64,000 nucleotides of DNA. Source: Yuukianura sp. NJ FZ-2021. Its lineage: Eukaryota. The notes beneath the pieces are model-generated. The model was not told the origin of the DNA. It was given only the letters and a program-made list of their open reading frames with translations, and did no database searches. Within the stretch, counting starts at the first letter, position 1. Each line of letters begins with the position of its first letter. Made by a program: the position numbers and the translations under genes. The stretch is taken from assembly GCA_046563655.1 (NCBI GenBank), contig CM102286.1, forward strand, positions 3,658,001 through 3,722,000, written 5' to 3'. This document shows positions 1 to 64,000 of this stretch, one piece after another.

Positions 1-3000
1 AAAAAGTTAAAAGTTGAGTAGGAAAATCACTCTTTCTAAATGACATAATTCCAAATTCCAAAAAGTTAAAAGTTTAGTAGGAAAATCACTCTTTCTAAAT
101 GACATAATTCCAAATTCCAAAAAGTTAAAAGTTTAGTAGGAAAATCACTCTTTCTAAATGACATAATTCCAAATTCCAAAAAGTTAAAAGTTTAGTAGGA
201 AAATCACTCTTTCTAAATGACATAATTCCAAATTCCAAAAAGTTAAAAGTTTAGTAGGAAAATCACTCTTTCTAAATGACATAATTCCAAATTCCAAAAA
301 GTTAAAAGTTTAGTAGGAAAATCACTCTTTCTAAATGACATAATTCCAAATTCCAAAAAGTTAAAAGTTTAGTAGGAAAATCACTCTTTCTAAATGACAT
401 AATTCCAAATTCCAAAAAGTTAAAAGTTTAGTAGGAAAATCACTCTTTCTAAATGACATAATTCCAAATTCCAAAAAGTTAAAAGTTTAGTAGGAAAATC
501 ACTCTTTCTAAATGACATAATTCCAAATTCCAAAAAGTTAAAAGTTGAGTAGGAAAATCACTCTTTCTAAATGACATAATTCCAAATTCCAAAAAGTTAA
601 AAGTTGAGTAGGAAAATCACTCTTTCTAAATGACATAATTCCAAATTCCAAAAAGTTAAAAGTTTAGTAGGAAAATCACTCTTTCTAAATGACATAATTC
701 CAAATTCCAAAAAGTTAAAAGTTTAGTAGGAAAATCACTCTTTCTAAATGACATAATTCCAAATTCCAAAAAGTTAAAAGTTTAGTAGGAAAATCACTCT
801 TTCTAAATGACATAATTCCAAATTCCAAAAAGTTAAAAGTTTAGTAGGAAAATCACTCTTTCTAAATGACATAATTCCAAATTCCAAAAAGTTAAAAGTT
901 TAGTAGGAAAATCACTCTTTCTAAATGACATAATTCCAAATTCCAAAAAGTGAAAAGTTTAGTAGGAAAATCACTCTTTCTAAATGACATAATTCCAAAT
1001 TCCAAAAAGTTAAAAGTTTAGTAGGAAAATCACTCTTTCTAAATGACATAATTCCAAATTCCAAAAAGTTAAAAGTTTAGTAGGAAAATCACTCTTTCTA
1101 AATGACATAATTCCAAATTCCAAAAAGTTAAAAGTTTAGTAGGAAAATCACTCTTTCTAAATGACATAATTCCAAATTCCAAAAAGTTAAAAGTTTAGTA
1201 GGAAAATCACTCTTTCTAAATGACATAATTCCAAATTCCAAAAAGTTAAAAGTTTAGTAGGAAAATCACTCTTTCTAAATGACATAATTCCAAATTCCAA
1301 AAAGTTAAAAGTTTAGTAGGAAAATCACTCTTTCTAAATGACATAATTCCAAATTCCAAAAAGTTAAAAGTTTAGTAGGAAAATCACTCTTTCTAAATGA
1401 CATAATTCCAAATTCCAAAAAGTTAAAAGTTTAGTAGGAAAATCACTCTTTCTAAATGACATAATTCCAAATTCCAAAAAGTTAAAAGTTTAGTAGGAAA
1501 ATCACTCTTTCTAAATGACATAATTCCAAATTCCAAAAAGTTAAAAGTTTAGTAGGAAAATCACTCTTTCTAAATGACATAATTCCAAATTCCAAAAAGT
1601 TAAAAGTTTAGTAGGAAAATCACTCTTTCTAAATGACATAATTCCAAATTCCAAAAAGTTAAAAGTTTAGTAGGAAAATCACTCTTTCTAAATGACATAA
1701 TTCCAAATTCCAAAAAGTTAAAAGTTTAGTAGGAAAATCACTCTTTCTAAATGACATAATTCCAAATTCCAAAAAGTTAAAAGTTTAGTAGGAAAATCAC
1801 TCTTTCTAAATGACATAATTCCAAATTCCAAAAAGTTAAAAGTTTGAGTAGGAAAATCACTCTTTCTAAATGACATAATTCCAAATTCCAAAAAGTTAAA
1901 AGTTTAGTAGGAAAATCACTCTTTCTAAATGACATAATTCCAAATTCCAAAAAGTTAAAAGTTTAGTAGGAAAATCACTCTTTCTAAATGACATAATTCC
2001 AAATTCCAAAAAGTTAAAAGTTTAGTAGGAAAATCACTCTTTCTAAATGACATAATTCCAAATTCCAAAAAGTTAAAAGTTTAGTAGGAAAATCACTCTT
2101 TCTAAATGACATAATTCCAAATTCCAAAAAGTTAAAAGTTTAGTAGGAAAATCACTCTTTCTAAATGACATAATTCCAAATTCCAAAAAGTTAAAAGTTT
2201 AGTAGGAAAATCACTCTTTCTAAATGACATAATTCCAAATTCCAAAAAGTTAAAAGTTTAGTAGGAAAATCACTCTTTCTAAATGACATAATTCCAAATT
2301 CCAAAAAGTTAAAAGTTTAGTAGGAAAATCACTCTTTCTAAATGACATAATTCCAAATTCCAAAAAGTTAAAAGTTTAGTAGGAAAATCACTCTTTCTAA
2401 ATGACATAATTCCAAATTCCAAAAAGTTAAAAGTTTAGTAGGAAAATCACTCTTTCTAAATGACATAATTCCAAATTCCAAAAAGTTAAAAGTTTAGTAG
2501 GAAAATCACTCTTTCTAAATGACATAATTCCAAATTCCAAAAAGTTAAAAGTTTAGTAGGAAAATCACTCTTTCTAAATGACATAATTCCAAATTCCAAA
2601 AAGTTAAAAGTTTAGTAGGAAAATCACTCTTTCTAAATGACATAATTCCAAATTCCAAAAAGTTAAAAGTTTAGTAGGAAAATCACTCTTTCTAAATGAC
2701 ATAATTCCAAATTCCAAAAAGTTAAAAGTTTAGTAGGAAAATCACTCTTTCTAAATGACATAATTCCAAATTCCAAAAAGTTAAAAGTTTAGTAGGAAAA
2801 TCACTCTTTCTAAATGACATAATTCCAAATTCCAAAAAGTTAAAAGTTTAGTAGGAAAATCACTCTTTCTAAATGACATAATTCCAAATTCCAAAAAGTT
2901 AAAAGTTTAGTAGGAAAATCACTCTTTCTAAATGACATAATTCCAAATTCCAAAAAGTTAAAAGTTTAGTAGGAAAATCACTCTTTCTAAATGACATAAT

Positions 3001-6000
3001 TCCAAATTCCAAAAAGTTAAAAGTTTAGTAGGAAAATCACTCTTTCTAAATGACATAATTCCAAATTCCAAAAAGTTAAAAGTTTAGTAGGAAAATCACT
3101 CTTTCTAAATGACATAATTCCAAATTCCAAAAAGTTAAAAGTTTAGTAGGAAAATCACTCTTTCTAAATGACATAATTCCAAATTCCAAAAAGTTAAAAG
3201 TTTAGTAGGAAAATCACTCTTTCTAAATGACATAATTCCAAATTCCAAAAAGTTAAAAGTTTAGTAGGAAAATCACTCTTTCTAAATGACATAATTCCAA
3301 ATTCCAAAAAGTTAAAAGTTTAGTAGGAAAATCACTCTTTCTAAATGACATAATTCCAAATTCCAAAAAGTTAAAAGTTTAGTAGGAAAATCACTCTTTC
3401 TAAATGACATAATTCCAAATTCCAAAAAGTTAAAAGTTTAGTAGGAAAATCACTCTTTCTAAATGACATAATTCCAAATTCCAAAAAGTTAAAAGTTTAG
3501 TAGGAAAATCACTCTTTCTAAATGACATAATTCCAAATTCCAAAAAGTTAAAAGTTTAGTAGGAAAATCACTCTTTCTAAATGACATAATTCCAAATTCC
3601 AAAAAGTTAAAAGTTTAGTAGGAAAATCACTCTTTCTAAATGACATAATTCCAAATTCCAAAAAGTTAAAAGTTTAGTAGGAAAATCACTCTTTCTAAAT
3701 GACATAATTCCAAATTCCAAAAAGTTAAAAGTTTAGTAGGAAAATCACTCTTTCTAAATGACATAATTCCAAATTCCAAAAAGTTAAAAGTTTAGTAGGA
3801 AAATCACTCTTTCTAAATGACATAATTCCAAATTCCAAAAAGTTAAAAGTTTAGTAGGAAAATCACTCTTTCTAAATGACATAATTCCAAATTCCAAAAA
3901 GTTAAAAGTTGAGTAGGAAAATCACTCTTTCTAAATGACATAATTCCAAATTCCAAAAAGTTAAAAGTTTAGTAGGAAAATCACTCTTTCTAAATGACAT
4001 AATTCCAAATTCCAAAAAGTTAAAAGTTTAGTAGGAAAATCACTCTTTCTAAATGACATAATTCCAAATTCCAAAAAGTTAAAAGTTTAGTAGGAAAATC
4101 ACTCTTTCTAAATGACATAATTCCAAATTCCAAAAAGTTAAAAGTTTAGTAGGAAAATCACTCTTTCTAAATGACATAATTCCAAATTCCAAAAAGTTAA
4201 AAGTTTAGTAGGAAAATCACTCTTTCTAAATGACATAATTCCAAATTCCAAAAAGTTAAAAGTTTAGTAGGAAAATCACTCTTTCTAAATGACATAATTC
4301 CAAATTCCAAAAAGTTAAAAGTTTAGTAGGAAAATCACTCTTTCTAAATGACATAATTCCAAATTCCAAAAAGTTAAAAGTTTAGTAGGAAAATCACTCT
4401 TTCTAAATGACATAATTCCAAATTCCAAAAAGTTAAAAGTTTAGTAGGAAAATCACTCTTTCTAAATGACATAATTCCAAATTCCAAAAAGTTAAAAGTT
4501 TAGTAGGAAAATCACTCTTTCTAAATGACATAATTCCAAATTCCAAAAAGTTAAAAGTTTAGTAGGAAAATCACTCTTTCTAAATGACATAATTCCAAAT
4601 TCCAAAAAGTTAAAAGTTGAGTAGGAAAATCACTCTTTCTAAATGACATAATTCCAAATTCCAAAAAGTTAAAAGTTTAGTAGGAAAATCACTCTTTCTA
4701 AATGACATAATTCCAAATTCCAAAAAGTTAAAAGTTTAGTAGGAAAATCACTCTTTCTAAATGACATAATTCCAAATTCCAAAAAGTTAAAAGTTTAGTA
4801 GGAAAATCACTCTTTCTAAATGACATAATTCCAAATTCCAAAAAGTTAAAAGTTTAGTAGGAAAATCACTCTTTCTAAATGACATAATTCCAAATTCCAA
4901 AAAGTTAAAAGTTTAGTAGGAAAATCACTCTTTCTAAATGACATAATTCCAAATTCCAAAAAGTTAAAAGTTTAGTAGGAAAATCACTCTTTCTAAATGA
5001 CATAATTCCAAATTCCAAAAAGTTAAAAGTTTAGTAGGAAAATCACTCTTTCTAAATGACATAATTCCAAATTCCAAAAAGTTAAAAGTTTAGTAGGAAA
5101 ATCACTCTTTCTAAATGACATAATTCCAAATTCCAAAAAGTTAAAAGTTTAGTAGGAAAATCACTCTTTCTAAATGACATAATTCCAAATTCCAAAAAGT
5201 TAAAAGTTTAGTAGGAAAATCACTCTTTCTAAATGACATAATTCCAAATTCCAAAAAGTTAAAAGTTTAGTAGGAAAATCACTCTTTCTAAATGACATAA
5301 TTCCAAATTCCAAAAAGTTAAAAGTTTAGTAGGAAAATCACTCTTTCTAAATGACATAATTCCAAATTCCAAAAAGTTAAAAGTTTAGTAGGAAAATCAC
5401 TCTTTCTAAATGACATAATTCCAAATTCCAAAAAGTTAAAAGTTTAGTAGGAAAATCACTCTTTCTAAATGACATAATTCCAAATTCCAAAAAGTTAAAA
5501 GTTTAGTAGGAAAATCACTCTTTCTAAATGACATAATTCCAAATTCCAAAAAGTTAAAAGTTTAGTAGGAAAATCACTCTTTCTAAATGACATAATTCCA
5601 AATTCCAAAAAGTTAAAAGTTTAGTAGGAAAATCACTCTTTCTAAATGACATAATTCCAAATTCCAAAAAGTTAAAAGTTTAGTAGGAAAATCACTCTTT
5701 CTAAATGACATAATTCCAAATTCCAAAAAGTTAAAAGTTTAGTAGGAAAATCACTCTTTCTAAATGACATAATTCCAAATTCCAAAAAGTTAAAAGTTTA
5801 GTAGGAAAATCACTCTTTCTAAATGACATAATTCCAAATTCCAAAAAGTTAAAAGTTTAGTAGGAAAATCACTCTTTCTAAATGACATAATTCCAAATTC
5901 CAAAAAGTTAAAAGTTTAGTAGGAAAATCACTCTTTCTAAATGACATAATTCCAAATTCCAAAAAGTTAAAAGTTTAGTAGGAAAATCACTCTTTCTAAA

Positions 6001-9000
6001 TGACATAATTCCAAATTCCAAAAAGTTAAAAGTTTAGTAGGAAAATCACTCTTTCTAAATGACATAATTCCAAATTCCAAAAAGTTAAAAGTTTAGTAGG
6101 AAAATCACTCTTTCTAAATGACATAATTCCAAATTCCAAAAAGTTAAAAGTTTAGTAGGAAAATCACTCTTTCTAAATGACATAATTCCAAATTCCAAAA
6201 AGTTAAAAGTTTAGTAGGAAAATCACTCTTTCTAAATGACATAATTCCAAATTCCAAAAAGTTAAAAGTTTAGTAGGAAAATCACTCTTTCTAAATGACA
6301 TAATTCCAAATTCCAAAAAGTTAAAAGTTTAGTAGGAAAATCACTCTTTCTAAATGACATAATTCCAAATTCCAAAAAGTTAAAAGTTTAGTAGGAAAAT
6401 CACTCTTTCTAAATGACATAATTCCAAATTCCAAAAAGTTAAAAGTTTAGTAGGAAAATCACTCTTTCTAAATGACATAATTCCAAATTCCAAAAAGTTA
6501 AAAGTTGAGTAGGAAAATCACTCTTTCTAAATGACATAATTCCAAATTCCAAAAAGTTAAAAGTTTAGTAGGAAAATCACTCTTTCTAAATGACATAATT
6601 CCAAATTCCAAAAAGTTAAAAGTTTAGTAGGAAAATCACTCTTTCTAAATGACATAATTCCAAATTCCAAAAAGTTAAAAGTTTAGTAGGAAAATCACTC
6701 TTTCTAAATGACATAATTCCAAATTCCAAAAAGTTAAAAGTTTAGTAGGAAAATCACTCTTTCTAAATGACATAATTCCAAATTCCAAAAAGTTAAAAGT
6801 TTAGTAGGAAAATCACTCTTTCTAAATGACATAATTCCAAATTCCAAAAAGTTAAAAGTTGAGTAGGAAAATCACTCTTTCTAAATGACATAATTCCAAA
6901 TTCCAAAAAGTTAAAAGTTTAGTAGGAAAATCACTCTTTCTAAATGACATAATTCCAAATTCCAAAAAGTTAAAAGTTTAGTAGGAAAATCACTCTTTCT
7001 AAATGACATAATTCCAAATTCCAAAAAGTTAAAAGTTTAGTAGGAAAATCACTCTTTCTAAATGACATAATTCCAAATTCCAAAAAGTTAAAAGTTTAGT
7101 AGGAAAATCACTCTTTCTAAATGACATAATTCCAAATTCCAAAAAGTTAAAAGTTTAGTAGGAAAATCACTCTTTCTAAATGACATAATTCCAAATTCCA
7201 AAAAGTTAAAAGTTTAGTAGGAAAATCACTCTTTCTAAATGACATAATTCCAAATTCCAAAAAGTTAAAAGTTTAGTAGGAAAATCACTCTTTCTAAATG
7301 ACATAATTCCAAATTCCAAAAAGTTAAAAGTTTAGTAGGAAAATCACTCTTTCTAAATGACATAATTCCAAATTCCAAAAAGTTAAAAGTTTAGTAGGAA
7401 AATCACTCTTTCTAAATGACATAATTCCAAATTCCAAAAAGTTAAAAGTTTAGTAGGAAAATCACTCTTTCTAAATGACATAATTCCAAATTCCAAAAAG
7501 TTAAAAGTTTAGTAGGAAAATCACTCTTTCTAAATGACATAATTCCAAATTCCAAAAAGTTAAAAGTTTAGTAGGAAAATCACTCTTTCTAAATGACATA
7601 ATTCCAAATTCCAAAAAGTTAAAAGTTTAGTAGGAAAATCACTCTTTCTAAATGACATAATTCCAAATTCCAAAAAGTTAAAAGTTTAGTAGGAAAATCA
7701 CTCTTTCTAAATGACATAATTCCAAATTCCAAAAAGTTAAAAGTTTAGTAGGAAAATCACTCTTTCTAAATGACATAATTCCAAATTCCAAAAAGTTAAA
7801 AGTTTAGTAGGAAAATCACTCTTTCTAAATGACATAATTCCAAATTCCAAAAAGTTAAAAGTTTAGTAGGAAAATCACTCTTTCTAAATGACATAATTCC
7901 AAATTCCAAAAAGTTAAAAGTTTAGTAGGAAAATCACTCTTTCTAAATGACATAATTCCAAATTCCAAAAAGTTAAAAGTTTAGTAGGAAAATCACTCTT
8001 TCTAAATGACATAATTCCAAATTCCAAAAAGTTAAAAGTTGAGTAGGAAAATCACTCTTTCTAAATGACATAATTCCAAATTCCAAAAAGTTAAAAGTTT
8101 AGTAGGAAAATCACTCTTTCTAAATGACATAATTCCAAATTCCAAAAAGTTAAAAGTTTAGTAGGAAAATCACTCTTTCTAAATGACATAATTCCAAATT
8201 CCAAAAAGTTAAAAGTTTAGTAGGAAAATCACTCTTTCTAAATGACATAATTCCAAATTCCAAAAAGTTAAAAGTTTAGTAGGAAAATCACTCTTTCTAA
8301 ATGACATAATTCCAAATTCCAAAAAGTTAAAAGTTTAGTAGGAAAATCACTCTTTCTAAATGACATAATTCCAAATTCCAAAAAGTTAAAAGTTTAGTAG
8401 GAAAATCACTCTTTCTAAATGACATAATTCCAAATTCCAAAAAGTTAAAAGTTTAGTAGGAAAATCACTCTTTCTAAATGACATAATTCCAAATTCCAAA
8501 AAGTTAAAAGTTGAGTAGGAAAATCACTCTTTCTAAATGACATAATTCCAAATTCCAAAAAGTTAAAAGTTTAGTAGGAAAATCACTCTTTCTAAATGAC
8601 ATAATTCCAAATTCCAAAAAGTTAAAAGTTTAGTAGGAAAATCACTCTTTCTAAATGACATAATTCCAAATTCCAAAAAGTTAAAAGTTTAGTAGGAAAA
8701 TCACTCTTTCTAAATGACATAATTCCAAATTCCAAAAAGTTAAAAGTTTAGTAGGAAAATCACTCTTTCTAAATGACATAATTCCAAATTCCAAAAAGTT
8801 AAAAGTTTAGTAGGAAAATCACTCTTTCTAAATGACATAATTCCAAATTCCAAAAAGTTAAAAGTTTAGTAGGAAAATCACTCTTTCTAAATGACATAAT
8901 TCCAAATTCCAAAAAGTTAAAAGTTTAGTAGGAAAATCACTCTTTCTAAATGACATAATTCCAAATTCCAAAAAGTTAAAAGTTTAGTAGGAAAATCACT

Positions 9001-12000
9001 CTTTCTAAATGACATAATTCCAAATTCCAAAAAGTTAAAAGTTTAGTAGGAAAATCACTCTTTCTAAATGACATAATTCCAAATTCCAAAAAGTTAAAAG
9101 TTTAGTAGGAAAATCACTCTTTCTAAATGACATAATTCCAAATTCCAAAAAGTTAAAAGTTTAGTAGGAAAATCACTCTTTCTAAATGACATAATTCCAA
9201 ATTCCAAAAAGTTAAAAGTTTAGTAGGAAAATCACTCTTTCTAAATGACATAATTCCAAATTCCAAAAAGTTAAAAGTTTAGTAGGAAAATCACTCTTTC
9301 TAAATGACATAATTCCAAATTCCAAAAAGTTAAAAGTTTAGTAGGAAAATCACTCTTTCTAAATGACATAATTCCAAATTCCAAAAAGTTAAAAGTTTAG
9401 TAGGAAAATCACTCTTTCTAAATGACATAATTCCAAATTCCAAAAAGTTAAAAGTTTAGTAGGAAAATCACTCTTTCTAAATGACATAATTCCAAATTCC
9501 AAAAAGTTAAAAGTTTAGTAGGAAAATCACTCTTTCTAAATGACATAATTCCAAATTCCAAAAAGTTAAAAGTTTAGTAGGAAAATCACTCTTTCTAAAT
9601 GACATAATTCCAAATTCCAAAAAGTTAAAAGTTTAGTAGGAAAATCACTCTTTCTAAATGACATAATTCCAAATTCCAAAAAGTTAAAAGTTTAGTAGGA
9701 AAATCACTCTTTCTAAATGACATAATTCCAAATTCCAAAAAGTTAAAAGTTTAGTAGGAAAATCACTCTTTCTAAATGACATAATTCCAAATTCCAAAAA
9801 GTTAAAAGTTTAGTAGGAAAATCACTCTTTCTAAATGACATAATTCCAAATTCCAAAAAGTTAAAAGTTTAGTAGGAAAATCACTCTTTCTAAATGACAT
9901 AATTCCAAATTCCAAAAAGTTAAAAGTTTAGTAGGAAAATCACTCTTTCTAAATGACATAATTCCAAATTCCAAAAAGTTAAAAGTTTAGTAGGAAAATC
10001 ACTCTTTCTAAATGACATAATTCCAAATTCCAAAAAGTTAAAAGTTTAGTAGGAAAATCACTCTTTCTAAATGACATAATTCCAAATTCCAAAAAGTTAA
10101 AAGTTTAGTAGGAAAATCACTCTTTCTAAATGACATAATTCCAAATTCCAAAAAGTTAAAAGTTTAGTAGGAAAATCACTCTTTCTAAATGACATAATTC
10201 CAAATTCCAAAAAGTTAAAAGTTTAGTAGGAAAATCACTCTTTCTAAATGACATAATTCCAAATTCCAAAAAGTTAAAAGTTGAGTAGGAAAATCACTCT
10301 TTCTAAATGACATAATTCCAAATTCCAAAAAGTTAAAAGTTTAGTAGGAAAATCACTCTTTCTAAATGACATAATTCCAAATTCCAAAAAGTTAAAAGTT
10401 TAGTAGGAAAATCACTCTTTCTAAATGACATAATTCCAAATTCCAAAAAGTTAAAAGTTTAGTAGGAAAATCACTCTTTCTAAATGACATAATTCCAAAT
10501 TCCAAAAAGTTAAAAGTTTAGTAGGAAAATCACTCTTTCTAAATGACATAATTCCAAATTCCAAAAAGTTAAAAGTTTAGTAGGAAAATCACTCTTTCTA
10601 AATGACATAATTCCAAATTCCAAAAAGTTAAAAGTTTAGTAGGAAAATCACTCTTTCTAAATGACATAATTCCAAATTCCAAAAAGTTAAAAGTTTAGTA
10701 GGAAAATCACTCTTTCTAAATGACATAATTCCAAATTCCAAAAAGTTAAAAGTTTAGTAGGAAAATCACTCTTTCTAAATGACATAATTCCAAATTCCAA
10801 AAAGTTAAAAGTTTAGTAGGAAAATCACTCTTTCTAAATGACATAATTCCAAATTCCAAAAAGTTAAAAGTTTAGTAGGAAAATCACTCTTTCTAAATGA
10901 CATAATTCCAAATTCCAAAAAGTTAAAAGTTTAGTAGGAAAATCACTCTTTCTAAATGACATAATTCCAAATTCCAAAAAGTTAAAAGTTTAGTAGGAAA
11001 ATCACTCTTTCTAAATGACATAATTCCAAATTCCAAAAAGTTAAAAGTTTAGTAGGAAAATCACTCTTTCTAAATGACATAATTCCAAATTCCAAAAAGT
11101 TAAAAGTTTAGTAGGAAAATCACTCTTTCTAAATGACATAATTCCAAATTCCAAAAAGTTAAAAGTTTAGTAGGAAAATCACTCTTTCTAAATGACATAA
11201 TTCCAAATTCCAAAAAGTTAAAAGTTTAGTAGGAAAATCACTCTTTCTAAATGACATAATTCCAAATTCCAAAAAGTTAAAAGTTTAGTAGGAAAATCAC
11301 TCTTTCTAAATGACATAATTCCAAATTCCAAAAAGTTAAAAGTTTAGTAGGAAAATCACTCTTTCTAAATGACATAATTCCAAATTCCAAAAAGTTAAAA
11401 GTTTAGTAGGAAAATCACTCTTTCTAAATGACATAATTCCAAATTCCAAAAAGTTAAAAGTTTAGTAGGAAAATCACTCTTTCTAAATGACATAATTCCA
11501 AATTCCAAAAAGTTAAAAGTTTAGTAGGAAAATCACTCTTTCTAAATGACATAATTCCAAATTCCAAAAAGTTAAAAGTTTAGTAGGAAAATCACTCTTT
11601 CTAAATGACATAATTCCAAATTCCAAAAAGTTAAAAGTTTAGTAGGAAAATCACTCTTTCTAAATGACATAATTCCAAATTCCAAAAAGTTAAAAGTTTA
11701 GTAGGAAAATCACTCTTTCTAAATGACATAATTCCAAATTCCAAAAAGTTAAAAGTTTAGTAGGAAAATCACTCTTTCTAAATGACATAATTCCAAATTC
11801 CAAAAAGTTAAAAGTTTAGTAGGAAAATCACTCTTTCTAAATGACATAATTCCAAATTCCAAAAAGTTAAAAGTTTAGTAGGAAAATCACTCTTTCTAAA
11901 TGACATAATTCCAAATTCCAAAAAGTTAAAAGTTTAGTAGGAAAATCACTCTTTCTAAATGACATAATTCCAAATTCCAAAAAGTTAAAAGTTTAGTAGG

Positions 12001-15000
12001 AAAATCACTCTTTCTAAATGACATAATTCCAAATTCCAAAAAGTTAAAAGTTGAGTAGGAAAATCACTCTTTCTAAATGACATAATTCCAAATTCCAAAA
12101 AGTTAAAAGTTTAGTAGGAAAATCACTCTTTCTAAATGACATAATTCCAAATTCCAAAAAGTTAAAAGTTTAGTAGGAAAATCACTCTTTCTAAATGACA
12201 TAATTCCAAATTCCAAAAAGTTAAAAGTTGAGTAGGAAAATCACTCTTTCTAAATGACATAATTCCAAATTCCAAAAAGTTAAAAGTTTAGTAGGAAAAT
12301 CACTCTTTCTAAATGACATAATTCCAAATTCCAAAAAGTTAAAAGTTTAGTAGGAAAATCACTCTTTCTAAATGACATAATTCCAAATTCCAAAAAGTTA
12401 AAAGTTTAGTAGGAAAATCACTCTTTCTAAATGACATAATTCCAAATTCCAAAAAGTTAAAAGTTTAGTAGGAAAATCACTCTTTCTAAATGACATAATT
12501 CCAAATTCCAAAAAGTTAAAAGTTTAGTAGGAAAATCACTCTTTCTAAATGACATAATTCCAAATTCCAAAAAGTTAAAAGTTTAGTAGGAAAATCACTC
12601 TTTCTAAATGACATAATTCCAAATTCCAAAAAGTTAAAAGTTTAGTAGGAAAATCACTCTTTCTAAATGACATAATTCCAAATTCCAAAAAGTTAAAAGT
12701 TTAGTAGGAAAATCACTCTTTCTAAATGACATAATTCCAAATTCCAAAAAGTTAAAAGTTGAGTAGGAAAATCACTCTTTCTAAATGACATAATTCCAAA
12801 TTCCAAAAAGTTAAAAGTTTAGTAGGAAAATCACTCTTTCTAAATGACATAATTCCAAATTCCAAAAAGTTAAAAGTTTAGTAGGAAAATCACTCTTTCT
12901 AAATGACATAATTCCAAATTCCAAAAAGTTAAAAGTTTAGTAGGAAAATCACTCTTTCTAAATGACATAATTCCAAATTCCAAAAAGTTAAAAGTTTAGT
13001 AGGAAAATCACTCTTTCTAAATGACATAATTCCAAATTCCAAAAAGTTAAAAGTTGAGTAGGAAAATCACTCTTTCTAAATGACATAATTCCAAATTCCA
13101 AAAAGTTAAAAGTTTAGTAGGAAAATCACTCTTTCTAAATGACATAATTCCAAATTCCAAAAAGTTAAAAGTTGAGTAGGAAAATCACTCTTTCTAAATG
13201 ACATAATTCCAAATTCCAAAAAGTTAAAAGTTTAGTAGGAAAATCACTCTTTCTAAATGACATAATTCCAAATTCCAAAAAGTTAAAAGTTTAGTAGGAA
13301 AATCACTCTTTCTAAATGACATAATTCCAAATTCCAAAAAGTTAAAAGTTTAGTAGGAAAATCACTCTTTCTAAATGACATAATTCCAAATTCCAAAAAG
13401 TTAAAAGTTTAGTAGGAAAATCACTCTTTCTAAATGACATAATTCCAAATTCCAAAAAGTTAAAAGTTGAGTAGGAAAATCACTCTTTCTAAATGACATA
13501 ATTCCAAATTCCAAAAAGTTAAAAGTTTAGTAGGAAAATCACTCTTTCTAAATGACATAATTCCAAATTCCAAAAAGTTAAAAGTTTAGTAGGAAAATCA
13601 CTCTTTCTAAATGACATAATTCCAAATTCCAAAAAGTTAAAAGTTTAGTAGGAAAATCACTCTTTCTAAATGACATAATTCCAAATTCCAAAAAGTTAAA
13701 AGTTTAGTAGGAAAATCACTCTTTCTAAATGACATAATTCCAAATTCCAAAAAGTTAAAAGTTTAGTAGGAAAATCACTCTTTCTAAATGACATAATTCC
13801 AAATTCCAAAAAGTTAAAAGTTTAGTAGGAAAATCACTCTTTCTAAATGACATAATTCCAAATTCCAAAAAGTTAAAAGTTTAGTAGGAAAATCACTCTT
13901 TCTAAATGACATAATTCCAAATTCCAAAAAGTTAAAAGTTTAGTAGGAAAATCACTCTTTCTAAATGACATAATTCCAAATTCCAAAAAGTTAAAAGTTT
14001 AGTAGGAAAATCACTCTTTCTAAATGACATAATTCCAAATTCCAAAAAGTTAAAAGTTTAGTAGGAAAATCACTCTTTCTAAATGACATAATTCCAAATT
14101 CCAAAAAGTTAAAAGTTTAGTAGGAAAATCACTCTTTCTAAATGACATAATTCCAAATTCCAAAAAGTTAAAAGTTTAGTAGGAAAATCACTCTTTCTAA
14201 ATGACATAATTCCAAATTCCAAAAAGTTAAAAGTTTAGTAGGAAAATCACTCTTTCTAAATGACATAATTCCAAATTCCAAAAAGTTAAAAGTTTAGTAG
14301 GAAAATCACTCTTTCTAAATGACATAATTCCAAATTCCAAAAAGTTAAAAGTTTAGTAGGAAAATCACTCTTTCTAAATGACATAATTCCAAATTCCAAA
14401 AAGTTAAAAGTTTAGTAGGAAAATCACTCTTTCTAAATGACATAATTCCAAATTCCAAAAAGTTAAAAGTTGAGTAGGAAAATCACTCTTTCTAAATGAC
14501 ATAATTCCAAATTCCAAAAAGTTAAAAGTTTAGTAGGAAAATCACTCTTTCTAAATGACATAATTCCAAATTCCAAAAAGTTAAAAGTTTAGTAGGAAAA
14601 TCACTCTTTCTAAATGACATAATTCCAAATTCCAAAAAGTTAAAAGTTTAGTAGGAAAATCACTCTTTCTAAATGACATAATTCCAAATTCCAAAAAGTT
14701 AAAAGTTTAGTAGGAAAATCACTCTTTCTAAATGACATAATTCCAAATTCCAAAAAGTTAAAAGTTTAGTAGGAAAATCACTCTTTCTAAATGACATAAT
14801 TCCAAATTCCAAAAAGTTAAAAGTTTAGTAGGAAAATCACTCTTTCTAAATGACATAATTCCAAATTCCAAAAAGTTAAAAGTTTAGTAGGAAAATCACT
14901 CTTTCTAAATGACATAATTCCAAATTCCAAAAAGTTAAAAGTTTAGTAGGAAAATCACTCTTTCTAAATGACATAATTCCAAATTCCAAAAAGTTAAAAG

Positions 15001-18000
15001 TTTAGTAGGAAAATCACTCTTTCTAAATGACATAATTCCAAATTCCAAAAAGTTAAAAGTTTAGTAGGAAAATCACTCTTTCTAAATGACATAATTCCAA
15101 ATTCCAAAAAGTTAAAAGTTTAGTAGGAAAATCACTCTTTCTAAATGACATAATTCCAAATTCCAAAAAGTTAAAAGTTTAGTAGGAAAATCACTCTTTC
15201 TAAATGACATAATTCCAAATTCCAAAAAGTTAAAAGTTTAGTAGGAAAATCACTCTTTCTAAATGACATAATTCCAAATTCCAAAAAGTTAAAAGTTTAG
15301 TAGGAAAATCACTCTTTCTAAATGACATAATTCCAAATTCCAAAAAGTTAAAAGTTTAGTAGGAAAATCACTCTTTCTAAATGACATAATTCCAAATTCC
15401 AAAAAGTTAAAAGTTTAGTAGGAAAATCACTCTTTCTAAATGACATAATTCCAAATTCCAAAAAGTTAAAAGTTTAGTAGGAAAATCACTCTTTCTAAAT
15501 GACATAATTCCAAATTCCAAAAAGTTAAAAGTTTAGTAGGAAAATCACTCTTTCTAAATGACATAATTCCAAATTCCAAAAAGTTAAAAGTTTAGTAGGA
15601 AAATCACTCTTTCTAAATGACATAATTCCAAATTCCAAAAAGTTAAAAGTTTAGTAGGAAAATCACTCTTTCTAAATGACATAATTCCAAATTCCAAAAA
15701 GTTAAAAGTTTAGTAGGAAAATCACTCTTTCTAAATGACATAATTCCAAATTCCAAAAAGTTAAAAGTTTAGTAGGAAAATCACTCTTTCTAAATGACAT
15801 AATTCCAAATTCCAAAAAGTTAAAAGTTTAGTAGGAAAATCACTCTTTCTAAATGACATAATTCCAAATTCCAAAAAGTTAAAAGTTTAGTAGGAAAATC
15901 ACTCTTTCTAAATGACATAATTCCAAATTCCAAAAAGTTAAAAGTTTAGTAGGAAAATCACTCTTTCTAAATGACATAATTCCAAATTCCAAAAAGTTAA
16001 AAGTTTAGTAGGAAAATCACTCTTTCTAAATGACATAATTCCAAATTCCAAAAAGTTAAAAGTTTAGTAGGAAAATCACTCTTTCTAAATGACATAATTC
16101 CAAATTCCAAAAAGTTAAAAGTTTAGTAGGAAAATCACTCTTTCTAAATGACATAATTCCAAATTCCAAAAAGTTAAAAGTTTAGTAGGAAAATCACTCT
16201 TTCTAAATGACATAATTCCAAATTCCAAAAAGTTAAAAGTTTAGTAGGAAAATCACTCTTTCTAAATGACATAATTCCAAATTCCAAAAAGTTAAAAGTT
16301 TAGTAGGAAAATCACTCTTTCTAAATGACATAATTCCAAATTCCAAAAAGTTAAAAGTTTAGTAGGAAAATCACTCTTTCTAAATGACATAATTCCAAAT
16401 TCCAAAAAGTTAAAAGTTTAGTAGGAAAATCACTCTTTCTAAATGACATAATTCCAAATTCCAAAAAGTTAAAAGTTTAGTAGGAAAATCACTCTTTCTA
16501 AATGACATAATTCCAAATTCCAAAAAGTTAAAAGTTGAGTAGGAAAATCACTCTTTCTAAATGACATAATTCCAAATTCCAAAAAGTTAAAAGTTTAGTA
16601 GGAAAATCACTCTTTCTAAATGACATAATTCCAAATTCCAAAAAGTTAAAAGTTTAGTAGGAAAATCACTCTTTCTAAATGACATAATTCCAAATTCCAA
16701 AAAGTTAAAAGTTGAGTAGGAAAATCACTCTTTCTAAATGACATAATTCCAAATTCCAAAAAGTTAAAAGTTTAGTAGGAAAATCACTCTTTCTAAATGA
16801 CATAATTCCAAATTCCAAAAAGTTAAAAGTTTAGTAGGAAAATCACTCTTTCTAAATGACATAATTCCAAATTCCAAAAAGTTAAAAGTTTAGTAGGAAA
16901 ATCACTCTTTCTAAATGACATAATTCCAAATTCCAAAAAGTTAAAAGTTTAGTAGGAAAATCACTCTTTCTAAATGACATAATTCCAAATTCCAAAAAGT
17001 TAAAAGTTTAGTAGGAAAATCACTCTTTCTAAATGACATAATTCCAAATTCCAAAAAGTTAAAAGTTTAGTAGGAAAATCACTCTTTCTAAATGACATAA
17101 TTCCAAATTCCAAAAAGTTAAAAGTTTAGTAGGAAAATCACTCTTTCTAAATGACATAATTCCAAATTCCAAAAAGTTAAAAGTTTAGTAGGAAAATCAC
17201 TCTTTCTAAATGACATAATTCCAAATTCCAAAAAGTTAAAAGTTTAGTAGGAAAATCACTCTTTCTAAATGACATAATTCCAAATTCCAAAAAGTTAAAA
17301 GTTTAGTAGGAAAATCACTCTTTCTAAATGACATAATTCCAAATTCCAAAAAGTTAAAAGTTTAGTAGGAAAATCACTCTTTCTAAATGACATAATTCCA
17401 AATTCCAAAAAGTTAAAAGTTTAGTAGGAAAATCACTCTTTCTAAATGACATAATTCCAAATTCCAAAAAGTTAAAAGTTTAGTAGGAAAATCACTCTTT
17501 CTAAATGACATAATTCCAAATTCCAAAAAGTTAAAAGTTTAGTAGGAAAATCACTCTTTCTAAATGACATAATTCCAAATTCCAAAAAGTTAAAAGTTTA
17601 GTAGGAAAATCACTCTTTCTAAATGACATAATTCCAAATTCCAAAAAGTTAAAAGTTTAGTAGGAAAATCACTCTTTCTAAATGACATAATTCCAAATTC
17701 CAAAAAGTTAAAAGTTTAGTAGGAAAATCACTCTTTCTAAATGACATAATTCCAAATTCCAAAAAGTTAAAAGTTTAGTAGGAAAATCACTCTTTCTAAA
17801 TGACATAATTCCAAATTCCAAAAAGTTAAAAGTTTAGTAGGAAAATCACTCTTTCTAAATGACATAATTCCAAATTCCAAAAAGTTAAAAGTTTAGTAGG
17901 AAAATCACTCTTTCTAAATGACATAATTCCAAATTCCAAAAAGTTAAAAGTTTAGTAGGAAAATCACTCTTTCTAAATGACATAATTCCAAATTCCAAAA

Positions 18001-21000
18001 AGTTAAAAGTTTAGTAGGAAAATCACTCTTTCTAAATGACATAATTCCAAATTCCAAAAAGTTAAAAGTTTAGTAGGAAAATCACTCTTTCTAAATGACA
18101 TAATTCCAAATTCCAAAAAGTTAAAAGTTTAGTAGGAAAATCACTCTTTCTAAATGACATAATTCCAAATTCCAAAAAGTTAAAAGTTTAGTAGGAAAAT
18201 CACTCTTTCTAAATGACATAATTCCAAATTCCAAAAAGTTAAAAGTTTAGTAGGAAAATCACTCTTTCTAAATGACATAATTCCAAATTCCAAAAAGTTA
18301 AAAGTTTAGTAGGAAAATCACTCTTTCTAAATGACATAATTCCAAATTCCAAAAAGTTAAAAGTTTAGTAGGAAAATCACTCTTTCTAAATGACATAATT
18401 CCAAATTCCAAAAAGTTAAAAGTTTAGTAGGAAAATCACTCTTTCTAAATGACATAATTCCAAATTCCAAAAAGTTAAAAGTTTAGTAGGAAAATCACTC
18501 TTTCTAAATGACATAATTCCAAATTCCAAAAAGTTAAAAGTTTAGTAGGAAAATCACTCTTTCTAAATGACATAATTCCAAATTCCAAAAAGTTAAAAGT
18601 TTAGTAGGAAAATCACTCTTTCTAAATGACATAATTCCAAATTCCAAAAAGTTAAAAGTTTAGTAGGAAAATCACTCTTTCTAAATGACATAATTCCAAA
18701 TTCCAAAAAGTTAAAAGTTTAGTAGGAAAATCACTCTTTCTAAATGACATAATTCCAAATTCCAAAAAGTTAAAAGTTTAGTAGGAAAATCACTCTTTCT
18801 AAATGACATAATTCCAAATTCCAAAAAGTTAAAAGTTTAGTAGGAAAATCACTCTTTCTAAATGACATAATTCCAAATTCCAAAAAGTTAAAAGTTTAGT
18901 AGGAAAATCACTCTTTCTAAATGACATAATTCCAAATTCCAAAAAGTTAAAAGTTTAGTAGGAAAATCACTCTTTCTAAATGACATAATTCCAAATTCCA
19001 AAAAGTTAAAAGTTTAGTAGGAAAATCACTCTTTCTAAATGACATAATTCCAAATTCCAAAAAGTTAAAAGTTTAGTAGGAAAATCACTCTTTCTAAATG
19101 ACATAATTCCAAATTCCAAAAAGTTAAAAGTTTAGTAGGAAAATCACTCTTTCTAAATGACATAATTCCAAATTCCAAAAAGTTAAAAGTTTAGTAGGAA
19201 AATCACTCTTTCTAAATGACATAATTCCAAATTCCAAAAAGTTAAAAGTTTAGTAGGAAAATCACTCTTTCTAAATGACATAATTCCAAATTCCAAAAAG
19301 TTAAAAGTTTAGTAGGAAAATCACTCTTTCTAAATGACATAATTCCAAATTCCAAAAAGTTAAAAGTTTAGTAGGAAAATCACTCTTTCTAAATGACATA
19401 ATTCCAAATTCCAAAAAGTTAAAAGTTTAGTAGGAAAATCACTCTTTCTAAATGACATAATTCCAAATTCCAAAAAGTTAAAAGTTTAGTAGGAAAATCA
19501 CTCTTTCTAAATGACATAATTCCAAATTCCAAAAAGTTAAAAGTTTAGTAGGAAAATCACTCTTTCTAAATGACATAATTCCAAATTCCAAAAAGTTAAA
19601 AGTTTAGTAGGAAAATCACTCTTTCTAAATGACATAATTCCAAATTCCAAAAAGTTAAAAGTTTAGTAGGAAAATCACTCTTTCTAAATGACATAATTCC
19701 AAATTCCAAAAAGTTAAAAGTTTAGTAGGAAAATCACTCTTTCTAAATGACATAATTCCAAATTCCAAAAAGTTAAAAGTTTAGTAGGAAAATCACTCTT
19801 TCTAAATGACATAATTCCAAATTCCAAAAAGTTAAAAGTTTAGTAGGAAAATCACTCTTTCTAAATGACATAATTCCAAATTCCAAAAAGTTAAAAGTTT
19901 AGTAGGAAAATCACTCTTTCTAAATGACATAATTCCAAATTCCAAAAAGTTAAAAGTTTAGTAGGAAAATCACTCTTTCTAAATGACATAATTCCAAATT
20001 CCAAAAAGTTAAAAGTTTAGTAGGAAAATCACTCTTTCTAAATGACATAATTCCAAATTCCAAAAAGTTAAAAGTTTAGTAGGAAAATCACTCTTTCTAA
20101 ATGACATAATTCCAAATTCCAAAAAGTTAAAAGTTTAGTAGGAAAATCACTCTTTCTAAATGACATAATTCCAAATTCCAAAAAGTTAAAAGTTTAGTAG
20201 GAAAATCACTCTTTCTAAATGACATAATTCCAAATTCCAAAAAGTTAAAAGTTTAGTAGGAAAATCACTCTTTCTAAATGACATAATTCCAAATTCCAAA
20301 AAGTTAAAAGTTTAGTAGGAAAATCACTCTTTCTAAATGACATAATTCCAAATTCCAAAAAGTTAAAAGTTTAGTAGGAAAATCACTCTTTCTAAATGAC
20401 ATAATTCCAAATTCCAAAAAGTTAAAAGTTTAGTAGGAAAATCACTCTTTCTAAATGACATAATTCCAAATTCCAAAAAGTTAAAAGTTTAGTAGGAAAA
20501 TCACTCTTTCTAAATGACATAATTCCAAATTCCAAAAAGTTAAAAGTTTAGTAGGAAAATCACTCTTTCTAAATGACATAATTCCAAATTCCAAAAAGTT
20601 AAAAGTTTAGTAGGAAAATCACTCTTTCTAAATGACATAATTCCAAATTCCAAAAAGTTAAAAGTTTAGTAGGAAAATCACTCTTTCTAAATGACATAAT
20701 TCCAAATTCCAAAAAGTTAAAAGTTTAGTAGGAAAATCACTCTTTCTAAATGACATAATTCCAAATTCCAAAAAGTTAAAAGTTTAGTAGGAAAATCACT
20801 CTTTCTAAATGACATAATTCCAAATTCCAAAAAGTTAAAAGTTTAGTAGGAAAATCACTCTTTCTAAATGACATAATTCCAAATTCCAAAAAGTTAAAAG
20901 TTTAGTAGGAAAATCACTCTTTCTAAATGACATAATTCCAAATTCCAAAAAGTTAAAAGTTTAGTAGGAAAATCACTCTTTCTAAATGACATAATTCCAA

Positions 21001-22930
21001 ATTCCAAAAAGTTAAAAGTTTAGTAGGAAAATCACTCTTTCTAAATGACATAATTCCAAATTCCAAAAAGTTAAAAGTTTAGTAGGAAAATCACTCTTTC
21101 TAAATGACATAATTCCAAATTCCAAAAAGTTAAAAGTTTAGTAGGAAAATCACTCTTTCTAAATGACATAATTCCAAATTCCAAAAAGTTAAAAGTTTAG
21201 TAGGAAAATCACTCTTTCTAAATGACATAATTCCAAATTCCAAAAAGTTAAAAGTTTAGTAGGAAAATCACTCTTTCTAAATGACATAATTCCAAATTCC
21301 AAAAAGTTAAAAGTTTAGTAGGAAAATCACTCTTTCTAAATGACATAATTCCAAATTCCAAAAAGTTAAAAGTTTAGTAGGAAAATCACTCTTTCTAAAT
21401 GACATAATTCCAAATTCCAAAAAGTTAAAAGTTTAGTAGGAAAATCACTCTTTCTAAATGACATAATTCCAAATTCCAAAAAGTTAAAAGTTTAGTAGGA
21501 AAATCACTCTTTCTAAATGACATAATTCCAAATTCCAAAAAGTTAAAAGTTTAGTAGGAAAATCACTCTTTCTAAATGACATAATTCCAAATTCCAAAAA
21601 GTTAAAAGTTTAGTAGGAAAATCACTCTTTCTAAATGACATAATTCCAAATTCCAAAAAGTTAAAAGTTTAGTAGGAAAATCACTCTTTCTAAATGACAT
21701 AATTCCAAATTCCAAAAAGTTAAAAGTTTAGTAGGAAAATCACTCTTTCTAAATGACATAATTCCAAATTCCAAAAAGTTAAAAGTTTAGTAGGAAAATC
21801 ACTCTTTCTAAATGACATAATTCCAAATTCCAAAAAGTTAAAAGTTTAGTAGGAAAATCACTCTTTCTAAATGACATAATTCCAAATTCCAAAAAGTTAA
21901 AAGTTTAGTAGGAAAATCACTCTTTCTAAATGACATAATTCCAAATTCCAAAAAGTTAAAAGTTTAGTAGGAAAATCACTCTTTCTAAATGACATAATTC
22001 CAAATTCCAAAAAGTTAAAAGTTTAGTAGGAAAATCACTCTTTCTAAATGACATAATTCCAAATTCCAAAAAGTTAAAAGTTTAGTAGGAAAATCACTCT
22101 TTCTAAATGACATAATTCCAAATTCCAAAAAGTTAAAAGTTTAGTAGGAAAATCACTCTTTCTAAATGACATAATTCCAAATTCCAAAAAGTTAAAAGTT
22201 TAGTAGGAAAATCACTCTTTCTAAATGACATAATTCCAAATTCCAAAAAGTTAAAAGTTTAGTAGGAAAATCACTCTTTCTAAATGACATAATTCCAAAT
22301 TCCAAAAAGTTAAAAGTTTAGTAGGAAAATCACTCTTTCTAAATGACATAATTCCAAATTCCAAAAAGTTAAAAGTTTAGTAGGAAAATCACTCTTTCTA
22401 AATGACATAATTCCAAATTCCAAAAAGTTAAAAGTTTAGTAGGAAAATCACTCTTTCTAAATGACATAATTCCAAATTCCAAAAAGTTAAAAGTTTAGTA
22501 GGAAAATCACTCTTTCTAAATGACATAATTCCAAATTCCAAAAAGTTAAAAGTTTAGTAGGAAAATCACTCTTTCTAAATGACATAATTCCAAATTCCAA
22601 AAAGTTAAAAGTTTAGTAGGAAAATCACTCTTTCTAAATGACATAATTCCAAATTCCAAAAAGTTAAAAGTTTAGTAGGAAAATCACTCTTTCTAAATGA
22701 CATAATTCCAAATTCCAAAAAGTTAAAAGTTTAGTAGGAAAATCACTCTTTCTAAATGACATAATTCCAAATTCCAAAAAGTTAAAAGTTTAGTAGGAAA
22801 ATCACACTTTCTAAATGACATAATTCCAAATTCCAAAAAGTTAAAAGTTTAGTAGGAAAATCACACTTTCTAAATGACATAATTCCAAATTCCAAAAAGT
22901 TAAAAGTTTAGTAGGAAAATCACACTTTTT
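1..22930. repeat. 59-bp tandem satellite array, about 388 copies, running off the left edge
   Basis: Unit AAAAAGTTAAAAGTTTAGTAGGAAAATCACTCTTTCTAAATGACATAATTCCAAATTCC repeated head-to-tail. Rare variants include a sporadic T>G (AAGTTGAGTA) and CACACTTT in the last three units. Confidence 0.99.
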
Positions 22931-23373
22931 AAATTCAGATTTGTGCTCACGTCAACGCGGATTCAATCGCGGATTTTTAGTGTTAACAGCTTAGATCGTA
23001 ACTATGCGGTCAGGTAATTTGAAATCAACAAACTATCGGTTGCAATGCAGTCCCGGACTTACAGGTGCTCATTAGTTAGATAATAGATTTCCAAAACATT
23101 ACGACTTCCAAGCCCCAATCCCTGTCTTAATTACGGGAATTAAGAAATTGAATTTTTGGTGCCATGATAGCAAACTTACTTTCTGTCAACAAAGTGTAAA
23201 CAATTTCCATTATGGTCTTTGGGCCCAAAAAATTACCTTATAAAATTATAATTATAATTATATAATATTATTATTATAATATTACCTTATACCTTATACC
23301 TTTTTTTTTTTATAACCGGTTATAACCGAAACCGTCCTTTGGCAAATGAAGAAAATTTCTGGAAAGATACGTC

Positions 23374-24102
23374 ATGGGGTCAACAAGTCACAAAGAAGGT
23401 GACCAAGTAAAGCTTAGGTTCTACCAGATTCTTGGGGCTGGAAGTCTCTTTGGCATCGTATTTGTGATCTTAATTCTAACTTGGGTACTCAGTTATGGTG
23501 GAGGGTTCGACTGGAACAGAGGAAACAGCAGCGTCAACATTCACATGGTCATAATGACATTCTTCATGGTCTACTTACATGGACATGCGTCCCTGATGTA
23601 CCGAATTCTACTGAACCTGCCAAAACGTACTGCGAAACTGATACATGCTGGAATCCATCTTACAAATTGCGTTGGATGTGCAATTGGACTTTCCGCTGCA
23701 ATTCGGTCACACTATCTTAAAAAAGCTGCTCACTTCTACTCTCTACATTCCTGGATTGGAATTTCTGCAATACTGCTGTACTACTTACAATTTCTGAGCG
23801 GATTCGCTGCATTTCTGTTACCAGCAACTCCAACTAACATCCGAAAATACTTTCTTCCCTTTCACCAAGTTCTGGGTCAAAGTCTCTTTACGTTATGTAC
23901 TGCTGCTACAGTGAGTGGAATAATGCTGAAAGCAATTGGAAGTCTTGGGACTCTGTATCCAACACTGCCGCCTTCAGGAATGCTGCTCAATTTTGCTGGA
24001 CTGTGTGTCATCTGCTACTTACTTGCATTCGGGAATCTTCTGACTAACATTCAATTCCGCCGTCCGCGTCCGGTGGAAACAGTGCATGAAGTTCAAACTT
24101 AA
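23374..24102 (+). CDS. Cytochrome b561 family transmembrane ascorbate-dependent/ferric reductase, single exon, 242 aa
   Basis: About six hydrophobic helices and four heme-ligand-type histidines (NIHMVIM, KLIHAGIH, the HFYSLHSWIG family motif, LPFHQVLG). Confidence 0.92.
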   Translation: MGSTSHKEGDQVKLRFYQILGAGSLFGIVFVILILTWVLSYGGGFDWNRGNSSVNIHMVIMTFFMVYLHGHASLMYRILLNLPKRTAKLIHAGIHLTNCVGCAIGLSAAIRSHYLKKAAHFYSLHSWIGISAILLYYLQFLSGFAAFLLPATPTNIRKYFLPFHQVLGQSLFTLCTAATVSGIMLKAIGSLGTLYPTLPPSGMLLNFAGLCVICYLLAFGNLLTNIQFRRPRPVETVHEVQT

Positions 24103-24421
24103 CTTGAAGTTCTAAAAGTGATTTTATGAATGGCTTAAGTGTGGTATATGAATATGGCTTAAGCTTAAATGATTAATTAACTTAAAATAAATTATATAAA
24201 TGATTAAATAAATTATTTCACTTATTTTATTAGTCAATTTATTTTGATATGATTGATTGATTCGAAAGTGAAAGTCAGAAGAGTGAAAGCAGGTAGCGTC
24301 TGTTTTTAAGGAAAAGGCGCGAAAACGATGACAATTTTAAAATTCAAAAATGTAAATAAAAGTCATATGATATTTCACTTTTTTTCACAAACAAAGCTTA
24401 TCAAATGAAAATATTAAATGA

Positions 24422-24434
24422 AGGTCAAAGGTCA
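24422..24434 (+). promoter_or_regulatory. Perfect DR1 nuclear-receptor element (AGGTCA-A-AGGTCA) upstream of HACL1 copy 1
   Basis: Exact consensus direct repeat about 180 bp upstream of the ATG at 24614. Function is inferred only. Confidence 0.45.
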
Positions 24435-24613
24435 AGTTGTTCGAGTGCTTCACTGCAATTGGGCGAGCTTCTTTCGGACGTACATAACAACATAATTAAT
24501 ACTTTTTGCACAAGAGGTTAGAATCCGAGCAGTAACTATTTACGGCTTTACTGTCTAGTATGTGTGTGTGTTAATAATTGTTTTGTAATCTCAGGTCAAT
24601 TTCCTTGAAGGTC

Positions 24614-27011
24614 ATGTCTCTAAATATGGTGTTAGCGATAGCGAGGAGAGTGAGAACAGTTCGCGGATTTTCGAGGACCCACGTTGCAAATTTCAGAACA
24701 TCAGCAGTTGTGCTGGCCCATGGGTCGAGTCCTGTTTCGCCGGTTCAAGTGTACGGTTTATTTTATTCAAATTATGAAAACAATTTAATTATTGTTAGCA
24801 TTTCCATGTCTTTGTCACTTTTTTGGTGTTTTAGAAATCCAGGGGACGTGGACGGAGCAACGATTTTGGCCCAATCTTTGAGAGATCAGGTGACGGGAAT
24901 CTTAAAGAAACTTTCATTATCTTATTTTTAGTCATACTTTGACCAGTAGATTGGTCATTCGGTTTCTGTTTTTAGGGTGTTGAGTATGCCTTCGGAGTAG
25001 TCGGAATTCCCGTCATAGAAACGTCGTTTGCTCTGCAGCGGGTTGGAATTAAATACATCGGAATGCGGAATGAACAGTCAGCGTGCTACGCAGCACAAGC
25101 TTACGGATACCTCACTCGGAAACCAACTGTTTGTCTTACCGTATCTGGCCCTGGGTAACTCAATTTGTACCTCCGATTTTTCTTACAGTAACTTTGAGCG
25201 ATTAATGAGGAGTATTGTGATGCTCATGATTTTGCTTCCGTAGAATGCTCCATGCGCTTGGGGGATTAGCCAATGCACAATCCAATAGCTGGTAAGTTGA
25301 TAGGTATCATCAAATGTTCCGTACTCCATTTCGTTGAACATAAGAACTGAATTTGTTTCAGGCCTTTGATACTAATCAGTGGCTCCTGTGACAGACCATT
25401 GGAACAGCTAGGGGCCTTCCAAGAATCCAACCAAGTTGAAGCCGCTAGGAATTTTACAAAGTTCTCCGCCCGGCCGCCAACACTTGACACTATCTCTCCA
25501 TATGTAGCCAAAGCAGTAAGGATGTCTCTGTACGGTCGTCCTGGTGCAAGCTACCTAGACTTCCCCGGGGACTTGCTGGGTCAAACGACTGCAAGAGAGA
25601 AAGCACATTTTTCACCCGCTGTGCCACCACCCCCAGTAGCACTGGCTTCAGAATCCGAAATCCAACGTGCCTTAAGCTTGCTGCAAGAAGCTGAGCGACC
25701 ACTGGTAGTCATTGGCAAAGGCGCGGCTTATGGCCGTGCTGAAAAACATATCCAGGACTTCATTGCCTCTACTGGACTTCCATTTTTACCAACTGCCATG
25801 GGGAAGGGCGTAATTCCAGATGACCACTCCAACTGTGTATCTCCTGCTCGATCACTTGCTCTTCAGAAAGCCGACGTTGTACTATTACTAGGCGCTCGAC
25901 TGAACTGGATGCTTCACTTCGGTCAACCGCCTCGGTTTAGTCCAAATGTAAAAGTCATTCAGGTAATTGACGCAAATGTACAATAATAAGCTCCTGGCTA
26001 GACTGAACATGTTTACTAAACCGATTTTCTGAAAACATTTTTGGTGAAATTCCGATTCTAGGTGGATATTGAACCAGAGGAGTTCCACAGCAGCATTCCA
26101 ACGAACGTGTGTCTACTGGGTGATGTTAACGCAATCGCGGGACAGTTGGCGAAGAGCGCTGCTCAATCTCGTTGGTCATTTGCAAAGGACAAGGCTTGGT
26201 GGAGTGAGATTAATTCCAAAATTGAATCTAATCGGAAAACTGTCAGCGTGAGTTCTACACTATTTCTGCTTTTAACGTTGATTTTGGTATTACTTTGCGA
26301 GAATCCCTGTATTTTTTTTCTAACTCTAGGCAATGGCAAACGATTCGAGTGTTCCGTTGAATTACTACGCCGCTTTGTCTTGTATTCACAACAACATTCG
26401 ACATGACTCCATCATTGTAAATGAAGGTGCTAATACAATGGACATTGGCAGAACTGTTCTACTGAATCGTCAACCAAGATGTCGACTGGATGCTGGAACA
26501 TTCGGAACAATGGGAGTTGGTCTTGGATTTGCCACTGCAGCGTCCCTGTTTTGTCAAGATGAAGGTATCGGAAGGAGTGTCGTCTGCGTTCAAGGGGATT
26601 CGGCTTTTGGTTTTGGCGGTATGGAACTTGAAACTCTGTTTCGGTACAAACTTCCTGTTACTGTTGTGATAATCAATAACAATGGAATTTACGGTGGCAT
26701 GGATGGCACTGCTTGGGAGGCCGTTCGATCCGAAAAACAACATCTTGCAATTACGTGCGTTTTAACAAACAAAATTTTATGCTAAAAATCGGAGATCTTT
26801 TGTAAATTAACATTTCTGCATTTTCATTTTCTTCGTTTGCAGGACGCCGACTACATTTCTGACACCACAGACAAGGTATGAAAAGATGGCGGAAGTTTGT
26901 GGGGGGCGTGGCTTTTATTGCGAAAATTTGGAACAACTTCGTGAAGCCCTAATTGAAGCGGGAAAGGTGATTGACATTAAATACTACCATACTTTTTTTT
27001 TGAAAAGTTAA
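24614..27011 (+). pseudogene. HACL1: 2-hydroxyacyl-CoA lyase 1, copy 1; 3'-truncated duplicate lacking the last exon
   Basis: Multi-exon TPP enzyme ([61 protein letters not shown]...NNNG). Identity to copy 2 ends inside the last intron at GAAAAGTTAA (27011); reading through that intron gives TAA at 27009-27011. Confidence 0.85.
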
Positions 27012-27266
27012 CGAGAAGATTAGCATGAGCTCATTTAGCCTTGAGTGGTCTTATACAGTATTTTGGCACTTGAGACGGACGGAGTATTCTTAAACTAAAG
27101 CTTAAATCTAAAAAAATAGTAGCAACTGCACTTATGGGTTGAATTGATTGATTGAATTCATTTCTGCTAAACTAGCTTTCTCTGTATGACAAATTAGTGT
27201 TTACTTGTAGAAACTAAGGAGATTGTATCGATGAAATAAGGTTCGGCAGATGCGTGTGTTTATTCC

Positions 27267-28046
27267 CAGTGATGTACTGTCTTCCGGAAGATTCTTCCAT
27301 GGAAGACGTCTTCCGGCTTCATTCTTCCGACTTCCGGAAGATTTGAAGACGGAAGACTGGAAGACGAAAAATTCTCTGGAAGACGGAAGCCGGAAGATTG
27401 GAAGACGAAAAATTCTCTGGAAGACGGAAGCCGGAAGACTGGAAGACGAAAAATTCTCTGGAAGACGGAAGCCGGAAGATTGGAAGACGAAAAATTCTCT
27501 GGAAGACGGAAGCCGGAAGACCGGAAGACGAAAAGTTCTGTGGAAGACGGAAGATGGAAGACCGGAAGACAAAATATCCTCTGGAAGACGGAAGATGGAA
27601 GACCGGAAGACAAAATATTCTCTGGAAGACGGAAGAGTGGAAGACAAAACAGCCTATGGAAGTCGGAAGACTATAGGACAAAACACCCTCTGGAAGACCG
27701 GCAGACGAAAAATTCTCTGGAAGACGGAAGCCGGAAGACCGGAAGACAAAAAATTCTCTGGAAGACGGAAGCCGGAAGACCGGAAGACAAAATATTCTCT
27801 GGAAGACGGAAGCCGGAAGACCGGAAGACAAAATATTCTCTGGAAGACGGAAGCCGGAAGACCGGAAGACAAAACATCGCCTGGAAGACGGAAGATGGAA
27901 GACAAAATATCCTCTGGAAGACGGAAGATGGAAGACCGGAAGACAAAATATTCTCTGGAAGACGGAAGACGGAAGACTGGAAGACAAATCAGCTGTTTCT
28001 CTTCGGAAGACGTGAAGACTGGAAGACGGAAGACAGTACAAGACTG
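27267..28046. mobile_element. hAT-type non-autonomous element (MITE) with an internal ~41-bp GGAAGAC-rich minisatellite
   Basis: TIRs CAGTGATGTACTGTCTTCC / GGAAGACAGTACAAGACTG (2 mismatches in 19 bp). Perfect 8-bp TSD TTTATTCC at 27259-27266 and 28047-28054. Confidence 0.9.
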
Positions 28047-28127
28047 TTTATTCCAGAAAAAAATCATTCCAGAGGAACGGTGGTATGCAATGTTGTGCAG
28101 TAGTAATGGCTGAATCGTGGTACTTCA

Positions 28128-31100
28128 TCAATACTTCCAGATACTCCTCCTTCTCAAACTACAAATTACATTTGTATTTAAATGTTCTTCTTTTTCAAAT
28201 TTTGAAATGTTAGTACTAACTTTTGAAAGTGATTCAACACTCACCTCATTAACAACCCTATGATCGACAACGAGTTTTTGAAGGCGTCGGAGTTGCCCAG
28301 TTTGGCTGGCATAAATAACGCCCTTCCAGCACTCAATGCTGCAGTTGAGGAACTTCAAATGTGTCAGCACTAGTTAAAAAACAGAAACATTTGTTAATAC
28401 ACGCACTGCGACTTTAAAATTATTAATTTATCCATCAAAAATTAAAATTGTGTTTTAAAATATTATGCTTACCCGGAAAATTGCGAAAGGAGTCAACTGA
28501 TTCCGAAGTTTTGCCAGTTTCTAGGAGAGAATTGGTAATCATACTGTGTGAGATGTATTGAGCTCCATTAGTTAGGTGGTTCCAGTGTTTAAGTTGAAGG
28601 TCACGGTCCCAATCAGGTCCAGGAGTGTCGGACTCGGTATAAATGTGCAGTTTCTGGACTTTCGGAAACTGGAAAATCCCTTCTAATGTTTCAGAAACAA
28701 CGCACAATTCAGTAACGTTGGGGAGTACTAATGGCCAATGTTGACGTTCCTGCTCCGTTTTCAAATAGATTTTTGCGAATTTGACATTTGGAAAAATGCA
28801 TCCAGCGAAGATGAATTTATCGGTTGTTCCAGAATAAATGCAGTCGAGCGTCGTGAGAGCTGGGAATTCCACCGGTTGGCGCAAGATGATAGATTCGTGT
28901 GTCAAATATAACTCCAAACATGCAATGTTTGCGAGGGAACGGATAGGAAGTGTAATTGGACCAAAATCATCGGTGCTCTGACATTCCAAAAAAAGTTTGC
29001 GCAGCGATGTCAGCTTTTGAATCCAATTTGAAATAATTTCCATTGTTTGTGATGCACTTCCAGAAGTGGGATCCCGGAACTTTAAGAATAATTCCAAATC
29101 CAGGATTTTGTGTTTTGTTGAAATTGCAACAAAGTTTTCCAGCTCATCCATATTCAAAGCCGGAGACAGAAGACCCATGGCCAACTTTTGAATGAGGACG
29201 GGTCCGTTGATTCTGTAGATCTTGTCTAGGATGTTTAGAACAAAAGCATGGTATCGGTATGGTGAGTCGGACTCGTACATATTACCATCGATTGAAACGT
29301 TCCTCAGATTTGGAGCTTTCTGCAAAAGCTTCAGCAGAAGGGAATCGTCGTATTGGTCCTCAGAATCGTAGAAGACGATGTTGATGGTTTTCAGATGTTT
29401 TAGTACAGGGATTTCCATAGCTTTGGACATTTCCTGTTCCACAATTATTGGGTACTCGATTTCTTCTACATTTTCGAATCTGTCAAATAGGATTTCGATG
29501 TTCTTTAAAACTGGACTGTCGTGCGGCACTCGAGTACGGAAGAAAATCCGAATTCCCCAGGATTTCACAATACTTCCAAATTGGACACAAAACTCCTCCA
29601 ATGGATGCCCGTACGTCGATAGATATCTACTAAATCTAAACTTTTGGAACGGAACGGCCGTTTTCTTTCGTTCAAACACAGAAATAAACTTCACAATGTC
29701 CGAGTCATTCCAAAAGTTCACCTCAAACAACTTTGGTAAGCATGTCGTTGAAAGTTGATTGAACCGGTGGTTCACCAGGCGTAACTTTGGTATTTCTTGT
29801 TTTTCCAAACAACCGATTATTTGAAGCAGAATCTGAAAGAAGAGATTGTTGTTAGTAATCACATAGATTATTTATGTCAAATCAGAGTTCAAGATTCGAT
29901 TTTTTTTTATCTCCAAATCTTGTTTAGGATTTATTTGTAAACTCATCTTACATGTTGAGGCTTTGTTGGAAATTTTTATTTCGCTAGGAATACGTTATTA
30001 TGAATCTTAAAATATTATTGTTATTCAACGGAATGCAGCTCCAAAAAAAAACAGTGGCTTGAAACAAACGTTCAATTATTGGCTTTTGGCTTCAAGCTCG
30101 AAAGTTTAGTTTCGAAATTAACAAATTAGAAATCAAGTTGGCCTTACTTCATTTGGAATGGAATCCACCGTGGCAGTGCAAGACAAACGAGCGGCATCAC
30201 GAAGTGGTTCAACAAATGAACGCGATGTAGCAGACTGATTCTGTACTTCATTGTGATTACTTAACGTTCCTGGAGTAGATGGAAAACGAACCCCACTTCT
30301 TAAAGCAGAAAAACTGATCTCCACAGAGCGCACAGCTTCTTCCAGTTCTAATAAAAAAAAAAGTAATTCAGTCCGCAAAAAATCATACGGAAAATCTGGT
30401 TTTGTTGCTCACTCTTCATATGTGTTTCGTAGTTCCACGGTTTGACGACATCTAGGATGACGTTTGACTTGGCAATGGACTCAGGCTCTTTGCTCTTATT
30501 CTCTGCGCAGGCTTTGAGACGATCTTCTCGAATGTTGGCTGCCACGGCATCCTGCGAACCATTAATCACTAGGGGTCAACCATTTCCTCGCAGAAAATTG
30601 CAGTGGCACTCTCGCACTTGATCAGCTGTTGGTAAAGTGCGAGCGATCGCAGATTTTTTGAGTTCGCCTGTACCCGCCTGTACCCAACAGCCAATCAGGA
30701 GAAGTGCAATTTTCTTTTTCCAACTCAAAAATCTGCGACCCTCAGAGGCTTCTATAAATATCTCTTTCGCACTCTCGCACTCTCGCAGATTTCCAACTGC
30801 CAACTCAAACTGCGATGAAGTGCAAAGAAATGGTAGACCCCTACTATTACAGTCTCAATTCTCCAGCCAATCCTTTTACAAAAAGTATTACCTCTTCTTC
30901 ATCAGATGCAAAAAGATCAACATCTTCATCCTCATCACCAGCACCGTATTTGACAGGAGCAGCTGAAAAAGTAGCAGCACATGCTCCGGATGCCCTGAAA
31001 CTGGCTTTCAATGCTCCGAAGCTCTTGATGTGATTGTACCATCGGAGGACATGAGGATGTGAAGAATCCGGAGTGGATTTGATGCCATCAAACGTTTTGG

Positions 31101-31277
31101 TATCAGCACTGCTCGGAGAATACCTGTTCAGAATCAGCCAGTTGTTAATCGGTTGGAATTCAAGTGCAAAAATTAGCAAATTCTTAATCTAAATTACCCT
31201 TCGACATAGGAGTGGGACTTGAGATGTTCATTGAGTTTAGCCAATCCAGCAGCTGTTGAGACGTCAGCAAACGCCAT
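28128..31277 (-). CDS. Predicted chimeric EF1-beta / F-box (LRR-like) protein, 6 exons, 750 aa
   Basis: Exons 31277-31198, 31123-30892, 30551-30413, 30347-30148, 29832-28473 and 28369-28128 all have GT-AG junctions and matching phases, 2253 nt with no stop. The N-terminal part is EF1-beta (SYVEGYSPSSAD, HVLRWYNHI, DVDLFASDEEE, AKSNVILDVVKPW). The exon 4/5 join forms an F-box (SIPNE|ILLQIIGCL...LRLVNHRF). Confidence 0.7.
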
Positions 31278-31390
31278 GTTCCAGAGGAAATGAAATTAAA
31301 TAAGGCTAGGCTAGATTAATCGGTTTACAATCAATTAATCGACATTCGGTCTTGTACTCGCGTCGCGGGGCGGGAGGGAGGTTAGATGAG

Positions 31391-32134
31391 GGGTCTGACT
31401 ATTCCTCGGAATCCTCGGAATTTTTTTTGAATTCCTCGGAATTTCTTCCCTATGACTTCCCCAGCATTTCCCCGGCTGGGCAACTCGAAATGTTGACTTC
31501 AGGTTGACCTGCGTACATTTTCAAAATTCCAAAGGCCTACGAATTCTTATTTTTCATTTCCCCACACTTCCCCAGCATTTCCCCGGCTGGGGAAGTGACA
31601 GGGAAGAAATTCCGAGGAATTCGAAAAACTCGAAATGTTGACTTCGGGTTGACCTGCGTACATTTTCAAAATTCCAAAGGCCTACGAATTCTTATTTTTC
31701 CTTTCCCCACACTTCCCTAGCACCTTCCCGGCTGGGGAAGTAACGGGGAAGAAATTCCGAGGAATTCGAAAAACTCGAAATGTTGACCTCGGGGTGACCT
31801 GCGCACTTTTTCAAAATTCCAAAGGCCTACGAATTCTTATTTTTCATTTCCCCACACTTCCCCAGCATTTCCCCAGCTGGGGAAGTGATAGGGAAGAAAT
31901 TCCGAGGAATTCGAAAAACTCGAAATGTTGACCCGAGGATTCCTGAGGAATTTTTCAAAATTCCAAAGGCCTACGAATTCTTATTTTTCATTTCCCCACA
32001 CTTCCCCAGCATTTCCCCAGCTGGGGAAGTGATAGGGAAGAAATTCCGAGGAATTCGAAAAAAGAATTCCGAGGATTCCGAGGAATTCAAAAAAATTCCG
32101 AGGATTATGAGGATTCCGAGGAATAGTCAGACCC
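31391..32134. mobile_element. MITE-like TIR element with about four internal 145-bp tandem units
   Basis: Perfect 26-bp TIR GGGTCTGACTATTCCTCGGAATCCTC / GAGGATTCCGAGGAATAGTCAGACCC. Motif AACTCGAAATGTTGAC recurs at 31482, 31627, 31772 and 31917. No TSD seen. Confidence 0.85.
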
Positions 32135-32219
32135 ACTATTTACGGATGTACTGTCTAGGCTGTCTGTGTGTGTTAATTAGTAATTGTTTTGTTATCTTAG
32201 GTCAATTTCCTTGAAGGTC

Positions 32220-34774
32220 ATGTGCATGTCTTTTAACAAGGTTTTAGCGATAGCGAGGAAAGCAAGTACAATTCGCGGATTTTCGAGGAACCACGTCGCA
32301 AATTTCAGAACATCAGCTTCAGCAGTTGTGCTGGCCCATGGGTCGAGTCCTGTTTCGCCGGTTCAAGTGTACGGTTTTTATTTTATTCAAATTATGAAAA
32401 CAATTTAATTATTGTTAGCATTTCCATGTTTTTGTCACTTTTTTGGTGTTTTAGAAATCCAGGGGACGTGGACGGAGCAACGATTTTGGCCCAGTCTTTG
32501 AGAGATCAGGTGACTGGAATCTTGAATAAAGAAACTTTCAGAATCTTATTGTTAGTTATGCTTTAACCAGTAGATTGGTAATTCGGTTCATATTTTATCA
32601 GGGCGTTGAGTATGCATTCGGAGTAGTCGGAATTCCCGTCATAGAAACTTCGTTTGCTCTGCAGAGGGTTGGGATTAAGTACATTGGAATGCGGAATGAA
32701 CAGTCAGCATGCTACGCAGCACAAGCTTACGGATACCTCACTCGGAAACCCACTGTCTGTCTTACCGTTTCTGGCCCTGGGTAACTCAATTTGCACCTCC
32801 GATTTTTCTTGTAGTAACCTTGAGCGATTAATGATGAGTATTGTGATGCTCATGATTTTGATTTTCCTTCCGTAGAATACTCCATGCGCTTGGGGGATTA
32901 GCCAATGCACAATCCAATAGCTGGTAAGTTGGTATGTGCCGCCACATGTTCAGTACTCCATTTCGTTGAACATAACAAAGAGCTGGATCTGTTTCAGGCC
33001 TTTGATAGTAATCAGTGGCTCCTGTGACAGACCATTGGAGCAACTCGGGGCCTTCCAAGAATCCAACCAAGTTGAAGCCGCTAGGAACTTTACAAAGTTC
33101 TCCGCCCGGCCGCCAACGCTCGACACTATCTCTCCATATGTAGCCAAAGCAGTAAGGATGTCTCTGTACGGTCGTCCTGGTGCAAGCTACCTCGATTTTC
33201 CCGGGGACTTGCTGGGCCAAACGACTCCAAAAGAGAAAGCACATTTTTCACCCGCTGTGCCACCACCGCCAGTAGCACTGGCTCCAGAATCCGAAATCGA
33301 ACGTGCCTTAAACTTGCTGCAAGAAGCTGAGCGACCACTGGTAGTCATTGGCAAAGGGGCGGCTTATGGCCGTGCTGAGAAACATATCCAGGACTTCATT
33401 ACCTCTACTGGACTTCCATTTTTACCAACTGCCATGGGGAAGGGCGTAATTCCAGATGACCACTCCAACTGTGTATCTCCTGCTCGATCACTTGCTCTTC
33501 AGAAAGCCGACGTTGTACTATTACTAGGCGCTCGACTGAACTGGATGCTTCACTTCGGTCAACCGCCTCGGTTTAGTCCAAATGTAAAAGTCATTCAGGT
33601 AATTGACGCAAATGTACAATAATAAGCTCCTGGCTAGACTGAACATGTTTACTAAACCGATTTTCTGAAAACATTTTTGGTGAAATCCCGATTCTAGGTG
33701 GATATTGAACCAGAGGAGTTCCACAGCAGCATTCCAACGAATGTGTGTCTACTGGGTGATGTTAACGCAATCGCGGGACAGTTGGCGAAGAGCGCTGCTC
33801 AATCTCGTTGGTCATTTGCAAAGGACAAGGCTTGGTGGAGTGAGATTAATTCCAAAATTGAATCTAATCGGAAAACTGTCAGCGTGAGTTCTACACAATT
33901 TCTGCTTTTAACGTTGATTTTGGTATTACTTTGCGAGATTCCCTGCATTTTTTTTTCTAATTCTAGGCAATGGCAAACGATTCGAGTGTTCCGTTGAATT
34001 ACTACGCCGCTTTAGCATGTATTCATAACAACATTCGACATGACTCCATCATTGTAAATGAAGGTGCTAATACAATGGACATTGGCAGAACTGTTCTACT
34101 GAATCGTCAACCAAGATGTCGACTGGATGCTGGAACATTCGGAACAATGGGAGTTGGTCTTGGATTTGCCACTGCAGCGTCCCTGTTTTGTCAAGATGAA
34201 GGTATCGGAAGGAGTGTCGTCTGCGTTCAAGGGGATTCGGCTTTTGGTTTTGGCGGTATGGAACTTGAAACTCTGTTTCGGTACAAACTTCCTGTTACTG
34301 TTGTGATAATCAATAACAATGGAATTTACGGTGGCATGGATGGCACTGCTTGGGAGGCCGTTCGATCCGAAAAACAACATCTTGCAATTACGTGCGTTTT
34401 AACAAACAAAATTTTATGCTAAAAATCGGAGATCTTTTGTAAATTAACATTTCTGCATTTTCATTTTCTTCGTTTGCAGGACGCCGACTACATTTCTGAC
34501 ACCACAGACAAGGTATGAAAAGATGGCGGAAGTTTGTGGGGGGCGTGGCTTTTATTGCGAAAATTTGGAACAACTTCGTGAAGCCCTAATTGAAGCGAGA
34601 AAGGTGATTGACATTAAATACTACCATACTTTTTTTTTTTGAAAAGTTAATGGATCGATCACGGTGTCTGTTTTATGAATTCAGGAAACCGACAAACCAA
34701 CTGTTTTGAATGTGATGATCAGTCCATCGGCTCAAAGGAAGCAACAAGACTTCTCTTGGCTAACGCGTTCTTAA
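32220..34774 (+). CDS. HACL1: 2-hydroxyacyl-CoA lyase 1, copy 2 (complete)
   Basis: Same exon structure as copy 1 plus the terminal exon 34685-34774 ([29 protein letters not shown]), which matches the HACL1 C-terminus. Confidence 0.92.
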
Positions 34775-36158
34775 CATTACCACGATTGGCGCATAGTCAC
34801 TAAGGTGGTGTCATTCCGATGTGGTAATTTTAAGAAATTCTGGATTTCGATTACTATTTTTTGCCTATGTGGCATACTGTTATGTTACCACACCAAACCC
34901 TACCTTGCAGCACGAAATAATTGACGACGTCAAAAATGAATAAAGAAAATTATGTGGAAGTATTTTCAAGGAAAACCCATCAATTCACGGTTTCATTATG
35001 ATAAGAAATGCATGCATCCTTGCAAATATTTTGTAATTCCCTGGTGTCACAATTTTTTTTAGTTCGTTAATTAAGTACTCAACAAGTAGAGTTTTGGAAA
35101 AAAAAATCAAAAATTCGCGGTTAGCTTCAGAAATTGCTGACGAATTCTTTCCACAATCCAACTTCTCTTTTCAAACGTGCCCTGGTCACAGCTATCTTCA
35201 AAGTTGAATTTTCAGAATGCCTGAAGCTAGGCTTCCATAAAAAATTTTTAAGCCTTCTTTACAGTACCGTAACTCAGTGTTGAAAATACTGCTCAGTTTT
35301 CATATATCTTTCATTCTAATTTTAATTTCTGGATTGAGATTAGAATAACTACTAGTATAATTATTTAATTAAGATTGGGGTAATTAGTACTTTCTAAACT
35401 TAATTGAACTTACAAACTCAGACACAGTTGCCGTCAAGCACAGATTTAGATTCTGGAATTACAAATTAATCACAGTCATACCTATACGTGATTGACCTGA
35501 ACATTTAATTTATTGAGTAGTGAAGCTCCTTATTGCATTTGAGGTTTCTATCTGTCTGTCATGCTCTTATAACTCCAATCCTGGCCCATTTTTTTAATCG
35601 GTTTTACCGACTGTTCCTCCATCTTCCGGACATGTGCAACCCATATACGGTTTGGCCGGAAGTGACCTACTTCCGGAGCAAAAGCCAAACTTATCGCCTT
35701 ATATTTTATGAAACATCAAGTAATTGACTATTGCGTCGATTTTTTTTACTTCTGAAAGAAATCAACCTTGCAAAACTTAATAGAGGTTTCAAGTTATTCG
35801 TGATTGTACATACACGTTAATAAATTACTCCAAATTAAATTGAAACTGTTTTTTTTTAGTTTCAACTTATTTTTTGTAAAAATTTATGCGAAATAGCGTT
35901 AAATTATTAGAACGAGCTCCCAATCCAACTATAAATCTCGGTGATCACTCGCTACTTTGCTACGTCGTTACTATATTAAAGTTTATTGCACTGAAGCACC
36001 AATTAAGTTCAATGAATTGTTAATGTAATTCCAGTGTTAATTTAATTCCAAATAAATAATTTATCAGCAATTACCCGTAAACCTATAATTAATGATCACA
36101 AAACTAAATTTTTCACTAGTTCACACCTAGGCGATTACTTGTTCAAAATTGCATCAAC

Positions 36159-36916
36159 ATGACGCTAACTTCGACGGTTTCTTTCTTTGTGTTACTAATT
36201 ATTTTCCCTTTGATTTCTTCAGCTCCACAGGCAGGAAAACAAAATAAATTCTTGAAATAATTATTTCGTTTTTATCAAACTTTTATTTATTATTATTATT
36301 ATTTCGTTGCAAAAATATTTTGGTTGATTAGATTCACGGGTATTCCATCGGTGGTAATGCTATGCCGGATGCAAATTGGAACGGAGATTTAGAACAAATT
36401 CCCAGAGCTGCTGACACTGACCAGGTAAAGCTATTAGCCGAAATTGCACTTATCCTCTTTACTATTTTGCGACATTTTTTTTTGTTACAAGTTTCAAACG
36501 AAACTTTTAGATTTGTGTAATCCTAGCAGGTTAGGTTATTCTCAACTTTATTAAATGATTTATCAAATCATTAAATTAATAAATTTAGTAATAGTGATAA
36601 ATTAAAGTAAATTATTATACAATTTAGGAAAATGAAATTGAAATATATCCTATATTTTTATTTAAAAAAAATTTAGGAAATAGATGAAATTTTGGCTGAT
36701 AGACCGGCTGGATCGCCAGATCTAAGTGAAATACTCCGCAACCGAGTCAACAGCATTATCAAGGGTTGGCTAAATGCTCCTATTGAAAGTGCAATGCAGG
36801 AACAAAAGAATCGTTTGAACATTATTAATGCTATAAATGTATTGGATGGAATTCTGCGTGGTCCAACTACAACTACAACACCCAAAACTGATGCCGCAGC
36901 AATCATTACCAACTAA
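36159..36916 (+). CDS. Small secreted protein of unknown function, about 134 aa, 3 exons
   Basis: Exons 36159-36230 (signal peptide MTLTSTVSFFVLLIIFPLISSAPQ; needs a GC donor), 36332-36424 and 36677-36916, all phase 0. Thr-rich tail. Confidence 0.55.
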
Positions 36917-37381
36917 AAACTTGTTCCTATATAAATCCATAATCCGGAAAAATTTTGCAAAATAAACCATTGCAAAACTCACCATTTAAAACTTGAATAA
37001 CTGAATGGAATCCCGTACTATTGCCTCGAAAACGTTATAACCTGGGCACTTAAATTAACTTTTTGCATTTTGTATGTTAACTTTATTTTGATCACATCCA
37101 ATCGTAGGGTAAAACTTTTTTTTACTTTAGTGAAAACCTGTTGAGAAAAACGTTGGATGTCGTAAGAGGCATGCGAATGCATGTCTATCGAAGTACTATA
37201 TTTGCTACAGCAGGTAAGTTTTTAGGTAACAAGTTGTTGCTTTAATACAGAATTCAAATTCGCAACGAATCTTGATCAATTCCTAAAATTGTGAGTTGTG
37301 TTCTAAAAACACCCTTAACTTTACTTGCAACAAATTTTGGTTCAAATTGCAATTTTATTGTGAATTCTGGTAAGTGAGAAC

Positions 37382-40300
37382 TCAGCGATTACTATGCATT
37401 TCAAATGATGATGCTCTACTTCTTCTATAAGTAGGGTTCGTAAAGTTCGATGTAGCCTCCTTATACAAAGGATTTACACCCTAAAACAATCAAAATCAGT
37501 AAAAGAATTCAATGTATTTTTTTTAATTTAGAAATGACTTACCGCACTCCACTTTGCTTGTTTGATTTCATTCTTAAATTTTTTCCACTCTTTGAGGTCA
37601 TGGTAGTATGTCACAAATTTCCAAACTATGAGAAGAACCAAACCACCAGCCAAAACTGAACCAACAATTCCAATGACGACCCAAATTATCGGAATTTCTG
37701 CTGGACATCTTGGTTTTCGTTCCACTCGAACTTCAATTTTGTTTCTGTCATGCGCAGCATAGCGGTAAACGTATTTGGTTTCGCATCTGTTATCATCACG
37801 ATATGAACAGGACTTGTCTTCATCTGATTCTTCAACTGTAAATGTCTCCTCAATTTTAGTATTTTTACTGAATTTGATTGTATATTAGTTTCAGACTTAC
37901 AGACTTCCTCCAGGTCCTTGATTTCTGACAAATAGTTGCATTCTTGACAAGGGCGGACATGCCCACTGTGTAATTTTTGGACATAACACCGAATACATCC
38001 GAGGAGACTTGGATCGTCACATTTTCCTGGGCAATTCTGTTGGAACGAATGAAACTAAGTTTTTAAGGCTAAACTAAAGGCGATTTTTGTTTAAATTGTC
38101 GACAATACCGGGCAGTTTTGACAAAGTCTTCCAGTAAAGGGACTCTCGCAGACACATTTACCGCATTTGCAGTATCCTCTGCTACTGCATGTCGATTCCT
38201 CTCCAGGTTCGCGACATTTGTCCTAGTTCAATTAGAAATGTTGATAATTTTTTTTATTGAATCCATAATTTTTTTTTTCGAAATACTTCATCTGTAGAGC
38301 ACTTGCAGGAATCGCCTACAAATCCCGCGCTGCAGACGCACTTTGAACATTTACAAATTCCTTGACCGGAACAGACAAGTCCGTTGTCACCGACTGGACA
38401 ATTGGAGTCGTCACACTCACAGTAAGTCCCCGAGTAAATCTGCAACGAATTCCGAATGACAATGATTTTGAAAATGCAGACTTGGTGTGAAGATTTGAAA
38501 TGTGAAGAATACCTGAACTCCTTGTTGATTTTGGTTACATTGACACTGTCCACAAATACAGCTCCCGCGATTGGAACAAATCGAGGAAGAGTTTCCCATT
38601 TGACATGCGCTGTCATCGATGTCAGTGGAATGACCTCCACCCATCGTTTCTTGTGAACACTGACAGTTTTTCCCAATGTAACCTTCTGCGCATTCGCAGA
38701 CTCCACATCTCGGAGTTCCTCTACCCTCGCACAAGGTGTCGTTTTCTTTGTAGTTCTGAAAATAGGCACATTTGACATTAAAATTTACAGCAATTTTTAA
38801 AAACGACGACGCTTTTAGTCTGGTAAGAAACTTTTATACTTGGTCTACAGCGGATTCACATGGACAGTCGCAGATAAACTCCAAATTTAAAAGTAGCCGC
38901 TCCGCCACCCCCACTGGTGAAATCGTCAGAATTTGGTTCCATTCTTTGCTGTTTTTTGGACACCGGACCAGCTCCACCTCAATTTGAAACCTTTGTAATA
39001 ATTTTTCAAAAATTAAAAAACTACAATTCGAGATTCACAAAAATTTTTGCCAAACTTCATGTCACAATGTCAAAAAAATTTTAGTACGTGGCATTGGCAC
39101 CAATTTTCATGTCGTGACATCTACTACTCTTCAGATAGGGCGAGTCGTTGCTACATTTTGCAAAGTATGTGAGTCTCAAGTACTTTGAAAACTGTGGTGG
39201 CAATTTAGGTAGTTCAACTGAACTGATGATTTTCTGAAATTTCAAATCAAAAGCGTCATGAAAATCCACACTTTACGTAAAATTGCAGTGATACAAAAAA
39301 AATGAAAAAGTTAAGTTACCCGATACTCCTCCTCTACAAGCTCTACGACATTTTCAGAATCATTTTTGAGTGCACGCGTCGCCGAACCTTCAATTCTTCC
39401 TGAAAGCTTTGTGTACAATGGGACATGTTCCTCTGTGACAGCAAATATGACGAATACTTTTTCTGCTTTGACCTTGGCATTGACCTGGGCTATAGACGGA
39501 TAGTCCATTTCGGCCGATTTGGCGTCCAAGGTCCCGTTTTTTGTAATGTGACACAAGCAGTCGTTGGGTTTGAAAATGCCGCCCAGCTGGTGCAATATTC
39601 AAAGGTTAAAATATTTGTAAAATATCTTAAAACTCGATATATCTACGAAGATTACAGAATATGAAATTAGGCTAGACTTTACTTGACTAAAAATTTTTAA
39701 TATTTTTACTTTTGCATCTCCAGCAATATGGAATGGTCCGTCGGTAGAGACGATTAGCAAATGTCTAGCGTTTTTCCGCCATCCAATGGTTTCTTTACAA
39801 ACGACTCCCTGCAGGACAGCATCTAGAACTCCTTCAGGAGCGTCCAGATTTCCAGCAGTTTTCGACTTTTTAACTTCATCCTAAATGGAGCAAAATCGAT
39901 AAATTTATGTTACTCATAATGACAATTTATTAACTAATTTTAATGAATTGGATCGTACTTGGAACCGGTGAATATCGTTTGTAAGTGAAAGGTGATTTTT
40001 AAATCCATACGGAGCTGTCGTCGTGTTTGTGTCTCTTAAAACAAATTTCAAAAATTAGAAGAAAAAATGCCAATTTTTGTATTGTTGCAAATCTTACTCT
40101 TTGCTTAGTTGACTAATTGAAACAAATGGCAAAATTGGTTTTTCAATGAACGATCCAAATCCTATTCGGATGTTGGAAGTCAAGTTGTGGATCCTTTGAG
40201 CCAGTAGTGTACCAAGCGTTGCCACTGTCGACTGTAAACATTTTAGACGTTAATCAATAGGAATTAATTGAAAACTAATTGATGTATACTTTAAAATTAC

Positions 40301-40948
40301 CTTGTCGTCCTCCATCGTTGCTGAAAGGTCCATCATATAGTACAAGTCCAATGGTTTGTTCTCTGTGTCGAGATACTCCATCGTAATGTTAACCACCTCT
40401 CCAACGCGCAATCGCAGTGAAGCGCTTGACGGAGTAATTTTAATTTTAGGCTCTCCGTGTTTTATACCCTCGTCATCATCCGATTCTGCACTGTAGAATG
40501 TAACAGCAACAATTAGAACAATTTTTAAAAATTCTAAATTTTGAATATGTCGCACATATGTAATTGCTTTGTGGGATTTTCCAGAAATTCATCAGTGTCG
40601 CAGATCTTCAACTTCAAATGTTCCTCAATCGTGTTGCATCGTGTGTATTCTCTATGAATGTGGTTCGGCTCGGAGAATTTCTTGGGAAAAAAAAAACAAT
40701 TTTGTTGTTGCAATAGTATTCAGTAAATTTTTGGATTTTTTTTTTCGAACATTCAATAAATCAGAGTTATTACTTACCGGATTCTTACACCAGGCACAAC
40801 CAGCAGTTCGAATACAATCAGTACAGCCCATTAACGATTTGCACTCGCTGTTACTATCATTAAGTGTCGAAATTTGACATAAAGTGTAATAGTAGTTGCA
40901 TGACAAAAACAAAAAGATGTTGAGGATAATACAAGAAACAAAATTCAT
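37382..40948 (-). CDS. Integrin beta subunit, multi-exon
   Basis: Signal peptide, PSI domain (CTDCIRTAGCAWC), MIDAS DLYYMMDLSATMEDD, GNLDAPEGVLDA, Cys-rich I-EGF repeats (CSNRGSCICGQCQC), TM helix, and a tail with NPLY and NPTY motifs. Confidence 0.95.
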
Positions 40949-41043
40949 TTTCGAGATGTTATTTAATTTAAAGAAGCACGATTTAAGCTAAAAACTGACT
41001 TGCAGTTTAACAGCGATGTTAGTATATGTAACTGCTGGCTACA

Positions 41044-42234
41044 GGAAGGAGATTCAATAGAAAAGGCGATTTTAAGCCCAAAATCCTTAGCCCGTCAAAG
41101 TCGAGTCCCGAGACAAGCCAAAGTCCGAAATTCAATTGAAATGACAGACTCGACTTTGGCGGGCTTGAAATTTAGCCCAGACCAAAGACAAGTCAGAGTC
41201 CGGCCTCAGTCTCAAGTTTTCAATAACTCTTGATTTTCAAATTTCCCAAGCGGGAAATTTGAAAATCGAGCATGTATTTAAATATATATTAAGGTATATT
41301 AAATATATATTAAGGGTATTTAAATATATTCTTGTTAGTTTATCGTCGTCTCGGAGAAAGCAGTTTGTTGTCTTGCTTAGGACGTCAAAAAGAATTAGAT
41401 TATATCACCTATATGGATATATTCATGATATATCATGCGTGCATACGATATATACTATATAAAATGGTATATCGGGCATATATCATTCATATATCATAGA
41501 TATGTCACACCTATATCCTTGATATATCATGTATATAGATATATCCATGATATATTATGCGTGCATAAAATATATACTATATAAAATGGTTTTTGGGGCA
41601 TATATCATTTATATATCATGGATATATCAGGCCTATATTATGGATATATCGTTTATACGGATATATGGATGATATATCACGCATGCATACTTATATTATA
41701 TACAGAATACGTATAACATTGCATTATATGCATAATATATCTATAACAGCAATATGTATACTTATATTACTTGCATATATGCATAATATTAGTATGTAGA
41801 CTTATATTGCTTGCATATATGCATAATATCATTATGCACACTTATATTATATGCATATATGCATTATGTCAATTACAATATGCTTTTACCCATATGAATT
41901 TCTAGAAGTGTTAAAGTATTATAATTAATGCAGGTTTTCATTTAGAAAATTAAAAAAGTAAGTACAAAAGGGCGAAAGAGCATGCTTAGACAATGCTAGG
42001 CCTACTCTCGAGTAAGCCTGGGAAAGTCTTAGACTTTGACCAGTTAGAAAGTCTATTGAATTCACGGATTCAATTGACTTGGATTTTTCTGGACTCTGCC
42101 TTGGCTTTGTCTATGCTTTGGCTCAATTATTGGCTAAGTCTAAGGCTTAGTCTTAGACTTTGCCTTCTATTGACCGTACTTTGGGCTTGACTTTGGAAAT
42201 GACCAGACTCAGAACCTCTATTGAATCTCCTTCC
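41044..42234. mobile_element. Probable degenerate TIR element with an AT-rich (ATAT/TATGCATA) low-complexity core
   Basis: Perfect 18-bp inverted repeat GGAAGGAGATTCAATAGA (41044-41061 and 42217-42234). Mirrored AAGTC/GACTT-rich subterminal regions and a repetitive core at about 41270-41890. No TSD identified. Confidence 0.55.
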
Positions 42235-42730
42235 AGGATCTTGAATTTGGTGTGACAAAAGTGTTTGAGATGAAATCTCAATTAATCGCAAACCACGAGC
42301 GGAAACCACACTTTTGCTAAACATCGTTTTCTTTTTATTGCTCCAAATCATTGCAAATTATGAAGGCAGTAATGTTACTCTTGTTAGTGTCTGTTTTTTT
42401 TTTGCATTTTGGAATTTTTTTGTCAAAAGCTCGTCGCTTTCATACGTTTCTGGATGGAACACAAATAGGAAGAAAATCGTCAAAAGACCCAAATAGAAAG
42501 AAAATAGAATATAGGCATAAAAACTACCCAAAAGCCCAAAGCTACATTTTCCCAAAGCTACATTTCTAAATCTTATTTTCTTTTCTACCTCAACCAAATG
42601 GAAGTATTGCAAGCTTTAAATCTTTAAATCGATGCAGATTTCAATGATTACACTACTTTTGAACCTATTTATTTTTTTAGTCAAAATTGTTTGCGGCGCA
42701 ACGTTTCAAAATGTTTTTCAAGAATGGCCA

Positions 42731-44140
42731 TTATGGTGTTTTCCTTGTACCGCCGTGTCTGATTGGAAGTTCGCTTCGTGGTATAATGGTGTCCAGAAAA
42801 TCCCAGCCTAACTTATTTGAATCATAAATTTTGAATGCCCGCTTTGTTCCGGGTGACATCACGCCTCGAGCTAAGATAGAAATTGATTTGAAAATTGGTT
42901 TTCAAAGGTATTTTTCTTAATTTACATGTTAAAAACAAGGTATAATATTGAAAATGCAAACTCTACCTATGTCTGCAATAGCTGTGTAACTTCTTGGCGC
43001 TGTTATAGAATTTCACAGTTAATTCATAGCTAAGAGTAACTAATTTACTACTATGTCTAAGTTGTAATTAATACTAACCGTTTATATTGATGATGAAACG
43101 TGTGGATCCTGTGAAGTAATTTTCGTACTTTCCAATGTAATCAACGTAGAAGGGAATGCCTAAAATTAAAACGACCAATTGTAAACGTTTGCTTGTTCCA
43201 TTTGTTTGATTTCTGTGTTAATACTTTAAATTCCTGTTCTTACCAAAAGATTAAATCCAAATATTAAACATACTAAAGGTCAAAAACTTACAAGCTAGGC
43301 AACCCTGTTTTTTCAATGTGAAGCCATTGAAGTTTCCAAAGAGAATCCACTGGTTGGCCTCTGGTTTCGTTTTTTGAATTTCAGCGGATTTGTTTACGGC
43401 AGTCTCCATCATTTTTACCAAATGACGGTTGAGCAAGTCAAGTTTACCAGCCAGAGATACACGTCGAATATCCCAAGTTTGAAAGTCGATTGTAATGACT
43501 ATGGAAAGGTCAAGAGTTCAATCGGGCAATGTTTCAGCACTTTCTTCAATTCTCAAATGTAATTATGTACCAGGATTTCCCAAACTGTCTCGTGAGCTAA
43601 TATCGTATTTTACATGTTTGTGTACAAACGGAACTTCTTCGGTCAAAATGTTATCAATACCATTGTCCTTTCGCCATTTGATTGCCTGGAATTTAGTATG
43701 TCGTAAAATATTTAAAAAAAACGTTCTGTAATTAAAAAATATTTAAAAAAAATTTTTGTTTTTATTTACTTTGAGCAACTTTTGCTTTGCTTCCGCAACG
43801 TCAAACTCTCGATCTGTAAATTCATTGTTGAAGCCGTCAAATTTTCATGAAAAAGTTCCTTATCAATACGATGAGCTTTTCGTATGCTACCTTCTAACCA
43901 CCGCAGTAGGAACGCGTCGGTGCGCATGTACGGAAGGTAAAGTTCATTTTGAACAAGCGTTCGCAACTAGAAATAGTTTCAAGGTTACCAAGATGTCGTG
44001 TAGCTCAAAAAAAGACAGTTAAAATTTACAATGTTTGAATTTCTGACCTCATCGATTGATTTCTGTTGTGATGAAGGGAGAGTAAGTGCTTTAATTTGCC
44101 AAGAAAAACAAAACAGCAAAACGAAAACACTAACATTCAT
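42731..44140 (-). CDS. SEC14/CRAL-TRIO lipid-binding protein with an N-terminal signal peptide and no GOLD domain, 8 exons
   Basis: Exon peptides MNVSVFVLLFCFSWQIKAL..., DAFLLRWLE, FDVAEAKQKLLK, AIKWRKDNGIDNIL, YENYFTG...ININAP, IPRSELPIRHGGT...TP*. Confidence 0.8.
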
Positions 44141-44705
44141 TATCGCGTTGTAATAAAAATTTGTGGACTGAACAACACATCTACTAATAAATTTTCTTAG
44201 TCGACTAATTTCTGGATATGACTATTTTGAGTAGAACGTGTTCGAAGTCTTAGTAATCAAAGTAATGGTGGGTCGTTTTTCCAAGGTGAGTTGGTTTGCT
44301 ATGAGGTTTAAAAAAATGTAACAATGTAGAAAAAATGTAAACGTGGAAACAAGTTTTACTGGTCGTATTTAGATATATTAGAACTACAGCTCACTCACGC
44401 GTTGTATGCTTTCGGAAAGAACTTAATTTGCAAACCAATTTAATATGTAGAACCACCATAATCGATCTGATGCTTCAAAATTAATTTCAAGTTCTTGTAA
44501 AACAAAAGAATTTTCAATTTTTAAAGGCGCAAATGCTACCATCCTTTACTGTTTCCAATTGGGAGAATTTGCTTTTTTAGAAAATGCAATTTCAATCTAC
44601 AGACATAAAAAAAATGAATGGAGAATCACCATTACTAGTATTATCAACAGAAGACGGCTTTTTCGAATTTTGTGAAAATTTGGAATGAGAAAAAGTGAAA
44701 GACGG

Positions 44706-47509
44706 TTAAATAAGAAGCACGTCTAGTGATTGATTCTCTGAAATGTTTTCAAAATGTTTCTGTGATACTGGTAACTTTGAATTTTGAATTTTGAGAGGTA
44801 CAATGGCTGCCTTCCAAGTTCCCCTGGAATTAAATTTCTCAGTTTTTGGAATTGTGTCAACTTCCAGATTTGTAGAATTCGTGCTAAGATTTGCCACTTC
44901 TTCCACCTTAACTGTTTGTGTATTGTACTTTCGCAGCATAATTTCCACAAGCATGCAACAGACTGTGATGGCAATACAAACTATGTAGACAAAAAATACA
45001 ATTCCAGTAGTAGTTTTCATACTAAGACGATTGACTAAACTGATGGTTATGTTTCGGCTGTTCATGTGGACTCTTCTAATGGCAGCACACTTTTGTACGG
45101 CGTTCTGGTAGACGTATACGCCAGATTCTGTGAACGCATGCGCAGGTTTTTGGAAAATACTTTTCAGAAAGTTGACAAAATGAATGTTATATCCAAGTAG
45201 ATACGCAGGAACGAGTTTCGAAATCTCTGAATCTTGCAATTTATATATCCCTTTATACGTCTCGGGATCCAACTTTGCGCGCAGAAGTAAAAGGTCAATG
45301 ACCTCCGTTGGCCGAATGTATGCAGTAGAACTGCACTGAAGTACAATATTCATAGATGCGCTTTTGTCAACAATTCCAGATACGCAGCTCGGCGGATGCA
45401 AGAATTTCACGAGTCTGAGCAAATTTGCTTCAGTTTGAGTTGATTCCGATTCAAACGCTTGACATTCCGCGATATTTTGAATGCTATTATTAACTGCGTG
45501 CAAAGTTTTTAAAAACTTAAGCTTCCTGAGCTTGCTGAACATTCCAAGCGCAATAAACGGAAAATCATAACTGTCGTAGCTTGTCGAATGAATCACAACG
45601 TCGTTCCGGCAGTCCGAGGCATTTGACGAACAACATTCCTTAAGTATTTCAAAAGATCTTGGTGTTGGTTCATAGTAAAACGAAAAATTGTTTCCGATTG
45701 CCCCAGCCACGGTAACCTGTCCCACCATGGCGAATGGCTTGATAATATCTGTAGTAACGAATCCTTTGTAAGTATTTGTGAGCACTAGAGCCATGACAAG
45801 AAATGAACCAAACCCAATTTGAAACCAGGCGCGAGACCTAAGTTTGCCTGAAATTCGTAGACAATGCTCCAAAAGGTAAGAAACCAAAAGGAGAATCATA
45901 GAGTCCGATTTGTCGTTTAGCAAAATAATGTCCAGCATTACAGCAAGTGGAAAAACAGTACAAAATAACAAAATCCAAACGGTCGATGTAAAGGGCTCAA
46001 CGTATTTCGGCAAACCTAGTTTTCGTACGAGTCCATCACAAGTTATAGCAGAGTGTGTTTGACTTCGGATCGGTACAAATATTTGTTCAGAATCTGCCAC
46101 ATAGCCTTTGTTCAGTGCGTTGTACTTGATACGTAATATAAACTTCGGTTTTCGTCCGCGAGGTTTTGAGTTCACTTCAACGCGACTGCGATTGAAGGCT
46201 TTCATAAGGAATTCGGCCAGCACAAGACAAATCGTCTCCTCCGTTGAGGATTCAGGAATACTCAAAAATCCAAGCAAATGTACATGCTGTTTGAATTGAC
46301 GTTCAAAGTTTGAGTTTAAAAACTCCTTAGAAAAACCTGAGAGCCAGAAATGATACATAAATGAGAACATGACTTTTTAATTAGCTTAAATTTTTAGCAA
46401 TTTTTTAGCTTAAATTTTGGAAACTTAATTTTTTTTTATTAGCTCCTTTACCTGTTGTTGCGTCAATCTTCAGCTGGATCCGAGGAATGATGCCGGTTTC
46501 AGGATTACTTAATTCATAATAGACCCTATGCGTAACGAGCGTTTGTTCATGTGCGGACTGAGTTGTTGACGTTTGTTTTACCATGTACATTATGATTGGA
46601 ATTACATCAAAGAAGCTGTTCTTCCGTGCGACCGAAACCATCCATGGGCCTGGAGTCCAAAAAAAGAATTCTCAATGACCTGATGAAATTTGCAGCTTGA
46701 CATTGTAAATGCGGTTGAAGTAAACTTGGATCCCCTGCCTGTCCTCACCCGTTCAAACTTTTGCGCAGCTATATTGTACCCACCAATTGTCCCCACCATG
46801 TGGATACAGTTGTTCCCACCACAACCAAAAACAGTACTATAATGGAGGCAGCACAGGGTGGGTACAGTGGAGGCAGCGCAAAAATTTGAACGGGTGGTGA
46901 CAGGCGGGGGATCCAAGTTTACTTCGACCGTATTTGCAATTTGAAAAACATGAAATGTTTAATTTACGTCCAAGCTGACCACTTACTCCATTTGTGAAAA
47001 TCCGTAATGATAGCAGAAATAAAAATTCTAGACGGAAACAGAACCATGCTCAAGGCTTCGACTTCAAGATGAGCATATTTGACACGTTTGTCTTTATACC
47101 TAGTATTGCTCCAACGAGTTCTCAGGAAAAGGTGAGCGTCATTTATGTGGTTCGGTTCAGTGGTACCTAGCAAGTATATGGATACACATCGCAAATGTTT
47201 TTGAAGGAAATTGGTTTGAACCATATCACATACACCTTCTTTTGTCGAGTTTATAGTACCAGTTAATCTTGGATTTGGTTTACAAGATGGCGGAATGTCT
47301 TTGTAAATGTAAGTTGTGTTGGAAACAGCTACTGGGTAAGTGGCAGAAATAAAGTTGAGTACCTGAGGCTGATAGGATATGAGTTGGTTGTAACAACCTT
47401 CGGAGTGACCCAGAAAGAAATCCAGGTTCAAAAAAGCAGAATTGGCGAGTATTGGCAATAACAAGAAAACCAAACCTGCAAACTGAACGCAAGAATATGT
47501 TTGGATCAT
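44706..47509 (-). CDS. Divergent ionotropic receptor (IR)-like chemoreceptor, 3 exons
   Basis: Signal peptide. Exons at about 47509-46987, 46650-46452 and 46372-44706 join in phase. iGluR/IR-like landmarks: PFTSTVW (M1), LLEH, LVLTNTYKGFVTT (M2), FTESGVY, and a C-terminal M3 ending LVEI. Confidence 0.7.
46712..46930. mobile_element. Short palindromic MITE in intron 1 of the IR-like gene
   Basis: Imperfect ~55-bp TIRs CGGT(T/C)GAAGTAAACTTGGATCCCC...TTTTGCGC. TA on the right flank and TG on the left. Confidence 0.75.
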
Positions 47510-48861
47510 GGCTACTGGGATAGTGGTCGCTTTTATTTCATTCTTTTTAGAAATACAGGAACCCAAGTCGCCTTTATCTATAACTCAAAACATATCTTGA
47601 AAACTCGAAAATAGATGTTTCTTCTGAAAACTCAACAAAAAAAGAATTTTAAAACAATTTGAAAGTTCCTTCTGAAAGAAATTCTAGTCACGCAACGTCA
47701 ATTCTTATAGAAGTTGAAAGATATGATTTCAGTTTTAGATAAATGCGGCATGGGTTCCTAAAAATAGTTTTTAAAAACAATCGAACGATCGCAGGAACGA
47801 CCGTTCGTCCAGAACAAACTGTCCACTTGAAATATAAGCCACTCCGTTTAGTTCGACGTTCTCGTATGTAGATTGTTGGTCTAACTTTTTAAACTGTATA
47901 TTTTACCTAGCTTATGTCACCACCTTGTCATAAACAACCCAAAGATTCTAACACCTCTGGGAACCTTGAAAATTTTAATGACCGCTTCACTGTTTGAAAG
48001 GTACTATTATTTTTTAAAAAGTAATTTCAACTCTTCTGTTTCAAACCTTCAAATTATCTACCGCGTACCGTACATTCCATCGAAAATTTTAAATAAAATT
48101 ACTGCTTAAGGACATAGCCGCAATTCCGTGAAAATATTTAAGTGCTGCGAACCACAATTCTTGGGAACCACAATTTTCAGGTAGTAGCATATGTACAAAT
48201 AGTAGTACAAGTACAACGAATTTGTCATGGATTGTACAGCATTTTTGGTTTAAAAACCAGAGATGCATGTTGATGTGCCTAAATAGACTTTTAGTTAGAA
48301 ATACCTCATTGGCTGTAGTTTGCTTCAAAATTGAAAAATCAATTAACCAAAATATTGAGTTGACGAAAGTTCCAAAATTTAGATAGATTCGATGTAGCTA
48401 CAAAAAAAGTTCTAAACACACGCTATTAGACCTTTTATATTTTAATTGGCGTTCTAATTTTTAATTTTAGAGAAAGTCTGCGTTATTTTGTTCAAACAAA
48501 ACTGTTGTGTCAAAAGAGTAGGTGAACATCAAGGCTAAATACAATCTTTTCATCTTCTGTCTGATTTATGGTCCTCTTAATTTCGGTTTTCTTCAAAAAA
48601 CAATACAATCTGGATTCAGAATCAACATCAAATGAATCCCCATTCACTGTAGTTTTTGGTTGTAGTTTCCATTTAATTGAATAAATTTTGGCAATTCGTA
48701 ACAAACACAATATTAATGTAGTACACTTGTCACACTAATACATACATATGCTGCTATACATTTATTCAAGGACTGAAATATTTCTGTTGAGTTTCATCAC
48801 TACTTACATGTTTGTTTTTAATACGAGGTTTCAGTTGTGTTCCAAAGAGTGACCTGACGCC

Positions 48862-51800
48862 ATGTCCTGGCTTGGAGGTATCAAACTCAAACCTACGGCG
48901 AAGGACGCTAAGGGCCCAGAAGCAGCGGGATTTAGCGTTCAGTTGAAACCAGTTCAAAAAGATGCTCCGCCTGCCGTAAATCCTCTGCTAAACGTTAGTT
49001 TGAAGAAAGTTGTTAAAAATGCTCCCGAGAAAGCTCTATCTAAGCCAAGGGAGGAGGACAATTTGCTTTCACCTTTGACCTTTGAATTTGATGACAAAGT
49101 AACTACAAAGAAAATAGATGACCTCGCAGAGAAGCCAAAATTGAAGGAAAAAACCGAAGAACAACCAGGAGAAAATGTAAGTAAGCGAGTATAGTAATTT
49201 ATAAACGTTATTGGAACAAATAAGTTATTGGTCATACTTTTGTTTCAAATTTTGTTTTAGGAAAAGGGTTTAGCTGCTCAAAGTATCAAAAAAGAAGATC
49301 CGCAGAAAACTAATGGTAAATTGACAAAAACGATACTTTTATTTTAAAATATAAGGCACAGTTTTTTTCCTAATTTATGAATTTATACGACGGTCTCAGA
49401 CATATCTATTTTGCAGCTCCGGAGCCAGTCGTCACAAAAACGGCGGCGGGAAAACCGTTTATTATTGGAGACGGACTTCGAAATATTGTCGCTCGAAGAG
49501 GACAAATTGGAAAATTCGAAATCAAATTTGGTGGCAGGCCAGAGCCAAATTGTGCGAAGTGTTCCAATTGAGAATTTTTAAACATGCTAAATCGATGGTT
49601 TATACAAACATTAAAACTAAAATTGTATTCACCAAAATTGTAACTTAGGTACATGGAGCAGGGAGGGAGTAGATTTGGTTTCCGACGGGAAGAAGTACGT
49701 GGCTGAGTTTATTACGTTATGCCATTTTTTGTATAAAGTTGTTACTTTAGTTAATTTTTCTTTTCTTTCTCGTAGAATCAAAATCGAATCTTCTTTGGGA
49801 AAGTCATATATTACAATCCGTGATGCTGTTCGTGGTGATACAGCTATCTATAAAGCGACAATTTCAAATTCCAAGGGAACTTGTAACTCGGAAGCTGAAT
49901 TTGTCGTGCTCGATAAACCACCAACTCCCAAGGGCCCTCTCCTTGCAACCGAAATTCGTCCAACATCAATTGCCCTCAAATGGCAGAAGCCTGAAAGTAA
50001 CCTCATAAAATTTTTTTACTTAAAGTTACACATTCTTTGACGCATGATAGTAACTATTTGCCTTGTTAAATATTTAGGAACGAAAGACATGGACACCATC
50101 AGTGGATATATTTTGGGTATCTGGGACATATTTTAAATCATTTCGCTTTTATTGTTTTCTAAAAATTATCTGCTTGAAAAATTTACAGAGAAGCTTGACA
50201 TAAAAACTGGAAAGTGGACACGAGCTGGAATGGTGAGGATTTTTTGTCTACATCTCTTTGTATTTAAACAACGATTTTTCTCAACTTCAATTTTTAACTT
50301 CAGTGTGGGCCTTATGAAGACACTATAAAAGCGGAAAATCTTACGGCGAATACAACATATAAGTTTAGGATTAAAGCAGTGAACAAGGAAGGAGAGTCAG
50401 ATCCACTGGAATTAGATGATACCGTCACCACTTCGCACGCAACTGGTTTAGTTTTCACACATTTTTCTGAGTCAGAAAATGCAAGTTTTAACAGTTATGT
50501 AATTCAATTTTAGGTGAACTGTTCCCACCTGGTAAACCAAAAGTGACTTATGTCTCTGAAGACAGCGTAGACCTAGAATGGAAAAACGTTAGTTTCTACA
50601 ATTCTATGTTATATAATATTTTATCATATTATGTTCTTAATTTCAAGTTTAACAAATTCTGTTACATGCTCAAGTCAATTTTGATTGAATAGGCAGTAGA
50701 GGAAGGAGTACAAGCTGCAAAATTTGTTGTGCAAATGAAGAAAAAGGACGCTGAAGGATGGGCAGACGTAGCTGAGGTAACTGATGGATCACTCAAAGCA
50801 CATGTCACAGGATTGGAAGAAGATTTGACCTATGACTTTCGAATTTTGGCGGTAGATGTAAGTTTTCAGAAAGTTGAATAAGTAAGAGCTTGATATGTTC
50901 AGAAGCGACTGTTTTGTTCAGGACACTGGGCGTACAGAGCCATCTAAAGCGACTACAGCTGGTACGCAACTTTATTACAAAAATTTTTTGAGAAGATTTT
51001 CTGAGTATTGCCCAACATTTGTCGAATACAGCAAGAGCATCCGCTCCATCCATTGACAGATCAAACTTGGGGAAACGAGTAGTAGGTGAAGGCGAAATGA
51101 TATCATTGGAAATTGGGGTCAAAGGTTATCCACCTCCTGTATGTACTTGGACCTTCCGAGGCGCAGAAATTGAAAATGATCGAATGAAAGCCAATAATGA
51201 AGAAGACAACAAAGCCATTTTGATTGTCTACAAAGCTGATAGGCAAGACGCTGGAACTTATACGTTGAGGGCAGTCAACGATTCGGGAGAAGACGAAGTT
51301 ACTTTGGAATTTGTCGTAGCGTGTAAGCCTGGTCCACCCAGAGGCCCACTGGAGGCAAGTATTAAATTTGTACAGTATAACGATCATTTCCACTAATACT
51401 AAAATGAGCTAAAGATTTGAAATTTTGTTTAAAAATATTCCAAAACAGATACTAACGGCTGAAGACGGTGGTCACCATATTCTAACTTGGCAAAAGCCAG
51501 AAGATGGTCATAACAACACTTTACTTCATGATTGTCGTTTTATTTTCCAATATGTTTTGAAAATTTTTGAGTGCCAACACTTTTTCCCTCCCTATTAGAT
51601 GGCGGAAATGGCGAGGGAATTGTGTACAGAGTGTTCAAAAAGTCAACTTCAGCAACGGAGTGGGATGAAGTAGGAGAAACTGAGAACTTAGAAATGGATG
51701 TCACCGGCGTTCCGGAAGGGGAATCAGCTTTCTTCAAAGTACTTGCTTGGGTATACAAATTTCCATATTTAGATATTTCAATATGATAAATATTTGAATA

Positions 51801-53762
51801 TTTTAGAAAAGACATATTTTTATTTGATTTGTGTTAATTTGTACTTTTAGAATAGCCAAGGAGAATCTGACGGAATAGAAGCCGAAATTACAATCAAACG
51901 TCCAGTAAGACGAATTCTTAAAAATAAAAATGAATGTTGTCAAATGTGTCATTTCTTAGGTACGTAAAGAATCTCAATGTAGCGTGCCCTTAAAAGCAGC
52001 TCGTATTGACTCTATGCTTGAAGATGTAACGGTAGAAGAGGGTGACGATATATGCTTTTCAGCAGCATACAGTGGTGAACGTACGTGTATAAATCGTTGC
52101 ATTTGTATCATTTTCAAATATGCTGTTAACACTTGTAGCGCCTCCAACACTAACTTGGTATCACGGCAGCGAAGAAATTTTTCCATCGGAGATGACTACA
52201 ATATCAAACGACGGTAGGACTTCGACGCTTACAATTAAAAATGCTAAACCAGAACATCGCGGCACTTACACTCTGATAGCATCCAATTCTTCTGGAGAAG
52301 ATGAACTATCAGCTAGTGTCACTTTTATGAAGAAACCAATGGATCCGACAGATTTGACGGTAAATTTTGCAATAATGTATACAGCTAACGAGGAATATAT
52401 GCAGAATTTTTACGGTAAGATGTTGTAACAATCCGTAGGTTACCGAAACTGAAGGTGCAGATGGGGAATGTACGCTCGAGTGGAAACCGAACAGTCTTGG
52501 TATATTCATAATTTTTAATATCAGTTCGGTATGTAGATCTGTAACAACATCATTAACACCACTTTTTCTTTCCAAAGATGCTCCAACTCACTACCAAATA
52601 TTCAAGTGTCTTGAAGGAACTGAAGATTGGATGCCCATATCTCGAGTTCGGGAACCCAGAGCTGTAGTTAGCGGACTTCTGCCCAGTCAAATGTACAAGT
52701 TTCGCGTGTGTGCAATCAATCCGTACGGATCATCTAAAGGAATAGTAACCGAATACACCCCTGCAACTCGACAGCGAAAGGCTCTTCCTGAAGTCGAATT
52801 GCAAAAACCAAAATTTATACGAGAGTTGAGCTACGATTGCAATTTGTCTACCAAGGAGCTGGTATTGGAATGCGAAGCTACAAGTGACTCTTTGGTTACG
52901 CCACAATGGTTCAGAAATGGGCGGGAAATTAAGTATAATCCTCGATTTCGCTGGGAAGTCTATGGAGGGATTTACCGGCTTTACATATCAAAATTTGAGA
53001 GAATCGATGAAGGAGAATATACATGCCTGTTAACAAATTCTGCGGGAAAAAGCGAGTCTTCAACACGCGTGAGATGTGAAGACTTGAATTATCGACGGCG
53101 CAACTTCCAACAGCCGGATCCTATTCACTTGACTAACATCAACAGTTTCTTCTACGGTACACGTGGTACGTGCATCCAAAATACCGTAAAGGCTCTAGAA
53201 TAGCCGTGAACCGAATTTTGACAATATGTAGGATTATGTACAGGATGTCGTATATTCCACTACAAGTACCATTTGTTTTTTAACTTAGGATACCCGCACA
53301 CAGGGTCCTTGTACAAACCTACGCAGTGGCATCGCGCAAGAAATTTGTTTCAACGGATAGCATGTACAGTGGAGAATGAATTTGAGCCCTACTTTACATT
53401 TTGTCTGCGTCCACGTATTGTCCAGTACCGAGAAGATTCTTGTAAACTGACTTGTTGCATCAGCGGAAATCCCAAACCACATGTATTGTGAATATTTTAT
53501 AATATGTTGCCGTAGTTTGATTCGCCTTTTTATAATCAATTTTTTTGAAACGGTATTTCAGGTGACTTGGTATTTTGAATCACGTGAGCTGGATAAAATG
53601 GAATATAATATAACGTTTGTCGATGGTGTTGCGACTCTGCAAATCGAGGATTGTAAACCACAAGACTCTGGGGAATACCGTTGTGTCGCTAGTAATTCAA
53701 AAGGAAGTTGCGAAGGGAGTTGTGTAGTGGTAATTGAAAATCGCAAGAAAAAATACCGATAG
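48862..53762 (+). CDS. Twitchin/projectin/titin-like Ig-Fn3 muscle protein, short and without a kinase domain
   Basis: K/P/E-rich N-terminus, then about five Ig and four Fn3 domains (VLDKPPTPKGPL, YKFRIKAVNKEGESDPLE, DAGTYTLRAVNDSG, YKFRVCAINPYGSS, DSGEYRCVASNSKG) spread over many short exons. Stop at 53762. Confidence 0.85.
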
Positions 53763-54327
53763 GTGCAAATAAAATTTCAGTTTGAATGTGCGCCAAAATT
53801 GGAAGTTAGGTTTGAATCTGAAATGTAAAATTTAAATTCACTGCTTAGATATAATTTGAACAAATAAACGCTTCATCTAGCGTTAGATAAAAGATAAATT
53901 ATGTTAAATTCGTTTACACAAAAACTTTGAAGAGAGCGAGTAGTAAAAATTGATTTGCATTTGAGATCGTAGGCCTAATTTATGTGTTTTAAGCCTTCTT
54001 TCTTTTACTGAGAAACATAATAGACTGAGAAAGGATGAACTAATTAAAAATGAAACAACGTAAAGCCAAAAGCTATAATTTTATGGCATTAATTGGCGAG
54101 CGTTGCAAAATGTTATTTTCAGCAGGACGGGTTTCACAAGAATTTGATTTCTGCTTTTTTTGTGGCTAGGATTATGAAAGAACCTGCTATTTTGTTCTCG
54201 TTTTACTGGACTCAATGGATGCTTTTTAGTATTTATCAGTATAAGTGGTTTCAATACTCATTTAACGCACTTGTCTGGAGAAGTGAAATACTTACAAAGT
54301 ATTTTTTGACTCTTTTTGGTTAACAAA

Positions 54328-56434
54328 ATGGCGACCATTACACTGGCGGAAACCAAAGTAGTCCAGGAGGTAAACTTTCAAATCTTGTTACCGAGTCGGT
54401 AGTTATATTTTGAAAGTTAGTTTGCATAAAACTATGGTTTCAGCTATTTTGATTTATTTTAAAGTTTCGAGCGAAAGTAAAAGACCTAAACTTAGAAAAT
54501 GCGCCGGACACATACATGTTAAGGTGGCTTCGTGGTAAGGATAAGAGTAACGTTCATAGCATTATAGTTGACTACCTAAACTAATATTTTGTTTCTCGTT
54601 TAAGTTCGGGGCATGAATGTTACTGCAGCGGAAGAAATGCTCAGAAAGGTAGACAAACGGCAATACTACAAATATTAAATAATACTTTGTATTATAAATA
54701 TCACCATTAAGAGTATTACATCTAGTTTATTTCTAATGTTTACAGCACGTACAATGGCGAAAGGATGAGGATTTGGAACACATTCTAGATTGGGTACCTC
54801 CTCCAACCTTTAGCGAAGACTACAAATACTATATTTCGGGACCCGACAGTGATGGAAATCCTAGTAAGATTACGCATATCATATTAAATGTTGGTACAGC
54901 ATTATGGTAATTTGGTTTTATGATCCGGTACGCATCACGTTTTGTCCTTGTAGGCCTAGGCCTAGTGGCATATCCCGCTGAAAAAGCTAACGTCATCTTT
55001 CTCGTTTTTTTTTGAAAATTTAGTACTGATTCTCCCCTTTGGAACTTGGGACAATCGGAAAACTTTGAAAAGCAACAGACATGGAATGCGAGCGGCGTAT
55101 CTCAGACACTATGATCAAATATTTTCAAAAGCTTGTGCAAAAAAGGAAGGGTTCTCAACCGAACTTGGACGCGAAATAACGCAATTCACATTTATTGTGG
55201 ACTATGAACATCTTTCCATGGGCCAACTAGCGTCACCTACTTGTTTGTTTTTTGCATTAAAATTTTGATGAAATTTCTACTGGGCGTCTCCTTACAGTGC
55301 TATTCTGTTGTTTTCTAAGGTGTCGGTGCATACATAGAAACGCTCAAACGGTTTGAAGCCCACTACCCAGACTGTTTGTCCCAGTTTTACTTCATAAATG
55401 GTATGTACGCCAAGAAGCTATTCCTATTTTTGGGTGAATATAATGTTTGTAACTCATGTTTTAGCAAACCGAGCTTTCCAAATTTTGTTTGCCGCGCTTA
55501 AACCATTCTTTTCTACTGGGACACTTGGGAAATTAGAAATTTACGGGAGTCCAGATAAATGGATTCCAGTTCTCACGTCACGCTTTCCCGGAGGTCAGCT
55601 TCCTCTGAAATACCGCGAATTGCAAAAAGTGGGTCAAAAACACACTTTAAAACTCATTTCCAAAACTAGCTGAAAATTATGTACCCGTTCTGTGTTTGAA
55701 CAGACTTCTAAAGGAAACTGTGCACCAGAATCCATGGATGAAAATGAAATGGCGTGCCTTCAAGTAGCGGCTGGAGAAACTTGTAAACACGAATTTAGTG
55801 TGAAAAAAGCAAATAGCACGTTGAGGTAAAACTAGATATCCTGATAAAAAAAAGAATTTTCGCAGTTGGTTAAACGTACAACATTTCAACACGTAAAGTG
55901 TTGTGTATGGGAATCACCTCATAGGTTCAAAAGAAGAATTGCTTCTAAAAGCATTCATTCTAAGGTGTTAAAAAACATGTTTTTTAGGAGTAATTTTTAG
56001 AAACTTTTTTATAGAAGCAATTTACTTAAACAATGGCATTGATCACCAATCACGAAATGAATACTAACTTATGAAAAGTAGGGAAATAGCGTCAAAAGTT
56101 GGTTTACAAAATACAGTACCAAGCTTCTGTTTTCTTATTGGTCAGATGGTTGTTTCGAACTGAGGCGAACGACATTGCATTTGCTGTGTTTTTCGGAAAA
56201 GATGAACTTGTTAGGAACAAACGATATGAAGCAAGTCAAATTCCGACCAAGGGATCTCTAGTCTGCCATAATACGGGAGATTGTATGTTTTTTTTAATTT
56301 AACAGTACTCGTTTAAGTTTATTGAAATAGCATTGTTTTCTGTTTTTTTAGATGTACTCCACTTTGATAACAGTTACAGTCGACTGAACGGGAAAACGGT
56401 ATTCTACAATGTGGAGGTCACCGAACCGGAGTGA
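54328..56434 (+). CDS. SEC14-like protein (CRAL-TRIO + GOLD), tandem copy A
   Basis: YMLRWLR, WRKDEDLEHIL, FEAHYPD, and GOLD exons WLFRTEANDIAF and LHFDNSYSRL. Confidence 0.88.
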
Positions 56435-57057
56435 ACTTTCTTTAAATTTTATATCAATCTGTATGATAAAATACAGTAACAAAAATGAAAATTCATCCTT
56501 CAATTATTCATTTAATAAATGCAATTCATTTACACACTAATTTTGTTTTTCCGAAACCGTGAACTGTAACTCGTTTTGGATATTTCTACATATTGAGATC
56601 TAGTATTTAATTGGATTGAGATTTCTTTTTCAAAATGGATCATTCTCTTCCAACAATTTTGTGATAACTGGATGACCTTGTCAAGCTACGAATTTTCTTA
56701 TAATTTGATAGTTACTTAGAAACGACGAGGAAAATGTTGTATATTCGTCTTGGTTAACTGACAGTTTTTGGAACAAAAACTTACTTTTGTGGTTATAATC
56801 TTTATGCTGTTGTTTGACGAGGCTAAAGAGGAGGCTAAAGTTAACAAATGTTTTGTTGGGCAAGACGTGGTTGCAATAATGCTCTGTTGCTTGTTGTAGC
56901 GAGGATTATGTAAAAACTAGTTTACGTTCCTGTTTTACTGGAATGGATGCTCCCTTCTACAATTTTTAACATATACTAAACAATTCACACAGCAGTAAAT
57001 CACCAGCCTAGAAAATAGCACAATATTCCACAATTGCGAAGCTTGGGTTAACCCAAA

Positions 57058-58434
57058 ATGGTCACCGCTACACAAACAGAACTGAAAATTCTAAAGGAGG
57101 TGAGAATTTTGTATTTTTAATTCGTTTTGTCCAATTTGTGTTCCTCAAATTTTAGAAATTGCCTTCTAATATTGCATGCTAATAGGGTAACTTCTATATA
57201 ACTTCTTTTCTAAATTCACAGTTTCGAATGAAAGTAATGGACTTAAACCTAGAAAATGCAACGGACTTGTTCATGATGCGTTGGCTTCGTGGTACGTATT
57301 AGAGTCGAATGTACAACATGATCCTCTGTATATGTATAAAGTTATGTTTACACTAATTACCTGATTTTAAAAATTCATGAATTATATTATAACTAAAGCA
57401 TATTTTTCGAACGCATAAGCTCGGGACATGAATATTACTGCAGCGGAAGAAATGTTAAGAAAGGTTAGACGTTGATTTTTGTATTTCTAATTCTATGTAA
57501 CTTCTTTACGTGTGTCATTATTATATCTAAGTAGTAATTATAAATGTGCAACTATGAAATGTTTCCAGCACTTGCAATGGCGAAAAGATGAGGATATGGA
57601 CCATATTCTAGAATGGGTTCCTCCTCCAAATTTTAACGAAGACTACCCTTATACCATTTCAGGACCCGACAACGATGGACATCCTAGTAAGCATATAACG
57701 TAGGATATTACAATAACTATTGGTAAATTCAGTTAGCAACGCATTTTGTTTCGTAGTATTTCTTTCTTTCTCTTTTTTGTTTTTCAAAAATTCAGTTCTG
57801 ATTCACCCTTTTGGAAAATGGGACGTACGCAAAATATTCAAAAACGACAAAACGGCCTTACGGGCAGCTTGGCTTAGATACACGGAGCAATCATTTGAAA
57901 GAATTATTGCAAAAATGCAAGAGGTGTCTTTGGCACTTGAACGTGAAGTCACCGAATATACATTCATTGTCGACTTCGCAGATCTCTCCATGCGCCAACT
58001 AGCGTCACCCTCATGTTTGTCTTTGGAAAAATATATTATTATCGTAAAAATATTTTACCATGTTTTTACCTGATAATGTCATTTCTATTTATTCTAAGGT
58101 GTCGGTGCGTTGTTAGAATTTTCCAGGCGATTCGAAGCCCATTACTCAGATATAGTGTTTCAAGTATACTTCTTAAATGGTATATGTAATACATTGCATC
58201 GGACGTGACAAATAACGGCGATTTTGGAAAGAGTTTAACTTATGATTTATTCCAGTAAACCGAGCCTTCCAAGTCCTTTTTGCCATGATTAAACCATTTC
58301 TTTCTGCAAGCACAATTGGGAAAATAGAAATTTATGCGACCCCAGAAAAATGGCTCCCAGTTCTTACCTCACGCTTTCCCGGAGATCAACTTCCCGTGGA
58401 ATATCGAGGAGTCCAAAAAGTCAGTACCCCTTAA
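57058..58434 (+). CDS. SEC14-like protein, tandem copy B, lacking GOLD exons (truncated or pseudogene)
   Basis: Exon-by-exon paralogy with copy A through PGDQLPVEYRGVQK. No GOLD exons occur before the next gene, and read-through gives TAA at 58432-58434. Confidence 0.75.
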
Positions 58435-60117
58435 AATACTATAATTAAAATACCTTTAAAACTTATTCAAATAAGAACTACCAATGATCGCGATGTAAAG
58501 TTTGTATAATCATTCTATAAATATTTTTTTGAATCGAACTAAAAAAAAATAATTGTTTAGGTCTTGCATTAAAAACAAGAATTCTTCAAATATTCAATTA
58601 TTGAGTTGTCTTAACCGTTTATAACATGCACTGTCCGAAACTCTGAAAAATTCAAATTGCCTTTATCAACCGTTCTGAATCCAATGCTATGAGGAAAACT
58701 AGTAACTATTCAGTTTCATGCGAATTCATTTTTTCAGAAAATTTTTTCTCGATGGGAACATGTCGAAATAATCTACGTGGACTGGATGACCTCGTGAGAC
58801 GCGAATTTATTGCCTCCGTTTTTTTTCTATTTGTTGTTCTTGGAAACAACAAAGGAAACTAGTTCCTGATAAGTATAGAACTTTATGAACTTCAGCAGAA
58901 TTTTAGCTGTTAGTAGTTTATTATCAACATCAGTTCAAATTAGTCAAATCTTAAGCAGTGTAAAGACAAAGAGTGGCAAGATCGAGCAAAATGGCAGCAC
59001 CTACTAAGGCGGAGCTGGAAGTCGTCAAGAAGGTAAATTTAATGATAAAAGCATTTGGCAAATCTTTTTTGAAAACGTTCCAACACCTCTAGCATTTTTC
59101 TTGTGTAAAATTGTTGTTGTATTCAGTTTCGGGCGAAAGTAAGTGACCTGGGACTTGACAAGGCCACTGACTTGTACATGTTGCGATGGTTGCGAGGTCA
59201 GTTTCTTTTCGTAAAAGTTATATTTTGTCATAATGTTTTGTAAAATTTCTAGAATTCCGAAAGTTTTTTGTTTTGTAACAGCACGGGACTTGAGTATACC
59301 TGCATCGGAAGATTTACTAAGAAAAGTAACCTTCTCAGCCTTAATTTGTTTTTGGGATTACAGATAATTTGCTTTACTTAACTGTTTATGTGTAGCACTT
59401 GCAATGGAGGAAGGAAGAAGATTTAGACAAAATCTTAGAGTGGGTTCCCCCAGAAAATTTTATGAAAGACTACACCTATCAAATTACCGGAAGCGACAAC
59501 GAAGGACATCCAAGTAATTTATATATAATTTGCAGGATACTGCGGCTTTAAACGCTCGAATTTTCCCCAATTTTAGTTCTTATAATTCCCTTTGGCGAAT
59601 GGGATGTGCGCAAAATCATGACTTCTGGAAAACCAGGAATGAGAGAAGCATGGTTGAGACACATTGACCAAATTTTTGCAAAACTTTTCGAAAGAATGGA
59701 AGAGATGACCGTGAAATATGGACACGAGGTCACCCAGTGTGTTTTCATTGTCGACTTTGCAGGTTTTTCCATGCGCCAACTCACCTCGTTTGCAAGTTTG
59801 TGAAAACCAACATTCCTAGAGATATTTAAGAATTTTTTCGAATAAATGTGCTTATGCTTATATCGTAACATTTTTTTTATAGATGTCAGCACCATTTTGG
59901 AAGCCGTGAAACGATTTGAGGCTAACTACCCTGAAATATTATTTCAATTCTACTTCATAAATGGTTAGTAAAGTTTTAAAACTTGACGAAAACATTCAAA
60001 ATAAGAATGTATTGTATAAACTTTTTGATCACCTTTAGCATTCCGTGTTTTTCAAATGTTTTTCGCATTGATGAAACCACTTCTGTCTCCAAGGACGGTT
60101 GGTAAACTGGAAATATA

Positions 60118-61074
60118 CTACTGGGTCTCCCCAGACCGACGAAAAAAAAATGAGATTGTGCAGCTTTTCCATTTTGATGCACCAAAAAAAAACAGGTTTC
60201 TTTGGCGATGTACAATTTTTTAAGGCCACTTCCCACACCTTTTTTTTGCGCGTTTCAGAATAAATAGGGTCGAAGGAAAAATGGATAATTGCAACGAAAT
60301 TGTAACACTAATTGTTTGTGTAATGAACAAATGTGGCTGGGACGGTTCCTCATGCATTGAGAAGAAGACTATCTCTGAGATAGTCGGAAACAACGTAATT
60401 ATTTACAAAGATAACGACGAAGTACTGTCAAAATCCGAGTTGGTGTATTCCGTGTTGAGTAAGTCATATAAAACGTTGTTGATAGTTAAGCTTCATTCCT
60501 TCATTTTTCAACCTAATGACGTCATACTTTTGCTTACAGTTTTCCTAGTTGCTCTTATCTTGTACGCCTGTGTACGTCGGCTGGCATGTTGGCTTTGCTG
60601 CAGCAGGGGTTAGTCAATTGTTTTCAGAAATCAATTACAAAAGGATTAATTTTAGTTTTTATTGTTAAGCTTTGCTTCCGACGACAATTACGACAAGCCG
60701 GCAGCGTCAGCCACCGACATTTCCAGCATTACCTCCTGCTGTACGTTATCCTGCTCTTCCACCTAATCTGCCATCAATTCCGATCACCATTCCTCCTCTT
60801 AATCGTACCCCCCCTCCTCCAGCATTCCTCAAGCCGGATTTAGAATTCGATACTGGAACTACTGGAAGGAATAATTCTTACTCGCTTGTAAATTTTCTCA
60901 AACAACTGTTCTCAGTCACGGTTAGGAAATGTAAGTGTAATCCGGCCTTAGCATAAATATTTTTTCGGTAGATTTTGTGAAACTCGGGGTGATTTTGGAA
61001 AAGTTGTTTGTTTTTTGGTTGAAACGCGATGCACAATCTCATTTTTTTTTCGTCCGTCTGGGGAGACCCAGTAG
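60118..61074. mobile_element. Non-autonomous TA-target (Tc1/mariner-class) TIR element carrying a cargo gene
   Basis: 45-bp TIRs CTACTGGGTCTCCCCAGAC(C/G)GACGAAAAAAAAATGAGATTGTGCA with 1 mismatch. TA TSD at 60116-60117 and 61075-61076. Confidence 0.92.
60281..60956 (+). CDS. Passenger gene inside the TIR element: predicted 177-aa single-pass membrane protein with a Cys-rich juxtamembrane region and Pro-rich tail
   Basis: Exons 60281-60458, 60540-60608 and 60670-60956 with GTAAGT/CAG and GTTAGT/AAG junctions, both phase 1, giving a 534-nt open frame. Confidence 0.6.
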
Positions 61075-62386
61075 TACACGTCACCGGATAAATGGCTTCC
61101 TGTGTTAACGTCGCGTCTTCCAAAAAACCAACTTCCAAAGGAACTTGGAGGAATGCAACCAGGCCGACGTGTAAACTTCAGATTGTTCATGCTTTAAAAT
61201 TTGATTTATTTTTTTTCCTCTATAATTTATAAGAAACTATTTATAACTGTACGGACAGGTTTCTACTGGAAGTGCACTCACATTGGACACCGCGCACTTG
61301 GATGAAGGTGAAATGGCGACTGTCGAAATTTCAGCAGGAGAAATTTGTAAATTAGACTTCCCTGTGGTAACGCCTAAAAGTATTTTGAGGTATTTTTTCA
61401 AGATCGAATTACTTTTTTTATTATCCAAAATAATAACTTATATTTTATTTTATGTGTAAGCTGGAACTTTAAGCTTGAGGCTCACGACATAGGATTTTCA
61501 GTACGGTTGGGAGAAACCGAACTTATTGAGGCGAAACGGTATGACGCTAGCGGTGGACTAGTTACAGGGACGCTCACCTGTGATATCGCAGGAGACTGTA
61601 GGCAAAAATCAAAACTACAAATTTCAAAACAATTTCAACAACACATCTCTGTTAAATTCAAAAGTGATTCCTGTTAAACTCAAGAAATTTGTTTTTAGAC
61701 ATGCTGAACTTTGATAACAGCTACAGCCGGATGAGAGGAAAAACTGTTTTCTACACTGCGGAGGTAATTGAACCGGAAATGAATGAAAAATCAGGCTAAC
61801 TAAAAATGTACCAGTTTTCATGGAGTGCAACACAAAATAAACATTTTTAACCATATTTGGTGTAAAAATTATTTGAATTCAAATCGACTACTCAACACTT
61901 TGTATACGTAACATTTCTTTTGTTACTACAGTTAGTAGGTTTAAGATGGTTTCTTAACCTGTCTCTCTCGCTGTAAAATAAATAAACTTATATTTGACGC
62001 AGTAATTATAATTTTTTCAAAGGTTCATCCAATTAAGAAAGTTAATTAAGAACCATTGTTAGCAACTTTAATAGCAAAAATGTGGACTGTAATTAAGATG
62101 GGTGTTCTTAAGATTATCGGAACTGGTATTCAATTATATGTGATTTTGTTTTTAATTGGAATGCGAAACGTTTTGAAGCAGTTGTATTTAGTTTGGATGA
62201 CCTTGCCCGACCTATTTTTTTAATTTTGCTCGTGGAAACAGCGAAACTAGTTTCTTTTACAATGGAACTAATCGAAACCAAGTTGGATAACCCTGCAGCA
62301 TTATCTTATAAATATCACTTGCACGTATCGCTTGGCCAATTTGAAACTCGCTGAAAAGCAAAACCAAACAGTGAGAGTACTGCAAA

Positions 62387-64000
62387 ATGGCAGACCCTAC
62401 TCCGGCAGAGCTCAAAGTCCTGGAGCAGGTAAACTTTTATAAAATTGCTTGAAGTTGTTATGAACATTTTTCTTTTGTTTTAATTTATTTTATACAAAAA
62501 ATTTGCTTCCTTAGTTTCGGGAGAAAGTGAGTGATCTGGGACTTGAAAATGCATCTGATCTGTACATGCTGCGCTGGTTGCGAGGTGATTTTCTATAAAC
62601 ACTTTTCAGTCACACATTTTTCAAAAAAATTTTTTTTCTATTTTGTTTTGTTCTCACTAACAGCACGAGACTTGAGTATACCCGAATCCGAAGATTTGCT
62701 CAGAAAGGTGGAGTTTTCTTAATTTTTTAAATTTTAAACTAATACATAGTTTTGTTTAAGAGTTTCTAATGAATTTGTTTATGATTAGCACTTACAATGG
62801 AGAAAGGCAGAAGATGTGGACAACATTTTAGAATGGGTTCCCCCTGAAAATTTTTACGAAGATTATAGGTTTCAAATCACAGGAAGTGACAATGAGGGAC
62901 GCCCAAGTAATATTACATTTTTTTATTTTTTACGTCATTAAATTTTTTCAAAAGCTCAAAAACTTACCAAAATTTCAGTCCTTGTTATGGAATTTGGTAA
63001 ATGGGATGTGCGCAAAATCCTGACTTCTGGAAAACCAGGAATGAGGGAAGCATGGTTGAGATACATTGACCTAATGTTTGCAAAAGTTTTCGTAAAAATG
63101 GAAGAGATGTCGTCGAAATGTGGACATGAGGTGACCCAGTGTATTATCATTGTGGACTATGCAGAATTTTCCATGCGCCAACTGTCCTCATTTGCAAGTT
63201 TGTAGTCATAATACTTTATTTTAAAAAAAAATCTTAAATTTTATAATTTTCTTTGAAAATAGGATTTAATGAAGTTTAAAGCTGTGCATCTGCTTCCATA
63301 CTAATTTTTTTCTTCCAGATGTTAGCGCATTTATGGAATGTGCAAAGCGGTTTGAATCCAACTACCCTGAGATATTATATACATTCTACTTTATAAATTG
63401 TGTGTGTAAAATTTAAACCATGCCTGAAAGAAATCCAATGGTTGGAATATATTGTAGAAAATAATTTTTTTTGAAAATACTTTGTTTAGCATTCCGTGTG
63501 GTCCAAGTTTTTGTTTCATTGGTAAAACCGCTTCTGGCAGCAAGAACGGTTGGTAAAATTGAAGTGTACACAACACCAGACAAATGGCTTCCAGTGCTTA
63601 CATCGCGTCTTCCAAAAGATCAGCTTCCATTGGAACTTGGAGGCACGCAAACTGGACAGAACGTAAATTTAAAATTTTTCAACAAAATAAAAACTTTAAT
63701 CTCTATTCTGTTTCCATCCTTTCTTAAAAAATTGTATGCTTTGTATAGGTTTCTACTGAAAAATCAACGAAATTACACACTGCGCAAACGAATGAAGACA
63801 AAATGTCATCAGTCAAAATTTCGGCGGGAGAAATTCATAAATTAGAAATCCCTGTGCCAAAGCCTAAAAGCATACTGAGGTAACATAATTGTACTTGCTC
63901 GGTTCGGAAACTCATTTTTTTTAGTTTCATTGAAATTGAAGTTTGTATGTTTATATTATATTTTGTTTCGTCAGTTGGGCATTTCAACCGGAAGCTCACA
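62387..64000 (+). CDS. SEC14-like protein (CRAL-TRIO + GOLD), tandem copy D, partial at the window end
   Basis: YMLRWLR, FESNYPEIL, RLPKDQLPLELGG and the start of the GOLD exons. Runs off the right edge. Confidence 0.88.

Follow-up and report, generated by a model that had tools for sequence, protein, structure and literature searches.

Does the minus strand of this locus carry one gene, in which the front of the translation factor EF1-beta has been joined in frame to an F-box protein, or does an open frame run by coincidence through the remains of two genes? The N-terminal domain of eEF1B-alpha/EF1-beta binds eEF1B-gamma, and F-boxes bind Skp1 in SCF ligases. An original prediction, made from the DNA letters, had proposed such a chimeric gene. 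It was followed up in the window, i.e. the whole stretch of 64,000 nucleotides from Yuukianura sp. NJ FZ-2021 (contig CM102286.1, positions 3,658,001 to 3,722,000) that was analysed.

Gene model and surroundings

The predicted chimeric reading frame could be recomputed exactly from the window, and every exon end carries a GT..AG border (Table 1). The six-exon version reads through intron 6 to its TGA codon. If an 86-nt intron at 28244-28159 (GTGAGT..TTGTAG) is removed, a seven-exon version results, which encodes 748 aa and is likewise open. A related locus, L001, was the only one confirmed among the 177 candidate stretches of a metagenome scan, which did not yield the contig of the relative P0036. 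The positions of two introns, before the F-box exon and after exon 6, are common to the window and L001. The latter fits the seven-exon model better, and by this comparison of sequences the chimeric gene likely has a seventh exon.

Table 1. Location of the exons, their parts and the neighbouring repeats in the window.
Feature	Position	Strand	Description
Six-exon model	31277-31198, 31123-30892, 30551-30413, 30347-30148, 29832-28473, 28369->TGA 28130-28128	-	750 aa
Exon 1	31198..31277	-	EF1-beta ATG (31277-31275); N-terminal domain, first 26 codons; donor GTAATT
Exon 2	30892..31123	-	Remaining EF1-beta N-terminal (GST-C-like) domain, variable linker, start of acidic region (..DVDLFASDEEE)
Exon 3	30413..30551	-	End of acidic region and first strand of exchange (EF1_GNE) domain, degenerate (DVVKPWNYETHM); in-frame Met 149
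Exon 4, first 32 nt	30316..30347	-	Final EF1-beta-derived residues (..LEEAVRSVEI); homology stops
Exon 4, middle	30169..30315	-	49 open codons, Ser/Thr-rich, no Met
Exon 4, end	30148..30168	-	Seven codons V-D-S-I-P-N-E, start of F-box; GTG 30168-30166
Exon 5	28473..29832	-	Remainder of F-box and leucine-rich-repeat body, 453 codons
Exon 6	28245..28369	-	Conserved C-terminal block
Exon 7 (seven-exon model)	28048..28158	-	TAA 28050-28048; weak collinear match to L001, E 0.076
Inverted-repeat element, 274 bp	30570..30843		35-nt imperfect terminal inverted repeats, 77% complementary
Inverted-repeat element, 744 bp	31391..32134		31-nt terminal inverted repeats (94%), four internal 145-bp repeats
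41-bp tandem array	27345..28035		Tandem Repeats Finder; starts 13 bp past the stop codon of the seven-exon model

Satellites, tandem arrays and inverted-repeat elements are found around the locus, together with a recent duplication; in such settings, dead pieces of genes are often encountered. The shorter of the two inverted-repeat elements sits inside intron 2 and makes up most of its 340 nt. Between the longer element and the EF1-beta ATG downstream of it lie 113 bp; this element adjoins the second HACL1 copy. A simple tandem duplication, which would have left the chimera between the HACL1 copies and its parents outside, was rejected: no second copy of the EF1-beta or the F-box part was found beside the HACL1 blocks, and homology stops at their sharp ends.

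The EF1-beta part and its breakpoint

In order to delimit the EF1-beta part, a profile of 222 positions was built from 27 EF1-beta proteins. The spliced product aligned to positions 1-164 as one domain (185 bits, E 8e-59), and the alignment is unbroken across the exon 3/4 splice. The last aligned residue is 161 (...RSVEI), which places the end of homology 32 nt into exon 4 at about 30316, in good agreement with the original prediction, which had placed the end of homology within this exon at about 30320. The first three exons are also recognizable individually. Exon 1 is 81% identical to the EF1-beta protein P0001 over 27 aa (tblastn), exon 2 matches the profile with E 4.3e-24 and the EF1-beta N-terminal piece in PDB entry 5dqs_D with E 3.4e-8, and exon 3 matches profile positions 107-157 with E 5.2e-17. 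Pfam gave no relevant match for single EF1-beta exons; the acidic region (PF10587) went unmatched because an intron splits it. P0001 is the closest of the 35 EF1-beta protein relatives found and is 72% identical to the window in the N-terminal domain; the named best matches are EF-1-beta of a beetle and of a louse. The donor part has thus kept its exon-intron structure, with homology across three splice junctions and a definite breakpoint within an exon. Since the profile aligned as one domain across these junctions, the copy is not a retrocopy.

The rest of the factor is missing. For the last approximately 59 EF1-beta residues, tblastn with eight of the 35 EF1-beta proteins gave no match anywhere in the 64 kb, and profile positions 165-222 (58 positions, most of the exchange domain) remained unmatched in a three-frame profile search of 27000-31400. 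A nested gene, whose remaining EF1-beta exons would lie downstream of the F-box gene, was rejected on these results. In a different frame of exon 4, one HSP with P0003 weakly resembled the EF1-beta residues that come next; it was unsupported by the profile search and was dismissed. Neither the EF1-beta nor the F-box part has a second copy within the window.

For comparison with eEF1B-alpha/EF-1-beta, we take the families PF00736 (EF1_GNE) and PF10587 and the structures 5dqs_D, 1b64_A and 1f60_B as references. Like this factor, the window encodes, with introns and in unchanged order, an N-terminal domain, a variable linker, the acidic DLFASDEEE region and approximately the first 30 exchange-domain residues. 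The GST-C-like N-terminal domain is present (the alignment covers profile positions 1 to about 65), as is the central acidic region according to the alignment with our own profile. In contrast, the complete EF1_GNE domain of 88 positions is not present, the alignment ending at profile position 164 of 222; in P0001 this domain spans residues 135-219, whereas the window extends only to residue 161. Moreover, invariant acidic residues are replaced in the remaining stub. With so much of the exchange domain lost, no nucleotide exchange on eEF1A is expected. The chimera presumably cannot act as the exchange factor of the cell, and an intact EF1-beta copy should exist elsewhere.

The degeneracy of the stub, which had been noted in the original prediction, became apparent in the alignment. 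At six positions where all 27 family members agree, the window has a different residue (K126E, D143N, D144Y, D147H, I158V and D161S), and one V is inserted. The EF1-beta part has therefore evolved as a truncated copy. The same changes bear on the possibility that the assembly was misjoined at about 30316, connecting a real EF1-beta gene to an unrelated F-box gene. Abundant repeats nearby could have promoted such an error; however, a misjoin would have left the sequence of the housekeeping gene, which this is not, and the breakpoint lies in unique sequence, not in a repeat, with the reading frame kept across it. We find a misjoin hardly credible.

The three regions of the EF1-beta part differ in their conservation. 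Among the columns that are identical in at least 26 of the 27 family members, all 12 of the N-terminal domain are kept in the window; the acidic region retains 16 of its 19, and the exchange stub 13 of its 21. Compared to P0001, 18 of 64 N-terminal and 18 of 36 stub residues differ (one-sided Fisher p 0.025, with small counts). True EF1-beta pairs have the opposite pattern: the stub region is the more conserved one, with a median identity of 0.86 versus 0.56 for the N-terminal domain. Judged by these substitutions, the N-terminal domain looks still constrained and the stub does not. Such constraint would also fit a truncated EF1-beta product that stands alone.

These data also bear on the reading that the locus is a relic, i.e. 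a truncated EF1-beta pseudogene upstream of a dead or start-less F-box gene, with a coincidental chimeric frame and no protein. A decaying exchange stub in a rearrangement-prone region is what a relic would offer. Yet despite the loss of eight of the 21 near-invariant stub residues, about 160 EF1-beta codons, three introns with good splice sites and every invariant residue of the N-terminal domain are intact, which weighs against a relic.

The linker in the middle of exon 4 has to be considered in the same context. No relative and no Pfam match were found for it, and it is probably former upstream sequence (5'UTR or first exon) of the F-box gene. Its 49 codons were open in 7.7% of shuffles, and 12.9% of the 147-nt windows in the non-satellite part of the window are open over the same length; the other two linker frames contain stops. 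Multiplied by the one-in-three chance of a frame match, this yields roughly 3-4% for a random open linker in the matching frame, a figure to be read in the light of a finding picked from a very large scan precisely for being open. To this extent, the openness of the linker is compatible with a relic.

The F-box part and its start codon

The end of exon 4 and exons 5-7 encode a divergent F-box and leucine-rich-repeat (LRR) protein. The F-box call itself proved weaker than the original prediction had implied, because the match of exon 5 alone to Pfam F-box (PF00646; profile positions 8-39 of 43) scores 14.4 bits at a cut-off of 20.5; with F-box-like (PF12937) the values are 13.7 and 24.3. A sub-threshold F-box match on exon 5 is what stands, and the missing first seven profile positions sit on exon 4 (..DSIPNE). 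Exon 5 also matches LRR_14 below the Pfam cut-off (E 3.4e-4). The AF2 model (pLDDT 61.8, pTM 0.63) has alternating strands and helices. Foldseek returned 18 matches at E <= 0.001, and those listed are LRR-containing proteins; the best ones include COI1 (best match, E 1.7e-5), MAX2, D3, TIR1 and Dia2, with TM-scores of 0.3-0.4 and 8-14% identity. Atlas feature matches were F-box clusters at 0.93-0.94, which we treat as leads only. According to the predicted structure, an LRR solenoid follows the F-box-like motif.

As references for FBXL-type SCF receptors we take COI1 (3ogl_B), TIR1 (2p1q_B), MAX2/D3, Dia2 (7pmk_L) and Pfam PF00646. The modelled product resembles them in having an F-box-like motif at the N-terminal end of a solenoid of strand/helix repeats. 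Unlike them, it is very divergent, stays below the Pfam threshold and has approximately 210 additional residues of EF1-beta origin at its N-terminus.

The F-box gene is a member of a small family that evolves fast. Three distant relatives (P0036, P0037 and P0038) were found among 1.84 billion protein representatives, P0036 and P0037 being those that support exon 5; apart from the window, this tiny family is known only from two metagenome proteins. P0038 is a bona fide F-box and LRR protein, whose F-box reaches 23.5 bits at the cut-off of 20.5, and exon 6 is 56% identical to P0037/L001 over 41 aa (E 6e-14). A word-based protein search with exon 5 scored none of its 4421 candidates, and the F-box exon of L001 had no Pfam match. 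The combination of EF1-beta and F-box occurs in none of the three F-box-part relatives and in none of the 35 EF1-beta relatives.

L001 is the single relative behind the comparison of start codons and is 22-28% identical to the window. It reads ATG GAA CAT ATT CCA AAT GAA, followed by a GTAAGT donor, a 100-nt intron and the F-box exon. The window has GTG GAT TCC ATT CCA AAT GAA and then GTAAGG. The F-box gene of L001 thus starts at its own ATG, seven codons ahead of the shared intron, where the window has a GTG. The 763 bp upstream of the L001 ATG contain no EF1-beta piece. In-frame Met residues of the chimeric product are found at 1, 149, 352 and later positions, so that the part of exon 4 not derived from EF1-beta is Met-free, as had been claimed. 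Since the ATG of L001 corresponds to GTG in the window, a protein with the whole F-box requires either the EF1-beta ATG or Met 149 as its start. In the original prediction, the F-box had appeared to depend on the EF1-beta start; an upstream Met is indeed needed, but residue 149 is possible besides residue 1. The idea that the F-box has its own first exon within intron 4, or that exon 5 begins further upstream, was rejected: no in-frame ATG is available, and the stop-to-stop frame gains only 39 nt.

For the relic, a GTG in place of the relative's ATG is a supporting point, as is the fast evolution of a family with three relatives in so large a database. However, the F-box/LRR exons 5-7 are open over about 530 codons, and the start codon could only have been lost a very short time ago, whereas the EF1-beta truncation looks old. 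Taken as a whole, we judge a relic rather unlikely.

The start codons also matter for a further group of explanations, in which the locus has two uses or the EF1-beta part is only a captured promoter and leader. By simple capture, promoter, 5' exons and start codon would come from this part, its domain having no role. Alternatively, the F-box protein could be made from Met 149 or the GTG on a transcript initiated within the EF1-beta part, or the EF1-beta front could be made separately, as a short product able to bind eEF1B-gamma by itself. The end of exon 3 holds Met 149 in frame, the GTG has A at -3 and G at +4, either of the elements in intron 2 and upstream of the ATG could carry start sites, and N-terminal constraint would also fit the short product. 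However, Met 149 has a C at -3, out-of-frame ATGs in exon 4 lie ahead of the GTG, and a frame that retains intron 3 closes after 24 codons. A mere leader, furthermore, is not expected to preserve all invariant N-terminal residues. We hold these variants together in similar doubt to the relic.

Origin, kinship and possible role of the proposed fusion

With about even confidence, we favour an old and genuine lineage-specific genomic fusion, in a springtail-like genome, that arose by partial DNA duplication and is probably translated from the EF1-beta ATG, a judgement drawn from the anatomy of the locus. What stands of the original interpretation is an open, canonically spliced frame that joins an EF1-beta front, cut in the middle of an exon within its exchange domain, to an F-box/LRR gene. 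New support for this structure is given by the ATG of L001 at the place of the GTG, by the contrast in constraint between N-terminal domain and stub, and by the decay of the stub, which speaks against a misjoin. The duplicated piece of eEF1B-alpha (EF-1-beta) would have begun in proximal upstream DNA, run through exons 1-3 and their introns and ended 32 nt into exon 4; it would have been joined just upstream of the F-box, so that the frame continues through the linker codons. The predicted product would begin with the eEF1B-gamma-binding domain (residues 1 to about 65) and the acidic region. A dead stub of one third of the exchange domain, up to residue 161, and a disordered linker would follow, and the F-box (residues 211-255 or so) and the LRR solenoid would form the C-terminal part.

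Chimeric genes that arose by partial duplication or exon recruitment include jingwei and Sdic in Drosophila and TRIM5-CypA in primates. As in known cases, a partial duplicate would have passed the start and 5' exons of one gene on to another while retaining the parental introns; the truncated donor domain decays, and the chimera is restricted to one lineage. EF1-beta sequence is also fused to aminoacyl-tRNA synthetases in P0034 (798 aa) and P0035 (a phenylalanine-tRNA ligase beta subunit isoform, 841 aa). These resemble the window in joining EF1-beta sequence to another protein; unlike the window, they keep the whole EF1_GNE domain (precomputed Pfam) and have a synthetase, not an F-box protein, as partner. 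The formation of chimeric genes has been reviewed (PMC3449122). At the level of titles and abstract beginnings, a literature search brought up neither an EF1-beta/F-box fusion nor work on springtail F-box families. The pairing of EF1-beta with an F-box is without a second example in the protein and literature searches.

The product would most likely be an SCF substrate receptor with an additional N-terminal module, which may either dock on eEF1B-gamma or only donate start and promoter. That it is a working receptor which docks on eEF1B-gamma via the constrained N-terminal domain, placing a ubiquitin ligase on the elongation complex, we consider quite improbable. If true, the ligase could turn over eEF1 subunits or clients at this site or take eEF1B-gamma as substrate, and a new physical link between elongation and ubiquitination would have resulted from a single partial duplication. 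If the chimera is not expressed, the locus is a gene relic of the ordinary sort, in a region rich in repeats. If it is expressed, it would be a clean case of exon recruitment, in which a translation-factor gene donates a start and a docking domain to a ubiquitin-ligase adaptor, the catalytic domain of the donor is left as a decaying stub and the recipient has lost its own start codon. It would then be a testable example, in a little-studied group of arthropods, of the way in which ligases acquire new specificities or localisations.

Gene model and the EF1-beta-derived part

Exons on the minus strand of 27800-31600 were joined according to their coordinates, which reproduced exactly the six-exon model of the original prediction, in which all borders are GT..AG and 750 codons end at a TGA (28130-28128). 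When an extra 86-nt intron (28244-28159) is spliced out, a seven-exon form of 748 codons results, with a TAA stop at 28050-28048. This form is preferred because L001, the locus encoding P0037 (a metagenome relative of the F-box part), has an intron at the position matching intron 6, followed by a weak collinear match. Intron 6 read through (..KFEKEEHL..) is similar to the beginning of exon 7 (FEKEEYL.., 28137-28158), and this likeness, which may be a small local duplication, is the reason that both models have an open reading frame.

Exon 2 as the sole query retrieved 35 proteins, the great majority of which are EF-1-beta with a length near 220 aa; those that carry a name belong mainly to beetles and a louse. 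In P0034 and P0035, two long proteins of other organisms, the acidic and exchange domains of EF1-beta are fused to aminoacyl-tRNA-synthetase domains. A profile was built from 27 of the 35 proteins, omitting P0002 (C-terminus apparently mis-predicted), lengths below 190 or above 236 aa, and the two synthetase fusions. The spliced product matched it as a single domain with a score of 185 bits (E 8e-59); the alignment spans profile positions 1-164 of 222 and stops at residue 161 (...RSVEI). Unspliced DNA gave separate matches for exons 1, 2 and 3 only; the copy has thus kept three introns of an EF1-beta gene and was made from DNA. For the last 58 profile positions, tblastn with eight of the 35 proteins gave chance-level matches only in all 64 kb, and a three-frame profile search of 27000-31400 found none. 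The exchange domain comprises residues 135-219 of P0001, the closest EF1-beta protein, according to Pfam, and 129-219 in solved structures; about one third of it is left as a stub. The residue that displaces magnesium from eEF1A is located at the far C-terminal end of the domain. The predicted chimeric product lacks this end, and cannot serve as an exchange factor.

Near-invariant columns were defined as identical in at least 26 of the 27 family members. The window keeps all 12 such columns of the N-terminal domain, 16 of 19 in the acidic region and 13 of 21 in the stub. Changes in the stub include K126E, D143N, D144Y and D147H, at positions invariant in all 27 members, plus one inserted V. 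Compared to P0001, 18 of 64 N-terminal versus 18 of 36 stub positions differ (one-sided Fisher p 0.025); between true EF1-beta proteins compared in pairs, it is the stub region that is better conserved than the N-terminal domain (median identity 0.86 versus 0.56). We infer that the EF1-beta part is not the housekeeping gene and that its truncation is not recent. A misjoin of the assembly with that gene is therefore unlikely, and an assembly misjoin is rated overall as very improbable. Small as the counts are, the N-terminal domain seems to have stayed under constraint and the stub not, a pattern that speaks for translation of the front part at least.

The F-box part and its possible starts of translation

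Taken together, several searches support the assignment of exons 5 onwards to a very divergent F-box/leucine-rich-repeat (LRR) protein. Per-exon Pfam scans gave sub-threshold F-box and LRR matches on exon 5 only: 14.4 bits for F-box (cut-off 20.5; profile positions 8-39 of 43), 13.7 bits for F-box-like (cut-off 24.3), and E 3.4e-4 for LRR_14. The seven absent front positions of the F-box profile correspond to the seven codons at the end of exon 4 (V-D-S-I-P-N-E), so that splicing of exon 4 to exon 5 is needed to complete the motif, as had been proposed. HMMER, run exhaustively on 1.84 billion representatives, yielded three relatives at E <= 0.001, namely the unnamed metagenome proteins P0036 (E 6.4e-10) and P0037 (E 9e-8; 56% identity in exon 6), and P0038, a bona fide F-box and LRR protein. 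Strands alternate with helices in the AF2 model of exon 5, calculated from a three-sequence alignment (pLDDT 61.8, pTM 0.63). With this model, Foldseek found 18 matches at E <= 0.001, with TM-scores of just 0.3-0.4: COI1 was top (E 1.7e-5), MAX2, D3, TIR1 and Dia2 ranked high, and repeats of NLR, LRRC8 and TLR proteins were also among them. Atlas feature matches pointed to F-box clusters (0.93-0.94) and are leads only.

In-frame methionines occur at residues 1, 149, 352 and later. Exon 4 carries out-of-frame ATGs and no in-frame Met, its frame meets a stop in intron 3 on the 5' side, and exon 5 can be prolonged upstream by just 39 nt before a stop closes the ORF, with no ATG in this stretch. 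Translation of the entire F-box must thus begin at the EF1-beta ATG, at Met 149 or at a non-AUG codon.

L001, a 3991-bp contig, was the sole confirmed one of 177 candidate stretches in a metagenome scan. Its F-box exon has a TTTCAG-type acceptor and begins at the codon matching the start of exon 5. A mini-exon 100 nt upstream reads ATG GAA CAT ATT CCA AAT GAA and ends at a GTAAGT donor; its counterpart in the window is GTG GAT TCC ATT CCA AAT GAA, then GTAAGG. No EF1-beta piece was detectable in the 763 bp 5' of the mini-exon ATG. On the simplest reading, based on this one relative of 22-28% identity, the native start of the F-box family would lie seven codons before the shared intron and be absent in the window. 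The 49 codons linking the EF1-beta break (~30316) to the GTG (30168-30166) would in that case stem from what once lay upstream of the F-box gene; it is also conceivable that the first coding exon native to this lineage was longer.

Shuffling left the 49-codon linker open in 7.7% of cases, and among real 147-nt windows taken outside the satellite the proportion was 12.9%. Multiplied by the one-in-three frame match, this corresponds to a chance of about 3-4%, a figure that is weak by itself because the finding was picked, as open, from a very large scan. Stronger arguments are the intact, start-less F-box/LRR frame of about 530 codons and the still constrained EF1-beta N-terminal domain. The same DNA may instead be used differently, by donating promoter or leader only, by a start at Met 149 or the GTG, or by a separate short EF1-beta product. 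Such usage is rated as rather unlikely.

Genomic surroundings

A 59-bp AT-rich satellite (388.7 copies, 99% matches, GC 0.255) occupies the first third of the window; the remainder contains animal genes with short introns. Two HACL1 blocks bracket the chimeric locus, each holding an apparently whole gene for 2-hydroxyacyl-CoA lyase, a TPP enzyme. The best named matches of the 211-aa HACL1 ORF are from springtails (identity with Allacma fusca 69%, Orchesella dallaii 68%, Folsomia candida 64%), and the DNA is accordingly taken to come from a springtail-like hexapod.

Features of the window around the chimeric locus
Feature	Position	Strand	Remarks
59-bp satellite	1-22934		
Cytochrome b561-domain ORF	23350-24099	+	PF03188, E 1.3e-30; between satellite and first HACL1 copy
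HACL1 block, copy 1	24535-27011	+	2.5 kb; copies 94.8% identical, sharp ends
41-bp tandem array			begins 13 bp 3' of the chimeric gene's stop
274-bp element	30570-30843		35-nt imperfect terminal inverted repeats; occupies most of intron 2
744-bp element	31391-32134		31-nt terminal inverted repeats (94% complementary), four internal 145-bp tandem repeats; 113 bp 5' of EF1-beta ATG, adjoins second HACL1 block
HACL1 block, copy 2	32135-34650	+	2.5 kb
EGF-like ORF	38257-38784	-	
556-codon open frame	44709-46376	-	no Pfam match at E <= 0.01
206-codon frame	46967-47584	-	no Pfam match at E <= 0.01
Immunoglobulin I-set + fibronectin type III ORF	52439-53200	+	
Diverged internal DNA repeats	54601-63882		several, with 66-73% identity; may represent arrays of like exons

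The termini of the 744-bp element start like those of the intron 2 element (GGGTC...). An origin by simple tandem duplication, with intact parents flanking the HACL1 blocks, does not fit. The region is rearrangement-prone, in keeping with a chimera having been born there and just as well with gene debris. That the locus is a relic from which no protein is made is rated as rather unlikely.

Meaning of the fusion

Neither the 35 EF1-beta matches nor the three relatives of the F-box part among 1.84 billion representatives pair EF1-beta with an F-box as donor and recipient, and no report of this pair came up in the literature searched. Chimeric genes formed by partial duplication are of a known kind. 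It is very probable that the fusion exists in the genome and is not a recent one, and the chance that it is translated as one protein consisting of EF1-beta N-terminus, F-box and LRR is about even. That such a protein would act as an SCF receptor docked on eEF1B-gamma is an attractive but unlikely proposal.

Follow-up and report, generated by a model that had tools for sequence, protein, structure and literature searches.

A recently mobile TA-target transposon with a candidate intron-containing frame in a CRAL-TRIO gene of Yuukianura sp.

Introduction

Gene capture by cut-and-paste transposons has been well documented in plants and scarcely in animals. The plant literature describes Pack-TYPE elements (Pack-MULE and Pack-CACTA) as non-autonomous elements whose terminal inverted repeats (TIRs) enclose intron-bearing chromosomal gene DNA and which are moved in trans (PMC6379663, PMC8903248, PMC6431247). 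Capture of a full-length gene, as opposed to fragments, is called exceptionally rare in one of these reports (PMC6431247). For animals, a 2008 study calls transposon gene capture unknown until then and presents Turmoil-1, a DNA transposon of C. elegans that took up protein-coding fragments of rsp-2 and cpg-3 in its inverted terminal repeats (PMC2572040).

Here we describe an element from Yuukianura sp. NJ FZ-2021, contained in a 64,000-nucleotide stretch of contig CM102286.1 (GCA_046563655.1), hereafter the window. Like Pack-TYPE elements, it is non-autonomous, has TIRs with a target-site duplication (TSD) and is mobile. Pack-TYPE elements, however, are plant members of Mutator and CACTA whose parental genes have been traced, whereas this element has an animal host, a TA target and a cargo for which we found no parental gene. 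It also differs from Turmoil-1, where fragments of known source lie in the terminal repeats; here a candidate gene of no known source fills the interior.

The general structure is that of non-autonomous Tc1/mariner-type elements, with which it shares a TA duplication, TIRs, the lack of a transposase and a length of about 1 kb. Like them, it occurs in several copies, shows internal deletions flanked by microhomology and is polymorphic as an insertion. It departs from them in that the interior holds an intron-bearing ORF and no recognizable transposase remnant, in that the terminal bases are not of the CAGT type, and in that no autonomous partner was identified. MITEs are usually under ~800 bp, lack coding capacity and occur in high copy number; this element is 957 bp long with a 177-codon spliceable frame, has shorter deletion forms and, to judge from its other flanks, is present in several copies. 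An earlier note, made from the sequence alone, had read the locus as a young transposon acting as a mobile cassette that spreads an intact gene for a small membrane protein. Our analyses bear on both halves of that proposal.

Results

The element occupies positions 60118-61074 of the window (957 bp) and ends in 45-bp TIRs with a single mismatch, the left at 60118..60162 on the + strand and the right at 61030..61074 on the - strand. A search for inverted arms returned 60116-60162 and 61030-61076, each 47 nt long with the flanking TA included, 98% complementary and separated by 867 nt. Further inward, the ends resemble each other only loosely. A 24-nt core of the TIR occurs at two places in the window, which are the two ends of the element, and none of 100 shuffles contained two matches. 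The repeat structure is thus far beyond chance. The two copies of the TA duplication lie at 60116..60117, as given by the inverted-arm search, and at 61075..61076, and both agree with the joint of the empty site described below (60115 joined to 61075). A 3-bp duplication (TAC) also fits the three ambiguous letters of that joint; it was rejected as it would make the termini asymmetric. The near-identical TIRs and the intact TA duplication claimed in the earlier note were therefore both recovered, the latter with an empty site that differs by 957 + 2 nt.

Near its tip, the left TIR contains a small 5+5 hairpin that is weak in folding (z -1.59). Between this TIR and the candidate ATG lies a 5′ subterminal region (60163..60280, + strand), read directly from the sequence, with an A/T-rich TATA-like stretch ~20 nt upstream of the ATG that could serve as a putative promoter. 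The 3′ subterminal region (60957..61029, + strand) was delimited from the sequence and from comparison of the ends.

The terminal bases of the element read CTACTGGG... (CTAC...) and are not of the CAGT/YAGG type. Such terminal nucleotides are typical of many Tc1/mariner-IS630 members and are not universal in the superfamily. The element would most simply be of the Tc1/mariner-IS630 type, an assignment for which the TA duplication is the sole basis. A Pfam profile search matched no transposase family in any exon of the element, in keeping with the earlier claim that it carries no transposase. Searches with the ends gave no relatives either: a 19-nt TIR core matched 0 loci in a metagenome scan, and an exact 13-nt piece of the TIR searched in the literature matched only an unrelated mouse paper. 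No Rfam family was found in 22000-64000.

Public DNA runs were used to study the insertion in other samples. The run search listed five DNA runs, from two samples and two studies, and no RNA run, and the contigs of four of them (X1-X4) were compared with the window over 58500-62500. An exact empty site, in which 60115 is joined to 61075 with 959 nt skipped (957 + 2), was present in contigs of X1, X3 and X4, that is, in three of the four runs and in both samples and both studies. Three letters at the joint fit both sides. The empty-site contigs (X1, 1565 nt at depth 200.6; X3, depth 214.4; X4, 1574 nt at depth 6.08) reach 145-1424 nt into both flanks, where they differ from the window by 0.9% (X1) to ~2.5% (X4). 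This shows that the TA duplication is real and that other haplotypes keep an intact exon at this site. Among the contigs listed none bridges the filled site, and the insertion allele is documented by the window alone.

In X1 and X2, contigs continue past the two ends of the element (60115 and 61076) into sequence other than the flanks seen in the window, which marks other insertion sites. Contig depth summed over the element was several-fold the depth of the flanks, a ratio that cannot be read as a copy number. Among the X4 contigs, the element pieces listed showed 0 differences over 593 nt and the flanking contig 39 over 1573 nt, so that the element copies would be younger than the divergence of the haplotypes. 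We draw nothing from the X4 bin 60510-60643, which was nearly uncovered (0.24).

Shortened relatives were also found. One joins 60404 to 60714, with 309 nt missing, and its X4 copy is identical to the window on both sides. A second, seen in X1, X2 and X4, joins 60452 to 60740 (287 nt missing) with 3 nt of microhomology. In a third (60257 to 60420), the 162 nt of 60258-60419 are replaced by 80 other letters. Internal deletions of this sort are typical of abortive gap repair in cut-and-paste elements. Taken together, the empty site, the other flanks and the deleted relatives identify a real, recently mobile, multi-copy and non-autonomous TA-target TIR transposon. The family is active, has inserted recently and repeatedly and sheds internal deletions, and the youth attributed to the element in the earlier note is upheld by these same data and by the unchanged X4 pieces.

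The earlier note did not remark on where the element lies: it splits a coding exon of a CRAL-TRIO (SEC14-like) gene on the same strand, in sense orientation. The left half of the exon (60035..60115, + strand) corresponds to positions 106-128 of the CRAL_TRIO profile and the right half (61077..61170, + strand) to positions 130-153. Each half falls below the Pfam cut-off when taken alone (left ORF 60029..60223, right ORF 61075..61197), and the two share one frame once 959 nt, the element and one TA, are removed. The interrupted unit extends over 58977..61778 (+ strand), as delimited by tblastx against the units at 54189-56431 and 62373-63881. It is one of at least four tandem CRAL-TRIO units recognized by tblastx (~54189-56431, 56642-58422, 58977-61778 and 62373-63881). 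Its other exons are open, with 52-81% protein identity to the paralogues (tblastx). The equivalent exon is uninterrupted in paralogues within the window (ORFs 55398..55673 and 63465..63845). The paralogue exon at 63465-63845 passes Pfam PF00650 (24.6 bits against a cut-off of 22.6), and a further CRAL-TRIO exon in the window matches at E 0.0011.

The host frame enters the element for ~35 codons and meets a stop at 60224. For this reason the insertion has probably nullified a redundant CRAL-TRIO paralogue, and it is probably tolerated through that redundancy. Two routes by which the element might be spliced out of the host transcript were checked by hand and rejected. Use of a GTAAAC in the host exon, 18 nt before the insertion, with an AG at the last bases of the element would remove 977 nt and break the frame. 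Pairing a GT in the left TIR with a CAG in the right TIR would restore the frame, with an in-frame TAG remaining. Judged by sequence, neither candidate pair would cleanly rescue the host mRNA.

The interior of the element is almost filled by a candidate frame of three exons that runs from ATG to stop over 177 codons plus the stop, with both introns in phase 1. Candidate exon 1 (60281..60458, + strand; 59 codons + 1 nt, GC 0.38) is followed by candidate intron 1 (60459..60539, + strand; 81 nt, GTAAGT..ACAG, GC 0.32), which is itself open in frame. Candidate exon 2 (60540..60608, + strand; 69 nt, GC 0.52) encodes most of a hydrophobic helix and a basic/Cys cluster. After candidate intron 2 (60609..60669, + strand; 61 nt, GTTAGT..TAAG, GC 0.21), candidate exon 3 (60670..60956, + strand; GC 0.46) encodes a Pro-rich tail and ends with the stop codon at 60954-60956. 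A third GTAAGT, also in phase 1 of this frame, lies inside exon 3 at 60931. The frame with two phase-compatible introns thus exists as the earlier note had described it, including coordinates and GT..AG sites. Both introns are within the 51-88 nt range of the inter-exon gaps of the host gene, which also has a GTTAGT donor, at 59963.

The features read into the predicted product were likewise present. A 19-residue hydrophobic window starts at residue 53 (Kyte-Doolittle mean 2.46) and spans the exon 1/2 junction, 19 of the last 95 residues are Pro, and Cys occurs at residues 4, 13, 18 and 25 in the N-terminus and at 70, 76, 79, 80, 170 and 172. An AlphaFold2 single-sequence model of exon 1 had low confidence (pLDDT 52.4) and is uninformative rather than negative. 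A Cys-rich N-terminus, one helix and a Pro-rich tail are also the layout of Shisa-type adaptors. This likeness was set aside after no Pfam match was obtained, in what was a weak test, with single exons and the read-through as queries and not the spliced product.

Several comparisons with shuffled sequence address whether the frame could have arisen by chance. When the element was shuffled 5000 times with its dinucleotides preserved, a frame of 129 codons or more appeared in 280 cases (5.6%), and two frames of at least 129 and at least 95 codons on one strand in 30 of 5000. All three + frames are long open (129, 107 and 95 codons), with at most 64 codons on the - strand, and the openness of the + frames is owed in part to composition. 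When any GT..AG pair was allowed to bound an intron of 40-150 nt, 12.7% of 150 shuffles yielded an ATG-to-stop frame of 537 nt or more that could be spliced. Once donors had to read GTNAGT and acceptors had to be rich in pyrimidines, the same length was reached in 1 of 600, under rules that were derived post hoc from the observed sites and flatter the ORF.

Codon usage was scored with a table built from 14 host exons that are Pfam-supported or very long, all 14 of which, as controls, score best in frame. Exon 1 reached an LLR of 0.149 bits/codon in frame, compared with -0.65 and -0.36 out of frame. Higher scores were reached by 3.2% of 6858 open frames from whole-element shuffles and, when exon 1 itself was shuffled, by 1.2% of 2000 stop-free sequences. 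Exon 2, with 22 codons, is too short and gave no clear codon-usage signal. The score of exon 3 was -0.094, equalled or exceeded in 87% of null ORFs and in 5.3% of those with exon 3's own composition. Two other frames are open over part of exon 3, which is open in two frames at 60669-60843 on account of its C/T-rich make-up. GC content is higher in the candidate exons than in the introns. Overall, the ORF is moderately beyond chance. That the interior looks like a gene with real introns is supported by the strong donors, the host-like intron sizes, the GC contrast and the codon usage of exon 1.

Homology searches with the cargo were largely negative. The read-through of exon 1, intron 1 and exon 2 had no homologue among proteins of 60-193 residues, and exon 3 had none among proteins of near or longer length. 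In the exhaustive representative search, the one hit, P0001 (E 7.9e-07, 21 stretches), is a translated tandem repeat that aligns to the intron-1 read-through only; it was rejected as a chance match inflated by repetition. Exon 3 had no match by phmmer in the PDB, and the 110-residue read-through gave only weak Notch and presenilin rows (E 0.37-0.88). Back-translated exon 1 gave 392 pattern matches in a metagenome scan, none of which was confirmed. Elsewhere in the window, the cargo has neither a second copy nor a parental gene.

Exon 1 alone gave a hint of ancestry. All seven of its PDB phmmer rows at E up to 5 were Notch regulatory regions (best E 0.077), and residues 13-25 of the ORF fall on the end of the Notch LNR repeats with the pattern C-x4-C-x-W-D-G-x2-C. 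Within the 127,996 six-frame residues of the window this spacing occurs once, in exon 1. Its chance per protein is 7e-8, before correction for the number of motifs that might have been noticed. A 29-residue piece, trimmed post hoc, matched Pfam PF00066 at E 0.048 with 14.5 bits, below the cut-off of 21.2 bits, and covered profile positions 23-35 (13 of 36); the whole 59-residue exon 1 gave no Pfam LNR match. The LNR module has six Cys, three of which are absent from this piece. The spacing is common to Notch/LIN-12 LNR (PF00066) and the ORF, but what is present here is at most a third of one module, with no further Notch features. Since it is this short and lacks half of the Cys, the LNR-like piece cannot fold as an LNR. 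We regard the match as a hint, read from sequence, that exon 1 may descend from real coding DNA, and not as a domain assignment.

The state of the frame in relatives is mixed. In each of the four runs the highest-depth contig piece differs from the window at 60869-60872, a stretch of 4 nt where the window has a doubled GGAA and where other letters may be present in between. If the difference is a plain absence of 4 nt, the product would have 154 residues, 148 of them shared with the window's, and the last ~29 codons would be altered. A diverged relative that also bears a deletion has changes of -3 and -7 at 60366 and 60370, +1 at 60764, and -6 and -3 at 60799 and 60806. X3 has a +12 insertion at 60808. 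Within the ORF, two substitutions are listed, one synonymous and one Ile-to-Val. A further relative is at least 85% alike only at 60350-60410, in exon 1, at 60663-60707, which is the last 7 nt of intron 2 and the start of exon 3, and from 60972 on. Its loose end after 60707 has a GTAAGT 20 nt on. The likeness is exon-centred and fragmentary.

The earlier note had named broken copies and a lack of homologues among the signs of a chance ORF. Both are borne out in part: at least three relatives have lost or shifted the frame, and the protein and metagenome searches returned no homologue. Contigs that match the window exactly across most of the ORF were also present in X2 (records 8, 9 and 11) and X3 (records 17 and 18).

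Discussion

Our studies have shown that a TA-target element with inverted repeats has moved recently and that its insertion, which segregates among the sampled haplotypes, disrupts a coding exon in one member of a tandem set of CRAL-TRIO genes. This is the solid result of the work. What the interior of the element represents is a separate question. With slightly better than even confidence, we favor a Pack-type-like element with gene-derived, unselected filler. The element is a non-autonomous cut-and-paste DNA transposon of 957 bp, with 45-bp TIRs and a TA target, that has moved recently. The element encodes no transposase, and it would therefore have been moved in trans by an autonomous partner recognizing the same TIRs. 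Its interior would be gene-derived DNA, a segment with real introns that, as these are retained, was presumably taken up at the DNA level as in the Pack-type elements of plants. Host-like codon usage, the introns and the sub-threshold LNR piece are indirect signs of such an origin. In the window copy the segment still reads as one frame of 177 codons, whose predicted product is of the membrane type, with a single pass and a Pro-rich tail, and probably has no current function. In the sequenced haplotype the element occupies, in the sense direction, a coding exon belonging to one of the tandem CRAL-TRIO genes, and the empty site is retained in the other sampled haplotypes. Against this explanation count the superfamily assignment, which has TA as its one basis, the non-CAGT ends and the fact that no autonomous partner was seen. 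Against a capture origin count the lack of a parental gene in the window and of a homologue in the protein and metagenome searches.

An alternative is that the element carries a working gene. The frame would then be an expressed gene of three exons and 177 codons with its own promoter, and its product a small protein that crosses the membrane once and has a Pro-rich cytoplasmic tail. The element would spread or maintain this gene, and the broken copies would be ordinary decay products. The intact frame with consensus donors and phase-compatible introns agrees with this, as do the host-like codon usage of exon 1 and the contigs that match the window over most of the ORF in X2 and X3. Four of the indels in relatives are multiples of three (-3 at 60366, -6, -3 and +12), the two ORF substitutions are the synonymous and the Ile-to-Val change already given, and the likeness to the diverged relative is centred on exons. 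However, neither the protein nor the PDB and metagenome searches gave a homologue, and the piece of greatest depth in all four runs has the 4-nt difference at 60869-60872, with 154 residues predicted. One relative combines -7, +1 and the 287-nt deletion, and in others the ATG region or a 309-nt part of the frame is missing. The LNR-like piece, a third of a module without three of its Cys, cannot fold, and the TATA-like stretch is only ~20 nt from the ATG. We consider a working gene unlikely. The earlier proposal of a mobile cassette that spreads an intact gene is not supported, given the missing homologue and parent, the broken relatives and the 4-nt change in the commonest variant.

A related and more specific proposition is that, in an animal, a TA-target TIR element transports a complete gene that contains introns and encodes no transposase. 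This gene would be membrane adaptor-like, would in part be a Notch-type LNR remnant, and would be kept open in full-length masters and have spread among close relatives. Element pieces identical to those of the window in a second labelled organism suggest such a spread. As a whole, we find this proposition rather unlikely.

Less probable again is that the frame arose by chance, with the interior being MITE-like non-coding filler and the ORF, the introns and the LNR pattern coincidences on a C/T-rich, stop-poor strand. In its favor are frames of at least 129 codons in 5.6% of shuffles, spliceable frames of at least 537 nt in 12.7% when any GT..AG is accepted, and long open stretches in all three + frames (129, 107 and 95 codons), whereas none on the - strand exceeds 64 codons. 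Exons 2 and 3 have no convincing coding signal, homologues were not found and relatives are broken. On the other hand, two long frames occurred jointly in 0.6% of shuffles, strict splice sites fell where they are needed in 1 of 600, and the codon usage of exon 1 has a p of 0.012-0.032. The GC contrast between exons and introns and the LNR pattern (7e-8 per protein, uncorrected for noticeable motifs) also argue against coincidence.

Very improbable, finally, is that the exons are what internal deletion has left, and joined, of genes belonging to a longer autonomous element, such as the ends of its transposase or an accessory gene. Such deletions are frequent in the family, relatives with other, longer interiors are represented by the loose ends at 60350 and 60663 (221-255 nt), and the third GTAAGT, at 60931, hints at a former continuation of the frame into a further intron. 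However, no exon matches a transposase family, the acidic/neutral N-terminal exon with its Cys pattern is unlike the basic helix-turn-helix with which Tc1/mariner transposases begin, and a hydrophobic helix and a Pro-rich tail are not transposase features.

If the ORF were expressed and conserved, a TA-target element of ~1 kb would provide compact and currently mobile gene transport in an animal, and if the whole-gene reading were true, it would be a Pack-type "whole-gene" cassette in Metazoa.

For annotation, gene models at 58977-61778 should be built without the 959 nt of the insertion. As to the surroundings, the first 22.9 kb of the window consist of a 59-bp satellite, and the rest holds short-intron genes for cytochrome b561, a duplicated TPP-enzyme, integrin beta, an Ig/FN3 muscle-type protein and the CRAL-TRIO proteins.

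Candidate intron 1 of the transposon and its protein match

The first of the two putative introns in the transposon's reading frame, candidate intron 1 (60459-60539), is itself open and in frame over its 27 codons. An exhaustive protein search returned a single match, P0001, and the part of the query that was matched is the candidate intron 1 read-through. P0001 is a translated tandem repeat with a unit of 55 residues. The match may reflect a link between the transposon and a satellite; nevertheless, we have taken it as a chance match to the translation of a tandem repeat.

Other features of the window

CRAL-TRIO-type gene units, at least four in number, lie in tandem at 54189-63881. The second of these (approximately 56642-58422) gave no match to the C-terminal exons common to the other units, and for this reason it may be truncated.

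A gene for a TPP-dependent enzyme, with matches to the Pfam families TPP_enzyme_M and TPP_enzyme_C, has been duplicated together with its upstream ORF, and the two copies (24500-26800 and 32200-34450) are near-identical. The ORFs at 26330..26785 and 33967..34422 within this duplication are almost equal letter for letter.

Another unit bounded by inverted repeats was found at 31391-32134, with nested arms of 25-44 nt (92-96% complementarity) and four copies of a partly palindromic 145-bp tandem repeat inside; the unit resembles a foldback element or one of MITE-like type. A hairpin-like unit of 249 bp (46697-46945) has 73-nt arms with 86% complementarity and 103-nt spacing, and it adjoins a very long single-exon ORF of 556 codons (44706-46376, minus strand). 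Neither this ORF nor a similar one of 478 codons (28435-29871, minus strand) has a Pfam family above threshold, the sole Pfam signal in the latter being a weak one to LRR_14 (E 4e-4).

Two further tandem repeats were observed. A 59-bp satellite occupies 1-22934, beginning at the window's first base, with 388.7 copies, 99% match and a GC fraction of 0.255 that is constant throughout. The other, a GGAAGAC-rich 41-nt repeat (27345-27988), comprises approximately 15 units split over two blocks and leaves several frames open on both strands.
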